A stretch of 64,000 bases of DNA, taken from positions 744,001-808,000 of the forward strand of contig CATNEN010000013.1 in assembly GCA_950097015.1 (NCBI GenBank), read 5' to 3'. The stretch comes from Macrostomum hystrix (taxonomy: Eukaryota; Animalia; Platyhelminthes). Made by a program: the position numbers and the translations under genes. How positions within the stretch are numbered: position 1 is the stretch's first letter; each line of letters begins with the position of its first letter. Positions 1 through 64,000 of the stretch are shown here, piece after piece. The notes under the pieces were generated by a model that was not told the origin of the DNA, made no database searches, and saw only the letters and a program-made list of their open reading frames with translations.

Positions 1-444
1 TTTGGTCCCCGTTGCCTTTGTGTCACGTTCTTACATTTCTACTTTTAGTACAGTATAATGTATATTTTCCCGCCCCGCCCCCATCTATTCCTCTGTCAAA
101 AGTGAAATTAGCACCCGATCGATATTTTCCGTTTTCCAAACCACCTTTTCGCCAGCCAATCAGCGCTCTTTCCAACCCCTCACCCTCCCAGCTCCTTGAG
201 GCGCTCTAGTTATTGCACACCCCTTTTCTAAATTAAGTTTTTCTACTGGCTTTTCTTTAACTTTTTGGCCTCAGTCAACTGCTAGAAGTTCCGGCTGGTG
301 TTGCAAGCTTGTCAGAGACTTTTCTCACCATTTTTTTCCTTAGGTAATATAGTTAATCTCATATTAAATCAATACAGATATTTACGATTTGACCTAGTCT
401 TGTTAAGAACCGATGATATCTTTACTGCTCTTAGTTTTTGGGCG

Positions 445-620
445 TTTTTTGAGAGTCCATTGGTTAGAGCTTCGAACTGCCAATCGAGAGGTTAGGAGTT
501 CGAATCTCAGCCCAAGGGAAACTAAACTAAGCCGTCCGACATCAGCATAGTCGAATTATTCAGCGATCCTTGGCAAAGACCCTGGTGACAAGGACAACTA
601 ACACTGTTCTGTATTAGAGA
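445..620 (+). mobile_element. tRNA-derived SINE-like element (tRNA-like head plus body shared with copies at ~29.6 kb and ~48.2 kb)
   Basis: D-arm-like TGGTTAGAGC (461-470), imperfect anticodon-like arm around GCC, B-box GTTCGAATC (498-506). The body motif GAC(C/T)TGGTGACAAGGACAACT recurs near 29660 and 48230. Confidence 0.45.
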
Positions 621-679
621 CTCTATTTTAGAGATCAAGGGAAGGTTTAAAAAATTATGTACTATTATTACCTTCGCAG

Positions 680-3084
680 TTGTGTCAGCGCCAGAAGTCA
701 CCTTAGCTGAAGGCCCGCTGGCGCTGAACATCAGCTGGACGGTGTCTCCGCCGGGTGCGGCGTTTCGCATTCGCCGCTTTCGCGTCCAGCAGCACGAACT
801 GGCGCCGGAGCCGAAGCGAAAACGCCGACTAGCAGACAGCTCAGAAGCTGCGGCGGCCTCCGCCTCCACTCACGCCGAGGCCGGTCTGCCAACAACCCTG
901 GAGGAGGTGTCCGCCTCCGTTCAGTCGATTCTGTGGTCCGGCGTCAAGCCTCGCCGAGTCTATCAGTTTCGCGTCGCCTTCGACATCATCGGCAGCGCAT
1001 CGGCCAGTGGAGACGACGGTGTCAGCCCCTGGAGCCGGCCAGTCAGCTTCGCCCACGTTGTCGGCCCGGCGCCGCGCATCACAAGCGTGCCGCGTCATTC
1101 ACGAGAGCCGCTCACCTGGACCTACATTGGGGACGCTGGCGCCACCGGCTTTGTGGTCTGGGTGCGGAACCTGTCGGTGCCACAGCCGCATCGGCGCTAC
1201 ATCAAGTACTGGGTGGCCAACGGTTCGGCGAGGCAGTTTTTCTTCTACGATTTGGCCGCAGGTCCGAGCTACGAGCTGAGCCTGTTCGCCCGGCTGGCTG
1301 GCGTTCAGAGATCGCCTGACAGTCGCATCGAGTCGTTCAAGTTGGCTGGAGATGCCGACAATGGCGCCGGCGGTCGACAGTCGGACAGGCGAGGCGACCG
1401 CACTCGGGTGGACGGCGTCGGCGACAAGGAGGATTCATCATTGCCATCACCACCACTGCTGATCCTGCTGGTGCTGGCCGGAGCCATCGGGCTGCTGCTG
1501 CTGGCCGTCGGGTTTGTCTTCCTCGGACTCTGCCTGCGTAGGCTGAGACGCGATCGGAAGCTGCGGGCTCGCCTAACCAGTAAGTGACCCCTTATGTACC
1601 CGTATGCACCCTTGTTATGAACTGAGGCTGCTGATTTTAGAGGTCGTTAATTATACAGTGGACTAATCAAGACATAGGAGGGGGTGTTCCATCAGTACTT
1701 TTACTTTTTCATGCTGCTAAACAACTACCCAATGGATCAACACGATCTTAGTGTAGTTTTCCGTAGTCGTTTTTTAGCAGCACGAAAACATTTAGGTATT
1801 TGTGATCTGTGCCTTTCTCATAAGGTTGTCTTCAAATCCGTCTTCAAATCTAGCCATCTAATGCTACATTCGAACCACTTGATTCTTAATTTTACAGACG
1901 ACTCTTGGAGCAACAACATAACATACGGTAAATAAAATTGTTTCAATGATTAAATTGTTAAATTTAGCAATCCGGAACAAAATAGTTTTCAACTCGCTGT
2001 GGACGATTCCAGCTCCCCATATGCCAATGCCGACCGCCTATGCCGTTGATCCGATGAAGGAGCCACCAAAACTGCAGCTGCAGCCGCATCAGCAGCCGCA
2101 GCTGTACTTGACCTATCAGCCTACAACCCTGGGCGGCCGGGGCCATCAGCAGCCGCAGCTGAACTTATGCGACATGCTGGACGGTGGCATCGGTGCGAGG
2201 CCGCCTCTGGCCTCCGCCGGACAGCACAGTATCTACGCTTCGCTGCGCAGCCAGCGCGAGCGAACGCCCATGCTGCTGGAGTTCTGCCCAGCTCCAGCCG
2301 GAGCCTCCCAGTGCAGCCCAGCCGCTTTACAGGGCAACGGCGGTTGTCATGGCAACGAGGAGGGTGAATTAATCCCCGCCGCAGGGGCCGCAGCAACACC
2401 GCGACTGCAGCAGCGCTGCGCTGGTCTCAATGGACAGGCCGATACGGAATCATTGTACAGTAGCTTCGCCAGCCAGCAACAGCAGAAGCAGCAACAGCAG
2501 CAGCAGCAACAGCACGAGCAGTCACAGCAGCCTTCGGTCTATCAGCAGCAGCAGCATTATCAGACACCGACCACTGGACGATCGTCGGCCACTCTAGACT
2601 CCTCTCGACGGCATCACAAGAGGCGACGGCGTCAGCAGGGTGAGGGAACGCCAACTCTGGCTCGAGATCAGCCGCAGCCGATGCAGCCGATGACAACGAT
2701 GCTCCAGGATCAGCACAGCAGTCCGACACCGCCGCCAGTTCCAAAGCACAGACGAGTCAACGGTACAAAGACTAATTAATGTTTTTGACAGTTTTCCAAC
2801 TGTTTTAATGAACACATCGATCACTGCCGACAGTGAAACTTGAAATAAATAAAGCCTACAAAAACCCTTTATCTACCTATTCAGGCCAGATATATGCCAG
2901 ACCCAGCGATCTGCACGTGTTCGGCTCTGTCGGTCCAACTCCTACAGCTGTGGCGCACTCACAATCTCAACGGTATCGCTACACAATGGGCAATGGCGGC
3001 GGTTTCAGTCAGCAGCAGCGCGGCCAGGCGGAGGGTTCTGCACCGCCAGCTTATCCCGTGATGGGCCTGCCGTACAATGCCTGA
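680..3084 (+). CDS. 5'-partial single-pass membrane receptor/adhesion protein: FN3-like domains, TM helix, Gln/Pro-rich tail (exons 680-1579, 1968-2762, 2885-3084)
   Basis: FN3-like motifs (LNISW..P, YQFRV, YELSLFA), a hydrophobic segment followed by RRLRRDRK, and GT-AG introns that are all phase 1 and join in frame. The tail has PPAY and Tyr motifs. Upstream exons are not seen. Confidence 0.75.
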
Positions 3085-6000
3085 AGCTGAGACGGTCATG
3101 CTCAGAACGCACAGAAACGTCCGGTCCCATCCTCAATGGCTCCATATAAGCGGGCTAGTCCTATAAAAATTAAAATCTGATGGGAAAACATTTTACGTTT
3201 TTTGGTAGAAAATGAAAACAGGCTTTTAGTCTGTATTCTAATGGACAGAACCTTTTCTCCTGCGTTTCTGTTCCGTCATTTTTATATGTTTTGTTTTAAA
3301 AGATCCAAGGTATTTTTGTTCGCAGAGTAAGTATATATGCGGAATTACACTATAGTTTTTTCGGAAAGGTTCGACCATCATGTATAAAGGAATCAATCGA
3401 TGTTAAATTTCGACGTTATTTTTATCAAAGTATGAGCCATCTTAGCACTATTTTGACGGAGATTTGGGCGTCACTGGGAGGGATGAGGCTTGTGTAAGGA
3501 AACGCAACAAAACAAAACACCTGTGACTAGGAGTAAATATAGTAAGCCGTCTAATGACAAAAGCTGACGGAATGTGCTGTAACTTGTGTGGCATGTAGCT
3601 TGTGGTAAGATGAGAGAAGGCTATTATGGAAGGAGCTATAACTTTCACGAAGCTGTTAAGTCTATCCGCCCTTTATTAAAATATTGCTTTTATAGTCTCT
3701 GTTTCGTAATTCACACTAATATGTATCGTGAACCTTCCCATGTACAATCGATATTTGTAACTCACGTGGCTTTTCTATTTTGTGACTGCTTCTAGTAATT
3801 TCGGCGGCGGTTTTGTTTTTTGCGTTAATTCGTCTTCGACTTGTGCCATTTTATTGAATCTCATTAGCCTAGACAGAGTCGGGAAATCGCATTGGTATCG
3901 TTATTTTATTTGTGATTGGCTTTGTAATTTAGTACTTAGCTTGAGTTTCAGTCTGCTTTTATATTAATTTACTAAACAAAAAAACGATTAAGCGAAATTT
4001 GGCTATAAAATTTTCAATGTTCCTTTCGTTCGCTTGACAAAAATGACTGATGGAAATATTCTCATTTAAGGTTTGGCTTGTGTCACATAAGCTTTTGCTA
4101 TTTGCTGTGCAGTAATCAAACTCTAATTGTTGTATACCCAAATGAAAAAACTGCTAGACTAATAGCTAAAGCAGCATTCATTAAATACACAAATCAATGT
4201 GATCGATACCAATCTTTGTATTCATACATAGAAAGCTATAAGAGTGTTATCCCAATGCTTAAATCTTGCAGCTGAATATTTCTAAGCTTGTTCGATTTCT
4301 AAAAATTACACATAATGATAGACTTTTAGTCGTCAGCTATAGCTAGTACATCATCCTCATTTGACGTGTTCGATCTGAGCAGTCTATGTCAGGATAGTTA
4401 GCCGTATGCCGATCGACTTCACAAAGTCGATCAAGATACAGGGCAGTTATACGAGTACAATTACCTAATCATCGAAAACAAAAGAAGTACCTGAGTAGCG
4501 ACGCATCATTTAAATTGGCGACAGTCGACGTGAAGCCGGCGATTAGATAACCCTTGACCATTCGGAATTAAGCCATATTACACTAACGTTGTTAGATTTG
4601 ATCAAAGGGCTGCAAATTACATACGGGCTTTGCAGCTTCCTCACGATCGTGCAATTATCATGCCGATTTTTATGCCGTCTTCGAGCCTCATTGCAATATA
4701 TTTTAGGACTTTTGCAGAGTGTGCAAAATTGCGTTTCCCAATCGCGCAGGGACATCGGGAAACTGCTTAGGCCTAGCTAATAGGAAGATCAACACAAACA
4801 CGAGGTAAAAAGTCAAAAGAAGCCACACATTGAAAAAGCAGTCAAGGCAAAAATGCAGAAAATATTTACTTTATTTATCGATGTCTAAATGGTTTTCGCA
4901 ACTGAATTACTGAATTTACGCCCTATTAGGTTTACAGAATTTTAAGCAAAATGCTGGTTAAAACCATTAAACATTTCATGCTTGTAGGCCTAGGCCTATC
5001 TGCAGCAAAGATTGACTGTTGAAATCTTTCGATTTAAACAAAGCTGGCGCAAATTTGAAAACCACGTGATGCATGGTTCTAATTCAGTCTCATGGAGCTG
5101 AATTTTCTCTTCATTAATTTAGCAAATGTCCTCCCATTATCACTCAGTTATATCATAAAAGCTTAGCTTCAAACGCCAGACCGTTCTAAACCATAATCAG
5201 TCCAGCTTACATATTTGCAGCATCATAAAGTAAATATTTAATTAGTGTCTAAATCTATATTATTATTACATTAACATTATAAGCAGTTGAAAAGCATGTT
5301 ATTTTTGCATTCATTACAAAAAGCGCATAATTATTAAAATCATGTTCAATATACATTTGATTATTTCTGTGTCGAATAGGGGCCTAGCTCAACACAGCAT
5401 TGTTTCATAGACAAATTTAATGAAAAGACTGCATACTACAACCCAATTTATATTAGGAATTGTTTTTGTATTGTATTGTATGTTTGTTAAATGTTCCAGT
5501 CCCTTTGTATGCCACCATCTCGTCTGCCAATAGACGAATTGACTCATTTGTGAACAAATAAAATGCATGAGCAGAAGAATAAGTTGCACACAGGTCACAG
5601 TACTTGATTTGATGGCTGTGAGAACATGCCTTCAAAATGAGTCTGATCTTGATGTTTAGATGTGCTGCAGACTAAAGTGATGTAAATATAAAAGCACCAC
5701 TACACTTGATAAATATGAACTTGTGCATTGCATTTGCATTTTATCTAGGGCCTATTTGGTATTTTATTTTGTGACAATTAAAGTTGAGCAGAAGAATTTG
5801 TTTCAATTGTTTGTATGACAGATGAGTTTGTATGAATTTTCTTTTAACTTGACAAGTTAATAGCAAACAAGATGGTGGCAGAAAAAAATAATGAAAACAG
5901 TTTGTGAAGTGTCAAAAAAAAATTTTAATGTAATGCTTTATGATTTTTTACTTTTTTTCAATGCTAACTGGAGATTTTGTCAGTTATATATATCTCAGTT

Positions 6001-6791
6001 TATTTGTTTGTGTTGTACCGGTTGTCCTGCTAACAATGCGGGAATTGGTGGACTCCAATATGAAGTCTAAGAGTACTAGGTAATGTAATAGTAGCACTGC
6101 CACCAGGGCATTAGGACTTCTGTCTTCGGTGAGGTGAAGGATCCTTGGCCAGAAAGAGATAAAGTCACAAAGTCTTGGGAAATGTATACCGTGCAGAGTT
6201 CCAGTCACAGTTAAAGGCTATCAGAGTCCTATGTAGCTTGGGTGGTGGGGAGAGGCTAAGTTAGTTTCGGGACAGCCAGAACTGAGCTTACGAGCAGTCA
6301 CACAGAGACTAAAGCAGGAACTTAGACACTGATGGTACTGTACTCTTGGTAAGAGAGAGTGACTATGACAAGGTCAGAAAATTGCTAGCGAAAAGGAGAA
6401 CTTTAAGAACCAAAGGAGCGGGGCTTTCTTTTATAGGCAAGGGCCTCCTATAGGGTCAGTGCAGAGTTAGAAAACATGTAATGGAATCACGTGGTTTCTA
6501 AAATTAGCAACTGATGTCAGTGGCACCAGGAATGTCACTCCTATGTAGGCTCCTGTCTTATAATCAAGGCCCCAAGTGCAGTAAACATGTTTACCTGCAC
6601 TTTCAAAGACAAAGAGAGAGGCCAGTCACATGAGAAGAATCACGTGCTGACTGAGGGCAGACAAGCACACACAAAGAAAGGACGGGGAACAACAAAGCCA
6701 GTGAGGGACAAAGAGGTGATGACTCATCCCTGGGGGAGAGACAACACACTCAAAGTGCAGGTGTGGCCGGGGTAGGGCAGGGCAGAGAGGG

Positions 6792-9700
6792 AATGGACGT
6801 CTCTAGTTAGAATCTGTTTAGGAAGCTTCCCATTGGTCCTCCAAGTTTAGGCCAGTTTTTAATACCTGCATATCTATGCCAAGCTCATTTGAAAAGTGTT
6901 TATTGCGATAGTAATTGATGCTTAATTTAGTTTATATATTAGTCTCCACAAATTGAATTCATACAAATAGTCAAACAATGAAAAAGTATAAAAAGAAACA
7001 AGATATACATATTTCAGAAAAGCATTAGCAAACAAGCAATATACATGTAAGAGCAAACATTTTGAACGCCATTTCACTTCAAAGATTAAAAAGCTAACCG
7101 TTATTCTAAATTGCATTCAAGCACAGGGTAGCTCAAATCCAAAAGCAGCAAATACTCGTAATACAAGCATAGCATAAAGTAGCATGCTTCATCACTATCC
7201 AGTAAGCTTAGCAATTTTTTTGCTTTTCTTTATTCGCACTCATGTAATTAGATAATTCTTTGATCAGATTTTTAATTGTGCAGTTAAAAAATGACCTCAC
7301 AACACCTTTCTTGATGTCGTGGCCCTCCATGCACATGGTTCGGCCCATGAAAGCCTCCACAAATAGATTGTCATCCACAAGCATATCAGCTAAACAACAA
7401 AACAGCTGCAGTTGATTAGGAGCGCACAGCAGCTTTCTCCGAAGATCATCATTTTGGCGAATCTCCTCAAAGATCTGCCAGCAATGTTTTGCAATGGCAA
7501 ATACAACCTTGGTTGGTCTAGTCAAACCACCATGATTTATTTCGTCCAGAAAAGCTGATGCTGATGGTTGAACCCAATCTTCAGTTTCAAGCAGTGGCAG
7601 AATGTCAGGACTTACTAGCATCTCACGGCAGGACTCGCATCCGCGCTTTCGATTTAGAAATGATCTTGCGATTGCGCCACTTACATAATAAATTACGGTG
7701 CAGTCCAACGTTCCAGGCTGAATGGTAAGCTCGATCTTTTCAGAAAGCTCACTTGCTAGATTAATGCACTGCTGCTGATCACAACTGTTGGTGACTGAAT
7801 CAAGGGCACTATCAATTTGTCACACCTACAAATCTAAGAATTTTAGCAAACTGATTGCAGCAATCTTGCGACTGTTCTCAATCAGCTGCCTGGCAGATAT
7901 AAAATAGTTTGCTCCGGAAATCTGGCGGAGCCAGCCGAATCTCTTCTCGATACTGTCAGACTGAAGAGAGCCAAGGAGGACATATGAGAAGCCTTCGCGA
8001 TCAAGTAGGTGTCTCGCACAGGCAGCTATTGTGTGACAGGTAGTTCGACAAGCCAGAAATGTCTCCTTTGAGAGCCCATGCTTGCTGGTCGACTGCCATT
8101 CCTGTGTAGGAAAATAGAATGTAGGAATCACTGATTGGACACTAAGTTTTGTGAACTTAAGTAAAATTAGGGGTTAGTTATTAGTTGAATGCTATAATCA
8201 CTTTCCTATTTAATAAAATATGCTTTCTCGTTCTTACCTTCAATATATTTCCAAAATCATCCAAAAATCGAAGCTTCCAGTCCAGAGATGATCGCACGGG
8301 ATCCTGGACTATATCGCACTTGTGGTATCCTTTTCACATTAAGTATTTTCCACAGCTTGACAATGACGCCAATAAAATTAGCTGTATCGAGCCAGTTCTT
8401 GCCTTCGTGTTCACTGTAGTACCTCAACGCATGGAGGGTAGACTTGCAGAAAAGGGATACAGCCATTTTCACAGAAGATGTTTCAATACTTTTAGGATCA
8501 AGCGTAGTAGTACTTACCTTGTGTGCCAATCTTACTGGCATCCCAGCTTCAGCGTGATAGAGCTTTGCAGAAGTTTTGAACAATATTTTCAAAATATTGT
8601 GGTATGACAAATCTGGTTCAAAATAGGTGGATAGGCAGGACATTCAAAGCTTGAAAATTATTGTATATGTTTTTCAGGTTGTGCACCGGGTTGAATAGGA
8701 TAAAAATTGGCTGCCCACTGATCTTGTCAATAACCGATGATTGCAGTTCTCCTTCACACACAAAATCGATAATAAACTTTCTGTTCACTGGAGCATTGTC
8801 AATAGATATAGCAATGATGGAAAACTGCATGCTTCTCAGAAGTTCCATTGTCTCCTGGAACCAGCAATCGAGTTCGCGGGCGGTTAGTTTAGCTACCGGA
8901 TACATGGACACCATGTCTTTGAACTTCCCAGCTACTGATCTTGTCATAAAGCAGCAGTACATCAACGCTATTGGTCCATTTTCATCCACTCCGCTAACTT
9001 GACCTCCACAGTATTCCATCCGGTTAGCAATGTAGATCTCATCAATGATCAGCACAACAGTTTTTTTCCATTTTTGTAAGTTTAGATGCCCGCAGTCGAA
9101 GGTAGCCCTGAGTGCCCAGTCCATCCTTACTAAATTTACTAGTAATAAAACAAACAGTTCGCACCGATGGAATGCAGAGAATGTCTTGCTTGCAAAGTAG
9201 TTAATATGCGGCACAGTTTGTGGAGAAGATCGTGTAGCACAGTACTAGTAGAGGCTGCGAAAATGGCCTTGCTGGCTTTGGCAGTTTTCGCAACTGAATT
9301 TGTTCTTGAAGGAAGGCTATCGACCTGTCATCCTGCTGTTCCAGAGCTTTGGATAAGTTGTCTTGGGCTAAATCAAGGAAAAAAATTGAATGCTTATGAG
9401 AATACGCTTCCGAAGAATGAGCTGAAGATGCATCCAGTTCTTCATTCAAGCACTTTACTCGTGTCATTAGATTCAGGATCTCGCTAATCAAATGTACAAT
9501 GCGATCTTTCCCGACTTGCATGATCGTCATATCCTTTGGCAGTGCCGAACCCTTCAATCCGATTGAGATGTCATGGCCTGGTCCTATGACAATAGAACAC
9601 GCTATCTGACAGACTTGAAGAAGCTCCAGCATGTAGATGCAGAGCTTTCCATTGCAGATAGATGTTTGAAAGCCAGCAGGCCGACTATCCGTCGAGTCAA

Positions 9701-10615
9701 GACGTTCTTGAAGTTGTTCGGGTGAACAATCTTGAATGCTGTCGCTGGAAAAGAAACCATCAATCTGCTCCTGTAGCCGGTCATTTTTATTCTCCAATCG
9801 TGCAGAGGATGACACTGAGCATGTGCTTCGAGCTGCAGGCGCAGTTGATGAAAGGTACTTGGGTGCGTTATTGAAGATAGAAGGCACAGCCTCAGGCTTC
9901 AAGTGGCGATTCTTCAGCCAACCATTGTCGATTTTCTTGCAATAAATATTTTTGTATTTTGTCGTTTCAACAAAGTCGTTGGCAGTGAAATGCAGTGAAC
10001 ATATTTTGGAATGTTTTGTCGGCTCAAGGTCTTTTCTTGGATTGGCCTTTTTCCTCTCTTCCAAAATAGTTGGGTTGCAAAATGGATAGCTATGAAAAGT
10101 TACAGTATCCGGAGTGGAATCGCTGGCGTAACCGCTTTTGCAACCGTAAGCAGAGCACTTGTTCACCATCTTGGCGGTTTGATATCTTGGCGGTCTCACC
10201 GGCGGTTTGGCGGTGAGACAAGCAGACAAGCAGAGAAAACTCTATACCTACTGACCTGCCATGGTCAGACATTATAAGGATATTGAAGCACCCTTCTGGT
10301 GAATCATTTCATACGACCTGGGTCGGACCTGCTGCACTTCCGCAATTGTACACTGTTTCCGTAATGTACAACTCATTCCCTTTTAGTCACTGTAGATATC
10401 ATAAGAGCCCGCATGTGCACAATAACTCCACGTGCTGTCTTTTCCACCTCCAAAAGGCTTGCTATGGTATGAGTTTCCTTGTTGTCCCCTTCTCTTTGTT
10501 CTATTGAAAATATTTTCCCACAGCCACAAATTGAAAACGCATGGCCTAAAGTTGGAGAAAATTTCCGAGCAAAAAAATATGCTTCCTGTCCAGATTCTAA
10601 CTAGAGACGTCCATG
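6792..10615 (-). mobile_element. P-superfamily DNA transposon P1 (THAP-transposase)
   Basis: Perfect 24-bp inverted repeat ATGGACGTCTCTAGTTAGAATCTG (6793-6816 vs 10591-10614), extending imperfectly to ~35 bp. The right end reads 5'-CATGG. It encloses a decayed THAP/P transposase. No matching TSD at the left end. Confidence 0.8.
7208..10169 (-). pseudogene. P-element/THAP9-type transposase copy 1, frameshifted, with phase-0 intron 8102-8237
   Basis: THAP C2CH motif (CSAYGC...CSLHF), IIDE, SIDNA, PVHNLKN and QSDSIEKRFG motifs are split over ORFs 9201-10229, 8618-9214, 8257-8643, 7826-8131 and 7208-7708. Confidence 0.88.
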
Positions 10616-10946
10616 GTTTGGCCAGGGACTTCTATAAATAGCATCTGGACTGGAAGGCAAAAAGAGCCTTTACCCATTGTGGGCATCCAATCCTTGAGCA
10701 GCAAAGCGCTTTGCTATGGAAATCGCGTGTTTTTCGCTTTAAATTGAACAGGAAAAGCAGATTGCAGTTAACTAAACTATAAATTTAAGTGAAGTAAAAA
10801 GCAATTATTTCACGATAAATTTGTTTTCAGTTCAATAATGATTACCATGCTGATCATTCAGGTGTTGCTTGCAGAATAGCCGGATAGCTTGTTAATTTTC
10901 CGCTTTCTTCCGCCTTCATGATTGGAAATCTGCTTCGCAAGATTTT

Positions 10947-13019
10947 TCAGCCAAATCGGCGCTCAATGCAGTCGGACTGAATTGCCCCCAGAAGCACATA
11001 GGAAAATCCCTCATGATCTAGGAGGTGCCTGGCGCAAGCAGAAATAGCACGGCAAGTTGCTCGGCAGGCAAAGAAGGTCTCCTTGGACAAACCTGAGCTC
11101 TTCGACATTTCCCATGTGTCCAGGAAATCAGCGAACTCTTCCAGAAACTGCAATTTCCAATCAAGTGAGGACCGAATTGGGTCCTGACTGATGTTGCGCT
11201 TGCATTTTCCTTTGGAGGGGGTTTTGACATTCAAAATGTTCCAAAGCTTAAGCACGAGACCGACAAAATTGGCGGTGTCTAGCCAATCTTTGTTGGCATG
11301 CTCTGAATAATACCTCAGCGCATCGCGAGTCGACTCGTTAAAAACAGCGAGTGCTAGCTTTGCAGAAGTTTTTTCGATGCTCTTAGGATTAAGCACAACA
11401 GGATTTAGCTTGTGTGCAATCTTCAGAGGCTTTGATGCTTCGAGTTCGTAGAGACAAATTATGTGCTCAAACCGAGCTTCGGATGGTTTGGGTAGCATCG
11501 ATGATGGTGGGAGGCTGAAGACTCTTCGACTCAGGAAATTGTTGTAAATATTCTTTAAGTTATGCACTGGGTCAAAGAGCACAAACACAGGCTGCCCTGT
11601 TGTCTCATCGACAAAAAATGTCTCAGTGCCGTTGGCACACAGGTCCTTAACGAACTTGCGATTGACTGGAGCGTTGTCAACACAGACTGCAACAACCGTG
11701 AATGTCAACCTTTTCAAAACTTCAAAGGCCTGTTGAAACCACTCGGAGAGTTTTTTGGCAGCTAAAGTCGACACGGCGTGCATCGATACCATGTCCTTGA
11801 ACTGCCCAGCAACTGAGTTAATCATGAAGCAGCAGAAGGTGGATGCAGTCGCACCATTTTCATCAATGCCACTCAATTGACCATGGCTGTATTCGATCCG
11901 GTGAGCAACGTAGATCTCATCGATTACAAGAGTGACGACTTTCTCCATCTGAGAAAGTTTAGAGGCTCTTAGCTTCAGATAGCCTTCGGAATCCAAGCCT
12001 TCACTGGAGCCAACTCTGGCAGTGATGGATCTAAGAGTTCGATCAGAAGGAAGGCAGAGAGAATCCTGTTGCAACATGGTCTTGTAAGCCGAGGCACTAA
12101 TTAAGTAGATGAGGTAAGAAAAAACAAGAAGATGTTGGGAATACTTCCTACCTGGTGGCGGCTTCCGGCTCAACTTCAACTGCTCCAGAACGAAGCCTAC
12201 AGTGCGGTTTTCAGACAGCGATGTTGCTTCTTCCAGTAGATCTTGAGCCAAATTCAACAGACGGGAGACCTTCTTGTCAAGAGAGTGAGGCTGGGTGCTT
12301 CGAGCATCCTCCTTCCAGTTTTTTACTCTGGACATGATGTTGACCAGTTGGCTAAGTGTAACAACTCTTTCACCGTCCAGAAGGTCGGCAAAAGTGGCAG
12401 ATTTTAGTGGCACGCCATTTAATCCACACCTGATAGTGTGATCTTCGTGCAAGCAGATGTAGCAGGACATGTGGGGAAATGGCTCCATATCCACCATATA
12501 GATGCAAAGCTTGTTCTCCTGGATTGTGACCTGGAATCCGGTTGGCTTGCTCTCTTCCTGATCCAGCTTGTGGTTTATGTAATGGAGATCAGCGTTAGCG
12601 ATGGAATCCGCTTCTCGAAAGTCATCGATCCTGTTCAGCAGCTCATTATTCTCACGCTCCAGGCGCCCAGTTGCTGTGGCGGCCGTTGAACGGGGCGGCA
12701 AATTTTCAGAAGACATATATGAAGGTGCATTCGGAAAGATAGATGGTACTGCACCTCGCTTCAGAACGCGCTTGTTTAGTCGGTCTTTAGTCTTCTTACG
12801 GGTCGGATTGGAATCGATCGAAGCTTCCAAAAAATCATGCGTTTGAAAATGCTGTGAGCAAATCCTGGAGTGCTTTGTCGGCTGGAAATCCTTCCTTGGA
12901 TTTGCTCGGTTCCATTTCTCTAGCAGTGCTGAATCTTGCAGTGGGTAGCTATGGAAGGTTACTCCTTCAGACTTTCCTGCTCTATTCGTGCATCCATATG
13001 CCGAACAGGAATTTACCAT
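10947..13019 (-). CDS. THAP + P-element-type transposase copy 2: uninterrupted 690-aa ORF, intronless, C-terminally truncated
   Basis: ORF with THAP domain, VIDE, VDNA, DPVHNLKN and QSDCIERRFG. It stops right after the catalytic-Glu motif, where copies 1 and 3 continue (GWLRQ...). Confidence 0.85.
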   Translation of the reverse strand: MVNSCSAYGCTNRAGKSEGVTFHSYPLQDSALLEKWNRANPRKDFQPTKHSRICSQHFQTHDFLEASIDSNPTRKKTKDRLNKRVLKRGAVPSIFPNAPSYMSSENLPPRSTAATATGRLERENNELLNRIDDFREADSIANADLHYINHKLDQEESKPTGFQVTIQENKLCIYMVDMEPFPHMSCYICLHEDHTIRCGLNGVPLKSATFADLLDGERVVTLSQLVNIMSRVKNWKEDARSTQPHSLDKKVSRLLNLAQDLLEEATSLSENRTVGFVLEQLKLSRKPPPGRKYSQHLLVFSYLIYLISASAYKTMLQQDSLCLPSDRTLRSITARVGSSEGLDSEGYLKLRASKLSQMEKVVTLVIDEIYVAHRIEYSHGQLSGIDENGATASTFCCFMINSVAGQFKDMVSMHAVSTLAAKKLSEWFQQAFEVLKRLTFTVVAVCVDNAPVNRKFVKDLCANGTETFFVDETTGQPVFVLFDPVHNLKNIYNNFLSRRVFSLPPSSMLPKPSEARFEHIICLYELEASKPLKIAHKLNPVVLNPKSIEKTSAKLALAVFNESTRDALRYYSEHANKDWLDTANFVGLVLKLWNILNVKTPSKGKCKRNISQDPIRSSLDWKLQFLEEFADFLDTWEMSKSSGLSKETFFACRATCRAISACARHLLDHEGFSYVLLGAIQSDCIERRFG

Positions 13020-15525
13020 ATTTGCCTGCTGCTTTCTGGTATTCGCAGAAAAAGTCGGTCTGTTGTTTCAGACTTGCAGGGTTGCAATTGCAATGTTTCG
13101 AAGGTAGGAGTTAGCATGAAGAATTTCAATACCAAAGTTCTTATACAGTTGCTTCCCCTTCCTTCCCTGACCGAATCCAGAGATGACTAACGCCGAGTAC
13201 AGTTAGGTAAAGAGAACAGTTCCCCTCTTACTTGTTGTGGGCGCAGATGATAAGAATCATATGGGACTCCAGTTAAATAATTTTTGCATGAATTTCTAAC
13301 TCAATGTACGCCCCAGAAGTGTACAAGCGTACACTTTAGACAGTCTTCTGCCTCTGCCACTCTTTTAACTCCTTTGTCCCTGTTCCACAGATTCCCCTCT
13401 GCCCTCCATCCAGAGCAGTTCGTGCGCCCAAAGAAATTCTCCATGAAGATGTCGTCCTCCATAAGCTCGTCCACGAGATTGGTGAACAAGACCATCTGGT
13501 TGGAGGCGCTGAGCAGCTGGCCTCGCAGTTTTTCGCTCCTTCGAATCGCCTCAAAAACCTTCCAGCTGTGGCTCGCCAGTTTGAACACTACGTCAGTCGG
13601 CTTGGACAACCCGCCGCGGTTAATCTCGTCAATAAAGGCAGAGGCAGTCGACTGGATTGGAGCGTCTACTTCTAGCGGGGTCAGAACATCCGACTCGAGA
13701 AGAAGCTCCCGGCAGGACTCGCAGCCACGTCTGCTCTGCACCAGTTTCTTCGCAATGCAACCGCTCATGTAGAAGATGACGGTGTAGTCGGAGCCTTCGG
13801 GCTGAACAGTCAACTCCATCGTTGCCGCCATCTCCTGAGCCAGTCTCTTCATTCCAGAATCATGCTCGGGAGTCGACTCCGCGATCGCACGATCGATATC
13901 GCGGAGCGAAAACTGAGAAAATTTGAGCAAGCTAATAGCTGCGATCTTTCGATTGTTCTCGGACAGCTGCCTGGCAGAAATGAAGTAGTTAGCTCCGGAC
14001 ATCTGGCGAAGCCACCCAAATCTGCGCTCGATGCTGTCAGACTGGAGGGCACCGAGCAGGATGTAGGAAAGGCCTTCGTGATCGAGCAGGTGTCTCGCGC
14101 AGGCAGCGATGGCTCGGCAGGTATTGCGACAGGCAAGGAAGGTCTCCCTGGACAAGGGAGCACGAGACTTGCCCGCAGGCGAACTGCCCGCCGAGATTTG
14201 CCCGCAGGAGATTTGCCCGTCGAGATTTGCCCGCCGAGGTTTGCCCGCAGAGATGTGCCCGCAGTGCATTCTGCCCGCAGGAGATTTGCCCGTCGAGATT
14301 TGCCCGTCGAGATTTTCCCGTCGAGATTTGCCCGCAGATTTTCCCGTCGAGATTTTCCCGTCGAGATTTGCCCGCAGAGATTTTCCCGTCGAGATTTGCC
14401 CGCAGAGATTTGCCCGCAGAGATTTTCCCGCAATGCAGTTTTAATCTTGCAAAAATCGACTTATACTTATCGAAATTATTTACCTGCCAGATTTCAACCG
14501 TGTGAATCTGAAACTCTTACTGCCGCAAATGCATAAGATATTTCTTTGGCATTCCGCAGACACCTCAAATTTCCTTTCTGCTAAATTACTGTAGCCTGTT
14601 CTATAATCTTTTGTAGCAGCAATTTTTTGCTGGTGGAGCAGCTCACATAGCTTGTCGCATATTTTAATAAGGTAATGACTTTATTTTTCCCTTGACAGAA
14701 CCGCACAATACAATAGCTATTTTTGTACATTCACTTGGCAAAAAGTAGAACAAGGTATTTAAGCGTCGCAAGTCAAAAGATGGTGAGGCTGTAGGTATCA
14801 TTGGCATTAATTGCGAATTAACAGGTTCAACAGCGATTGTACAATCACTATGCATGCATAATACAAGCGAAAATGAATTGCAGTAGGTAAATTAGCAATT
14901 TTCACTCTACTTAGCTCACACATTAACGGAATTTAGCACCCCAAAGGAGCAAATCTTCCGATGTGCAGCGCCAGCACATCCATTTGATCCTTCCCTATTC
15001 ATTCCCTTTCAATCAAGTCCTTGGGTTCAATTACTTAAAACAACTTTGTATTCTACTGCATTTTTCACTTTGCATTCGCTTAACGATAACTTTTGATTTA
15101 GCAATAATGAAAACAATATGAAAATGATTGACCAATTGTTAACATTTACTGTGCATCGCAAGACAGGAACAGGTGGATGACGGAGTACATGGCAACAAAA
15201 GCATTCAGTGATACAGTTACAATGGCAACCTACAAGAGGAAGGGAAGGGAATGGGGAGGAGGGGTGAGTTGTTATGTAGGCAGAAGACTGTGGGTTCACT
15301 GAACTTCTCTGACCTAACCAAATTTCAGAAACTAGAAGCAACCGCAGTGCTAAATACGAGGGTTTAAAGTGCACAAAGTGAATGCCTTTGCGAATCCCAT
15401 GGAAGCGGGAACTATTATTATATAGGCCACAATGAAACTAGAGCACAGAATATTAAATTTATTGCTTCTTAGTGTATTGCAGCAAGAAACCAAAATTGTA
15501 AGGATAGCTACCGTTGTCAATCAGA

Positions 15526-16968
15526 TCACTTCTTCAAATGGTGAGCGATGCCCCTCAGGTAGGAACGCAAAGGAAAGTCAGCAGGCAGACCGCCACCTTC
15601 GACGTTCCAACGCTGCGTGACGCGAAGAAGCATCGCGTTGCTCTGCACGTATCTCTTCCGCTCCTTCGGTGCTTCACCAGCGTTGGCTCGCTGCATCAGC
15701 AGTGCCTGGTGTTCGACTTCCTTTTTGAGGTCCTTCATGAGCCGAAAAACATTCGGATTGCTGCAACCCAGAATTGACTGGAACCTCCTATGCCAGGCTT
15801 CAACTGCGTTGTTCGTGCGATGAAGTCCATTCAAAGTTCGCTCACGAACATTCCAAATTGAAGGTGAGAATCGAGGCTGCCGTCTTCCTCCGCCAGGAAG
15901 TCGATGGCCGACCCACTGGGCTTCAAAATAGTCTGCTGTTGAAGCCATCTCCGCAGGAAAGTCAGGCAGCATTATTAACTCATCAAATGCTGCTGGAACA
16001 CTATTAATAGGCACAAAGGCCAAAGCAGAAAGGCAACGCAGCCAGACGGACATCTCGCCATCTTCTTCTTCAATCTGACGCTTTAATCCCTCAGCAACTG
16101 CTCTTCTGTACACGCACTGAACGAGGTGAAATAGACAGCCTGTTGACTCGATGCCAAAGACATGCTGAACAGCATTCATGTTAGCTCGCTCAAAATCTGA
16201 CATCCAGCGAAGTGGCCTCATGTTCGGCGCCAATTGATGCAGAGCCTCGTAAAATCGACAGTACGTTGCTTCGGTCTTGTTGGGTAGCAATGCGTAGATG
16301 AGTGGTCTTATGAAGCCTTGAAGTTCGGCATGCACTGTCACCAGTTGAGCGAACAGTGGCGGCGAGGCATCGAATGTGCCGTCCGAGAAGAAATCTGTCG
16401 CCAATTGCAGGGCTTGAATGTTATCCTCGCTACCGAAGATTAAAATTCGATTGTTGTCCTGTCCGGAGTCATGCAGCAGAAACAGTGCTCCGTTGTTGAA
16501 TTGAAATTCTTCAGGTATAATGAGCTCGGCTCGGTTGAGCGGCTGTACTGGAAGACCTTGGTGCGTTTGACGAACATCTTGAACTTGCCGCTTTAATGCG
16601 CTTTGAGATGGAAGGGCTATGCCTGCACACTCAGACAGCCCATTTGTGTGTTCCATGACGATATTTGCCGTCGAATTCACGTTGTTCCTGGCATCCGATT
16701 TAATCTCCCGAAGAGCCTCAAGAACTTGGAATCGAGAGCCGTCAGGTCCGTGATTGTGGTCATTCAGCTGTCGCACTTTAAAGCCATTCCGGATGTGGAT
16801 TCGAGCAGGACATGATCCCAAGCGCCGTTCTTCACACTGCCAAAATGACACCTCTTCGTCGACCAGGCTAGTTCTTTCAAGTGTAAAGTAGTAGCCTTCG
16901 CAGGCTGCTTTGCGCTTCCCACGAATTGTTGCACTAAAGCGCACAGCGATGGGAGGAGCTGCTTCCAT
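15526..16968 (-). CDS. MULE transposase with N-terminal FLYWCH-like zinc finger, 480 aa, intact
   Basis: FWQC...CPARIH...HNH finger. Catalytic motifs SDGTF, SDFE, GCLFH (CxxH) and TNNAVEAWH. Confidence 0.92.
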   Translation of the reverse strand: MEAAPPIAVRFSATIRGKRKAACEGYYFTLERTSLVDEEVSFWQCEERRLGSCPARIHIRNGFKVRQLNDHNHGPDGSRFQVLEALREIKSDARNNVNSTANIVMEHTNGLSECAGIALPSQSALKRQVQDVRQTHQGLPVQPLNRAELIIPEEFQFNNGALFLLHDSGQDNNRILIFGSEDNIQALQLATDFFSDGTFDASPPLFAQLVTVHAELQGFIRPLIYALLPNKTEATYCRFYEALHQLAPNMRPLRWMSDFERANMNAVQHVFGIESTGCLFHLVQCVYRRAVAEGLKRQIEEEDGEMSVWLRCLSALAFVPINSVPAAFDELIMLPDFPAEMASTADYFEAQWVGHRLPGGGRRQPRFSPSIWNVRERTLNGLHRTNNAVEAWHRRFQSILGCSNPNVFRLMKDLKKEVEHQALLMQRANAGEAPKERKRYVQSNAMLLRVTQRWNVEGGGLPADFPLRSYLRGIAHHLKK

Positions 16969-17680
16969 GTGGTCTGCTTGTTATTAACGTTGTCTTGAAA
17001 TTCACTTTATATATGTAGAGTTGTCGCAGTCTAACTTGACCCGACTAAAGTTGAATACACTAAGCAGTAAGGAAGGGCAGTGTATTTATATATTATAGGA
17101 GATAACAGGGGGTTGAGAGAAAGGAGGGGTGGGCAAAGAGAGGGGTTGGGTTAGGAGGCGCGATCAAAGGAATGAGGGGCACGCAAGACAAGAAGGAGGC
17201 TAAAGGGGTGGGGTGCCTGCAGCCAATCAGAAAGAGAAGAGAGAATGAGAGACCCAGACCCAGACCCAGAGAGAATGAAATCCAGACAGATTTTATGGAC
17301 ATTTTATCGAAGACTGGGAATTGAGATATAGGGGTCCAGGATAGAATTAGCGAGAAAGAATCACATCAGACTTTGTTTACACTGCTTTCTGGATCTTTAG
17401 CGAGGAGTTAATAAGCAGGTCTTTAAATTTCATTAAATTTGTTATATAGATAAGCCAGCTGCCCGTCGCCACATGCACAAGGCGATGTTTTTAGAAAATG
17501 CTCTGCATACTCATACTCTATGTAAGGGCCAGATTATAAAATGTCGTGGGGTCCCCGACATGCACCATATAGGACTCCATGGCTTATTTACTGGATTTGT
17601 CGTTCGGTGGTTGAGCAGATCGAGGTGATAAAATCCAGGCGGCTGACATGTGAATTTGAAACAGACAGCGCTCCACCAGC

Positions 17681-17894
17681 TAGAGATTCCAATACCGGGA
17701 CCGGGATTTGAGAGCAAACACCTGGAATTCCAATCTCAGGACTTACGAGAAAAATTGCCCACCATTCAGCGGGATTTCAATTTTTCGGGATTTGCTGGGA
17801 CTGAAAATGCTGGGGATTTTATGGGAGTTGGACAGGAATATCCCGAACCCGACAATCCTGGGATTGGAAACTAGCCGGGATTTTACCATCCCTA
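17681..17894. mobile_element. hAT-like MITE at the inner edge of the MULE right TIR
   Basis: Imperfect TAG-starting TIRs (TAGAGATTCCAATACCGG / TAGGGATGGTAAAATCCCGG), CGGGAT-rich interior, 8-bp flanks CCACCAGC / CCACCAGG. Confidence 0.5.
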
Positions 17895-20586
17895 CCACCA
17901 GGCACCAGCAAAAAATTGCTGCTACAAAAGATTATAGAACAGGCTACAGTAATTTAGCAGAAAGGAAATTTGAGGTGTCTGCGAAATGCCAAAGAAATAT
18001 CTTATGCATTTGCGGCAGTAAGAGTTTCAGATTCACACGGTTGAAATCTGGCAGGTAAATAATTTCGATAAGTATAAGTCGATTTTTGCAAGATTAAAAC
18101 TGCATTGCGGGGAAATCTCTGCGGGCAAATCTCTGCGGGCAAATCTCGACGGGAAAATCTCGACGGGAAAATCTCTGCGGGAAAATCTCGACAGGCAAAT
18201 CTCGACGGGCAAATCTCGACGGGCAAATCTCGACGGGCAAATCTCGACGGGCAAATCTCCTGCGGGCAGAATGCACTGCGGGCAAACCTCGGCGGGCAAA
18301 TCTCGACGGGCAAATCTCCTGCGGGCAAATCTCGGCGGGCAGTTCGCCTGCGGGCAAGTCTCATGGACCCCCTGGACAAGCCGCGGTGGCCGGAGCTTTC
18401 CCAAGCCTGAATTTTTTGCAATTTTTTTTAGACAAGTTTAACATTTCAGTGCTGTCAATTACTGTACTATTCTACTGTTCTCCATGCATTGATTTTCTGT
18501 TCTGTTATTTTATCTATATTTTGGACTGATAAATCGACTGAAACCTTTTTCTGTTTACTTACCTGAAGAAAATCGCTAAACTCCTCAAGATGCAGAAGCT
18601 TCCAGTCCAGAGATGACCGCACGGGATCCTGGTTGATGTCGCGCTTTCGCCGTCCCTTTGATGCTGTCTTGACATTGAGAATCTTCCAGAGCTTGAGCAC
18701 TATGTCGATGAAGTTTGCGGTGTCGGCCCAGCCCTTGCCTTCGTGTTCGGTGTAGTATTTCAGCGCGTCACGCGTCGAGTCGCAAAACACCGCCACGGCC
18801 AACTTGACGGATGATTTCTCAATGCTTCTGGGACTGATGACAGACTGATTTAGCTTGTGGGCCAGCCTCACTGCCTTGCCTGCTTCGATATTGTACAAGT
18901 CAATGATGTGCTGGAACTGTGCCTCACAGGTGCGCAGCAGGACAGGTGGAAAGGCTGGGCATACAAAGTTTTTTCTTGCTTGGAAGTTGATGTTCTTAAG
19001 ATTATGCACAGGATCGAAGAAAATGAACATCGGCTGGCCTGTGATTTGATCAATGACGGAGGTCTTGAGCTCCCACCACAGATGTAGTCAGTGACGAATT
19101 TCCTATTGACAGCCGCATTGTCAACAGAGACGGCAATGACTGTAAAATTTAGGCTGCGCAGCAATGCCATCACGTCTACGAACCAGGTGTGAAGCTTCTT
19201 GGCTGTCAAGTTGGACACTGCGTGCATAGCAACCATGTCCTTGAACTTGCCAGCAATGGACTTGATCATAAAGCAACAGTACGTAGAAGCTGTCGCTCCA
19301 TCGTTATCGACTCCACGCACTTGCCCGGCGCTGTATTCGATGCGTTTTGCGATGTATATTTCATCGATAATCAGTAGAACTACCTTCTCCATCTGAGTCA
19401 GCTTACTAGCTCGGAGACGAAGCTAGCTCTGCTCATCCAGACCGGCCTTTCCAACTCGTCTTGTGACATTTTGCAGCGTTCTCACAGACGGGAGGTGCAG
19501 AATCTCTTGGTCACGAAGAACACTATACGCTGATGTACTTATAGAGTAAATCATATAACTTAAAACTATTAGCTCTTGAGAATAGATCTTCGCGGACTTC
19601 TGTGTTCTGCTGAGCTGCAGCTGCTCCCTAAAAAATGCCACAGAGCGGTCTTCTTTCAGCTCGAGAACACTGGCTAGGCTATCCTCGGCCAGCTCAAGGA
19701 GGCCTTCAGCTTTCTCTGGCAACTCAGACAGATCTGTACTTTCCTTCCAGTTCTTCACTTTTGCCATCAGATTCATGAGACCACTCACTGTACTGACCTT
19801 GCTATCGTCGCCTGTGAAATCGGTCACCTTGCTCTTTGCCAGTGGGGAGCCATTGATACCGATGGAGACCTGATAATCCGACCCAATGCAGATGGAGCAG
19901 GAAATCCGGCAGATGGGCTTGACATCCAGCATGTAGATGCACAACTGGCCGTCGCAAATGCTTGTGAAAAACCCAGCTGGCCGATTTTCCTCTGCGTCGA
20001 GCAGCTCCTGAATCTCCCGGACGGAGCAATTGAGAATTGAGTCTTGGACGAAAAATTCATCGATCTCATTCTGCAGCCGAACGTTGTCTAAGTCAAGTCG
20101 GGCAGAAGACGTTGCTGAACAAGTGCTTCGAACTGGCTGCCTTGGAGCTGACAAGTACTTCAGTACATTTTTAAAAATTGTGGGCACAGCGTCAGGTCTC
20201 AAATATCGATTTTTCAGCTCGCTGCTGTCCCTCTTGCGCCAGGCGCCAAATGAGTCTTGAGACTTTTGGACAAAGTCTTCGTCCGCAAAGTGCAGTGAGC
20301 ATATTCGCATATATTTCGTAGGCTGCAGGTCTTGATTGGGAATAGCTCTTTTCCACTTTTCCAATAGGATTGGGTTCTTTAGTGGGAAAGAATGGAAAGT
20401 CACACCTTCTGCCGTTGCAGAGCTTGCGTATCCACTTTTGCAGCCGACTGCAGAGCACTTGTTGACCATATTATTTGTATTTTAATGCAATTATACTGAA
20501 ATGATTGGGATAAAACAGAAACAGATATTGGGGATAAAAAGACATTGGCAGATCCAGGAAAAGCTCACGCTTTTGTAGGCTGCAGT

Positions 20587-20632
20587 CAGAGACTTCTATA
20601 GATAACAAAGCTGTTACTTCTAGAAGTCTCTG
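20587..20632. mobile_element. 46-bp mini-P remnant (two TIRs back to back)
   Basis: CAGAGACTTCTATAGATAAC-AAAGCT-GTTACTTCTAGAAGTCTCTG, flanked by GCTGCAGT / TCTGCAGT. Confidence 0.75.
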
Positions 20633-21287
20633 TCTGCAGTAAACAAGTTTGTGCACTCCGCTCTGCCCCTAAAAATGCCGGCCTCAACTTGCAGGGAAAA
20701 CATTAGTCATCGCTGTGCCTTGCGGGTCCAGTTGTTATTTCTAGAAGTCTCTGGTTTGGCCAGACAGTTTAGTGCCAAACAAAGAGGATGATAGACAGGT
20801 GAACAAAAGAGCTCATGCAGATCATAAGGAAAAGGTTTCCACTAGTAAGGCCACCAGCACTAGGAAAGGGATGATTATCAGGCTAGTGAGGGTTGAGAAG
20901 CCCCCACTAGTGATGCCACAGGTGAAAGAACGAGAGAATTAAGAAAAGCTGCGCAAAGTTGAAGGCCTCTCTAGACTAGTGTGACGAGCTAGAGTTCGTG
21001 TGTATGCAAGTTTCCCAGAAGTAACCCCGGACAAAGACACAATTTCTTGATAAGTCAATGGCTTGTTGGTGGCAGCGCTAGGGTCCCGGTCCCTTGGTCT
21101 CGAATTTAATGTAGCTATTTAAAAGTTCTTTAGTCTTAAGCTATTTAAAATGTCTTAAGTCTATTCACAGCTCCACGCTCACTCTTAAGCGAACAGCTGA
21201 CATTTCAAATTATATTTAAATTTGCGCCAGGTTTTTCTCAGCAAGATAAAGTAACAAAAATATTGAATATAACGCTAGCACCCAGTC

Positions 21288-21790
21288 TTGACTTACTTGA
21301 CTTATCTGCAGGGTGGTCCAATGGACACAGCAGGGAGGCAGGCGTCACCCATTCTGCTAATCTCTGAAAGACCCTCAATCGGCCGATGGCACGGGGCCAG
21401 TCAGGGAGGTCTGTGGCCGGTCCTTTCTGCAGCTTGCTCTTCACTAGGGAAGAAAGATGCTCTAGAAAGAAGAAAGGTAGCCCTCAGGAACTGGATGAGC
21501 CGTGGGATGTTCTCGGATCTGCAAACGTCGTCCATGGATGGGCTTAGTCCGAGGTGATTAAGCCCCTCTCTGGTAAAGAAAGGGCAGTGACAAATGAAGT
21601 GCAGGGCATCCTCGTTCTCAAGGTTGCAGAACGGGCACAGCTCACTTCGGAGGTCTCCTCGGAGGAAACAGTGTCTGGCGTAGCAGCCATGGCTCGTGAG
21701 GGTCATGGTGAGTGCCTAGATGTCCTTCCGGGAAGGACCTTCCGGAGCCAAGTGGATATTATAGTGATAAAATTAGTACGCGACTAAAAA
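21288..21790 (-). mobile_element. 5'-truncated non-LTR retrotransposon 3' fragment
   Basis: LTSHGCYARH...CPFCNLENEDALHFICHCP is the C-terminal CCHC knuckle typical of R1/I/Ingi-like ORF2. It is followed by a short TAAGTCAAG tandem tail. Confidence 0.65.
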
Positions 21791-22004
21791 CACGACAGAA
21801 AGAAATTCTTGGCTCAAAGAAGTCCACTCTTGCTTCTAAACATTCAGGTATGATATTTGTGTATGGTACGAGCTATCAAGTATCAAGACAAGGCATTATT
21901 ATTTTATTTACTTGTAGCTTGCAGAAAAGCATTTTAGAATACAGGACTGATTTTTTTCACTTATAATGCAAGATGAGGCGAATCTTGCAGTAATAGTAAG
22001 AGTA

Positions 22005-23720
22005 CTAGAAATTTAGCCCCCCTCCGGGGAGCACAGAACTTAACTTAACTTTAGGGGGCTAGCCTAATAGCCCCTCTAGGTGGCATAAAAAAGTTGCACA
22101 GAACTGAGATTACAGCAAGAGAAGAAGCAATAGCATGCAACATTTAGAATTTTTAATAGAAAACACCTCGCACTGGAACCATATAAACATGGACTACTAA
22201 ACAACTATATATTATGTTTAATGATTAATCGTCAATGGCATTTTAACGTTCGGTTTGGTTTTTTAATCGTCTCCGGCTCCTCTGGGTTGCTCATTGCGAG
22301 AGTATTGCGAAAATGAGTCACATTCCGAAGACTGCATAGCCGAGTACAGTTGTAGAGTCGCTTCGGCTGCAATTGGTTATGTGCGCGTGTGTCATTATGT
22401 ACGTAAAAGCAGCGTATAAATACAATAACTCAGACGTGGTGAATTATCAATTGAAATTAGATATATAGCAAAGAAACATACCTCCCAGCTACCCTGACGT
22501 ATGCGCACGCGCTTAATGGATTGTGGGACATCTTGCACAAGTTCTTCGGCAGAACTTGTCATGGTGCCATCTCGGCAGCCAGTTTGATGGGGTGGTACCT
22601 GTATTTGTGACTGTACAGATTGTACAGTTTGGGCATCGTAATGTTCTTCAAACCAAGCCCGAGCTTTTCCAGCCTCGAGTGGGTTCGGATCAATCTGACA
22701 GTATGCGCCACTGCAGTTAAGAGATACTGACCCGTAACTCGTTGTCTTTGCGCCTTTAATTGCAAGGGCACACCCGACTGGCCACGCCTGGCCAAACTTC
22801 ATATAAACTTCAGGCCAAACTTATATACTGATATATAATTATATGATATAACTGGCTTCAAAACGAGGCCAATTATACGAATCATTTGTATTTCATCAGA
22901 ATTTAAGGAGAAGGAGCAAGTCAATAGTAAAACGTTGCGTACAAGCACCAGAAAGTTTTTTTAGAAGAATGCACATTTTCACGTACTTACTCCCTAAGTA
23001 GTCACTCCCACGTTATGGTCATTATGTTGCCGTTGGCAATGATTTTTATATTTGACGATTCGAGATGCTCGTTAAAGTCCTCAGGCTTGGCGACCATAGC
23101 CTTGGTGGTGCTATGCAGCGTCCTGGAGATATGTAGATGGTCACGAGAGTCCAGGGTTATATAGCTCTCAACATATGTCCATAGCAGACTTGATTTCTTG
23201 ATCAAAACTCTTCTCTTCCCTCTCTTCTTCTTTCTTCTCTTCGCCTCGCACCTTAATTGCTTTCATTAGGTTAAATTCTATAATACCCGCCAAAATTTTG
23301 TTCCGTAGAAAAGAAAGTCCGAGGCTGCAGTTATCAGGCCGAGGCGAAGCACAAAGAAAATCAATAATTATGAGCCAGACAGGCTACAGAGACAGAGCCA
23401 CAGAGAGAGGTCAGAACAACAAGAAAAATAGCTTACGAGATTTCTGCGACATTGTAAGAGCTATATATTTAAATTCAACACCAATTTTTTTAATCCCTTA
23501 GAAGACAAAATGCTGGAAAACTGTTTGACACTGGCGGTGTCTGTTAGTTAATACCAGGCCTTGGGAGTAACGCCATTCAAACAAAAGATCAGATAGCGAC
23601 TGCCGTTGGTGCTCGCTATTATTTTCTTGGATAGAACAGCCTGCACACGCACTGCGCCTTTAATTTGGACAGACTCTTGGTAGATTCATCCACCCTAACC
23701 TCGTTCATTGCGTCTGATGA
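22005..23720 (-). mobile_element. Probable Helitron 3' portion carrying RPA70-like fragments (5' end not located)
   Basis: The minus strand reads GCTCCCCGGAGGGGGGC (hairpin, 22016-22032), 7 nt, CTAG (22005-22008), then T, matching the Helitron 3' end. RPA-like coding pieces lie upstream on the same strand. Confidence 0.5.
22395..22802 (-). pseudogene. RPA70-like OB-fold (DBD-B) coding fragment
   Basis: ALAIKGAKTTSYGSVSLN...QIDPNPLEAGKARAWFE resembles RPA1 VLAIKGARVSDFGGRSLS...NPDIPEAYKLRGWFD as recalled. Weaker OB-like pieces lie at 23002-23205 and ~23500-23700. Confidence 0.6.
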
Positions 23721-24776
23721 ACCGGGTCAACAGTCTCATCAGTCAGATTCTGAAACGTATGATTCAGCGATGCATCACAGCATTTTGCTGAAACTTCTAA
23801 AAGCAATGTATCATTGTGAATCCCAATTACTTATCTCAATCCTGAAAATAATTCTAATCAGCTATCCCAATTCTAAACAATCGCAAGAATTTTGATTCTA
23901 TCTGACTTTTGGTAATAGTAAACACAAACAACAATCGAAAAATTGTTATGGTAGTTTTAGATGATAATGCAGTTCATAAATCTGAATTGCCCTTTTATCC
24001 AATGATCTGTGGCAATGTGGCATATTGTCCACTTTGAAACAAATTCTTATTTCTGGCCTAAACTCTTTATGATCCACTTAAGAGAAGGTCAGATCTGACA
24101 GCTCCAGGTAAAACAAATATAAATAAGTATTGTCCATATAGTGTTTTGCTAACCACAAAGTCTCTTACTATTTTTGTTTGTATTTTTGTTATTACTGTAC
24201 ATTAATGTTGGAAATCTTCTCTTACTGACTTGTATGTATACTTTCAACAGACATTCCATTGTTCATGGTTCCAAAAGAAGCTACAAAATTTGTTGGTTAT
24301 AAAGCTCTGTACACCAAATTCAATAGCGACATGACTTCTTAGCTTGGAGGCATTGAGGGATAACATCTTGCCCATCTTCCAGATAAACTGTTTCTTGCCT
24401 ACACACCTTTCTACTAATCAAACACGCCGATGATTAAAAAAGGTGTTCTAGTATTTTTGGATTCGAGGGTCACTCAGAAAGTCCTTAGCCTGAACAAGAA
24501 AACAGCAACATATCAACTAAACAACCACTACAGCTTCCCAAAGTGCTCTCCCCAGCACTGATGCATGCTTGCATCCTGTGGAACCAGCTGTAATGCCTGG
24601 CGAAAATATTAATCCTCCCGAATGTGGCTGCCAGTGTTAAGTGTGGCATTATGTATATTTTTTTCTGGGTAGGTTCTCGATATGTATTGAATAAAATCGC
24701 TTTAAAATGTGCAGAATTATTCAACCACGTGGACAGTTTGCTAGAATACAAAAAAACTCTCAACCATTCAGCACTA

Positions 24777-27700
24777 ATGCTGCTCTGTCGCGTGCGGCTG
24801 CAGTTCATCAGCGCAGCTGCCAGTCGGACTAGCCGACAGCTAAGCAGCTCTCTGGTTAGCTCGGCAACAATAACTGACTCAACTGATGAGTTTCAATTCG
24901 GCAAGCTGGCCCGTCAAAACAAAGGCAATCGCCGATTAGAGGGCAAACAGCAACGACAAGCTACGGCGAGGGCGTCATTAGCTGCCTCGGGGCCTATGTC
25001 AACGCCTAGCCAAAGGCCCGGATCCATCGACCGCTTCGGATCCGACGATAGCGGCCGATTCGAATTCGGCGCCCTGGCTCGCACCAGCAGCCTGATTGAC
25101 GCCGATCCGGAGATGGCCCGCTTCGACATGGATCTCAGCCTGGAGGAGGCCGCTGACGCAATGTTGGACCAGCCGGACGCTACGGCAATCTTAGACGATG
25201 ACGATCGACCCGATCATAGGCCGTTGGCGCGCGTCGGACGAAAACATGACGAAGCCTGGTATCTGCGGCGCATCGACAAGCTGGCCGAGGCGGGCGACAC
25301 TGCCGGCATTGTGCGCCTGCTGCATCGAGATATGATTGGAGAGGATCGCTACCTGCCCACTAGGCGGATTCTGCACTCCGTGATGCGTCATCTGGCCTCG
25401 GTTGGCGCCTACGAAGAGGCCAAGGCTGCGCTCAACAGGTGAGAATCCGAACAGCTTTTGCAACAGGTGACGACTGAAACGCTTCTCTGACAACTAAAGC
25501 GCTTCTCTGACAACTGAAGCGCTTCTCTGACAACTGAAGCGCTTCTCTGACAACTGAAGCGCTTCTCTGACAACTGAAACGCTTCTCTGACAACTAAAGC
25601 GCTTCTCTGACAACTGAAGTGCTTCTCTGACAACTGAAGCGCTTCTCTGACAACTGAAGCGCTTCTCTGGCAACTGAAGCGCTTCTCTGGCAACTGAAGC
25701 GCTTCTCTGACAACTGAAGCGCTTCTCTGGCAACTGAAGCGCTTCTCTGACAACTGAAGCGCTTCTCTGGCAACTGAAGCGCTTCTCTGACAACTGAAGC
25801 GCTTCTCTGACATCTGAAGCGCTTCTCTGACAACTGAAGCGCTTCTCTGACAAATGAAGCGCTTCTCTAACAAATGAAGCGCTTCTCTGACAACTGAAGC
25901 GCTTCTCTGACAAATGAAGCGCTTCTCTAACAAATGAAGCGCTTCTCTAACAATTCGAGCCCTTCTCTAACTCTAACTCTAAAGCCGCCTCCAAGAGAAC
26001 ATCAACATCGTTCATGTGACCCAACTCAACTGCAAGCTAATTAAAAAGTGCCGCTAGTTATTTTAGAACCCTCTTTTAACACACGTCTAGGTGCCGTTCG
26101 GCCGGCCTCGAAGCAAACTATGTAACTCATTGTCACTACCTGCGCGCGCTGTCAAATGCCTCCTGCTTTGACGGCAAACCGGATCGTTACGCTGGCGAAC
26201 TGGCTTGTCGCTATTATCACTCTCTGCTAGATGATGCATCAGCGCAGTCCGAGTTACTGCATCAATACGTGTACTACTTTGCTGTGCTAGCCTGCGCCAG
26301 AAATGGAATGGTGCAAGAGGCACTTAAGGTCTGTTGATGCTCGCTGTTTTTACTCCCTGTCTCCTATTGACAATAATCTATAATCTGAATGTATAATCCA
26401 CCGATTATAGATATTCGACGACTCAGTTAACCTGGCCCAGCTTCATCCGCCGCCAAAGATGCTGGACGCCCTGCTGCACGCGGCCTACACCGACAAGACT
26501 AATGGCAGCGCCATCGCCCTGCTGGTTTGGCGACGCTTTCGTCTGGCGTTTGGCAGTAGCCTTGACGCCTATCACTATTATCGGCTGATCAGGTGTGCGC
26601 CTTGCCCGTGTTTTGACACATTAGTGTGAATTTCATGCACCTGCGCATTGTAATAAAACTGTATGCTTGTGACGCTAACTTCAATAAACCTCCGCTAACT
26701 TCAATAAACCTCCGCTAACTTCAGTAAAGAATAAACATCCGCTAACTTCAATTAACATCATCTAACATCAATAAACCTCCACTAACTTCAATAAACATCC
26801 ACTAACTTCAATAAACATCCGCTAACATCAATAAACATCCGCTAACTTCAATAAACATCCACTAACTTCAATAAACATCCACTAACTTCAATAAACATCC
26901 GCTAACTTCAATAAACATCCGCTAACTTTAATAAACATCCGCTAACTTTAATAAACATCCGCTAACTTTAATAAACATCCGCTAACTTCAATTAACATCC
27001 GCTAACTTCAATTAACATCCGCTAACTGAGTAAACCTCAGTTAACTTTAGTAAAGAATAAACATCAGCTAACTTCAATAAACATCCGCTAACATCAATAA
27101 ACATCCGCTAACTTCAATAAACATCCACTAACTTCAAAAAACATCCACTAACTTCAATAAACATCCGCTAACTTCAATAAACATCCGCTAACTTTAATAA
27201 ACATCCGCTAACTTTAATAAACATCCGCTAACTTCAATAAACATCCGCTAACTTCAATTAACATCCGCTAACTGAGTAAACCTCAGTTAACTTCAGTAAA
27301 GAATAAACATCATCTAACTTCAATAAACATCCACTAACTTCAATAAACATCCGCTAACTTTAATAAACATCCGCTAACTTCAATAAACATCCGCTAACTT
27401 CAATAAACATCCGCTAACTTTAATAAACATCCGCTAACTTTAATAAACATCCGCTAACTTCAATAAACATCCGCTAACTTCAATAAACCTCCGCTAACTT
27501 CAGTCTTCAATAAACATCCGCCAATCCGCCAATCCTCTGACCCAGATGCCTTCGAGGCTGCGGCATCGGCCAGCCGAGCCTGATGGCCGCTGCCGAGGCG
27601 TCCGCCGGACCGCCTGTCAAAGCCGCTCTGCCGTCTTACGATCAGCTAGGAGGCGATGGTCGCACCCCCGGCGACTACAAAGGAGCAGACGCGGCGCTGC

Positions 27701-28749
27701 GCCGCCTACAGGACAACTGGTCAGCCCAGTTGAACACTCAGAAGGCTCCAAAGCTAGTGGGCTCGACAGGCCCCAAGGTCGTCTCTGAGCAGTTGCCATG
27801 GGAAACGCCAGAGTCAACGTCCTCATATTTGCAAGTCCCGGCTCAGCCGTCGCAGCCGGAGCCGGACTTCTCTCTTCCAGCGCAGCCGCCTGTGGCACTG
27901 GCGTTGAGCTGCCCCGTCAATCTTCTGCGCCCGCGTCAGCCGCTGCCAATCCTGCCAGATTCGCAAAATGCTTTCCGGTTGCCATGGCAACGCCTGACCC
28001 TAGTCGGCGGCTTAGCCGGCCTGCTGGAATCGATGCAGGCTGACAGAGCCAAGGCGACTCCGGCGCTGGCCCTGGAACTGTTGCAGCTGCTGCCGCCACT
28101 ACCCGAGGCTGAGCAGACCATCTGGCGCTTCTGTCGCAGCCGCGGCTTCCTCCGAGCCTCCACGCCAGGCGGTGGCGTCGTATTCTACAATGCCCTGCTG
28201 CGCTACCGGGTGCGCAACCGTCTGGAGCACGCCGATGTGCTGGACGAGCTGCGATCCAGCGGACTGCGGCCCGACCGCGACACCTACGCCGCACTGGCAG
28301 GCGCGTGCCGCGAACAGCGCGAAGCCGAACGCCTCCTAGCCGACATGGCGCGCGACTCGGCCAGGCCAGACCAGCTGGTGTTCTACGCCATGCTGACTGC
28401 CGCTCAGCCCGGCGACCTGGCCTACCGGACCTGGCTGGTGCGCCGCATGGCCGGCTTTGATGTGCCGCCCAGCCCGGCCATTGTGCGCTTGCTGGAGACC
28501 GACCTAGCCAGGCACCGGGCCAGCTTGTCTAAGCAAGACAGCTCTGCCGGATCGTCGGCACACGGCCTGTCGCTGGCCTCTCAATCGGCTTCTGTGAGTC
28601 CGGTGGATTCGGCCGATTATCAGCTGTTCCGGTCGGCCTACGAATCCTGGCTGAAGGCCAACAAGCTGTTCCAGCCCATTAATTCTATTAAATCTGAGCG
28701 AATGCGGCTCAAGCATGTCCGACTGAAGTCTTTGAAAATGGCCAGTTAG
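24777..28749 (+). CDS. PTCD1: Mitochondrial pentatricopeptide-repeat protein, PTCD1-like (exons 24777-25438, 26091-26328, 26411-26592, 27546-28749)
   Basis: Basic/Ser-rich transit-like N-terminus, EFG/FG acidic region, W-Y..I..L...G motif and PPR repeats (FYNALL..., DTYAALAGAC). GT-AG phases 2/0/2 join in frame. Confidence 0.78.
25473..25955. repeat. 20-bp minisatellite GCGCTTCTCTGACAACTGAA in PTCD1 intron 1
   Basis: About 24 tandem units visible. Confidence 0.95.
26676..27520. repeat. 20-bp minisatellite AACTTCAATAAACATCCGCT in PTCD1 intron 3
   Basis: About 40 tandem units with interruptions. Confidence 0.95.
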
Positions 28750-28859
28750 ATTTCTGCTGTACAATTCTGTGTTAGTGACGGATCAACTGGGATTATTGTA
28801 GAACCTAGAACCAGAACTTGGCGACCTTTTTGATAATAATAGTTATTATTAGCTAATTA

Positions 28860-29040
28860 TTAGCTAACAGTTACAGCTCATCTGAAGGCTGCGTACAGCT
28901 GTTCAGTCCATGGACTGGGGGGACGCTACACCCACACTCAATTACCCCAGCTGATGCTGATACCCATCTAACAGCTGGGTGAACTGAAGCAATGCAGAGT
29001 TAAGTGTCTTGATAAAGGACACAGATCCGACGCTCTAATC
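28860..29040 (+). mobile_element. SINE fragment with a conserved metazoan central-domain-like motif
   Basis: ACCCATCTAACAGCTGGGTGAACTGAAGCAATGCAGAGTTAAGTGTCTTGATAAAGGACACA resembles the core motif of widespread invertebrate tRNA-SINEs. Exact family not assignable. Confidence 0.4.
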
Positions 29041-29599
29041 ACTAGGCTACAACCTCGTTGTTATTCTTAGAAAATTACTCACAGAATCCGTCATTGAAGT
29101 CAGTTGCTTATGTTATTTCTACTATTAGCTTGTCGTTTTCATATTTCTTCCGCAATGCAATTATGTGCTCTATATTTTAGCATTTGATTAGCTACCTGAT
29201 GCCCGAAATCAAAAGTGCGATAAAATTTATAATTAAATTGAAAAGCGAATACACATTTGAACAGGCACATGCAAACAGCTTTCGGTAGAATATTGAGAGT
29301 TAAGAGTGATTTTTTCAATATTTATTCTTCTTCATTGATTATTTATATTTAATGGATAAACTAGATGGATAATTTCAGAAAAAAGGTGCGTAGATGAAAA
29401 ATAGATTAATACGGGAGTAATTTCAGCTTTTTCATTTGCTTTTTGGAGAATAGGAATTTACTATAGCAGCGACTTCTAGTAAACAGAATCCCAGCTGATT
29501 AACAGTAGATAGAGCGACCATGCTATATTTCCCCCTGTGGAAAGACCAGGGTGCATTTCAAATACCCACTGCCTATTTCACTATATTGATAAAACATTT

Positions 29600-29705
29600 C
29601 CGCCCTTTACAATGAGCCAACTTTCAAAGCCAGCGTCGTCGAGATATACAGCGATTTTTTGTCGAAGACCCTTCTGACAAGGACAAATAAAATTGGTCAG
29701 TATAA
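29600..29705 (+). repeat. Dispersed-repeat copy (SINE body as at 530-620 and 48170-48275)
   Basis: AACTTTCAAAGC...GTCGAAGACCCTTCTGACAAGGACAAAT matches the other two copies. Confidence 0.45.
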
Positions 29706-30075
29706 ACCTATTTGGCCAATCCATATCGGTTCAAAAGTGTATAAGTTAAATATATCATCAACAATACATGGTTAAATGATAATATTTTGTGGTTTTTGCC
29801 ACCAGACACCCCCCCGACGGGAATCGTTGAATATATCGACGATGCCGATGTTCTGTGATTCTGGAAATTGATTCATCGGATAGAGCGGAAAATTTTAGCC
29901 CGTGTCCTGAATTTTATGGTGATTGTTTGAATATTGTGGGTATTGGGCCACAGAAATAGCCATCTGTGGTCTTTCTACTGCTATAAGCCCAGATTTGATG
30001 GCGGAATCGTCTAGAGTTCGATTTCGAATATTAATTATCACAATTCAGTGGATCACTTGACCAGTTCATTTCGCC

Positions 30076-31055
30076 TTAGTCGTTCGCCTTCTCTCCGTCT
30101 CGACGTCGCTGTTCTGCTTCTTTAGACTTCTTCTCCACCTTGTCGTTGTGCTGGCTGACTCGCTGCAGCTTCTCCTGCTCCCTTTTCTGGCCGTGATGGA
30201 AATCGAACGATAATAAACGTGCAATTTACGCCAATGAGGGTCAGCCCTTCACAGTAAGTGCACACTGCCTGACAATGAGAGTCCGGGCAGATGTGCACTC
30301 TTTAGCACGTCCTGTTTTAGCTCGTATAAAGTAACAAACAAAATAAGCCTCGTGGGCGTAATATTGCACGCACGACCGGCCCCAAATTTACGAGTATGCA
30401 TGGCCTCGCCGCGGAACTCCCGGTACTGTAGTGATAATAATATAATAATAATTGCAGGAGGGCTGCAGCGAGAAGTTCGACATTTAGTGACACTAGAACT
30501 GCAGCCAGTAGGGAGGCAATTTTGCCCATTTCGCATATGGACTCCTGAGCGCACACGCACACAGATACCGGACGCAGGCATACGCTCACACAGGTGTGTA
30601 CATCTGCCCCGACTTTCTCATCGTCAGGTAGTGTACACTCTCACTGTGCCTTGGAGGTTGGCCCTCAAAAGCATAAATTGCACGACAAGCCTCTAAGCCT
30701 TCTCTCTGCGGCTGCACCCCAAATGAAATGTGGCCTCGCCGCGGAATCGAGCTCAGGGACCTTGGTGCGAGAAGCAAACGCGTTGACCGCTCTGCCACTC
30801 ACGCTCCTAAGAGTACCTTGGAGCCTCTAAAATTTGCCATACTATTCATTAACTCGAGACCCGATGCTTTCGCTCTGTAGATTGTCTCACCTTTCGTCGC
30901 TCCTCAGCCTCCCGTTGTCTCTTGTCGATTACGTCGGGTGTTGAGGGTCGGTCTTCGAGACGCCGCTCCAAATGACGCGGCTTGCCGCTGCGCGATTTAA
31001 TGTTATCCTCGTCTATGCTCACCTCGAACGCCATGCTGGTATTTCGGCCCGACAT
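30076..31055 (-). CDS. Stathmin-like protein, ~91 aa (exons 31055-30891 and 30186-30076)
   Basis: MAFEV..., STPDVIDKRQREAEERRK|KREQEKLQRVSQHN.. match the stathmin AFE and coiled-coil motifs. Phase-0 GT-AG intron. Confidence 0.75.
30250..30648. mobile_element. Non-autonomous DNA transposon with CAC...GTG termini and 4-bp TSD (Chapaev/CMC-like)
   Basis: TIRs of ~50 bp: CACAGTAAGTGCACACTGCCTGACAATGAGAG / revcomp CACAGTGAGAGTGTACACTACCTGACGATGAGA. CCTT at 30246-30249 and 30649-30652. Confidence 0.75.
30660..30807 (-). mobile_element. tRNA-derived SINE
   Basis: The minus strand shows A-box TGGCAGAGCGG (30787-30797) and B-box-like GAGCTCGATTCC (30743-30754) at tRNA spacing. Confidence 0.6.
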
Positions 31056-31888
31056 CTCTGAGAGACTGAGACTTACCTGTTTATTAGCCTGGATGCTAGA
31101 ATTAAACCGCGGCAAGATTCACTGGATGCAGCTCTGAGCTTATAATAAAACATCGGTGAATTTTTCAGCTTTTTTATTGCCCGCCATTCCTTTTGGTCTT
31201 GCTCAGCTCTCCCCCGCCGACTAGAGCAAGAGCCGGTCAGGTGTGTCGCCAGAACCGGCTCCCCCCCGCACTGGCCCTGTTGTCATTTAATTGTTTGAGC
31301 CTGGCCGCTGCTGTCATCGCTTCCCTCATTCCGTCTCTAGCACCGACACTCGTCATCCTTTCACAACTGGACTGGTTAACGTGCCATTGTACCAGGCTAT
31401 AGCTGGATTAGGGGAGAATTATAAGCTAGTTGTGCCCACGCACAGGTACATTACTTAGTCATGGTCCGTTTTTGTTTTTTATCTGACTTCTAAGCCACAC
31501 TGTATTGATACTATATTGGGCATGTATTACGATTTAATTTTGGCTTATAATTCCACTAAAATGTCTAAATAAGCATTCATTATATTTTCACTGTTGCCAT
31601 GCTTACGGATATGGGATATTATTGTATATCTGTACGTTAGGACTGCAGTATATATTATAGTAAATAGTAAAAAGTCCTACTAGTAAATAGCTAGCGAGCT
31701 ATTAAACAAACTGTTTATTAATTCAAACATTCATTCAAACAACGATTTGAATAAATGTCAAGGATTCCTTCAAAACAAATATTTTTATATATGAATCCAG
31801 GGATTACTCAGAGTATTTATTTTATTCCTAGCAATTATTGATGAATGAAAACAGTCACATTACAGACTCTACACAGTTTTTACTTATT

Positions 31889-32343
31889 CACCCGTGTTGA
31901 CAGAGATAGGGTCTAAGAAACGGTAATCGAACATGCGCGACGGTTGCCTAATGGGCAAATCAGAACATGTTATTTGTTCCGAGAACATGTTCCTTTTAAT
32001 TAATAAGGCTTCGTAATGTAAAATATATATATGTAGCTACGTGCTGAATGCGCCGTTGAGAGAAAACTATATTGCTGGCTAATATGTACGTTAAGTGCTG
32101 GTGAACTAGGATATTACTAGACATAGTATGGTTTAGCTCTGTCTTGTTTGTTGACCTCATGCCAAGGAAGGCATAATTTTTTCTTCATTATTTTTTCTTC
32201 ACCTGGCGATATTTAATATACATTAAGTAGCCTTATATTAATTTAAAAGAACATGTTCTCGGAAAAAAAGAACATGTTCGGAGTTGCCTATTAGGCGAAC
32301 GTCGCGCATGTTCGATGTAGCCTAAGAGTCGTCAACACGGCTG
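31889..32343. mobile_element. MITE with 5'-CA termini and 7-bp TSD (P-superfamily type)
   Basis: CACCCGTGTTGAC / revcomp CAGCCGTGTTGAC, plus ~75 bp of further inverted identity (TCGAACATGCGCGACG...GAGAACATGTTC). ACTTATT at 31882-31888 and 32344-32350. Confidence 0.8.
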
Positions 32344-32971
32344 ACTTATTCGACCTTGCTACACGGTAGAAGCGCAGAAACTCGTTTCTTTGAAATTATT
32401 TAGGAGGCTTTTGCCGAGAAATACACTAAGCAGATTGCAAGTTTTTTATATTTGAAATCGAGACCGTTTTTTATTTAAAAAACGGACCTAAATCTTTTTT
32501 ATTTAGCTTTACCTAATCTTGTTGCACAAAAAAGGTTATATGGTTTATTTGGTTTATCTTGATACGTTTTTCTGTACTAAAAAAGCACTTAATAATGTCT
32601 GTGTTCGATACAAGCCAGCTTATGGTTTGACTTAAAAAGGGAAGTTTAGCGAAATAAAAAATATCTGGCATCGTTAGTTGCATGCTACAATTTATTCTTT
32701 AGAATACTAAATACGATCAATTTTGGTCCCATGTTAATATTCGTAAAATTAGCAAAAAATGCGAAAATTCTAATCGTTAATTGTAAAAAGCACACAAGAC
32801 TTTTCTTTAAAAAATATGTTTAGCTTAAAACCTTAAAAGTCTAAAAACCACAGATAGACGCTTTTAAAACAATTTAACTAGTTGTAATGCTTTAACTCAG
32901 AAATACAAAATGCGGTAAAAATAAAATAAATTACTTTCCGCGAAAAACTTTTCCGCCTATAATAAATCCTT

Positions 32972-33727
32972 GGGAGCCCGACATTTGACTGCTGCCATTT
33001 GACTTCCACCATTTGACTGCGGAGCATTTGACTGCGGACAATTTGACTGCGGAGCATTTGACTGCGGACGATTTGACTGCGGAGCATTTGACTGCGGGCA
33101 ATTTGACTGCCAGCCATTTGACTGCGGACAATTCCACACTTTTGGCTGCACATTTATTGACTGCCACTTCAAAACGAATTTCGTTTAGATGTTTATAATT
33201 AGTCGCAGAGCGGTTGAAACGAGGGTCACTTTAAACCCATTGCAAATTCCCATGGCTCCGTGGGAGAATTTCAATTGCAAACAATTGTCAACAGAGGATT
33301 TTCCTTCTCTCAGAGATCGAAATTTCCAAGATAAAAATGACTATAACAAAGTGTGAGAGCAACCGTAAAATACTCAAAATTGGTTGCTGAGGCACAATTT
33401 TTCACTGACAAATTTATACTTATTTATCCGGAAATAATTATATACCTATTGCGAAGCTTTCTGGTCGTGGAGATAAAATGTTATAGGCCTAATGAACAAA
33501 TTTACCATTTATTCTGGTTCTGGAACTGGGGAATCAGATTGTGGCAGTCAAATGGCTGGCAGTCAAATTGTCCGCGGTCAAATGCTTGGCAGTCAAATTG
33601 TCCGCAGTCAAATGCTCTGCAGTTAAATTGTCCGCAGTCAAATGCTCCGCAGTCAAATTGTCCGCAGTCAAATGCTCCGCAGTCAAATGGTGGAAGTCAA
33701 ATTGCAGCAGTCAAATGTCGTAGTCCC
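32972..33727. mobile_element. Non-autonomous MULE/foldback element
   Basis: TIRs of ~190 bp built from 15-bp ATTTGACTGCGGAGC units. A 9-bp TSD TAAATCCTT lies at 32963-32971 and 33728-33736. Confidence 0.88.
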
Positions 33728-34985
33728 TAAATCCTTATCTGTACATTCAAAGCGCACTGCCTTAAAAAATCTTTGTTTCCTTGCATATCATGGACTACAG
33801 AGGAAGATAGGATAATTCCTAGTCCTAAACCTAGATCCTAAGTTTATGTACTTGACTTACATACTAGGCATGAAGAAAACTTTCGTATTCAGAAAGCGAA
33901 GTGAATATGTTAAGATATTGTAGTGGTATTTAATATAATTTGTTTAAATAAACAGTAGATTCATGTCGCCACAGGACTTTAGCTATTATAATAATCAAAT
34001 CAAGTTATGTATAAGTTATGTATTAATTCTTTACAAGTTGTTTTCTATGGCATAGATTCTTAAAATGCAATCATGTTGCAAGTATAGTTTACTTTTGACA
34101 CTCGTTATTATCAGTTATCTTTAATTTTCAGCTAACAAAAGTTAGAAAAATATTTACTTCTTTTTGCAGATAGCATAAAATTATAGTAAGTTACCATAGA
34201 TTTTATGGTGCCTATGTGCTAGCCAGCCAATCAGTTTTTACTTTCTTTTGCCCCTGTTGATCAAATGAGAAAACTGGCAAAGTAATGACAAAATGGTAAA
34301 TGTCTTTCTTGTTGTATTTTAGGTACAGACATCCAGAAAAGTTTCAATGAATAAATATAGCATATTAGATTATGTTAAAAGCTTTCATGTAGCTTTCTTT
34401 TTATTTTTTTTTTATCTTTATTGTATCAGCTTTAGTATTCTCATATGAATTAACACACACACATACACACAAACACACTTAGAAAAAATGATATATTAAA
34501 ATAAAACATTATTAGGGATATATTTCAGATCTGGTTTAACATCATCAAAGTCTTTTATTGAACTCTTAATTAATATTTATATGACTGGTTCTAAATTCTG
34601 TTATCTATTTTGTTATAAAAATAAAATAATTTTTTCCCTTTCTCTTATCAAACAGTATTATTTTATAGTTGAATTTATAATCTTTTTACTTATATAGAAA
34701 TTATTGCCATTTTTTTTTCATTTTGCTAAATTAAACATTTCAGAAGAATGTCTGCTTTTTAAGGAGACTAAGAAAACAAAAGTTGTTTTGCTACTTTAAA
34801 TAAAAAATTTTCTGTTTTTTAGCCAGAATTATTTTTTTCTGAAAAAAACTTGTTTGCTTTTCTATTTTCTTTCTTTTATATTAAGATTCTAAACTGCAAT
34901 GGCCATTGTAGGTTTTTTTGTACATGAAAGCATGATAAACATTGTATAACATCTTTTGAATTCCAATTTAAAACCCAAGTTGCAG

Positions 34986-35733
34986 CAGGAAGTGGCTCAA
35001 AGTGGCATCCTTGAGGCCCAGCTGGGCCGGGGAGGGCCTGGCCAGGTGCAGCAGCAGCAGCAGTCTCATGAAGACCGCAGCCGCACCAATCTAATCATAA
35101 ACTATTTGCCGCAGACATTCGACACTGAGGATCTGCGCGCCTTATTTGAAAAGGCCGGGCCGATCCGGACACACAAGGTTGTGCGCGACAAGCAGACTGG
35201 CGCCTCGCTCTGCTATGGCTTCGTTGACTTCCTGTTTCCCGAGCACGCCGAGAAGGCCATCGGCGAGTTTCACGGCATGAGGCTGGGCAACAAGAAGCTG
35301 CGCGTTGCCTACGCGGCCACTGGCAGCAGCTCCTGCGCCGGCTTTGTTGGTCCCGATGGCTCGCCGCTGCCACTGCCGACCATGCCGCCTCGCGCCGAGC
35401 GTCACAGCGGTGGTGCCGGCTCCGGTGTCGGCAATGGGGGCAGCTTCATCGGCGGCGGTGGCGGCCTCTGCGGCTCAGGCAGCGGCGGTTCCGCGCTGCC
35501 GTTGCGCAATCCCGGCAATCTGTACGTGTCCGGCATTCCGCGCAGCTGGACCGAAGCCGATCTGAACGCGCTATTCTCCAGATTTGGCAAGCTGGTTCAG
35601 ATCCGCGTGCTGACAGATCCCAACAGCGGCCTGTCCAAAGGAGTCGGCTTCGTCACCTTCGATGACAAGGGCAACGCCGAGAGGGCCATAATTGAAACTA
35701 ACGGGCTGCAGGTAGGCAAATGCGGGGCTTGAA

Positions 35734-35766
<33 letters not shown>

Positions 35767-37910
35767 GTGTGTGTGTGTGTGTGTGATTCATTCCTGCAAT
35801 TTCCAAAGTGGCGTGCAACTAATAACCACCCAGGTGACTGTCCCTGTGTTACTTTGGCTTTACTCTACTGTTGCCTCACAGTCGCTAGGCTGTAATTATC
35901 CTATTTTTGGGGGGATTTTATGGCGTTTAAACCGCTAGAGGGACTCAGATAAGATAACGATCCACGCGACGATTTTAGGGCGCGCTTAGAGAGCGATTAG
36001 CATCTGCTTCCCAAATCTTTCTAGCAGCTAAACTATGCCAGCTAACACACGGTTTGACAAATTTATATGCCTTGCCAACTAAACAGAGAACGAATTTAAT
36101 AGACGACATCGGGCCGGATCAACATAGAGGACTAAAAACAGAGGATAGATGAGACGTAGGAGAGATGAGTAAGGTGAGAGATAATACCAGGGACAGATAA
36201 GGCAGTAAAGACAGGGGAGAAATGGGAAATGGTCATGGAAGGTGAGATATGAGAGAGATTAGGAAAGATTAGATAGGAGACGAGAAATTAGGTTCGAGAG
36301 GTGAGACCGGAGAGGTTAGACATGAGAGATTGAATAAGAAAGTTGAGATAGGATGGACGCAGTTGCCCGACTCCTGATCTGATCCAACCCAATCTTCACC
36401 GTCTATTCAACTTTTTTAAAGAATAATTCCGCAATGAGTTCTTTACTCAATAGTAAATATTAGAATAGTGTGTGCGTCATCGCCTAGTACAGTAATCACT
36501 ATTTATAGACCAATCTAGATGGGATGGAGAGAGAGTGTGGCTGGGTGGGCTTTTGTTGCCCCTCCGTTCGATCAATAGACCCCAGTTGCCTCCCTTTGCT
36601 ATGCCATCCACCGCCGTGCAATTTTCGTGTCTCCTTCTCTGCCCTCTCTCTTCGTAGTTGAAGGCGTATGTCAATGCCTCTCAGACTTAAATTGAGTAAC
36701 CAGACTAAACCCAACCCAGCTTAAGCTTTCCTGCAACACTGACTCATTGTACTTAGGCGCATCATTGTTAGTGGGTGGACGCCTAGATGAAGTAGCCAAC
36801 ACGCACAAAAGAAGTTTCCAGTACGTTTCTGGTTTGTTGAAAATCTTTTACAAGCTTTGGTTGTTCGTCTGTACTGTAAGAAGCGGTCATTATTGTTGAG
36901 ATTCCATTGTTCGCGCTAGGCTTGTCTGTCTAGCCTAAATTATCTAATAGGTTGGCATTGTGAGTGCGCCTGCTTTCCCACGCGAGTTCATAGTTAAATG
37001 CGCGACATGATTTTAACTTTTTTCCTCTCCTAAAAGAAGATAGACGAACAAGATGACCGATATTAAGCAGAGTAGAGTAGTGTGCTCAATGTGAAGCCTG
37101 GGAGAAATTCACGCGATGAGACAGTGCTCAGCATGTGCCAAGCACAATACAGTATTGTATTGTTTCCTGCTGAACCATACAAATGTGATTATTAATGTGT
37201 CTGTCACTTCTGGATGTCTAATACTCTTTCAGAATTGGTCAGCACCCAATAAAAAATTAACTATTACGGTTTTATAGTAGACACTGAAGCACTGGGTCTC
37301 AGGGTTTTATAGTACACTGAAGCACTGGGTCTCAGGGTTTTATAGTACACTGAAGCACTGGGTCTCAGGGTTTTATAGTACACTGAAGCACTGGGTCTCA
37401 GGGTTTTATAGTACACTGAAGCACTGGGTCTCAGGGTTTTATAGTACACTGAAGCACTGGGTCTCAGGGTTTTATAGTACACTGAAGCACTGGGTCTCAG
37501 GGTTTTATAGTACACTGAAGCACTGGGTCTCAGGGTTTTATAGTACACTGAAGCACTGGGTCTCAGGGTTTTATAGTACACTGAAGCACTGGGTCTCAGG
37601 GTTTTATAGTACACTGAAGCACTGGGTCTCAGGGTTTTATAGTACACTGAAGCACTGGGTCTCAGGGGTTTGTTTTACCCGACCAACCTCCTCAGGGCCC
37701 AGAATGGCCGGCTCCGCTGCTGGTGAAATTCGCCGAGGATGGCTCGGCCAGGGCCCGCTCCGGACCGCGCCACGCTGGGCTGTCAGCTTCGTTCAACCTG
37801 CCGCTGGACACCGGGCGTCAGGGCGGCTCCGGCGCCTGCCGACTGAGCGCCAGCCTGTGCGGCCCGTCCAGCTCAGCCATGAACGGATCTTCGGGCTTCA
37901 GCTCCGGCGG
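34986..37910 (+). CDS. ELAV/Hu/Sxl-type RRM1-RRM2 exons (34986/34989-35711 and 37696-37910); N-terminal exon not identified
   Basis: TNLIINYLPQ...SLCYGFVDF...KKLRVAYA and NLYVSGIP...SKGVGFVTFD...NGLQ|GPEWPAPLLVKFA. Phase-0 GT-AG junction. The ORF-track start is TTG, not ATG. Confidence 0.9.
35734..35785. repeat. (TG)n microsatellite
   Basis: Read directly. Confidence 0.95.
37266..37667. repeat. 33-bp minisatellite GGTTTTATAGTACACTGAAGCACTGGGTCTCAG, ending ~30 bp before a splice acceptor
   Basis: About 12 near-identical units. Confidence 0.95.
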
Positions 37911-37974
37911 GTGAGCACTTGAGGCTGCATTTTTGAATTTTATGTTTGTTTTTACCTGCGCGGATATTGCCTTA

Positions 37975-38330
37975 CCTGAGATTATCCAGCGCGGAGATTG
38001 TCTCACCTGAGATTATCCAGCGCGGAGATTGTCTCACCTGAGATTATCCAGCGCGGAGATTGTCTCACCTGAGATTATCCAGCGCGGAGATTGTCTCACC
38101 TGAGATTATCCAGCGCGGAGATTGCCTCACCTGAGATTATCCAGCGCGGAGATTGCCTCACCTGAGATTATCCAGCGCGGAGATTGCCTCACCTGAGATT
38201 ATCCAGCGCGGAGATTGCCTCACCTGAGATTATCCAGCGCGGAGGTTGTCTCACCTGAGATTATCCAGCGCGGAGATTGTCTCACCTGAGATTATCCAGC
38301 GCGGAGATTGTCTCACCTGAGATTATCGAG
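37975..38330. repeat. 31-bp minisatellite CCTGAGATTATCCAGCGCGGAGATTGTCTCA
   Basis: About 11 tandem units. Confidence 0.95.
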
Positions 38331-39496
38331 CGCTGTGGTGGTCTCACGTGTGATTATCCCTCCAAGAGATTTTCTTCCCTTAGTTACTGCAATAAAAGAA
38401 ATTATTCTAAATGAAGTTTTTTTCTCTTTAGTTTTCCCATAGAAAGTGTTAGAAATTTTGTTTTGTTCTTTTAGCTTCTGAGTTCTTTAAAATCAATGCT
38501 CAATTGAGTACATTTGGCGGCTTACTTCAAAGAGTTGCTGGGGTCAATTTAGAAAACAGAAAAAGGCACAACTGCAATAAAAAGCGCAGCTGTGTGATAA
38601 GATTCAGGTGACTTGTAAAATTAGATTTTTTTATTACAATCTAAATCTTGCTCACACAGAATTATTATTATAGGTGAGTAAGTTAAATAGACAATACAAT
38701 TTACTATCCTTCAGTTGAGCACTGTGCCCAACACATGAGGGACTCATAGTAATATCTTTTTGGACTCAGTGAATAAAATCTGATTAAAATCTTGCAAGTA
38801 GTGTTTGCGCTTCCAAACTGCTTATGAAATAGGGCTCTGCAGCTATCGCCATTTCGTGTTTACGCGCTTCGTCAGTTTATAATTGTGCCGTGAGCCAGAG
38901 TTTAAATAATACAAGTTGTGTAGGAATGCTATTTATTGTTAGAATCTATATAGCATAGCACAGGTTGCTAATTTTCTTACTCCGGCCGGAAATTGCTTTG
39001 CATGTGGGCTCCGAACGGATTGAGAAAGATTTCTATCGCTTATGGAGGTCATTTTGGTCCACGAACAGTTTTGCTTGCTGTTTGACTATTTGTGTAGATT
39101 GCTAGAGAAATTCAGGTATAATTCTAATAGCAATTATAAGGGGGTCATATTTGAAATGATTAGACAATTAAACTTAATAAAAGCTGCATTTCAGTTAGTT
39201 AGTGGCGCATGTACTAATTACATGATGGATAAACAAATGTACTTTTATCCAATTAACCGCTTGTTAAAGTAGCGTTTTTTATTTTAGGAAATAAAGCTGC
39301 CCTCGATACCGTAGCTCTGTCCTACCTATAGAATTGAGCCTATAGTTGAGTAGCTACATGCTCTCCCTGAGAAACTACCTCAGTTGATTCCGTTCCGAAA
39401 TATTTTATAGTGCTTTTTCTGTTTCTTGCAGGTTAAAGCAAGGGTCTGGATTTCTAAGTAATTAATTATCTTTCGAGCATTTTTTTGCGAAATACA

Positions 39497-42400
39497 TGTA
39501 GGAATTGTGAAACGCGACTGTTTGTAGTAGTCGATAGCCGAAATAACATAAGAGCGAATAATATGCGATACAGTATATTTTATTATAAAATCTGAGTTTG
39601 AGCTGGGGTGGCGGCTAAAGCCGCACCCCGTACATTAGCTAACGTGCGTGCCAAGGGGGGAGAGAGGCGGCAGAGAGAAAGAACGTAGAACGCCGCCAAC
39701 CCCACGCACGCGTGACGGCTGGCGCCGCCTACACTTCTCCCCCCCAAAGGAATAAAACGAAATAGGAAAAAACTAAACTTTGAACACGAGATTAACAGTT
39801 CAGATGATAGAAACTTAATGAATGATTAGAGCACAATTCCTTAGTTACTTGTACCGCTTAGGCTTGTCACGGGCAGCTCTAGGATGGCGTCTCAGTGCCA
39901 CGGCATCATTTTCCTGACCAGTATCCTGGCCGACAGGCGGAGGCGTGCCGGCAGGCGGAGGTGGGCCGGCAGGCGGGCCGGCAGGTGGGCCGGCAGGCGG
40001 GCCGGCAGGCGGGCCGGCAGGCGGGCCGGCAGGCGGGCCGGCAGGCGGGCCGGCAGGCGGGCCGGCAGGCGGGCCGGCAGGCGGGCCGGCAGGCGGGCCG
40101 GCAGGCGGGCCGGCAGGCGGGCCGGCAGGCGGGCCGGCAGGCGGGCCGGCAGGCGGGCCGGCAGGCGGGCCGGCAGGCGGGCCGGCAGGCGGGCCGGCAG
40201 GCGGGCCGGCAGGCGGGCCGGCAGGCGGGCCGGCAGGCGGGCCGGAAGGCGGGCCGGCAGGCGGGCCGGCAGGCGGGCCGGCAGTCGGGAAAATTGGTCG
40301 TAGCTGAGTCACGTGTCGCATGCAGGACTGTTGGCCTCGTCGTAGGATGCAGGTGTCGCCTCGAACCTCTTCTACCGTCCAAGGCTGGGTCTCGAATGGC
40401 AGCTGAGTTTTGATGCGTGTCTGCTGCTTTCGGAGAACCATTGTGCCGGGAACTACTCTGTGCTCCTTGGCGGTGTTGCGCTTGTCAAAGGCTCGCTTCA
40501 TTTCGCGCGTGTACTGCCGACTCCAGTCCCTCACGGCTTGATGGTCGCATCCAGTCACAGTTGGCTGCCGAATAGCCGGGATTCCGTCGTTGATCGCCCT
40601 GCCCATGAGTAGCTCGGCCGGGGTGCGTCCTGTGGCTCTGTGTGGCGTGGTGCGGAATGCCAGTAGCCAGTCGTCTAGGGCCTCTCTCCAGTTCCGGCCC
40701 TCAGCAATCGCCGTCTTGATCACCTTGCCGATACTGCGGTTGACGCGTTCGGTGGCTCCGTTGGACTCCGGGTGCAGCGGACAGATAAGCCGGTGATGAA
40801 CCCCATAATCGGTGAGGAAGTTGCGAAATTCAGCGGAGTTGAAGGGCGGTCCGTTGTCCGTAATGACCTCCGCAGGAATTCCGTGGCGACTGAAGAGCCG
40901 TCTCAGGTGCGGTGTCACGCTGCCGGCCGTGGTTGACTGCATTACGTCGACTTCTGGGTATTTGGAGTACAAGTCGGTGGTGACGAGCAGCATGTGACCT
41001 TGCACCGGACCGTAGAAGTCCATGCCGAGCAGCTGCCAAGGCCCGTCGGGCATTTCCGTCGGCTTTAGAGGCGTCTGCTGCACGTGCGTTGCCGCTGCCT
41101 GACAGTAGATGCAGCACTTGACAAAGACTTCGCAGTCGCTGTACATTTTGGGCCACCAGACCTTGGTTTGCAGGCGCTTGAGAGTCCTGTCCGCCCCGAG
41201 GTGTCCGGTGTGAGCCAGCTGCAGGATCGGCCTCCGCAGTGCCTCGGGGATGACGATGAGATCTCCGCGAAGCAGGACGCCGTCGTTCTCGGTTAGTTCG
41301 CTGCTGATGGACTTGAATGAGCGTTGCACCGGGCTGAGAGTGTTCCAGTTGCCGGTTCTGATCGCGCCGAGTGCAGCCTGCATTTCCGCATCAGATCTTG
41401 CAGCCTCTCTGATCTTTTGGATTGTGAAGCCCTTTGGCACGGCACCAGTTGATACAGCGTTGACGTGGGCTTCATCGATGACCTCGCCGATGTTTGGCCT
41501 CGACTCCGGCAGCGGCTGGCGGCTAAGCAGATCGGCTGGATTTGCTGGTCCCGGCCTGTACAACAGAGTAAAGCGGAGGTGCTGGATGCGGAGGGCCATT
41601 CGCTCGATCCGCGGCGGTGGGCGGGAACCCGGCTTGAACAGTGGAACGAGGGGCCGGTGGTCCGTCACAACGGTGAAGTTCGGGTCGCCTGCCAGGTAAT
41701 GTTCGAATTTCAGGCAGGCGAACTTGATGGCCAGCGCCTCCCGCTCAATCTGCGCATACCGCTGCTCCACCGGCGACAGAGCTCTGCTGGCATAGGCCAC
41801 GGGCCGGCTGCTGCCGTCTGGCTGCTTCTGGGTGAGAATGGCGCCGAGTCCGATCGGAGATGCGTCCACCAGGAGCTCCGTGTGCCGCTTGCGATCGAAG
41901 AATGCTAGCGTGTCGGCGTTGGCAATTGCACTTTTGATGCTGTTGAATGCCTTGGTGTGGCTGTCGGTCCATTCCCACGGCTGGCCCTTTTTAGTCAGTT
42001 GGCGCAGCGGGGCTGACACGTCAGCGTATCCAGAAATAAACTTCGCCAGAAAGTTTGCTGTGCCGAGGAATGACCGTATTTCTGAGACATTGGCGGGCTG
42101 CCGGAAGTCCTGCATTGCTTGGATCTTCTCGGCAGCTGGTTGGATGCCCTTGGCTGACATATGCATTCCGAGGAAGTCGACTGCTGGCTTGGCGAACTTG
42201 CACTTGTCTTTGTTCAACGTGATGCCAAACTCGCGGAGGCGTTGAAGACATAGATCCAGTCTTTCATGATGTTGTTTGATATCTGCGGCGTACACGATGA
42301 CATCGTCATGGACCCACCTGACGCCGTCAATGCCGCTGAGGATGCCTAGCATAACCCGTTGAAGGATTTCTGAGGCGTTGGTAAATCCCATGCTCAGCCG

Positions 42401-44396
42401 CTTCAGTCGCATCAGTCCGAGCGGCGTGCTGAATGTGAACAGATGTCGGCTGTCTTCGTGCACGGGGATCTGATAGAAAGCTTTCCGGATGTCGAGCTCG
42501 CTGAAAAGCTTGGCTCCAGACATCTCCTCGGTGACTTCGTCCAGTGTCGGGATCTGCTGCTTTTCCGGAACAACGAAGGCGTTCAAGTCGCGAAGGTCTT
42601 GGCATATTCTGACGCCGCCGTCCGCCTTGGGCACTACGACCATGCGTGCCACCCAGGCGCTGGGTCCCTTGACTGCTTCGATGATGTCCTGTCGCTCCAA
42701 TGCCTTCAGCTCGTCCACCACGGTTGCTCTTAGATGCGCCGCTACCCGGGAAGGCGCGTGGCAGACTGGAACGGCGTCGCCTGACAGCTGCACTTTCACC
42801 TGCACGCCCTTGATGCATCCGATGCCTTCGAAGACTTCTCTGTGACGGTGCAGGATGTCTTGCAGCTGCGGTGACAATCCCGCTGTGCTGTTTGAGTGCA
42901 CGGCTTCCGTCTCGCTCGAATCGGGGCGCTGGATTTTGAGCACTCCTAGTCTGAATGCGGGCTCGCGACCGAGAATCGTCAGGCCGTCACCATCCATGAT
43001 GTAGAACGGAGTGACGGTGCTGGCTGATCCAACGTGGACTTGTAAGTCGGAGACACCCAGGATCTTCAGCGGTGAGGCGCAACCGTAGGCTCGCACCTCG
43101 GATTTTGGAGCTCGCAGATGCGGCCGGCGGAGGGTCTTGAAGGTGCATTTGCTCATAATGCTGCAGCTAGCTCCGCTGTCAATCATCATCGGGAGCTGCT
43201 GATCTCCCACTCGGATTTTCAGCGAGACGTCAGGCGGATAGATGCCTTCCCTGTGCAGTGTGAACACGTCTTGGCTGGAGGTGTCACCAGGAGCTGTGCG
43301 GTATGCGTTGGCGTGAATCTGCTGTTGGACTCTGTTGCTGCTTAACCGCGGCTGGCGGCAAGCCTTTGCTAGGTGGTTTGGCTTGCCGCAGTTGTGGCAG
43401 ATTTTGCCCTTGGCTGCGTCACAGGAAGCGTGGCCGCGCTCGCCGCAGCGGTAGCAAGTCTGTGACCGGCTCTGCCTGGCCTCGCTGTGTGGCGTGCGTT
43501 TGTCTGACGCTGTTTGGCTTCTATTGGCCACGCTGGCCACCTGCGACTCGGTGGTCTTCTCCATCTCAGCAGCCTGTTCTTCCGCAGCTTCGAATGCTCT
43601 GGCCTTCCGCAGCGCGTCTTCCAGTGAGATGTTTGCTTCCTGGAGCAGCCGTCTGCGCAGCTTGTCGGAGGTGCATGTAGCAACAAGTTGGTCTCGGATG
43701 AGGGAGTCGCGTAAGTCGCCGAATTCACATGGTTCAGCAGCCGTCCGCAGCCTGCTGTACCAAGCTTCGATTTTCTCACCAGATTGTTGGACACACAGAC
43801 GGAACTGGTATCGAGCGTAAACGATGTTCTTTCTATCGTCGAAGTGTTGCCTCAGTCCCTTGAAGATGGTCTGCAGTGTGTGTTCCTGCTCCTGGCCGTC
43901 GGCGTCAGACCTGGGCTTTGGTAGTTCCCGAATGATGTCCGAGACTTCCTTTCCGGCCGTGTAGCAGAGCAGCTTGCATTTTTGGTTTTCATTGGCAATT
44001 CCGGATGCCTCAATAAAGTCTGCGAATCGCGCTGCCCATTCGTTCCAACGTTTGCCCGCGTTGTGCGGGTCGTGAGTAATGAGAAATGGCTCGGGTGGAG
44101 GTAGAGAAACGTAGCTTGTGGCCATGCCCCGCGTTGGCTGCGATGGCTTGCGATGCCACTGTAGGAATTGTGAAACGCGACTGTTTGTAGTAGTCGATAG
44201 CCGAAATAACATAAGAGCGAATAATATGCGATACAGTATATTTTATTATAAAATCTGAGTTTGAGCTGGGGTGGCGGCTAAAGCCGCACCCCGTACATTA
44301 GCTAACGTGCGTGCCAAGGGGGGAGAGAGGCGGCAGAGAGAAAGAACGTAGAACGCCGCCAACCCCACGCACGCGTGACGGCTGGCGCCGCCTACA
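39497..44396 (-). mobile_element. Full-length Ty3/Gypsy LTR retrotransposon
   Basis: 237-bp LTRs at 39497-39733 and 44160-44396 (TGTAGG...CCTACA), identical by eye. 5-bp TSD ATACA, PPT GGGGGGGAGAAG next to the 3' LTR, and PBS-like TGGCATCGC after the 5' LTR. Confidence 0.97.
39845..44125 (-). CDS. Single gag-pol ORF (CCHC, protease DSGA, RT WVHDD, RNase H, integrase) with a PPAG-repeat tail
   Basis: Uninterrupted ORF with Gypsy domain order RT-RH-IN. The likely start is MATSYVSLPPPEPF at 44125; the ORF-track start at 44212 lies inside the LTR. Confidence 0.95.
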   Translation of the reverse strand: MATSYVSLPPPEPFLITHDPHNAGKRWNEWAARFADFIEASGIANENQKCKLLCYTAGKEVSDIIRELPKPRSDADGQEQEHTLQTIFKGLRQHFDDRKNIVYARYQFRLCVQQSGEKIEAWYSRLRTAAEPCEFGDLRDSLIRDQLVATCTSDKLRRRLLQEANISLEDALRKARAFEAAEEQAAEMEKTTESQVASVANRSQTASDKRTPHSEARQSRSQTCYRCGERGHASCDAAKGKICHNCGKPNHLAKACRQPRLSSNRVQQQIHANAYRTAPGDTSSQDVFTLHREGIYPPDVSLKIRVGDQQLPMMIDSGASCSIMSKCTFKTLRRPHLRAPKSEVRAYGCASPLKILGVSDLQVHVGSASTVTPFYIMDGDGLTILGREPAFRLGVLKIQRPDSSETEAVHSNSTAGLSPQLQDILHRHREVFEGIGCIKGVQVKVQLSGDAVPVCHAPSRVAAHLRATVVDELKALERQDIIEAVKGPSAWVARMVVVPKADGGVRICQDLRDLNAFVVPEKQQIPTLDEVTEEMSGAKLFSELDIRKAFYQIPVHEDSRHLFTFSTPLGLMRLKRLSMGFTNASEILQRVMLGILSGIDGVRWVHDDVIVYAADIKQHHERLDLCLQRLREFGITLNKDKCKFAKPAVDFLGMHMSAKGIQPAAEKIQAMQDFRQPANVSEIRSFLGTANFLAKFISGYADVSAPLRQLTKKGQPWEWTDSHTKAFNSIKSAIANADTLAFFDRKRHTELLVDASPIGLGAILTQKQPDGSSRPVAYASRALSPVEQRYAQIEREALAIKFACLKFEHYLAGDPNFTVVTDHRPLVPLFKPGSRPPPRIERMALRIQHLRFTLLYRPGPANPADLLSRQPLPESRPNIGEVIDEAHVNAVSTGAVPKGFTIQKIREAARSDAEMQAALGAIRTGNWNTLSPVQRSFKSISSELTENDGVLLRGDLIVIPEALRRPILQLAHTGHLGADRTLKRLQTKVWWPKMYSDCEVFVKCCIYCQAAATHVQQTPLKPTEMPDGPWQLLGMDFYGPVQGHMLLVTTDLYSKYPEVDVMQSTTAGSVTPHLRRLFSRHGIPAEVITDNGPPFNSAEFRNFLTDYGVHHRLICPLHPESNGATERVNRSIGKVIKTAIAEGRNWREALDDWLLAFRTTPHRATGRTPAELLMGRAINDGIPAIRQPTVTGCDHQAVRDWSRQYTREMKRAFDKRNTAKEHRVVPGTMVLRKQQTRIKTQLPFETQPWTVEEVRGDTCILRRGQQSCMRHVTQLRPIFPTAGPPAGPPAGPPSGPPAGPPAGPPAGPPAGPPAGPPAGPPAGPPAGPPAGPPAGPPAGPPAGPPAGPPAGPPAGPPAGPPAGPPAGPPAGPPAGPPAGPPAGPPAGPPPPAGTPPPVGQDTGQENDAVALRRHPRAARDKPKRYK

Positions 44397-44571
44397 ATAC
44401 ACATTTAATAAAAAAAGTAAAATGATCCCTTTCGTTTTGTTTAGCTTAGTGTCTTTAAATTAAAAGTGTATTTGAATATATAGCTTGCATTTTTAAGTTT
44501 ATCACAGTGCCCAGGGGTCAATTATTTGCATGGGTTTCTAAAAACATCACTATCTATGACACTGACAGTAG

Positions 44572-45190
44572 TCTAAAGTCATTATCTATGGCTGGAGTCT
44601 CAAGTCATTATCTATGGATGGAGTCTCAAGTCATTATCTATGGCTGGAGTCTAAATCATGATCTATGGCTGGAGTCTAAATCATGATCTATGGCTGGAGT
44701 CTCAAGTCATTATCTATGGCTGGAGTCTCAAGTCATTATCTATGGATGGAGTCTCAAGTCATTATCTATGGCTGGAGTCTCCAGTCATTATCTATGGCTG
44801 GAGTCTCAAGTCATTATCTATGGCTGGATTCTAAAGTCATTATCTATGGCTGGAGTCTAAATTATGTTCTATGCCTCTAGTCTAAATCATGATCTATGGC
44901 TGGAGTCTAAAGTAATTATCTATGGCTGGAGTCTAAAGTAATCTATGGCTGGAGTCTAAAGTCATTATCTATGGCTTGAGTCTAAAGTAATTATCTATGG
45001 CTGTAGTCTAAAACCATTATCTGTGGCTAGTCTAAAGTAGTTATCAATGACAGGTGTCTAAGTAATTATCTATGACAGGTGTCTCAAGTAATTATGTGTC
45101 AGGTTTTTTAAGTAATTATTTGTGACAATAAAGTAATCATCTATGGCAGGTGTCAAATTATATATTTATGGCAGGTGTCTAAAGTAGTTA
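44572..45190. repeat. 26-bp minisatellite AAGTCATTATCTATGGCTGGAGTCTC, decaying 3'-ward
   Basis: Tandem units visible. Confidence 0.9.
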
Positions 45191-45255
45191 TCAGATTTAT
45201 TAAGAATCTTATTTGAAAAGAGCATTCATTCTCTTCCGCATTGGTTCCTTATCAG

Positions 45256-48033
45256 ATTCGGTCTAAGCCGACTACTCGACTCTGACAGTCCCACCGGTGG
45301 CGGCGGCGGCGGCTTCGGCTTTGGCGGCACGCACGCTGGCATTGAAGAGATGGTGGACAGTTTGCTAATGCTGAACGCTCTGGGCACGCAGAACGCCTTT
45401 CGCACCCTGACTGGCGGCGCCAGTAACGGCGTCGGACTGGGCAGTATCGGCACCGGCCACCGGCCGCCCGGCCACAAGGAGATCACCTCCGACCTGGACG
45501 TGTCGCTCTCCAGCAACGGCTCCAGCCTTGATTCGCCGCCGCACGACGCCCTGACTGCCCTGTCCCAGCTGGGCCTGCTGGACCCGGAATTGGCCGCTGC
45601 AGCTTCGGCCGGCGTGGCGCCCGCTCCGGCGCCATTGCACATCCGCACGCCGCTAATTGAGAGCCGACCGCTGGCCCGGGCACTCGGCATCAAAGGCTGC
45701 CGTGTGTGGATCAAACTGGAGAACTGTCAGCCAACTGGCTCCGTCTGTCTGCGTGGCATGGCCAACGCTGTGCGACGCGCCGCCGAGAGGGGTTTCACAC
45801 ACGTGAGTGTCATAGTTATTTGATTCCCACAGTTCTTTGATCTTGCCGCCAGGATACCCTAATTAGTTGTTTGATGTTTCCACCATGCTTCTAACTGGTT
45901 CTTAGATTTAGCTGCCGCTTATCCAGCCGGTCTTTATCTTGCCGCCGCACGTCTAATCGGTTCTTTGATCTAACCGACGAACTTTTAATCGGTACTTTGA
46001 TCTTGCCCCCACACTTCTAACCAATTATTTTATCTTGCCGCCACGACGATTCCCTAATTAGTTTTTTTATGTTTCCACCATGCTTCTAACCGGTTCTTAG
46101 AGTTTGCCGCCAATTTTCTAGCCGGTTTTTATTTTACCGCCGTACTTGTAACCGGTTCTATGATCTTACCGACGCATTTAAACTGGTTATTTCATCTTGC
46201 TTCCACACTTCTAACCGTTTCTTTGATCTTGCCGCCCATTTTCTAACCGGCTGTTTGATCTTAGCGCCGCACTTCAAACCGGTTATTTCACCTTGCTGCC
46301 ACAATTCTATCCGTTTCTTTGATCTTGCCACCACACTTCCCACCAGTTCTTTGATCTTGCCGCCTCACTTCCCACCAGTTCTTTGATATTGCCACCTCAC
46401 TTCTAACTGTTTATGTTATTTAGCCGCTTATTTTCTAACCGGCTGATTGATCTTACCGCCGCACTTCGAATCGGTACTTTCATCTTGCCGCCGCATTTCC
46501 CAACAGTTATTTATCTTTTGAACGTATCGCTCTCTTTTTTATAATTTCTCTGGGATTTATTTAAACTTTTCTCGCCAAAAGAAACCTTGTCTGTTAAATA
46601 GGCTTTAAATATTTTTTCTGCTTTCCATGACTTTAAAACAAATTTCTGCGTCATCGTTCGTGGGTAAACGGGGCAGTACCTAGAACGCGACAAGTTTAGA
46701 AATGTATCCTCAATAATAACTAGCTAACAAAATGGTTCATTCGACCAGCGAATTGTTCAACAGGCTTGCAACGATAAAAAGCAGAGCTGCAAATTGCAAC
46801 GAACGCAAATATAAATTCATTTTGATCCGCTTTGCGGACATTGTGAACAGAAATGTTTTTTTTAACAAGCGAATTTTGTGCGAAAAAAAACGATTTAAAG
46901 ATGCTGAATCTGAATTCCTTCGCATTCATTCCTTGCTGTTAACGTGCTTTAACAATTTTAGCTAGAATTCTAGTTGCATATCTTTTTATCAAGCTTTCTA
47001 TTTAAGCTATTTCGTCAATTGTATGCAATGTGCCTCTGCTACATATTTTTATAGAATTTTAGTCCATTTCTGCGTGAATATTTTTATTCCGAATCATGAG
47101 AATAGATATCCCCATTTTGGGAGAATCTGAGTTCAAATGAATTTTTTTATTAGGGATAATATTTATTGCTCTAAATTTTACTGTTATCCCAAAATGACAC
47201 CTGCACCTCCAGGTCGTGACAAGCAGCAGCAGCAGTGGCAACTGCGGCCTCGCCTGCGCATACGCGGCTGCCCGTCTGGGCCTTCAGTGCACTGTGGTGC
47301 TGCCCGACCCGCTGGCATGCGGCCCCGGCTCTGGCTCCGCTGCTAGCGGCTGCTTAGCCGAAGAGGTCCGCGCGCGCATCGCCGACGAAGGCGCCCAGGT
47401 TGTGCTGGCTGGCTCGGCCTGGCCGGAGGCGCACGCCAGAGCCGAAGTCCTGGCCAATCAGCTGGGCCACTGCGCCTGCCTGCTGCATCCCTTCGATAGC
47501 GAGGACGTCTGGGCCGGCTACAGCGGCCTAGTCGACGAAGTGGCCGAGGCGCTTAACGGCGAACAGCCGGACGCTGTCGTCCTACCCGTGTCCGGAGGTG
47601 GCCTGCTGTCTGGCATTGTAGCCGGCCTGTGGCGCTACGGGTGGGTGACAACGCCGATTATTGCTGCCGAAACACGCGGCGTTGATCATCTGGCCGCGGC
47701 TCTGGCTGGCGGCGGCGGCGGTGGCGGTGGCGGCCGTCCTTGCCAGCGCGCTCTGGAGGCGGCAGGTGAGCAGCCGCTACACGCGGTGGCCAGCAGCCAG
47801 GAGGAGGCAGCCAGGGCCTGTGTGAGCTTCCTTGGCCAGCATCAGCAGCTGACGGAGCCAGTCTGCGGAGCCGCCTTGGCCGCTGTGTACAACCGACAGT
47901 TTGGGCCGCAGCAGCTGCTGACCAGGCCTCACCCAGCTAACATCATCGTGCTCGTCACTGGCGGCCGCTCCGTGGGGGTTCAGCAACTGTTTGAACTGGC
48001 TGGAGGCTCCCCGCAGCCGCCATCGCCACTGCC

Positions 48034-48068
<35 letters not shown>

Positions 48069-48073
48069 CTTAG
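45256..48073 (+). CDS. Low-complexity linker plus serine/threonine dehydratase-like domain (exons 45256-45802 and 47213-48073), probably the C-terminus of the RRM gene
   Basis: PLHIRTPL...VWIKLENCQPTGSVCLRG, SSGNCGLACAYAA, HPFD...WAGY, SGGGLL and EPVCGAALAAVY match SDS/SDSL motifs as recalled. The phase-0 junction FTH|VVTSS is in frame. Confidence 0.88.
45835..46510. repeat. Degenerate ~39-bp tandem repeat (TTGATCTTGCCGCC..TTCTAACCGGTT)
   Basis: Recurring motif in the SDS-domain intron. Confidence 0.75.
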
Positions 48074-48169
48074 GAGGCGATATGTTTAGAAAAAGTAATA
48101 TAACTCTGGTTGCTGAAGAGCTACTCTATTTTAACAATGGCTAGAAAATTTGAATCAACATTTCACGAT

Positions 48170-48275
48170 GAACTAACTTTCAAAGCTGTCTAACATCAGC
48201 ATCGTCTAAATATTTAGTGATTTATGTCGAAGACCTTGGTGACAAGGGCAACTAGCATTGCTCTGTGTTATCCTG
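48170..48275 (+). repeat. Dispersed-repeat copy (SINE body as at 530-620)
   Basis: ACATCAGCAT...GAAGACCTTGGTGACAAGGGCAACTAGCATTGCTCTGTGTTA. Confidence 0.5.
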
Positions 48276-50034
48276 TTAGGCGAAGAATTGGTTGAATAGT
48301 ATAAAAATCAACACTATAACCAATTCATCATCATCAACAATAATAGCCGACTAAGTTTTGTCGATTGGTTGAATAGGTATTGAGCTACAAAGACTAATAA
48401 TGTGTTAATTTTCTGATGTTTTTCTGTTTGATAATTTTCTAAGCTATCCGTGTTGTCTGTTAATTTGGTTCCGTTTGATTTCATTTTTCAAATTTGCCCT
48501 ATTTTTTAATTCAATTGCCTGTTTGAAAATCTATATAATTTCCTTTTATTGAATTTCCTATCCTCTCGCTCTGGCTCCTTTAATTTTCTACTAATACTGA
48601 TATTTATTATTTGCTTTTTCTACCGTACCGTATATTTTGTACGGCTGACTCGAAGAACTATATTTTTTATACACACTACTTGTAACATTAGTATCATGTG
48701 GTTTTTATACGCTAGCTTTGAGGCTCATGGCTACAGGATCTATTGATGCCAATACCTTATTTGATGCTGATGATAATAGTGCTTGCTTAGATGTTGATTG
48801 TACTTTTTGTTGTGGAGCGAGTATTACTTTTTTCTGACCGATTTGGATCAACTAATTTAACGTCACATCCCGGTTTCAGCGTTACATGTGAAAAAGTCTA
48901 GTGTTTCCATAGCATACCTGACTGCCAGCTGAAGTGTGTGCGTGTTTTCTATTTTCTACTAACTTTTCTATTATTATATAGCCTGCTTTTCTATTTAGTA
49001 TCAGACTGTTTTTTTTCTATTTCTTAGTTTTTTTTAGCTTTTTTTATTATCAATAATTTTGATTTTGTTTTATTTCGCTATCGTCCAAAACTTCTTGGTT
49101 CCTCCTCAAAGAAGCATAAAAGCTACTAAAAGGAAATTTTTTAGTTGGTTCATTACAGTCCATTGCAAAGCTGAACTCCTTCTCCGGAGCAGTTGAGATA
49201 TGAAATTCCTTTATTTATGGGATTGCATTGATTCTCCGCCTGTTGAATCTAGAAGTTGAAAATGCAACCATTTATTACTAGAAAAGGTGCGTCATCGATT
49301 AATTAGAAAATTGTTTCAATCCCAGTTATTTATAATCAAGGATTAAAAGATTGCCATACTCGCTATTGAATGCAATACATTATCGATTAATCGACAGGCT
49401 TAGAGGGCTTTTTCTACTTAACTTTCTTTTGTACTTCTTCACAGCTAATTTTTCTGTTGATTTATCCAGATACCCTAATTGGTTTTTAGTGAATTGGAAT
49501 TTGCATCTTTAATAATAGTGCACTGTACAGCTGGTTACCAGTGCGCGTGATTCTAGTTTATCATGTGATTCAGCTTCGTAGAAACAGGCTAGAGAAGAGA
49601 CCTATCTAACCACCTGAACTGTTTCTACTTCATTCATTTATGTTAAAATATTTTTATTGGTCTGTTTCTGTCATAAATGCCATGGTATTACTTCTCCAAA
49701 CCTTTCTCACCAATCATAGTTGCGTAGTTATTTTTCTATTGTATACTACATTTTCTGATTCTTCTGCTCGACCCATAGGTCCTTTTGATTTTTGCACCAG
49801 TTTTTTAGCATTCTATTTCAAAGAGGCGTAACGCATTATATGATTTAGCTCGTAAATATATGCACATTTCTGGCCATATTTGTTATTTTTTTAACCTCTA
49901 GTCTTTTATTGGTTTACTCTTTCGTCATATCCATTCTCAGTTTCGCTGTTGCTTAAGTTTAACTATTGCTGCCTCGAAGATTTTTACTTAGTATAAAAGT
50001 CCTACTCTCTCGTACTTAACATTTACTTTAACTC

Positions 50035-50232
50035 CACCAACCACCTCACTCCGCCAGCCACCTCACACCGCCAGGCGCCAGCCACCTCACTCCACCAGCC
50101 AACTCACTCCGCCAGCCACCTCACACCGCCAGGCGCCAGCCACCTCATTCTACCAGCCACCTCACTCCGCCAGTCACCACCATCCGCCAACCACCTCACT
50201 CCATCAACCACCCCACTCCATCATCCACCTTA
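50035..50232. repeat. Degenerate ~17-bp repeat CCACCTCACTCCGCCAG
   Basis: Tandem motif visible. Confidence 0.75.
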
Positions 50233-51619
50233 GCTTGCCCATGTAGTAGAATATTTGCAGTTCTTCAAACAGCAATGGTACCCTTAGCCAAACACCGAAG
50301 AGTGTTTGTGATTGAGTTTTTGCTTGTGTCACGCTCTCGACCCAGAAATGGCAAAATTCTTTTTTTGTGTATTACGCCACAATCTTTCTTTACAAAGCAA
50401 GTATCCATAAATATTTATTGATTTTATTTTGTTACAAAATTGTTATAAATTTTCTTCTTCTATTGGTCTAATCCGGTAAAAATTGTGTTTTTTAAACCAA
50501 ATTTGAAAAGTTGAATTATTTCATCCAGGTCACCTTCTATTTTAAATGGAGATTGTTTCTCTTTGTTAGTTTTCTTAGCTTTAATTTCAATATTTTATTG
50601 TTTCTTTGGTGGGCGAATCTCTGCGTGTCATATTTTAGTGTTTTGTTTGTTTTCTACATTTCTTTCTTTTCTTAGCAAACAATAACATATAATGCTTTGT
50701 TAGCCTGCACTACTAAGTGAGTAGTATCTATGCTATGCTATGTAAAGTAGGAAAAAGTTTTTTTATCAGAAATGTGCACTAATTTTAGGAAGATAACTTT
50801 GCATCCAATTTTCAGCTCTCTGTTTATTTGTTAATAAATCAGGTTTATCTGATACTCGTAAAAAGCTATTTTCAAATTCTGTTTCTTTAATTTGTACTGC
50901 AGTTCGAGCAAACTATTTTGAATGCTTTTTATCCTTCAGTTAAATTTCAGTTCAATTGTGTATAACTGTCGGGTTTTTTTCCGCTTTTTTTATTTAAACT
51001 GCCGAAATTGTTTGCGTCTAATTTGTAATATATGATATTCCTTTTCTGCAATACAGATACAACTGATTTAGCCTGGTTTGTTTAATTCATTGTTTCCATT
51101 TTTTCACTTTTTAGTGTCTATTTTTGCTTCGATTTTTATACTTCTAATTTCTTCGCTAATTTTTCAGTTGTTTTATTGCTTCAGTTTTTTTTGTTTGAAT
51201 TTAAAGTATAATTTATTGAATTTTTATTTGAATTAATCTCCGTTTATCTAGCTAAAGATAGTTTTCTACCTGAACCGGGTGGATAATATGAATTGACTAA
51301 CTAAACCATGTTAACTGATGATTAATTTCTGTTGCAAATTTCTGCGATTTTATCTGTTTTTTTCTACTGAATAAAAATTGATTATATCTGCTTTTTTACT
51401 TCTGTTTGTTTGTTTTTCACCTTTTTGTTCTTTGTTTATCAAAAAATCTACTTTCAAATACAAACAAAATAAACTATTATGAGATTATATTTATATTTAT
51501 ATCTATTAATTTCCTTTGCACGATTCAAATGGAACTGCACTCTTGTTTGTGTCACTCTAGTTGTTCATTTCTTCTGTATCAGTTGTAACTGAGTGAGAAT
51601 GATTCACGAGAGATAATCT

Positions 51620-51895
51620 ACTAGATGTCCATTAGAGATTATCTAGATGTCCATTAGAGATTATCTAGATGTCCATTAGAGATTATCTAGATGTCCATTA
51701 GAGATTATCTAGATGTCCATTAGAGATTATCTTGATGTCCATTAGAGATTATCTAGATGTCCATTAGAGATTATCTAGATGTCCATTAGAGATTATCTAG
51801 ATGTCCATTAGAGATTATCTAGATGTCCATTAGAGATTATCTAGATGTCCATTAGAGATTATCTAGATGTCCATTAGAGATTATCTAGATGTCCA
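51620..51895. repeat. 22-bp minisatellite CTAGATGTCCATTAGAGATTAT
   Basis: About 12 units. Confidence 0.95.
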
Positions 51896-52974
51896 ATAAA
51901 GGCTTTTGGATTTGGATCTTTTTGGGTTAATTGAGTGAGATTATCGTGATTATCTTTGAAATATTACGTCTACCAATGACTGATTATCAATCAGATTATC
52001 AGTGAGAGATTGCGCCACTATCAACTAGAGTTTGTCAAGGCCATCCGTAAGAGATTATTCAGATAATCCAAGAGAATTTACAGAAACGCTGAGTTACAGT
52101 TGACAGGTATTCAAGCTTCTATACTCAGTGTCTCTTATCCTCCGATTGAAGAACAATGCGGTGCCGGGTGAAAGCCAATTGATATTATCTCTTCCCTGGC
52201 TGTCTGGTACTGTGGACCAATCCCAAAGCGTCTAGACAGAATTTGTAGTGGCCCTCCTAAATGCACAGAATGAGAGAAAGAACGAGCGAAACATAAATTC
52301 ATCAGCAGCTTGGAAATTGGAAGCTACCACTAGATTTTAATCAACTCTCACTGCCAAACTGAAGCAGCGGCGGCAGCAGCAGCAGCAGCATCAGGCTCAG
52401 TAAAATATACTCCTTCAGGTAACAAAGAAAGCGTAGAACAAGAATTGAGAGAACTGAAACAGCCCCACTTACTCTTTATTGCTGCATGGAGTTAATTTAG
52501 CGCACAATAGTCGGGCGGTTTAGTCACACACACACAATCTCTTTCTCTACTCACGACTAAATTCCAGTGTGCGAATCGCCATGCAATATGACAATACAAA
52601 GCACGACAATTAAATGAAAGAGAGAGCGAAAGAGAGAAAGAAACAATCACTCGACGAATTATAATATAAGAGACAAGGCGAGACAGGCGCCAAAGCAAAT
52701 AAATTATTATATATAGGCGCTGGGTGGGTGGTTTTACACTTGCAATTACTTTTACCAACTCTCGCTTCTGACTAGAAGATTAAATAGGAGTATCTACTAC
52801 TTTTCTTGTCCGGTAAGTGCCGCCATTTATATGCGGGGATCATTGCGTGTGGATTAAATTGTGTTCAAGGTTTCCCATTTTTCGTTGCTTTGCAAACCTT
52901 TTTGTTAAAGTCGTCATGTTTTCTCACCACCAGGTTCCTCAGATTATTTGATTCAGGCTTATTAGAGTATCACC

Positions 52975-54550
52975 TTCATGCATTAGATTCTCTCCTTCAG
53001 GTCCTGAAAAATCTCAAATGGAGGTTCATTAGATTCTCTCCTTCAGGTCCTGAAAATCTCAAATTGAGGTTCATTAGATTCTCTCCTTCAGGTCCTGAAA
53101 AATCTCAAATTGAGGTTCATTAGATTCTCTCCTTCAGGTCCTGAAAAATCTCAAATTGAGGTTCATTAGATTCTCTCCTTCAGGTCCTGAAAAATCTCAA
53201 ATTGAGGTTCATTAGATTCTCTCCTTCAGGTCCTGAAAAATCTCAAATTGAGGTTCATTAGATTCTCTCCTTCAGGTCCTGAAAAATCTCAAATTGAGGT
53301 TCATTAGATTCTCTCCTTCAGGTCCTGAAAAATCTCAAATTGAGGTTCATTAGATTCTCTCCTTCAGGTCCTGAAAAATCTCAAATTGAGGTTCATTAGA
53401 TTCTCTCCTTCAGGTCCTGAAAAATCTCAAATTGAGGTTCATTATATTCTCCCATTCATGTTGATTAGATTCTCATCTTCAGGTTCATTCGATTCTCATC
53501 TTCAGGTTCATTAGATTCTCATCTTCAGGTTCATTAGATTCTCATCTTCAGGTTCATTAGATTCTCATCTTCAGGTTCATTAGATTCTCATATTCAGGTA
53601 CATTCGATTCTCATCTTCAGGTTCATTAGATTCTCATCTTCAGGTTCATTAGATTCTCATCTTCAGGTTCATTAGATTCTCATCTTCAGGTTCATTAGAT
53701 TCTCATCTTCAGGTTCATTAGATTCTCATCTTCAGGTTCATTAGATTCTCATCTTCAGGTTCATTAGATTCTCATCTTCAGGTTCATTAGATTCTCATCT
53801 TCAGGTTCATTAGATTCTCATATTCAGGTTCATCAGATTCTCATATTCAGGTACATTAGATTCTCATATTCAGGTTCAATCGATTTTTATCTTCAGGTTC
53901 ATTAGATTCTCATATTCAGGTTCATCAGATTCTCATATTCAGGTACATTCGATTCTCATCTTCAGGTTCATTAGATTCTCATATTCAGGTTCATCAGATT
54001 CTCATATTCAGGTACATTCGATTCTCATCTTCAGGTTCATTAGATTCTCATCTTCAGGTTCATTAGATTCTCATCTTCAGGTTCATTAGATTCTCATATT
54101 CAGGTTCATCAGATTCTCATATTCAGGTACATTAGATTCTCATATTCAGGTTCAATCGATTTTTATCTTCAGGTTCATTAGATTCTCATATTCAGGTTCA
54201 TCAGATTCTCATATTCAGGTACATTAGATTCTCATATTCAGGTACATTCGATTCTCATCTTCAGGTTCATTAGATTCTCATCTTCAGGTTCATTAGATTC
54301 TCATATTCAGGTACATTCGATTCTCATCTTCAGGTTCATTAGATTCTCATCTTCAGGTTCATTAGATTCTCATATTCAGGTACATTAGATTCTCATATTC
54401 AGGTACATTCGATTCTCATCTTCAGTTTCATTAGATTCTCATCTTCAGGTTCATTAGATTCTCATATTCAGGTACATTAGATTCTCACCTTCAGGTTCAT
54501 TCGATTTTCATCTTCAGGTTCATTAGATTCTCTCCTTCAGGTCCTGAAAA
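52975..54550. repeat. Compound satellite: 46-bp units (to ~53445), then related 23-bp units CAGGTTCATTAGATTCTCATCTT
   Basis: Both share AGGTTCATTAGATTCTC. A 46-bp-type unit reappears at ~54520. Confidence 0.93.
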
Positions 54551-55229
54551 TTCTCACCTTCAGATTTAGATTAAGATTTAAACCTTTATATTAGTGCTTC
54601 AAAGCAGAGGATCAGATTGAAAATTTCCACGTTCCGCATTTCCCGATTTGAAATCAGAACACCATTTTTTCCTTTAAACTAAGCTCACACTTTCTTAGAA
54701 TCGATAAGCAGTTTACTTTTGCTCATCTAGTCGGGCCCGCATATACCAGCTCGCAGATAGCAAGTAATAACAAATTAGATTTAGTCATCGGTCAGGTCAA
54801 TTTGGAGCTAATTTGGTTCGCTAAATTTCAATTTATCTCAAAACAAGCAGGATGGAGGGCTGTCCATTGCGCAATCCTAGAATTGCTGATGTGTAGTAAA
54901 AATACTTGAAGTGCTTCCCAAATTGAGTTGGGATATTCTAGAAAATGGGACAGAATTCCCAGGAAACTCAAATAGTGACAGGATCGCTAACGAAGTGAGC
55001 AACTTTTGGAGGCCAGCTCCAGATTCAATGCTAAACCGTGGCGCGATTTGAGGATAAACTTGTTGCCTATGGGAGCCTGGAGTTTGAGCAATTTTCGATG
55101 AAAAATCATTTTGTCACTGCACTGCTGGGCGAGAAAATCTTATTTGCGTATTTGCTTTCAACTAGGTTGCGTACAGAACCTTGAAGTGTCCCAAAATGAG
55201 CGAGATTAACTAGAGGCTTTGGTGAGACA

Positions 55230-55230
55230 A

Positions 55231-55262
<32 letters not shown>

Positions 55263-55263
55263 C

Positions 55264-55296
<33 letters not shown>

Positions 55297-55297
55297 C

Positions 55298-55332
<35 letters not shown>

Positions 55333-55398
55333 TGTAAGGTAATGTAATGTAATGTAATGTAATGTAATGTAATGTAATGTAATGTAATGTAATGTACG
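55230..55398. repeat. (TAAG)n followed by (TAATG)n microsatellites
   Basis: Read directly. Confidence 0.95.
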
Positions 55399-55462
55399 TA
55401 TGTAATCAATCCAAGCCACTCAATTTTCGCCAATTGTGTAAAGCAGTGCACATTTCTGGTAT

Positions 55463-56093
55463 GATTGTGCAGTAACCTGTGAGTTCGGGTTAAAGTTGAT
55501 GCTGTGCAGTAACCTGTGAGTTCGGGCCAAAGTTGATGCTGTGCAGTAACCTGTGAGTTCGGGCCAAAGTTGATGCTTTGCAGTAACCTGTGAGTTCGGG
55601 CCAAAGTTGATGCTGTGCAGTAACCTGTGAGTTCGGGCCAAAGTTGATGCTGTGCAGTAACCTGTGAGTTCGGGCCAAAGTTGATGCTGTGCAGTAACCT
55701 GTGAGTTCGGGCCAAAGTTGATGCTGTGCAGTAACCTGTGAGTTCGGGCCAAAGTTGATGCTGTGCAGTAACCTGTGAGTTCGGGCCAAATTTGATGCTG
55801 TGCAGTAACCTGTGAGTTCGGGCCAAAGTTGATGCTGTGCAGTAACCTGTGAGTTCGGGCCAAAGTTGATGCTTTGCAGTAACCTGTGAGTTCGGGTTAA
55901 AGTTGATGCTGTGCAGTAACCTGTGAGTTCGGGCCAAAGTTGATCCTGTGCAGTAACCTGTGAGTTCGGGCCAAAGTTGATCCTGTGCAGTAACCTGTGA
56001 GTTCGGGCCAAAGTTGATGCTGTGCAGTAACCTGTGAGTTCGGGCCAAAGTTGATCCTGTGCAGTAACCTGTGAGTTCGGGCCAAAGTTGATG
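55463..56093. repeat. 37-bp minisatellite GTGCAGTAACCTGTGAGTTCGGGCCAAAGTTGATGCT
   Basis: About 17 units. The 37-aa period in the ORF track equals three units. Confidence 0.95.
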
Positions 56094-57724
56094 CAATCGC
56101 TTTAAACAGCTGCACTAAAAATGTGCGGTCTACAAAAATTTCTGCTACTCGAGTCTTGTCCCAACCATGCGGGGGGTCCTGTGACAGACAATGAGAACTG
56201 CAGAGTAGATGATAAATGTTTTAATTGAGTGAAGTGGGTTTGGCCGGGTTCTCACTCTATGCTCAGTGAAAACGGCTAGCATTTTTTTCTCAGGTTGTTG
56301 GCAAATAAAATGATCTGTTCTTCTTTCTGATACATTTCTTTTGCACATAGCAACTATCTATATTTGTGGCATTTCGTATTTTCTTGATTCTATTGCTCGA
56401 AGCACGCCTCAATGTTGACACTGATAAAACATAACCACTCGCGCCTATAGACAGGCCAGATCAGACGCGATTGCTTCTGCTAAAAAGCAGAAAGCTTCAG
56501 GTAAATTTAAGAGAAACTATTCTACTTTCTAAAGAAAAACCAATTTGAAAATGGGTCTAATTGTAGGACCATTTTGCCGCTCGTTTTAATACCAATGGGA
56601 ATTTCCCCCTGACAATTTTTGTGGTTCTTCTGAAACAAAAATCAAGTCGCCAGCCATTCAGACCGTCGAGACATTCAATGTTTCTGGCCGAAGGTCCGAT
56701 TTTTCCCATAAGAACTAGTGTATTTCATGCACCCCTGTACACGAATTTGCACTTCGACCTTCAAAATTTATCAGCACGTCACCCGAATGTGCCTGTATCA
56801 TCTCCGTCTTCGGTGGTCACTCAACTTTATCTAGACGGAGCTGCTGGACCTTCAGCAAGTAATAGTCGAGTTTAGGCCAATCCATAGCCAGCTGGAAGCA
56901 CTCTGCTGACGTGCTTCCAGTACGGATGCCACGGTGCTAACGGCGTCGGGGTGGTGACTGATTGGTTGACAGACTAGACGAGGGTCCTGTGCTGCAACTT
57001 GGAGGTTGGCTTGGTAGTTCTACTGTTAATCTGTTCTGATAGTTGCACAAAGCTCCGTGGTTGATATATGAATTGCATCATCACTGCTGACTGATGAGCT
57101 GAATATTTCTGTTGTTGGGGCGGCCAGAACCCGGGGCAGTGTCCTGGAGTAAAATAATCCAAGGAAGAAATCTGAAATCAGATAAGCTGTTTGGCGCTTT
57201 GAAAAGATGTCCAAAAAAATTTAGAATGGGGTGGAGAAAGACGAATGAGAAAGCTGAAATTCTTGCATTTTTTATTTCTCATTGTGTAGCGCCGTTGCGT
57301 CTGCTTTTACCTTTAGTTGTTATCTCGAAGCGAAATCGCAAATAGCAATATTTTGTTTCCCGCCAACCCGGGCGACAAATGTATGATTATAAGCAATAAT
57401 TAATTATACTCGTAGTTGCTAGGCCAAGCAGAAACCTATGTAGACAAGCATCTGAACCAGTTTGTTTGAAATCGTAACAAATTTTTGAACAAAAAAACAG
57501 CCAGAGATCAGATCGTGAAGTTTTATAAGCTTGGTTTTTCTAAACCAATGTAAATATATCGGCTTAGTGTGATGTAGCTGCAGCATCCTACTATGGATTA
57601 TTGTGGCTTACAGAAAATAAACATTCTGTTCACAACATTTAACGCATAAATACGAAAATAAAAGCGGAATATAAGTTTCGTCTGTAGCGTTTGTTTATGA
57701 TGAGGGTTAGGGTTAGGAAGGTGA

Positions 57725-58395
57725 GGGTTAGAAAGAGCTAGAGAGGGGTAGAAAGAGCTAGAGAGGGGTAGAAAGAGCTAGAAAGGGGTTGAAAGAGCTA
57801 GGGAGGGGTAGAAAGAACTAGAGAGGTGTAGAAAGAACTAGAGAGGTGTAGAAAGAGCTAGAGAGGGGTAGAAAGAGCTAGAGAGGTGTAGAAAGAGCTA
57901 GAGAGGTGTAGAAAGAGCTAGAGAGGGGGTAGAAAGAGCTAGGGAGGGGGTAGAAAGAGCTAGAGAGGTGTAGAAAGAGCTAGAGAGGTGTAGAAAGAGC
58001 TAGAGAGGGGGTAGAAAGAGCTAGGGAGGGGTAGAAAGAGCTAGAGAGGGGGTAGAAAGAGCTAGAGAGGTGTAGAAAGAGCTAGAGAGGTGTAGAAAGA
58101 GCTAGAGAGGGGGTAGAAAGTGCTAGAGAGGGGTAGAAAGAGCTAGAGAGGTGTAGAAAGAGCTAGAGAGGGGTAGAAGGAGCTAGAGAGGGGTAGAAAG
58201 AGCTAGAAAGGGGTTGAAAGAGCTAGGGAGGGGTAGAAAGAGCTAGAGAGGGGTAGAAAGAGCTAGAGAGAAGTTGAAAGAGCTAGAGAGGTGTAGAAAG
58301 AGCTAGAGAGGGGTAGAAAGAGCTAGAGCGGTGTAGAAAGAGCTAGAGAGGTGGTAAGAAAAAGCTAGAGAGAGGTAGAAAGAGCTAGAGAGAGT
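57725..58395. repeat. ~20-bp purine-rich minisatellite GTAGAAAGAGCTAGAGAGGG
   Basis: Tandem units visible. Confidence 0.92.
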
Positions 58396-59104
58396 TAATT
58401 TTATACCTCTCGTGAGTTAGAGAGGGTAGAAAGAGTTTGACTGGGGTAAAGAGAGTAAGAGAAAAGAAGGACAATTAGAGTGAACGAAAGAGAGTGTAGA
58501 ATTAATGATAATTAAAATGAAGCTAATTGTGTAATTTATTGATTTCATGCACAAAAAAGCAGATTTCATTGACCCTAGTTTAAACTGGTATTCAATTTGT
58601 TAAAGTGCTTTGCTTCCGTGCCCGTTCGCCCTGATCCCATAATCCCACTGCTGTCTTTGTCAATCAGATTCTCCCTGTTCCCAACTGGGATCTAATATCT
58701 AATAACCATGCGCCGAATGTGGAAGCAGAAGTGGCCACTTATGATATTTCAAACTGGCACAGTTAATTTTCATTCGTGTTTTTTCATGGGTTTTCCTGCG
58801 TCTTCTGGGGGAAGCAGCTTGGAGGTTGCACGAGTAAATATTTAGTCAAGCAGCGGGTAGCAATGTCAGCCTTCAGCAATGCCCTAAGCAGGTTTTATGG
58901 TTTGGACAAGTTGCTCTGGTTTGACCCTTGGTCAGTTAAGATCTGGGACAATAGTAGATCAAGGCCGAGATTGATGGGGTCAATATGAAGTTTCAATTAA
59001 TTCCGATATTGCGCAAAGCTTTTGTGCATTTTTGTTCCAGCAAAGGGACATTGTTGTCTAACTGATAACACGATAAGAATGGCAGAAATTATAAATGGAA
59101 TGCG

Positions 59105-59775
59105 ATGGGAGATTCTGTCTAACTCATTGGGAGATCCTGTCAAACTCATTGGGAGATCCTGTCAAACTCATTGGGATATCCTGTCAAACTCATTGGGATA
59201 TCCTGTCTAACTCATTGGGATATCCTGTCAAACTCATTGGGATATCCTGTCAAACTCATTGGGATATCCTGTCAAACTCATTGGGATATCCTGTCAAACT
59301 CATTGGGATATCCTGTCAAACTCATTGGGAGATCCTGTCAAACTCATTGGGATATCCTGTCAAACTCATTGGGAGATCCTGTCCAACTCATTGGGAGATC
59401 CTGTCAAACTCATTGGGATATCCTGTCAAACTCATTGGGATATCCTGTCAAACTCATTGGGAGATCCTGTCCAACTCATTGGGAGATCCTGTCAAACTCA
59501 TTGGGATATCCTGTCAAACTCATTGGGAGATCCTGTCCAACTCATTGGGAGATCCTGTCAAACTCATTGGGATATCCTGTCAAACTCATTGGGAGATTCT
59601 GTCTAACTCATTGGGAGATCCTGTCAAACTCATTGGGATATCCTGTCTAACTCATTGGGATATCCTGTCAAACTCATTGGGAGATTCTGTCTAACTCATT
59701 GGGAGATCCTGTCAAACTCATTGGGATATCCTGTCAAACTCATTGGGAGATGCTGTCAAACTCATCGGGATATCC
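59105..59775. repeat. 22-bp minisatellite ACTCATTGGGATATCCTGTCAA
   Basis: About 30 units. Confidence 0.95.
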
Positions 59776-60048
59776 TAGTCTAGTATTATTATATTTGTCT
59801 CGGAATAAATAAATTATTGGTGAAATTCTAGACATACTCAACCCGACCAAAACCCAATCATTTATTTCAGATTTCGGCAGAAGAAAAGCTTTACAGACAA
59901 TCTCGTCTAACCAGGCCTTTGTTTAATTACTGAAGCCCATAATTATGTGGCCGACGGGAACCACCTAGCAACCACTGGGACCGATTGTTTGCCAAGCCGT
60001 GCAAATTATTTAACTTGATTGTCACCCTTGTCGGAGGCGAAGATTGCC

Positions 60049-61414
60049 ATGCCGGACATCAGGGAGGAGGTCTGGTTCTTCCAAGAAATGGCTCCCCTGC
60101 TGGCCACTGCGATCCTGGGCCCGATGCCCGACGGTGCCTTCCTAGTCAGGAGCTTCAAGCGTCGTCTGGCATTGTCGTTCGTGTGAGCACCGCCCACCTT
60201 GTCTCACGCTTTCAGTGTCTCTGCTTCTCTCTTTATCATTCTCTAATTGTTAGTTAACTAGAAATTTCCCCTTTTTAAGACTTTTCTTTAAAATTTCCCT
60301 ACCGCATCTCTCTTCTGTGTTCTATCTTCTATCCTCTCTAATATCTATTCTCTCTTCTATTCTCTTTGTTCTCCCTTGCCTGTTCTATCTTATACCTTAT
60401 CTCTTCTCTCTTCTGTGTTCTGTCTTCTCTCTCCTCAGTTATCTCTTCTCTCTCCTCAGTTATATCTTCTCTCTCCTCAGTTATCTCTTCTCTCTCCTCA
60501 GTTATATCTTCTCTCTCCTCAGTTATCTCTTCTCTCTCCTCAGTTATATCTTCTCTCTCCTCAGTTATATATTCTCTCTCCTCAGTTATATATTCTCTCT
60601 CCTCAGTTATATATTCTCTCTCCTCAGTTATATATTCTCTCTCCTCAGTTATATTTTCTCTCTCCTCAGTTATATATTCTCTCTCCTCAGTTATATATTC
60701 TCTCTCCTCAGTTATATTTTCTCTCTCCTCAGTTATATTTTCTCTCTCCTCAGTTATATATTCTCTCTCCTCAGTTATATATTCTCTCTCCTCAGTTATA
60801 TATTCTCTCTCCTCAGTTATATATTCTCTCTCCTCAGTTATATATTCTCTCTCCTGGGAGGACAGATAACTGAGGATAGAGAAGATCTTCTCTCTTCTTT
60901 GTTCCATTTTGTCTCATTCCGCGCCTTTCATCAATGTTCTGTCGTCTGCTTTTGTCGCTTTTTCTTCTTCTCTCTCTTCTTCGATTCTCTGAAAAATGTT
61001 CATTCAGATTCGGATTATTTTTCCGAGCAATCCTCGAGGTTGTTTCTAAAAATAGCCACAAGTGAAATCATTTAAATAGGCCAATCACAATCACCTTGCC
61101 GCGGAATGACTGACAGGTTGTCCTAACCTTGGCTGCAAATCCGTCGCGTTATAATTATGCTAATTTCCTATATCTGTTTTCCAACTTTCATTAGTAGAAA
61201 GCATGCCACCCCCCAGCAGTTTTTCTCCCCAAATCCCAACAGAAAGTACAGAATGATGCGCAAGGTGCTCCGCCACCTCTGGCTGCGCCTTCCGCCCGGT
61301 GTGGGAGGCTAAAAAACCACTTTAGAAGTTTAAGGTCTAGGCCGAAAATTCCTGCAGCTTTTGAGAGCTCGTTGCTTGGGTCGGCGAGGTCGTGAAGGGA
61401 ATGCCACCGCCGCC

Positions 61415-61451
<37 letters not shown>

Positions 61452-62626
61452 GAGGCCACGTGACTTTCCCTGAACAGCTGCTTCAATTTTCTACACCCTC
61501 CCATTCTAGCAGGACTGCTGCCTGGGTAGGCGGCGTGTCAATTTTATTATTTTCACATCGACAACCAGCCAAGGCGAGTTGCAAATGCGAATTTGACGCC
61601 TTGACTATTTGAAGACAAAAACTTGACGATATGAGGCTTGTTTGTACTTTTCGTTTATAAATGCTTGTTAGTAGACGTGTTTGGATCCACTTGCTGGCTT
61701 GTAAATACCAGTAATTAGGCCTTGTACACGTTTTGTTAAGGTCACGGTACCTTTTCAGCACAAATTCCTTCTGTTTATTTCCTTAACTGTTCTAAAATAA
61801 TGGTCTAAATAGATTTCGCAAGGAAAGCTCGCAGATATAAAAAAGTTTAAAAAATTAACAGCAGTTAAATTCGACCTCTTCAAAGCTCCATAAACTGGAC
61901 CTCTTCAAAGCATCATAAGCTGGACCTTTTCAAAGCTTCATAAGCTGGACCTCTTCAAAGCTTCATAAGCTGGACCTCTTCAAAGCATCATAAGCTGGAC
62001 CTCTTCAAAGCTGCATAAGCTGGACCTCTTCAAAGCTTCATAAGCTGGACCTCTTCAAAGCATCATAAACTGGACCTCTTCAAAGCTTCATAAAATGGAC
62101 CTCTTCAAAGCTTCATAAGCTGGACCTCTTCAAAGCTTCATAAGCTGGACCTCTTCAAAGCATCATAAGCTGGACCTCTTCAAAGCTTCATAAAATGGAC
62201 CTCTTCAAAGCTTCATAAACTGGACCTCTTCAAAGCTTCATAAGCTGGACCTCTTCAAAGCTTCATAAGCTGGACCTCTTCAAAGCATCATAAGCTGGAC
62301 CTCTTCAAAGCTTCATAAAATGGACCTCTTCAAATGAACAAAAATGTCTTCAAACAGTTTTCGCCAACCATGAAACTCGCAGAAGCGACTCCACCGTTAA
62401 GCACCTGTGGATTCACCGCGATGAAGATGGCCAGTGCTACGTGTTGCGTCACGAGAAGTTCGCCAGCGTGAGGCACATGATCGAGCGCTACCGGACCTGC
62501 CGCAGTCTCGGCATGCCGCTCGCCAGCTGCCCGAAGCCGGCTGACATCGAAGCCTTCCTGCGACTGCCCGAAGAGGACATTGAGCTGGGCTCTGAGTCCA
62601 CTGATGGCACGGAGTCGCAGCTGACG
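60049..62626 (+). CDS. SH2-domain protein (exons 60049-60182 and 62383-62626; continues 3')
   Basis: VWFFQEM...ILGPMPDGAFLVRS...LALSFV|SDSTVKHLWIHR...FASVRHMIERY is an SH2 fold. The phase-2 GT-AG junction is in frame. The start is uncertain (in-frame stop at 60016). Confidence 0.78.
60400..60855. repeat. 21-bp pyrimidine-rich minisatellite TTCTCTCTCCTCAGTTATATA
   Basis: About 21 units in the SH2-gene intron. Confidence 0.95.
61877..62332. repeat. 25-bp minisatellite GGACCTCTTCAAAGCTTCATAAGCT
   Basis: About 18 units. Confidence 0.95.
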
Positions 62627-63399
62627 GTGAGCTCTTGAGTCTAGCATGTGCTCAGATTCTGTCTTAGGGGAGGGGGTCGTCTCTCATGGCCGCAAACTGC
62701 ATGGCCACAACAAACAATCTGCTTGATTTCAGATCAAATCAAGAATTTTCTATGCATCTTTGATGACTACATTTGATTAGCAAACTGACCCTAAATGATA
62801 AATATTTTATTAGAACAGACCTACAGCTTGATCTAGATGTCAGATGAAACAGTACTTTAACATATTTCTGTTCAGTTATCCCCTTCCATGTCTGCATGGG
62901 TGCTTCTGAAAACGGACCAGAAAGCTATTGCTAGCACACGGCGACCACAAATCTTTTCTTAGAATAGCGACCAGTTTCTTAGAATGTTCCCAAAACCGCT
63001 GACAAGAGAGCATTGGCGTGGGCACCTGCCCCAATCAATCAATTCCCAGTTTCTAACCTCTAGCAGGCTGAACTGGTTGGGGAATACACACGCGGGAACT
63101 TCCGTAACATTCCTGTCTCACGCTGCTTGGGGGTCATATTTTTTTTCTACGCTAGCAACGCTTTGGTATGATATTTTCAAATTACTAAACATCCAATGAC
63201 TGTAAAACAATGGGCGATGCATTCCAGACATTTCACCAGGGTCGCTACGGCTCGGAGGCGATCACAGCTGTTGCTAGGCGACACAATTCTGGGGACATCA
63301 CCGCCTGTCTAAGAAACGAGGCCTTTATTCTTATGTGAGCCATAGAGTTGACCACCATTGCTTTTTAATCAATTTAGTTATTAATTAATTCACGAATCA

Positions 63400-64000
63400 A
63401 ACGAATCTCATCAGTCCCGTGAGTCCATGTCTCAAATGAGTCCTGGCATCACTCCCATGAGTGCATGACTCAAACGACTCTCATCAGTCCCGTGAGTCCA
63501 TGTCTCAAATGAGTCCTGGCATCACTCCCATGAGTGCATGACTCAAACGACTCTCATCAGTCCCGTGAGTCCATGTCTCAAATGAGTCCTGGCATCACTC
63601 CCATGAGTACATGACTCAAACGACTCTCATCAGTCCCGTGAGTCCATGTCTCAAATGAGACCTGGCATCACTCCCATGAGTACATGACTCAAACGACTCT
63701 CATCAGTCCCGTGAGTCCATGTCTCAAATGAGACCTGGCATCACTCCCATGAGTACATGACTCAAACGACTCTCATCAGTCCCGTGAGTCCATGTCTCAA
63801 ATGAGACCTGGCATCACTCCCATGAGTACATGACTCAAACGACTCTCATCAGTCTCGTGAGTCCATGTCTCAAATGAGACCTGGCATCACTCCCATGAGT
63901 ACATGACTCAAACGACTCTCATCAGTCCCGTGAGTCCATGTCTCAAATGAGACCTGGCATCACTCCCATGAGTACATGACTCAAACGATTCTCATCAGTC
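63400..64000. repeat. 73-bp satellite running off the window end
   Basis: GAGTCCATG recurs at 63421, 63494 and 63567 (period 73). Confidence 0.95.

What the first reader, a model, noticed from the sequence alone, without database searches (positions are those of the whole stretch)
34986..48073. ELAV/Sxl-type RRM pair spliced in frame to a serine dehydratase-like domain: candidate RNA-binding protein/metabolic-fold fusion
Seen: the second RRM-gene exon (37696-37910, 215 bp) ends in phase 2 at GG|GTGAG. The next plus-strand coding-like exon starts at 45256 after a pyrimidine-tract AG, also in phase 2 (GG+A = Gly), and runs through a Gly/Ser linker into an SDS-like domain. No other exon or stop for the RRM gene was found in between, only minisatellites, AT-rich sequence and an antisense Gypsy. 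There is no in-frame ATG upstream of 45256 before a stop at 45185. Predicted product: at least 781 aa, RRM-RRM-linker-SDS-polyQ. Established: ELAV/Hu proteins end in RRM3, Sxl has two RRMs, and SDS is a stand-alone fold-type II PLP enzyme. I know of no such fusion. Inference: it could couple amino-acid or PLP status to mRNA binding or splicing.
Basis: partly seen in the sequence, partly recalled or inferred. Interest (0 to 1): 0.92.

Follow-up and report, generated by a model that had tools for sequence, protein, structure and literature searches.

The report
Flatworm ELAV-type RRM protein fused to dead serine dehydratase
The predicted splice is real: this Macrostomum gene makes one mRNA for a 785-residue protein with two ELAV-type RNA-binding domains joined to a serine-dehydratase-like domain that lacks its catalytic lysine. 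The same fusion occurs across flatworms, including schistosomes, and I found no paper that studies it.

Summary

**Transcript.** RNA-derived contigs from four runs of one study cover exons only. In single contigs of up to 2361 nt they join exon 37696-37910 to exon 45256-45802 at GT..AG, in frame. They continue into the last exon, 47213-48073.

**Start.** The 5' end carries the Macrostomum spliced leader, which supplies the ATG. The acceptor is at 34979/34980, not 34986. The product is 785 aa.

**Genome.** Size and contig count match Macrostomum hystrix.

**Not unique.** M. lignano has the same four exons and the same phase-2 junction. Many trematodes and a cestode encode RRM+PALP proteins with a near-invariant RRM1. 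Databases auto-name them "L-serine ammonia-lyase" or "serine dehydratase-like". I found no paper on them.

**State of the enzyme domain.** In Macrostomum the Schiff-base lysine is Cys, and an 11-residue stretch that the aligned enzymes all keep is replaced by poly-Gly. Even so, dN/dS is 0.17. Most trematode orthologues keep the lysine.

**Best reading.** This is an ELAV-derived RNA-binding protein whose hinge and RRM3 were replaced by a non-catalytic SDS-fold module. That module is probably a dimerisation module; a homodimer model scored 0.80 against 0.33 for the best control. Ligand sensing is untested.

The parts
34978..34979 (+). AG acceptor for spliced-leader trans-splicing; the leader's terminal ATG is the start codon
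   Evidence: In three of the four runs (X3, X5, X6) contigs carry 21 leader letters before L017:1077, which is window 34979. These letters match positions 14-34 of the 35-nt M. lignano SL (PMC8629364).
34980..35711 (+). Coding exon 1: residues 2-245. It holds RRM1 (about 35079-35315), a 65-aa Gly/Ser/Pro linker and most of RRM2 (from about 35514).
   Evidence: Pfam RRM_1 x2, 4.2e-36. Best solved matches are HuD 3.4e-38 and HuR 5.1e-38, ahead of Sxl at 5e-29. Contig pieces 1077-1806 on L017.
35712..37695 (+). Intron 1 (GT..AG), with a (GT)n run and a 33-bp x12.2 minisatellite at 37268-37671 ending 24 nt before the acceptor
   Evidence: Joint skipping 1862 nt in all 4 runs; TRF.
37696..37910 (+). 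Coding exon 2: end of RRM2 (PEWPAPLLVKFAED) and the start of the conserved linker. It ends in phase 2 (GG|GTGAGC). The unspliced frame would stop at TGA 37912-37914.
   Evidence: Contig pieces 3669-3885 on L017, whose sequence is identical to the window here.
37911..45255 (+). Intron 2, 7345 nt in this copy and 2492 nt in the C24 copy. It holds a 31-bp x13 minisatellite, the Gypsy insertion and a 26-bp x20.6 minisatellite.
   Evidence: Joint 3885|6378, GT..AG, one contig in each of 4 runs.
39497..44396 (-). Gypsy-type LTR retrotransposon inside intron 2, antisense to the gene. It has 237-bp LTRs that are 100% identical, a 5-bp target duplication (ATACA), and one open 1455-aa gag-pol frame. It is absent from the C24 copy.
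45256..45802 (+). Coding exon 3: conserved linker (residues 317-440) and the first part of the SDS-like domain
   Evidence: Pfam PALP 2.5e-10; alignment to human SDS; contig pieces 6378-6927 on L017.
45746..45748 (+). Codon TGT = Cys481, at the position of the PLP Schiff-base lysine (SFKIRG in enzymes, SVCLRG here)
   Evidence: Alignments with human SDS and with orthologues and canonical SDS. The canonical paralogue on C38 keeps SFKIRG.
45803..47212 (+). Intron 3 (GT..AG), with a degenerate 32/64/96-bp tandem array at 45888-46499
   Evidence: The loose end behind L017:6927 in all 4 runs reads the start of exon 4; TRF.
47213..48073 (+). Coding exon 4: the rest of the SDS-like domain, a poly-Gly replacement of an enzyme loop, a poly-Gln tail, and the stop TAG at 48071-48073
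   Evidence: Pfam PALP 4.1e-38. Human SDSL 2rkb 3.1e-33 and rat SDS 1e-30. ORF list.

Best explanation
**Shown.**
- Window 34980-48073 (+) is one four-exon gene of a Macrostomum flatworm.
- Its mRNA is trans-spliced to the genus spliced leader, which supplies the AUG.
- It encodes a 785-aa protein: a short N-terminus; ELAV/Hu-type RRM1; a 65-aa low-complexity linker; ELAV-type RRM2; a conserved but mostly disordered linker of about 190 aa; a serine-dehydratase-like fold-type II PLP domain; and a poly-Gln tail.
- It belongs to a family of RRM+PALP fusion proteins conserved from Macrostomorpha to trematodes and cestodes. No third RRM is present.
- In Macrostomum the SDS-like domain has lost the Schiff-base lysine (Cys481), and an 11-residue loop is replaced by poly-Gly. 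The domain is nevertheless under purifying selection.

**Inferred.**
- An ELAV paralogue's hinge and third RRM were replaced by a duplicated flatworm SDS.
- The protein binds U/AU-rich RNA through RRM1 (and RRM2).
- The dead enzyme fold serves as a homodimerisation or scaffold module. That would stand in for the multimerising role ascribed to ELAV RRM3.
- Binding of a small molecule (PLP or an amino acid) in the residual pocket is possible but untested.
For: **One transcript.**
- Single exon-only contigs (2361, 1981, 1857 and 2361 nt) in 4 runs join 1806|3669 and 3885|6378 on the C24 copy at GT..AG. They continue into exon 4.
- The 2361-nt and 1857-nt contigs start with 21 leader letters. These match the published SL.
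- Exons 2 and 3 and their splice sites are identical between that copy and the window.
- The exon-1 variants seen in the RNA are the window's own letters.
- The spliced frame is open for 785 codons.

**Conservation.**
- M. lignano PAA82197.1 and PAA73106.1 have the same 4 exons and the same GG|GTGAGCAC ... CAG|ATTCGG junction.
- RRM_1+PALP proteins occur in Schistosoma species, Trichobilharzia, Heterobilharzia, Opisthorchis, Clonorchis, Paragonimus, Dicrocoelium, Fasciolopsis, Echinostoma, Calicophoron and Mesocestoides.
- They share the RRM1 signatures EDRSRTNLIINYLPQ, GASLCYGFVDF and LRVAYA.
- S. mansoni has an uninterrupted 970-aa ORF on cDNA-like contigs; the index lists it in 175 blocks of the collection.

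**Selection, M. hystrix against M. lignano.** dN/dS is 0.009 for RRM1, 0.047 for RRM2, 0.10 for the linker and 0.17 for the SDS-like domain, at dS of about 0.75.

**Dead enzyme.** K is replaced by C. SSGGNAG is SSSSSGNCG. The loop is deleted. A Cys at VCGG, kept in all canonical SDS rows of the alignment, is Thr here. A canonical SDS with all motifs exists elsewhere in the genome.

**Dimer.** The homodimer model of the M. lignano domain scored ipSAE 0.80 against 0.33 for the best of 3 controls. Contact agreement was at least 87% and pLDDT at least 84. The mark was reached by 21 of 30 proteins solved as pairs of one chain and by 0 of 23 solved as single chains. The interface uses the segments that stay invariant across orthologues, KLENxQPTGS and LxxHxxLxEP.

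**No RRM3.** No RRM3-like exon lies in 30000-52000.
Against: - The RNA evidence is assembled contigs from one study, not raw or long reads. Contigs cannot show isoform proportions, 3' ends or rare variants.
- The reads tool was laid on the allelic C24 copy, which has a shorter intron without the Gypsy element. Correct splicing of the Gypsy-bearing window copy is therefore inferred from shared exon-1 variants, not shown directly.
- No protein-level evidence exists.
- The dimer pass may be memory of solved SDS dimers. It was done on the M. lignano orthologue, which is 79% identical in this domain.
- The SDS-domain tree does not resolve a single origin. The fused domains group at only 69/29 to 82/44 support. 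Macrostomum fused plus canonical SDS as one clade is not rejected (p-AU 0.45).
- The long RRM1-RRM2 linker differs from the short linker of Hu and Sxl tandems, so RNA specificity may differ.
- Most trematode orthologues keep the lysine, so the ancestral or parasite form may still be an enzyme.
Confidence: 0.85

Rival explanations
1. Two separate neighbouring genes: a 2-RRM gene ending at TGA 37912-37914 and an SDS-like gene starting at ATG 45350. On this reading the joined contigs are assembly chimeras or read-through noise.
For: An in-frame TGA lies 2 nt past the donor. M. lignano databases also hold split models: a 429-aa SDS-only model and a 215-aa RRM-only model. The read-laying tool warns that a contig across two genes shows no single transcript.
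Against: - The joint is an exact GT..AG skip of 2492 nt with only 1 ambiguous letter. It appears in all 4 runs, in frame, at the same depth as the flanking exons. No contig runs from exon 2 into the intron.
- The same junction is conserved in M. lignano at dS of about 0.75.
- Fused ORFs occur in more than 20 flatworm species and on S. mansoni cDNA-like contigs.
- The region of exons 2-3 that would be UTR under this model has dN/dS of about 0.08-0.13.
Confidence: 0.03
2. The fusion mRNA exists, but shorter isoforms carry much of the function. One would be an RRM-only protein of 318 aa, from intron-2 retention or intronic polyadenylation. Another would be an SDS-only protein from internal SL trans-splicing at 45256 with ATG 45350.
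For: - The GGGTGAG donor with its built-in stop is conserved in M. lignano.
- AATAAA motifs lie at 38391 and 38576.
- The S. haematobium annotation lists a 413-aa 'ELAV-like protein 2' beside the 969-aa 'variant 2'. Dicrocoelium and Trichobilharzia have several model lengths.
Against: Among the rows shown, no contig starts or ends at these places. Only contigs of 61 nt at depth about 2 lie in intron 2. GGTGAG is simply the donor consensus. Contigs drop rare variants, so this is weak evidence either way.
Confidence: 0.15
3. The SDS-like domain is mainly a ligand sensor. It would bind PLP non-covalently, or an amino acid, and switch RNA binding or partner choice. This would resemble PLP-fold effector domains fused to DNA-binding domains in bacterial MocR/GabR regulators.
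For: The phosphate loop (SGGGLL) and the Asn of the GN(A/C)G loop are kept, and Thr at the VCGG position can still hydrogen-bond. The domain is under purifying selection beyond the predicted interface. Most trematode orthologues keep a complete active-site set, including Lys.
Against: No binding data exist. An 11-residue stretch that the aligned enzymes all keep is replaced by poly-Gly and is poorly modelled (pLDDT under 50 at 654-671). The lysine was lost independently in Macrostomum, Mesocestoides and T. szidati, which argues against a conserved PLP chemistry.
Confidence: 0.2
4. The SDS-like domain in Macrostomum is still a working dehydratase or racemase that uses another residue.
For: Overall fold homology is strong (E = 3e-33 to human SDSL).
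Against: The Schiff-base Lys is Cys in both Macrostomum species. The SGGNAG loop has a 2-residue insertion and the loop is deleted. A canonical SDS gene is present to do the metabolic job.
Confidence: 0.04

Closest known systems
Flatworm RRM+PALP proteins in public databases, e.g. M. lignano PAA82197.1 / PAA73106.1, S. mansoni A0A3Q0KMS9, S. haematobium 'ELAV-like protein 2, variant 2', M. corti A0A0R3U5Y8
   Same: They share the architecture: an ELAV-type RRM1 with the same signature motifs, a second RRM, a long linker with shared short motifs (LLDS, DVSL) and a C-terminal SDS-like domain. M. lignano is 86% identical and has identical exon junctions.
   Different: Neodermatan proteins are longer (834-994 aa). 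Their RRM2 is degenerate and carries a large insertion, and they have their own 5' UTR and ATG. Most keep the PLP lysine, which Macrostomum has lost. All are automatic annotations; I found no study of them.
ELAV/Hu proteins (HuD 1FXL, HuR 4ED5) and the Macrostomum elav-like genes melav1 and melav2
   Same: RRM1 and RRM2 are of ELAV type, with RNP1 and RNP2 aromatic residues intact. The best solved matches are HuD, HuR and HuC.
   Different: - There is no hinge and no RRM3.
- The RRM1-RRM2 linker is about 65 aa. In the HuD chain the two matched stretches are only about two residues apart.
- The C-terminus is an enzyme fold.
- melav2 is a different gene: 422 aa with three RRMs (PMC2795745).
Sex-lethal (Sxl)
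   Same: It has two ELAV-like RRMs and no third one.
   Different: Sxl scores below the Hu proteins (5e-29 against 3e-38). It has a short inter-RRM linker and no enzyme domain.
L-serine dehydratase / SDS-like (human SDS 1P5J, SDSL 2RKB, rat SDS 1PWH); fold-type II PLP enzymes, Pfam PF00291
   Same: The fold and most framework motifs are shared, at about 40% identity over 255 residues. A predicted homodimer uses conserved segments.
   Different: The catalytic Lys is Cys, the Asn loop is altered and an 11-residue loop is deleted. The domain is fused behind RRMs instead of standing alone at about 320-330 aa.
MocR/GabR-type bacterial regulators: a nucleic-acid-binding domain fused to a PLP-fold domain used for dimerisation and effector sensing. 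This is an analogy from general knowledge, not homology.
   Same: A nucleic-acid-binding module is joined by a long linker to a PLP-enzyme fold that has been re-purposed for a non-metabolic role.
   Different: The fold type differs (I against II), the nucleic acid differs (DNA against RNA), and the domain of life differs. GabR keeps its lysine and PLP.

Membership tests
ELAV/Hu family | Tandem RRM1-RRM2 of ELAV type with intact RNP1 and RNP2 motifs | tested here: met
   HuD 3.4e-38 in two stretches. LIINYL / LCYGFVDF and LYVSGI / KGVGFVTF align to the Hu motifs.
ELAV/Hu family | Hinge region followed by a third RRM | tested here: not met
   Pfam finds only two RRM_1 stretches. RRM3 of five ELAV paralogues of the same genome finds nothing else in 30000-52000. 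The C-terminus is PALP.
ELAV/Hu family | Short (about 10 aa) RRM1-RRM2 linker | tested here: not met
   About 65 low-complexity residues (114-179) separate the RRMs. AF2 pLDDT is under 50 there in the orthologue.
Sex-lethal | Two-RRM protein that is closer to Sxl than to ELAV | tested here: not met
   Hu proteins score about 30 bits above Sxl.
L-serine dehydratase / SDSL (fold-type II PLP enzymes, PF00291) | PALP fold homology | tested here: met
   PF00291 at 4.1e-38 and 2.5e-10; 2rkb at 3.1e-33.
L-serine dehydratase / SDSL (fold-type II PLP enzymes, PF00291) | Schiff-base lysine in the S-F-K-I-R-G motif | tested here: not met
   The motif is SVCLRG. Cys481 (45746-45748) aligns to the lysine of human SDS, of canonical flatworm SDS and of most trematode orthologues.
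L-serine dehydratase / SDSL (fold-type II PLP enzymes, PF00291) | Gly-rich phosphate-binding loop (GGGGL) and SxGGNAG loop | tested here: inconclusive
   The Gly loop is SGGGLL, one Gly replaced by Ser. The Asn loop is SSSSSGNCG, with a 2-residue insertion and Ala replaced by Cys.
L-serine dehydratase / SDSL (fold-type II PLP enzymes, PF00291) | PLP binding and dehydratase activity | not testable with these tools
   This needs recombinant protein.
Flatworm RRM+PALP fusion family (unnamed) | N-terminal ELAV-type RRM1 with the signatures EDRSRTNLIINYLPQ, GASLCYGFVDF and LRVAYA | tested here: met
   These positions are invariant in the alignment of 10 orthologues and are present in the window's protein.
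Flatworm RRM+PALP fusion family (unnamed) | C-terminal SDS-like PALP domain on the same polypeptide, joined by splicing | tested here: met
   RNA contigs, the M. lignano gene structure and S. mansoni cDNA-like contigs.
Flatworm RRM+PALP fusion family (unnamed) | Single evolutionary origin of the fused SDS domain | tested here: inconclusive
   All flatworm SDS domains form one clade (97-99 / 94-96). Fused domains group only at 69/29 to 82/44, and the alternative is not rejected at p-AU 0.45.

The most novel reading that the evidence does not exclude
A phylum-wide flatworm post-transcriptional regulator in which a serine-dehydratase fold reads out PLP or amino-acid (serine/threonine) state and gates ELAV-type RNA binding or multimerisation. 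The fold is catalytically complete in most trematodes and dead in Macrostomum and some cestodes and schistosomatids. This would be a hard-wired link between metabolism and mRNA fate, and a parasite-specific ligandable pocket on an RNA-binding protein.
Probability: 0.15. Interest if true: 0.85.

Novelty: new variant of a known kind. Interest (0 to 1): 0.6.

Why it matters
- ELAV/Hu proteins are among the best-studied regulators of mRNA. Here RRM3 is swapped for a metabolic-enzyme fold, the swap has been kept under purifying selection across free-living and parasitic flatworms, and it has not been described.
- It is a natural test of what the ELAV C-terminal module is needed for.
- It is a clean case of an enzyme turning into a pseudoenzyme, with repeated independent loss of the lysine.
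- In schistosomes and liver flukes it is a lineage-specific RNA-binding protein with a small-molecule pocket.
- M. lignano is transgenic and open to RNAi, so function can be tested directly.
- It also shows that automatic names such as 'L-serine ammonia-lyase' mislabel this family.

Tried and rejected
- **Identity with melav2 (the published Macrostomum elav-like gene):** rejected. melav2 is 422 aa with three RRMs.
- **Literature:** searches for serine dehydratase + RRM/ELAV + Schistosoma/flatworm, and for four accession or gene ids, found nothing on the fusion. The supplements of PMC5816591 hold neither M. lignano gene id.
- **Profile search with an alignment of 10 orthologues:** no new taxa. 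The word-limited candidate list even missed Mesocestoides, so absence from planarians or other phyla is not shown.
- **SDS-domain tree and AU test on single or double origin:** unresolved.
- **Full-length AF2 model of the M. lignano orthologue:** three folded units and low confidence elsewhere (mean pLDDT 54.5, pTM 0.41). It gives no information on contacts between domains.
- **Remnant of an RRM3 exon:** none found.
- **Internal spliced-leader use at 45256, or a transcript ending after exon 2:** could not be tested. The single reads call returned contigs only.
- The stretch laid was 5951 letters, as the operators advised.
Full report
**1. The sequence.**
- The stated coordinates are correct. 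Exon 34986-35711 translates to two RRM_1 domains (Pfam 4.2e-36). It ends CAG|GTAGGC in phase 0.
- Exon 37696-37910 follows CCTCAG. It encodes the end of RRM2 (PEWPAPLLVKFAED) and ends GG|GTGAGC in phase 2.
- The exon at 45256 follows TTCCTTATCAG, and its first letter completes a Gly codon. It runs to CAC|GTGAGT at 45802.
- The last exon, 47213-48073, ends in poly-Gln and TAG.
- Exons 3 and 4 match Pfam PALP (2.5e-10 and 4.1e-38). They also match human SDSL and rat and human SDS (3e-33 to 3e-29).
'Two genes' was therefore a serious null hypothesis.

**2. Genome and a second copy.**
- The window is C13:744001-808000 of a 220.45-Mb, 42-contig assembly. That matches the published Macrostomum hystrix assembly (about 220 Mb, 42 contigs; PMC10468722).
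- A 98-99.7% identical copy lies on contig C24. It is either the other haplotype or a very recent duplicate.
- The C24 copy lacks window 39497-44395, which shortens intron 2 from 7345 to 2492 nt. That let the whole junction fit into one call of under 6000 letters.
- Exons 2 and 3 and their splice sites are identical in the two copies.

**3. RNA evidence.**
- Four runs of one 2020 study hold 28-29% of the words of the 8.4-kb locus, which equals the exon share.
- Laid on L017:1050-7000, they cover the exons and essentially nothing else. In each run one contig (2361, 1981, 1857 or 2361 nt) joins 1806|3669 and 3885|6378. Both joints are GT..AG.
- Each contig then runs on with the first letters of exon 4. 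At 2361 nt, a contig spans the leader piece to within about 16 nt of the stop, inside the CAG repeat.
- Exon-only coverage and the 5' leader show that these runs are RNA.
- Five of the six exon-1 letters that differ between the two copies appear in the contigs in the window's version. The window's copy is therefore expressed.
- The contigs cannot phase exon 1 with the Gypsy insertion, and contigs say nothing about rare isoforms.

**4. The 5' end.**
- In three runs the contig begins with 21 letters that lie on nothing in the locus. They equal positions 14-34 of the 35-nt M. lignano spliced leader, which ends in ATG (PMC8629364).
- The acceptor is AG at 34978-34979. The mRNA reads leader-ATG, then TTG CAG CAG GAA…
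- The start codon therefore comes from the leader, and the protein is 785 aa.
- This explains why the M. lignano GenBank models are marked 'partial'.

**5. The fusion is conserved.**
- An exhaustive HMMER search with exon 4 gave, as best hit, a 779-aa M. lignano protein that matched at residues 501-774 (76% identity). It also found long hits from Dicrocoelium, Mesocestoides and Trichobilharzia. Pfam finds RRM_1 plus PALP in the first three of these proteins.
- A search with the 781-aa M. lignano protein added Paragonimus, Opisthorchis, seven or more Schistosoma species, Heterobilharzia, Fasciolopsis, Echinostoma and Calicophoron. Clonorchis appeared among the cluster members. All carry PF00076 plus PF00291, and all are flatworms.
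- Their names are automatic: 'L-serine ammonia-lyase', 'Serine dehydratase-like', 'ELAV-like protein 2, variant 2', 'unnamed protein product'.
- The M. lignano locus has the same four exons and the same phase-2 junction.
- In S. mansoni the complete 970-aa ORF sits uninterrupted on contigs of about 3.85 kb, and the index lists it in 175 blocks of the collection. That is independent mRNA-level support. Those transcripts have their own 5' UTR and ATG.
- RRM1 is almost invariant from Macrostomum to schistosomes. RRM2 is canonical in Macrostomum but degenerate, with a large insertion, in Neodermata.

**6. Selection and origin.**
- Between M. hystrix and M. lignano (dS about 0.75), dN/dS is 0.009 for RRM1, 0.047 for RRM2, 0.10 for the inter-domain linker and 0.17 for the SDS-like domain. 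Every part, including the junction region, is constrained as coding sequence.
- On a tree of SDS domains, all flatworm sequences (fused, plus the canonical M. lignano SDS) form one well-supported clade (97-99 / 94-96).
- The fused domains group together only weakly (69/29 to 82/44). Placing the Macrostomum fused domain with the Macrostomum canonical SDS is not rejected (p-AU 0.45).
- A single ancient fusion is therefore the parsimonious reading. It rests on the orthologous RRM part, the shared architecture and the shared linker motifs (LLDS…, DVSL…). The enzyme-domain tree does not show it.

**7. State of the SDS-like domain.**
- Against human SDS and canonical flatworm SDS, the Schiff-base lysine (SFKIRG) is Cys481 (SVCLRG; 45746-45748).
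- SSGGNAG is SSSSSGNCG.
- An 11-residue stretch that the aligned enzymes all keep is replaced by poly-Gly.
- A Cys in VCGG, kept in all canonical SDS rows of the alignment, is Thr here.
- The Gly-rich loop is largely kept.
- A canonical SDS with all motifs lies on C38.
- Most trematode orthologues keep the lysine. Mesocestoides (Val) and T. szidati (Glu) have lost it independently. Catalysis is therefore dispensable for whatever keeps the domain.
- A homodimer model of the M. lignano domain passed the controlled test: ipSAE 0.80 against 0.33 for the best of 3 controls, contact agreement at least 87%, pLDDT at least 84. The mark was reached by 21 of 30 proteins solved as pairs of one chain and by 0 of 23 solved as single chains.
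- SDS dimers are solved, so this pass may only show likeness. The interface does use the segments that are invariant across orthologues.
- AF2 on the full orthologue gives three folded units (RRM1, RRM2 and the SDS-like domain) joined by low-confidence linkers with a few short helices.

**8. Mechanism.**
- Shown: one SL-trans-spliced mRNA; an ELAV-type RRM pair, a linker and a dead SDS fold on one reading frame; conservation and constraint.
- Inferred: an ELAV paralogue lost its hinge and RRM3 and gained a duplicated SDS. The protein binds RNA through the RRMs. The enzyme fold provides dimerisation or scaffolding, a role that in vitro work ascribes to ELAV RRM3 (as cited in PMC2795745). Ligand sensing in the residual pocket is possible but untested.

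**9. Rivals.**
- Two genes plus chimeric contigs is essentially excluded.
- Additional RRM-only or SDS-only isoforms remain open.
- Residual enzyme activity in Macrostomum is unlikely.

**10. Novelty.**
- The parts are well known (ELAV RRMs, SDS fold). The combination is visible in public proteomes, but I found no paper on it.
- The published Macrostomum elav-like gene melav2 is a different, three-RRM gene.
- I class this as a new variant of a known kind: an ELAV-family RNA-binding protein with a pseudoenzyme C-terminal module. It is one instance of an unstudied flatworm-wide family.

Noticed in passing
window 39497-44396 (- strand): A young Gypsy-type LTR retrotransposon sits in intron 2. Its 237-bp LTRs are 100% identical (TG…CA ends), it has a 5-bp target duplication (ATACA), and it carries one open 1455-aa gag-pol frame ending in a 12-bp x30 (PAGP)n repeat. 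The otherwise near-identical C24 copy has the empty site, so the insertion is polymorphic or very recent.
   Followed up: partly
window 34978-34980; L017:1077: The gene's start codon is not in the genome. It is supplied by the ATG at the end of the spliced leader. In M. lignano the genomic sequence at the same place happens to read ATG TTG CAG CAG (L018, about 2989-3000).
   Followed up: partly
G000:C24:102000-111999 (L017) against window 33900-48774: A second copy of the whole locus lies on another contig, 98-99.7% identical apart from the Gypsy element and minisatellite lengths. It is either an uncollapsed haplotype or a very recent segmental duplication. Exon-1 variants of both versions occur in RNA contigs.
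   Followed up: partly
window 37268-37671, 37958-38359, 44570-45095, 45888-46499: All three introns carry minisatellites: 33 bp x12.2 ending 24 nt before the exon-2 acceptor, 31 bp x13, 26 bp x20.6, and 32/64/96 bp x19. Copy numbers differ between the two genomic copies.
   Followed up: no
G000:C38:14787049-14789223 (- strand; L006 about 7053-9223): The canonical serine dehydratase paralogue lies here, with intact SFKIRG and SSGGNAG motifs. One of its introns holds a proline-rich tandem repeat.
   Followed up: partly
G000:C13:79141-80310 (-), C31:3494045-3495217 (-), C20:69429-70457 (+): These are apparently intronless three-RRM ELAV paralogues, with open frames of 422, 427 and 377 aa. The 422-aa frame has the same length as the published melav2 of M. 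lignano and may be its orthologue.
   Followed up: no
P0005 (Tubulanus polymorphus, 568 aa): A nemertean 'serine dehydratase-like' protein carries two N-terminal PDZ domains in front of a PALP domain. This is another unusual fusion of this enzyme fold in Spiralia.
   Followed up: no
P0331 against P0321 (Schistosoma haematobium): The annotation lists a 413-aa 'ELAV-like protein 2' and a 969-aa 'variant 2' in the same cluster. This hints at an RRM-only isoform of the fusion gene in schistosomes.
   Followed up: no

What the first reader, a model, noticed from the sequence alone, without database searches (positions are those of the whole stretch)
45722..45760. The SDS-like domain lacks the Schiff-base lysine: probable pseudoenzyme
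Seen: the motif reads QPTGSVCLRG, with codon TGT at 45746-45748. Established: SDS has QPSGSFKIRG, whose Lys (K41) forms the PLP aldimine and is essential. Other PLP-pocket motifs are kept (SSGN, SGGGLL, EPxCGAALAA), while the segment after ETRG..HLAAAL is replaced by a Gly run. Inference: the fold is retained without catalysis, perhaps as a ligand-sensing or dimerisation module replacing RRM3.
Basis: partly seen in the sequence, partly recalled or inferred. Interest (0 to 1): 0.78.

Follow-up and report, generated by a model that had tools for sequence, protein, structure and literature searches.

The report
ELAV-type protein carrying dead serine dehydratase
A flatworm gene joins two RNA-binding modules to a serine-dehydratase-shaped domain that has lost the lysine doing the chemistry, yet is expressed and kept by selection, so an enzyme fold has probably been reused for a non-enzymatic job.

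Summary
Codon 45746-45748 is TGT (Cys), at the exact position of the PLP Schiff-base lysine of human and rat SDS/SDSL (QPTGSVCLRG against QPSGSFKIRG). Spliced contigs from two independent studies cover the exon with no differences, so this is not an assembly error. The gene has at least four exons: 34980-35711, 37696-37910, 45256-45802 and 47213-48073. It encodes an ELAV/Hu-type RRM pair, a conserved hinge and a C-terminal SDS-like PALP domain.

The nearest orthologue is in Macrostomum lignano, at a syntenic locus. It has the same Cys with a synonymous codon (TGC), the same Phe-to-Val change, and the same loss of about 21 residues of the substrate loop. dN/dS for the PALP domain is 0.17, against 0.06 for the RRM exon. 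An AlphaFold model of the orthologue's domain is confident and matches SDS (TM 0.82-0.85).

The RRM+PALP fusion occurs across Platyhelminthes. Most trematodes keep the Lys. Cestodes have Val or Leu, and Trichobilharzia szidati has Glu, giving at least three independent losses. M. lignano also has a stand-alone SDS that keeps the Lys.

Verdict: a real, selected pseudoenzyme domain. Its role (dimerisation or ligand sensing) is inferred, not tested. The scan already noted the same build on another piece of this genome (s1-344270).

The parts
34980..35711 (+). Exon A: RRM1 and most of RRM2 of an ELAV/Hu-type pair. Acceptor AG at 34978-34979, donor CAG|gtaggc, phase 0. The 5' end of the gene was not determined.
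   Evidence: Pfam RRM_1 4.4e-36 with two stretches. Best PDB hits are HuD 1fxl at 3.5e-38 and HuR 4ed5. 85% identical to M. lignano L001 9986-10690, dN/dS 0.058.
37696..37910 (+). Exon B: end of RRM2 (GPEWPAPLLVKFAEDG) and the start of the hinge. Acceptor at phase 0, donor GG|gtgagc at phase 2.
   Evidence: Frames and splice sites were read. Its last 30 bases are the loose end that precedes exon C in the spliced contigs of X2 and X5. The first 43 aa are 100% identical to P0003.
45256..45802 (+). Exon C: conserved hinge, then the N-terminal part of the PALP domain (from PLHIRTPL at 45632). Donor CAC|gtgagt, phase 0.
   Evidence: Contigs of X2 and X5 cover 45255-45804 with 0 differences and then run on into exon B and exon D sequence. 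PALP 1.2e-10. dN/dS 0.075 for the whole exon and 0.03 for its PALP part.
45728..45757 (+). Motif QPTGSVCLRG, the counterpart of the PLP-lysine motif QPSGSFKIRG. Val 45743-45745 replaces the Phe and Cys 45746-45748 (TGT) replaces the Schiff-base Lys.
   Evidence: M. lignano has the identical peptide, with synonymous differences at Gly, Val, Cys and Arg.
47213..48073 (+). Exon D: the rest of the PALP domain, a poly-Gln tail and the stop TAG at 48071-48073. It contains no Lys.
   Evidence: PALP 4.9e-38. Best PDB hits are SDSL 2rkb at 3.4e-33 and SDS 1pwe, 4h27, 1p5j. The loose end after exon C in X2, X5 and X9 matches its start. dN/dS 0.22.
47306..47365 (+). Macrostomum-specific insert (DPLACGPGSGSAASGCLAEE region) after the VVLP strand. 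It is variable between the two Macrostomum species.
   Evidence: Gap in all other homologues.
47678..47746 (+). Gly-run segment (GVDHLAAALAGGGGGGGGGRPCQ). It replaces about 21 residues that include the 'ITS(V/I)A.SLGA' loop of active homologues.
   Evidence: Alignments. This is the only internal low-confidence stretch of the orthologue's model, residues ~221-240.
47234..47242 (+). Retained S-G-N of the asparagine loop (SSGGNAG in SDS).
47588..47614 (+). Gly-rich phosphate loop VSGGGLLSG (VGGGGLL in SDS; the first Gly is Ser here).
   Evidence: Identical in M. lignano.
47855..47884 (+). Retained EPVCGAALAA motif (EPACGAALAA in SDS).
   Evidence: Identical in M. lignano.

Best explanation
The window comes from a Macrostomum-like free-living flatworm. 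This is inferred from 76-85% protein identity and conserved gene order with M. lignano. The finding lies in an expressed multi-exon gene whose product has three parts: an ELAV/Hu-type RRM1-RRM2 pair, a conserved hinge, and, in the place of RRM3, a serine-dehydratase-type (fold type II PLP) domain.

Shown:
- The domain keeps the SDS fold.
- It has Cys for the Schiff-base Lys and Val for the preceding Phe.
- It lacks about 21 residues of the loop that active homologues carry after the ETxGA motif.
- It has no substitute Lys.
- It is spliced and transcribed as predicted.
- It evolves under purifying selection.

Inferred: it cannot carry out the canonical PLP-dependent beta-elimination and acts as a non-catalytic module of an RNA-binding protein.

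The most likely role (about 45%) is self-association or scaffolding. SDS-family proteins are homodimers, and ELAV RRM3 is the multimerisation module that is missing here. Retained binding of PLP or a small ligand is the second option (about 20-25%).

The fusion is ancient in Platyhelminthes and was probably catalytically competent at first, because most trematode orthologues keep every key residue. Catalysis was then given up at least three times: in Macrostomum, in cestodes and in Trichobilharzia szidati. In Macrostomum this went together with a separate stand-alone SDS that still has the Lys.

The confidence given (0.72) is for the reading 'expressed, selected, catalytically dead domain with a non-catalytic role'. 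The specific role is less certain, as stated above.
For: - Lys-to-Cys at the aligned position.
- TGT confirmed with 0 differences in spliced contigs from two studies, whose loose ends match exon B and exon D.
- The M. lignano orthologues P0003, P0152 and P0153 have the same QPTGSVCLRG and the same loop deletion, with the Cys codon TGC against TGT.
- The locus is syntenic: the upstream PPR gene is colinear.
- dN/dS is 0.058 (RRM exon), 0.105 (hinge) and 0.17 (PALP, bootstrap 0.12-0.24), at dS about 0.8-0.9.
- The AF2 model of P0003:433-760 has pLDDT 90.6 and pTM 0.89. Only the Gly-run loop is uncertain. Foldseek top hits are human and rat SDS and SDSL, TM 0.80-0.85.
- RRM_1+PALP proteins occur in Schistosoma, Trichobilharzia, Heterobilharzia, Dicrocoelium, Paragonimus, Opisthorchis, Clonorchis, Echinostoma, Fasciolopsis, Spirometra and Mesocestoides (the Fasciola gigantica prediction P0162 is N-terminally truncated). 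The motif states are K in most, V or L in cestodes and E in T. szidati.
- At least 3 losses are needed on the tree, and a single clade of the fusion domains is not rejected, p-AU 0.28.
- The stand-alone M. lignano SDS P0006 has GSFKIRG.
- On the tree the Macrostomum fusion branch is twice as long as its Lys-bearing sister, 1.03 against 0.52.
- There is no alternative Lys-bearing exon in the window, and exon D has no Lys.
- A precedent exists for an inactive fold-type-II PLP module kept for a structural role: the N-terminal module of C. elegans CBS-1 (PMC3316156).
- RRM3 has a role in ELAV multimerisation, as cited in PMC2795745.
Against: - No biochemical test exists. Loss of activity and of PLP binding is inferred from sequence only.
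- Several PLP-pocket motifs are still conserved (SGN, SGGGLL, EPVCGAAL). That fits ligand binding at least as well as a pure scaffold role, although these motifs may simply be structural.
- The window's own joined protein was not folded. The model is of the orthologue, which is 72-81% identical over the PALP exons.
- Dimerisation was not modelled.
- The run kinds of X2 and X5 are guesses. Their spliced contigs and about 0.45 word share point to RNA.
- Only two Macrostomum species support the selection estimate.
Confidence: 0.72

Rival explanations
1. Ligand sensor. The domain still binds PLP non-covalently, or an amino acid or other small molecule, and couples vitamin B6 or amino-acid status to RNA binding by the RRM pair.
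For: The phosphate loop (SGGGLL), the Asn of the SGN loop and the EPVCGAAL motif are retained and identical in two species separated by dS of about 0.85. The N-terminal PALP segment around the former Lys is almost invariant, dN/dS 0.03. From general knowledge, Lys-less mutants of some PLP enzymes still bind the cofactor.
Against: The loop that homologues use next to the substrate is deleted, and the ring-stacking Phe is Val. The cestode Mesocestoides also degrades the Gly loop to GCGS, which suggests the pocket is not under general constraint once the Lys is lost. No binding data exist.
Confidence: 0.22
2. Still an enzyme. The domain catalyses some reaction by non-canonical chemistry, for example with Cys as a nucleophile or with PLP bound as an external aldimine only.
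For: Strong purifying selection and a conserved Cys with a synonymous codon change. The pocket motifs are kept.
Against: Other lineages put Val, Leu or Glu at the same site, so no particular chemistry is conserved there. The substrate loop is deleted. From general knowledge, the Schiff-base Lys is also the general base in this family.
Confidence: 0.06
3. Decaying remnant. The PALP exons are a non-functional tail on the way to being lost.
For: Loss of Lys, an insert, a deletion replaced by a Gly run, and a long branch on the tree.
Against: The open frame is intact across two exons in two species. Splicing is correct in transcripts. dN/dS is 0.17 with an upper bootstrap bound of 0.24. The fold model is confident.
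Confidence: 0.03
4. Artefact. The Cys is a sequencing or assembly error, or the RRM and PALP parts belong to two separate genes.
For: None found.
Against: Contigs from two studies have 0 differences and join exons B, C and D. The X2 contig (1857 nt) extends 968 nt upstream of exon C, which matches exons B plus A in length; this is an inference from lengths. Independent gene predictions in more than 10 flatworm genomes carry both PF00076 and PF00291.
Confidence: 0.01

Closest known systems
Animal L-serine dehydratase / SDS-like (SDS, SDSL; PDB 1p5j, 4h27, 1pwe, 2rkb), fold type II PLP enzymes
   Same: Best sequence and fold match: 3.4e-33 for exon D, and TM 0.82-0.85 for the orthologue's model. 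The SGN loop, the Gly-rich phosphate loop and the EPxCGAAL motif are retained.
   Different: The Schiff-base Lys is Cys and the preceding Phe is Val. About 21 residues of the loop after ETxGA are deleted, and there is an extra 14-20 residue insert. The domain sits at the C-terminus of an RNA-binding protein rather than standing alone.
ELAV/Hu family RNA-binding proteins (HuD 1fxl, HuR 4ed5; Sxl 3sxl)
   Same: A tandem RRM1-RRM2 with Hu proteins as best hits (3.5e-38), followed by a hinge.
   Different: There is no RRM3; a PALP domain follows the hinge. It is not melav2 of M. lignano, which is 422 aa with three RRMs (PMC2795745).
Uncharacterised platyhelminth RRM_1+PALP proteins, annotated 'L-serine ammonia-lyase' or 'serine dehydratase-like' (e.g. 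M. lignano PAA73106.1, Dicrocoelium CAH8561352.1, Mesocestoides VDD76155.1)
   Same: Same architecture. The Macrostomum proteins are orthologous and syntenic. The RRM1 signature GASLCYGFVD(F/Y) is shared, with 65% identity to Dicrocoelium RRM1.
   Different: Most trematode members keep the Lys and the full substrate loop. Macrostomum has the most degraded site. I found no paper describing the family.
N-terminal inactive module of C. elegans CBS-1 (PMC3316156)
   Same: A fold-type-II PLP module that cannot bind PLP or catalyse, kept within a larger polypeptide for a structural role.
   Different: There it pairs with an active copy of the same fold in one chain. Here the partner is an RRM pair, and the active copy is a separate gene (seen in M. 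lignano).

Membership tests
SDS/SDSL-type L-serine/threonine ammonia-lyase (fold type II PLP enzyme) | PALP fold and sequence homology to SDS/SDSL | tested here: met
   PF00291 at 1.2e-10 and 4.9e-38. PDB best hits are SDSL and SDS. The orthologue's model has TM 0.82-0.85 to 4h27, 1pwh and 1p5j.
SDS/SDSL-type L-serine/threonine ammonia-lyase (fold type II PLP enzyme) | Schiff-base lysine in the motif (S/T)GSFK(I/L)RG | tested here: not met
   Cys (TGT, 45746-45748) aligns with the Lys. Transcripts confirm it. No alternative Lys is available.
SDS/SDSL-type L-serine/threonine ammonia-lyase (fold type II PLP enzyme) | Aromatic residue (Phe) preceding the Lys | tested here: not met
   Val at 45743-45745. 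Phe or Tyr is present in all Lys-bearing homologues of alignment A1. Its ring-stacking role is from general knowledge.
SDS/SDSL-type L-serine/threonine ammonia-lyase (fold type II PLP enzyme) | Loop 'P.ITS(V/I)A.SLGA' after ETxGA | tested here: not met
   About 21 alignment columns are absent and replaced by a Gly run.
SDS/SDSL-type L-serine/threonine ammonia-lyase (fold type II PLP enzyme) | Asn loop (S-x-G-N), Gly-rich phosphate loop, and Cys/Ser of the EPxCG motif | tested here: inconclusive
   SGN and EPVCG are present. The phosphate loop is SGGG instead of GGGG. Whether they still hold PLP cannot be told from sequence.
SDS/SDSL-type L-serine/threonine ammonia-lyase (fold type II PLP enzyme) | PLP binding and L-Ser/L-Thr deaminase activity | not testable with these tools
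   Needs recombinant protein, spectroscopy and an enzyme assay.
ELAV/Hu family | Tandem RRM1-RRM2 most similar to Hu/ELAV | tested here: met
   RRM_1 twice. HuD 3.5e-38 and HuR 5.3e-38, ahead of Sxl at 5.4e-29.
ELAV/Hu family | Hinge followed by a third RRM | tested here: not met
   No RRM in exons B to D. The transcript contigs go from exon B to C to D. The stop codon follows the PALP domain.
Platyhelminth RRM_1+PALP fusion proteins (database entries only) | Both Pfam domains in one product, with orthology to the M. lignano gene | tested here: met
   Exon-by-exon matches to P0003 over its whole length. Colinear neighbours. In-frame splice phases. Spliced contigs.

The most novel reading that the evidence does not exclude
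In flatworms an ELAV-type RNA regulator has captured a PLP-fold domain that, after losing catalysis, works as a metabolite (PLP or amino-acid) sensor. RNA binding or multimerisation of the RRM pair would then be tuned by serine/threonine or vitamin B6 status. The repeated, independent loss of the lysine marks a shift from enzyme to sensor.
Probability: 0.15. Interest if true: 0.85.

Novelty: new variant of a known kind. Interest (0 to 1): 0.6.

Why it matters
- **An unusual, testable fusion.** Fusions of a sequence-specific RNA-binding module with a metabolic-enzyme fold are rare. This one is conserved across a whole phylum, and catalytically intact (flukes) and dead (Macrostomum, tapeworms) versions exist side by side. 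That is a natural experiment on how an enzyme fold is re-used. M. lignano has RNAi and transgenesis, so the question can be tested directly.
- **A database annotation that looks wrong.** Databases label these proteins 'L-serine ammonia-lyase' or 'serine dehydratase'. For Macrostomum and cestodes that label is probably wrong. The 'threonine deaminase' gene assumed for Echinococcus (EmuJ_001093200, PMC11795093) may belong to this family and should be checked for the same loss; I did not test this.

Tried and rejected
- **Word-index searches.** Searches with exon D and with P0003:470-779 returned only 2-3 proteins, because low-complexity words filled the candidate list. The exhaustive HMMER search and a search from the Trichobilharzia domain found the family.
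- **melav2.** I considered melav2 of M. lignano as the same gene and rejected it: it is 422 aa with three RRMs.
- **Literature.** I looked for a paper on an RRM-SDS fusion, on the M. lignano gene ids, and on PLP pseudoenzymes tied to RNA binding. None was found.
- **ESM Atlas.** The look-up of P0003 gave no usable hit.
- **Alternative exon.** I looked for an alternative Lys-bearing exon or a second PALP copy in the window. There is none.
- **Reads.** Read laying was given only 45150-45885, to stay clear of the intron minisatellites. The C-D and B-C joints therefore rest on loose-end sequences rather than on the joint table. Run X10 (organism C) gave only short low-complexity matches and says nothing about that species.
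Full report
**1. What is at the coordinates**

The + strand around 45.2-48.1 kb carries two GC-rich coding blocks separated by an AT-rich intron. Translation gives ...PLHIRTPLIESRPLARALGIKGCRVWIKLENCQPTGSVCLRGMANAVRRAAERGFTH, followed by a GTGAGT donor at 45803. After the acceptor at 47211-47212 it continues VVTSSSSSGNCGLACAY... up to the stop at 48071-48073.

Both pieces match Pfam PALP, at 1.2e-10 and 4.9e-38. phmmer against PDB chains gives SDSL (2rkb, 3.4e-33) and rat and human SDS as best hits for exon D. For exon C it aligns 'qptgsvclrg' with 'qpsgsfkirg' of human SDS, which places Cys (TGT, 45746-45748) on the PLP lysine.

So is the nine-Gly run in place of the loop that homologues have after ETxGA.

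**2. The gene**

Upstream, ORF 34956-35732 holds two RRMs (RRM_1, 4.4e-36). HuD and HuR are its best solved relatives, at 3.5e-38 and 5.3e-38, ahead of Sxl. Reading the splice sites and phases gives four exons:
- Exon A, 34980-35711, donor at phase 0.
- Exon B, 37696-37910. It encodes GPEWPAPLLVKFAEDG, the end of RRM2. Its acceptor is at phase 0 and its donor at phase 2.
- Exon C, 45256-45802. Its acceptor needs two bases from the exon before it, which exon B supplies.
- Exon D, 47213-48073.

The 7.3-kb intron between B and C holds an intact Ty3/gypsy-type element on the other strand. The 5' end of the gene was not determined.

**3. Is it real and expressed?**

One run (X1) holds 0.99 of the sampled words of 45256-48073. 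Seven other runs of the same organism, from two studies, hold 0.40-0.47, which is about the exon share of 0.50.

I laid 45150-45885 on four runs. Contigs of X2 (study P2, 2020, 1857 nt) and X5 (study P1) cover exactly 45255-45804 with no differing letter. Their overhangs are the last 30 bases of exon B on one side and the first bases of exon D on the other. X9 shows the same exon C-D junction.

So the B-C-D splicing is real and the codon is TGT in transcripts. The length of the X2 contig upstream of exon C (968 nt) equals exons B plus A plus about 20 nt. That fits one RRM-PALP transcript, but it is an inference from lengths. tblastn finds no second PALP exon in the window, so there is no alternative Lys-bearing exon.

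**4. Relatives**

An exhaustive HMMER search with exon D found one close protein, P0003: 779 aa, 76% identical, matched at residues 502-774. The ordinary SDS-like proteins follow at about 40%.

P0003 and its near-copy P0152 are Macrostomum lignano predictions. They have the same build as the window gene: RRM1, RRM2, hinge and PALP. They also share the same QPTGSVCLRG and the same shortened, Gly-rich loop.

The M. lignano locus (L001) is colinear with the window. It matches all four exons and has the same PPR gene upstream. The window is therefore from a related Macrostomum-like flatworm. This is an inference, because the organism is coded in the run table.

RRM_1+PALP proteins also occur in these flatworms:
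- Schistosomes: Schistosoma (four species), Trichobilharzia (two species) and Heterobilharzia.
- Other trematodes: Dicrocoelium, Paragonimus, Opisthorchis, Clonorchis, Echinostoma and Fasciolopsis. The Fasciola gigantica prediction P0162 groups with these fusion proteins on the tree but is N-terminally truncated.
- Cestodes: Spirometra and Mesocestoides.
- A partial PALP-only prediction from the monogenean Protopolystoma groups with the cestode fusion domains on the tree.

The residue at the lysine position differs by lineage:

| Lineage | Residue at the Lys position |
|---|---|
| Nearly all trematodes | Lys (GSFKIRG) |
| Trichobilharzia szidati | Glu (its sister T. regenti has Lys) |
| Mesocestoides | Val |
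| Spirometra | Leu |
| Macrostomum | Cys |

Both Trichobilharzia species have also lost the Asn of the G-N loop. M. lignano additionally has a stand-alone 337-aa SDS (P0006) with the intact GSFKIRG, SSGGNAG, GGGG and ITS.A.SLGA motifs.

**5. Phylogeny**

In a tree of PALP domains, all the flatworm sequences form a supported clade (99/96). The neodermatan fusion domains form a 100/99 clade. The Macrostomum fusion domain pairs with the Macrostomum stand-alone SDS at 92/83, which is not decisive, and sits on a branch twice as long (1.03 against 0.52).

Holding all fusion domains together costs 2.4 log-likelihood units and is not rejected (p-AU 0.28). The Lys state needs at least three changes on the tree. 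The simplest reading is one old fusion with a working active site, followed by independent losses. An independent fusion in Macrostomum is not excluded by the PALP tree alone. However, the RRM1 signature is shared (GASLCYGFVD, 65% identity to Dicrocoelium), and that argues for one origin.

**6. Selection**

Codon alignments of the window against L001 were made exon by exon:

| Region | dN/dS |
|---|---|
| Exon A | 0.058 |
| Exon B | 0.117 |
| Hinge part of exon C | 0.105 |
| PALP part of exon C | 0.03 |
| PALP part of exon D | 0.22 |
| PALP, counts pooled | 0.17 (bootstrap 0.12-0.24) |

dS is about 0.8-0.9. In the motif itself the Gly, Val, Cys and Arg codons differ synonymously between the species (TGT against TGC for the Cys). 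The domain is therefore maintained by selection and is not decaying.

**7. Fold**

I folded the orthologue's domain (P0003:433-760) with a 25-row alignment instead. The result has mean pLDDT 90.6 and pTM 0.89, and only the Gly-run loop (about residues 221-240) is uncertain. Foldseek ranks human SDS, rat SDS and SDSL first, with TM 0.80-0.85.

The Cys lies at the start of the helix that begins at model residue 50. From general knowledge, this is where the lysine sits in SDS.

Exon D has no lysine at all. The two lysines of the PALP part of exon C are in GIKG and WIKLE. The WIKLE Lys occupies a nearly invariant column that the Lys-bearing homologues also have. A stand-in lysine is therefore very unlikely.

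**8. Interpretation**

Shown: an expressed, selected, SDS-folded domain that lacks the Schiff-base Lys, the preceding Phe and the post-ETxGA loop, fused behind an ELAV-type RRM pair.

Inferred: it has no canonical PLP catalysis. From general knowledge, this Lys holds the cofactor and acts as the base in the family.

What the domain does instead is not shown. I favour self-association or scaffolding, for three reasons:
- From general knowledge, SDS-family proteins are dimers.
- The missing RRM3 is the ELAV multimerisation module (cited in PMC2795745).
- An inactive fold-II PLP module kept for structure has a precedent in C. elegans CBS-1 (PMC3316156).

A ligand-sensing role remains open, because the phosphate loop, the Asn and the EPVCG motif are conserved.

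The presence of a Lys-bearing stand-alone SDS in M. lignano fits a division of labour after duplication. Whether cestodes have such a copy was not tested. The Echinococcus 'threonine deaminase' gene of PMC11795093 was barely expressed and undetected as protein. It may be this family, but I did not check.

**9. Novelty and earlier notes**

I found no paper on this family. Databases name its members as enzymes. The scan's own notes already hold the fusion on this window (s1-084963). They also hold the same 'dead dehydratase on an ELAV protein' on another piece of this genome, with a follow-up that reached the same reading (s1-344270). I saw that note only after my own analysis, and it did not change it.

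**10. Limits**

- There is no biochemistry.
- Only one pairwise comparison supports the selection estimate.
- The run kinds are guesses.
- The joined protein of the window itself was neither searched nor folded.

Noticed in passing
window 39845-44212 (- strand): An uninterrupted 1455-aa gag-pol ORF of a Ty3/gypsy-type retroelement (zf-CCHC, RVT_1, RNase H, integrase zinc-binding and core domains). It has a long C-terminal (PAGP)n repeat and lies inside the intron between exons B and C of the RRM-PALP gene. It may be a young, possibly active, copy.
   Followed up: partly
window 10947-13019 (- strand); related ORFs at 7208-10229, 13301-14269, 18467-20469: A 690-aa ORF with THAP plus TNP-like RNase H and GTP-binding insertion domains (P-element-type transposase). 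Several shorter, related, broken copies lie nearby.
   Followed up: partly
window 15526-16968 (- strand): A 480-aa ORF with a FLYWCH zinc finger and a MULE transposase domain.
   Followed up: partly
window 24624-28758 (+ strand): A PPR-repeat gene in several exons. It is colinear with the gene upstream of the M. lignano orthologue (L001 1544-5269), as is a small conserved block at 30884-31043 (L001 6963-7122).
   Followed up: partly
window 44570-45095, 45888-46499, ~37280-37650, 35733-35790: The introns of the gene are full of tandem repeats. There is a 26-bp unit x20 just before exon C and a 32-bp unit x19 just after it. A 33-bp unit x12 ends about 45 bp before exon B, and a (GT)n run lies right after the exon A donor.
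   Followed up: partly
window 45259-45291 and 45470-45590 (hinge in exon C): The hinge is strongly conserved between the two Macrostomum species (dN/dS 0.105), for example HKEITSDLDVSLSSNGSSLDSPPHDALTALSQLGLL. A 'LLDSDS'-like acidic Leu-rich motif recurs in the hinge of trematode and cestode fusion proteins (LLDLLDS, ILDFLDS, ADLLDG). It may be a short linear motif.
   Followed up: no
P0161 / P0172 (Trichobilharzia szidati / T. regenti): The two sister species differ at the Schiff-base position (Glu against Lys). Both have Ser for the Asn of the G-N loop. This looks like a very recent or ongoing loss of the active site, unless it is a prediction or sequencing error in one of the records.
   Followed up: no
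run X9 (organism B), window 45419-45804: A contig labelled as another organism is identical to the window over 386 nt and shows the same exon C-D junction. Organism B is either a very close relative, the same species under another label, or a cross-contaminated sample.
   Followed up: no
trematode fusion proteins P0011, P0161, P0162 (C-terminal ends): A conserved C-terminal motif, LNPHDLVNFSKLLA, follows the PALP domain in flukes. It is absent from Macrostomum, which ends in poly-Gln.
   Followed up: no
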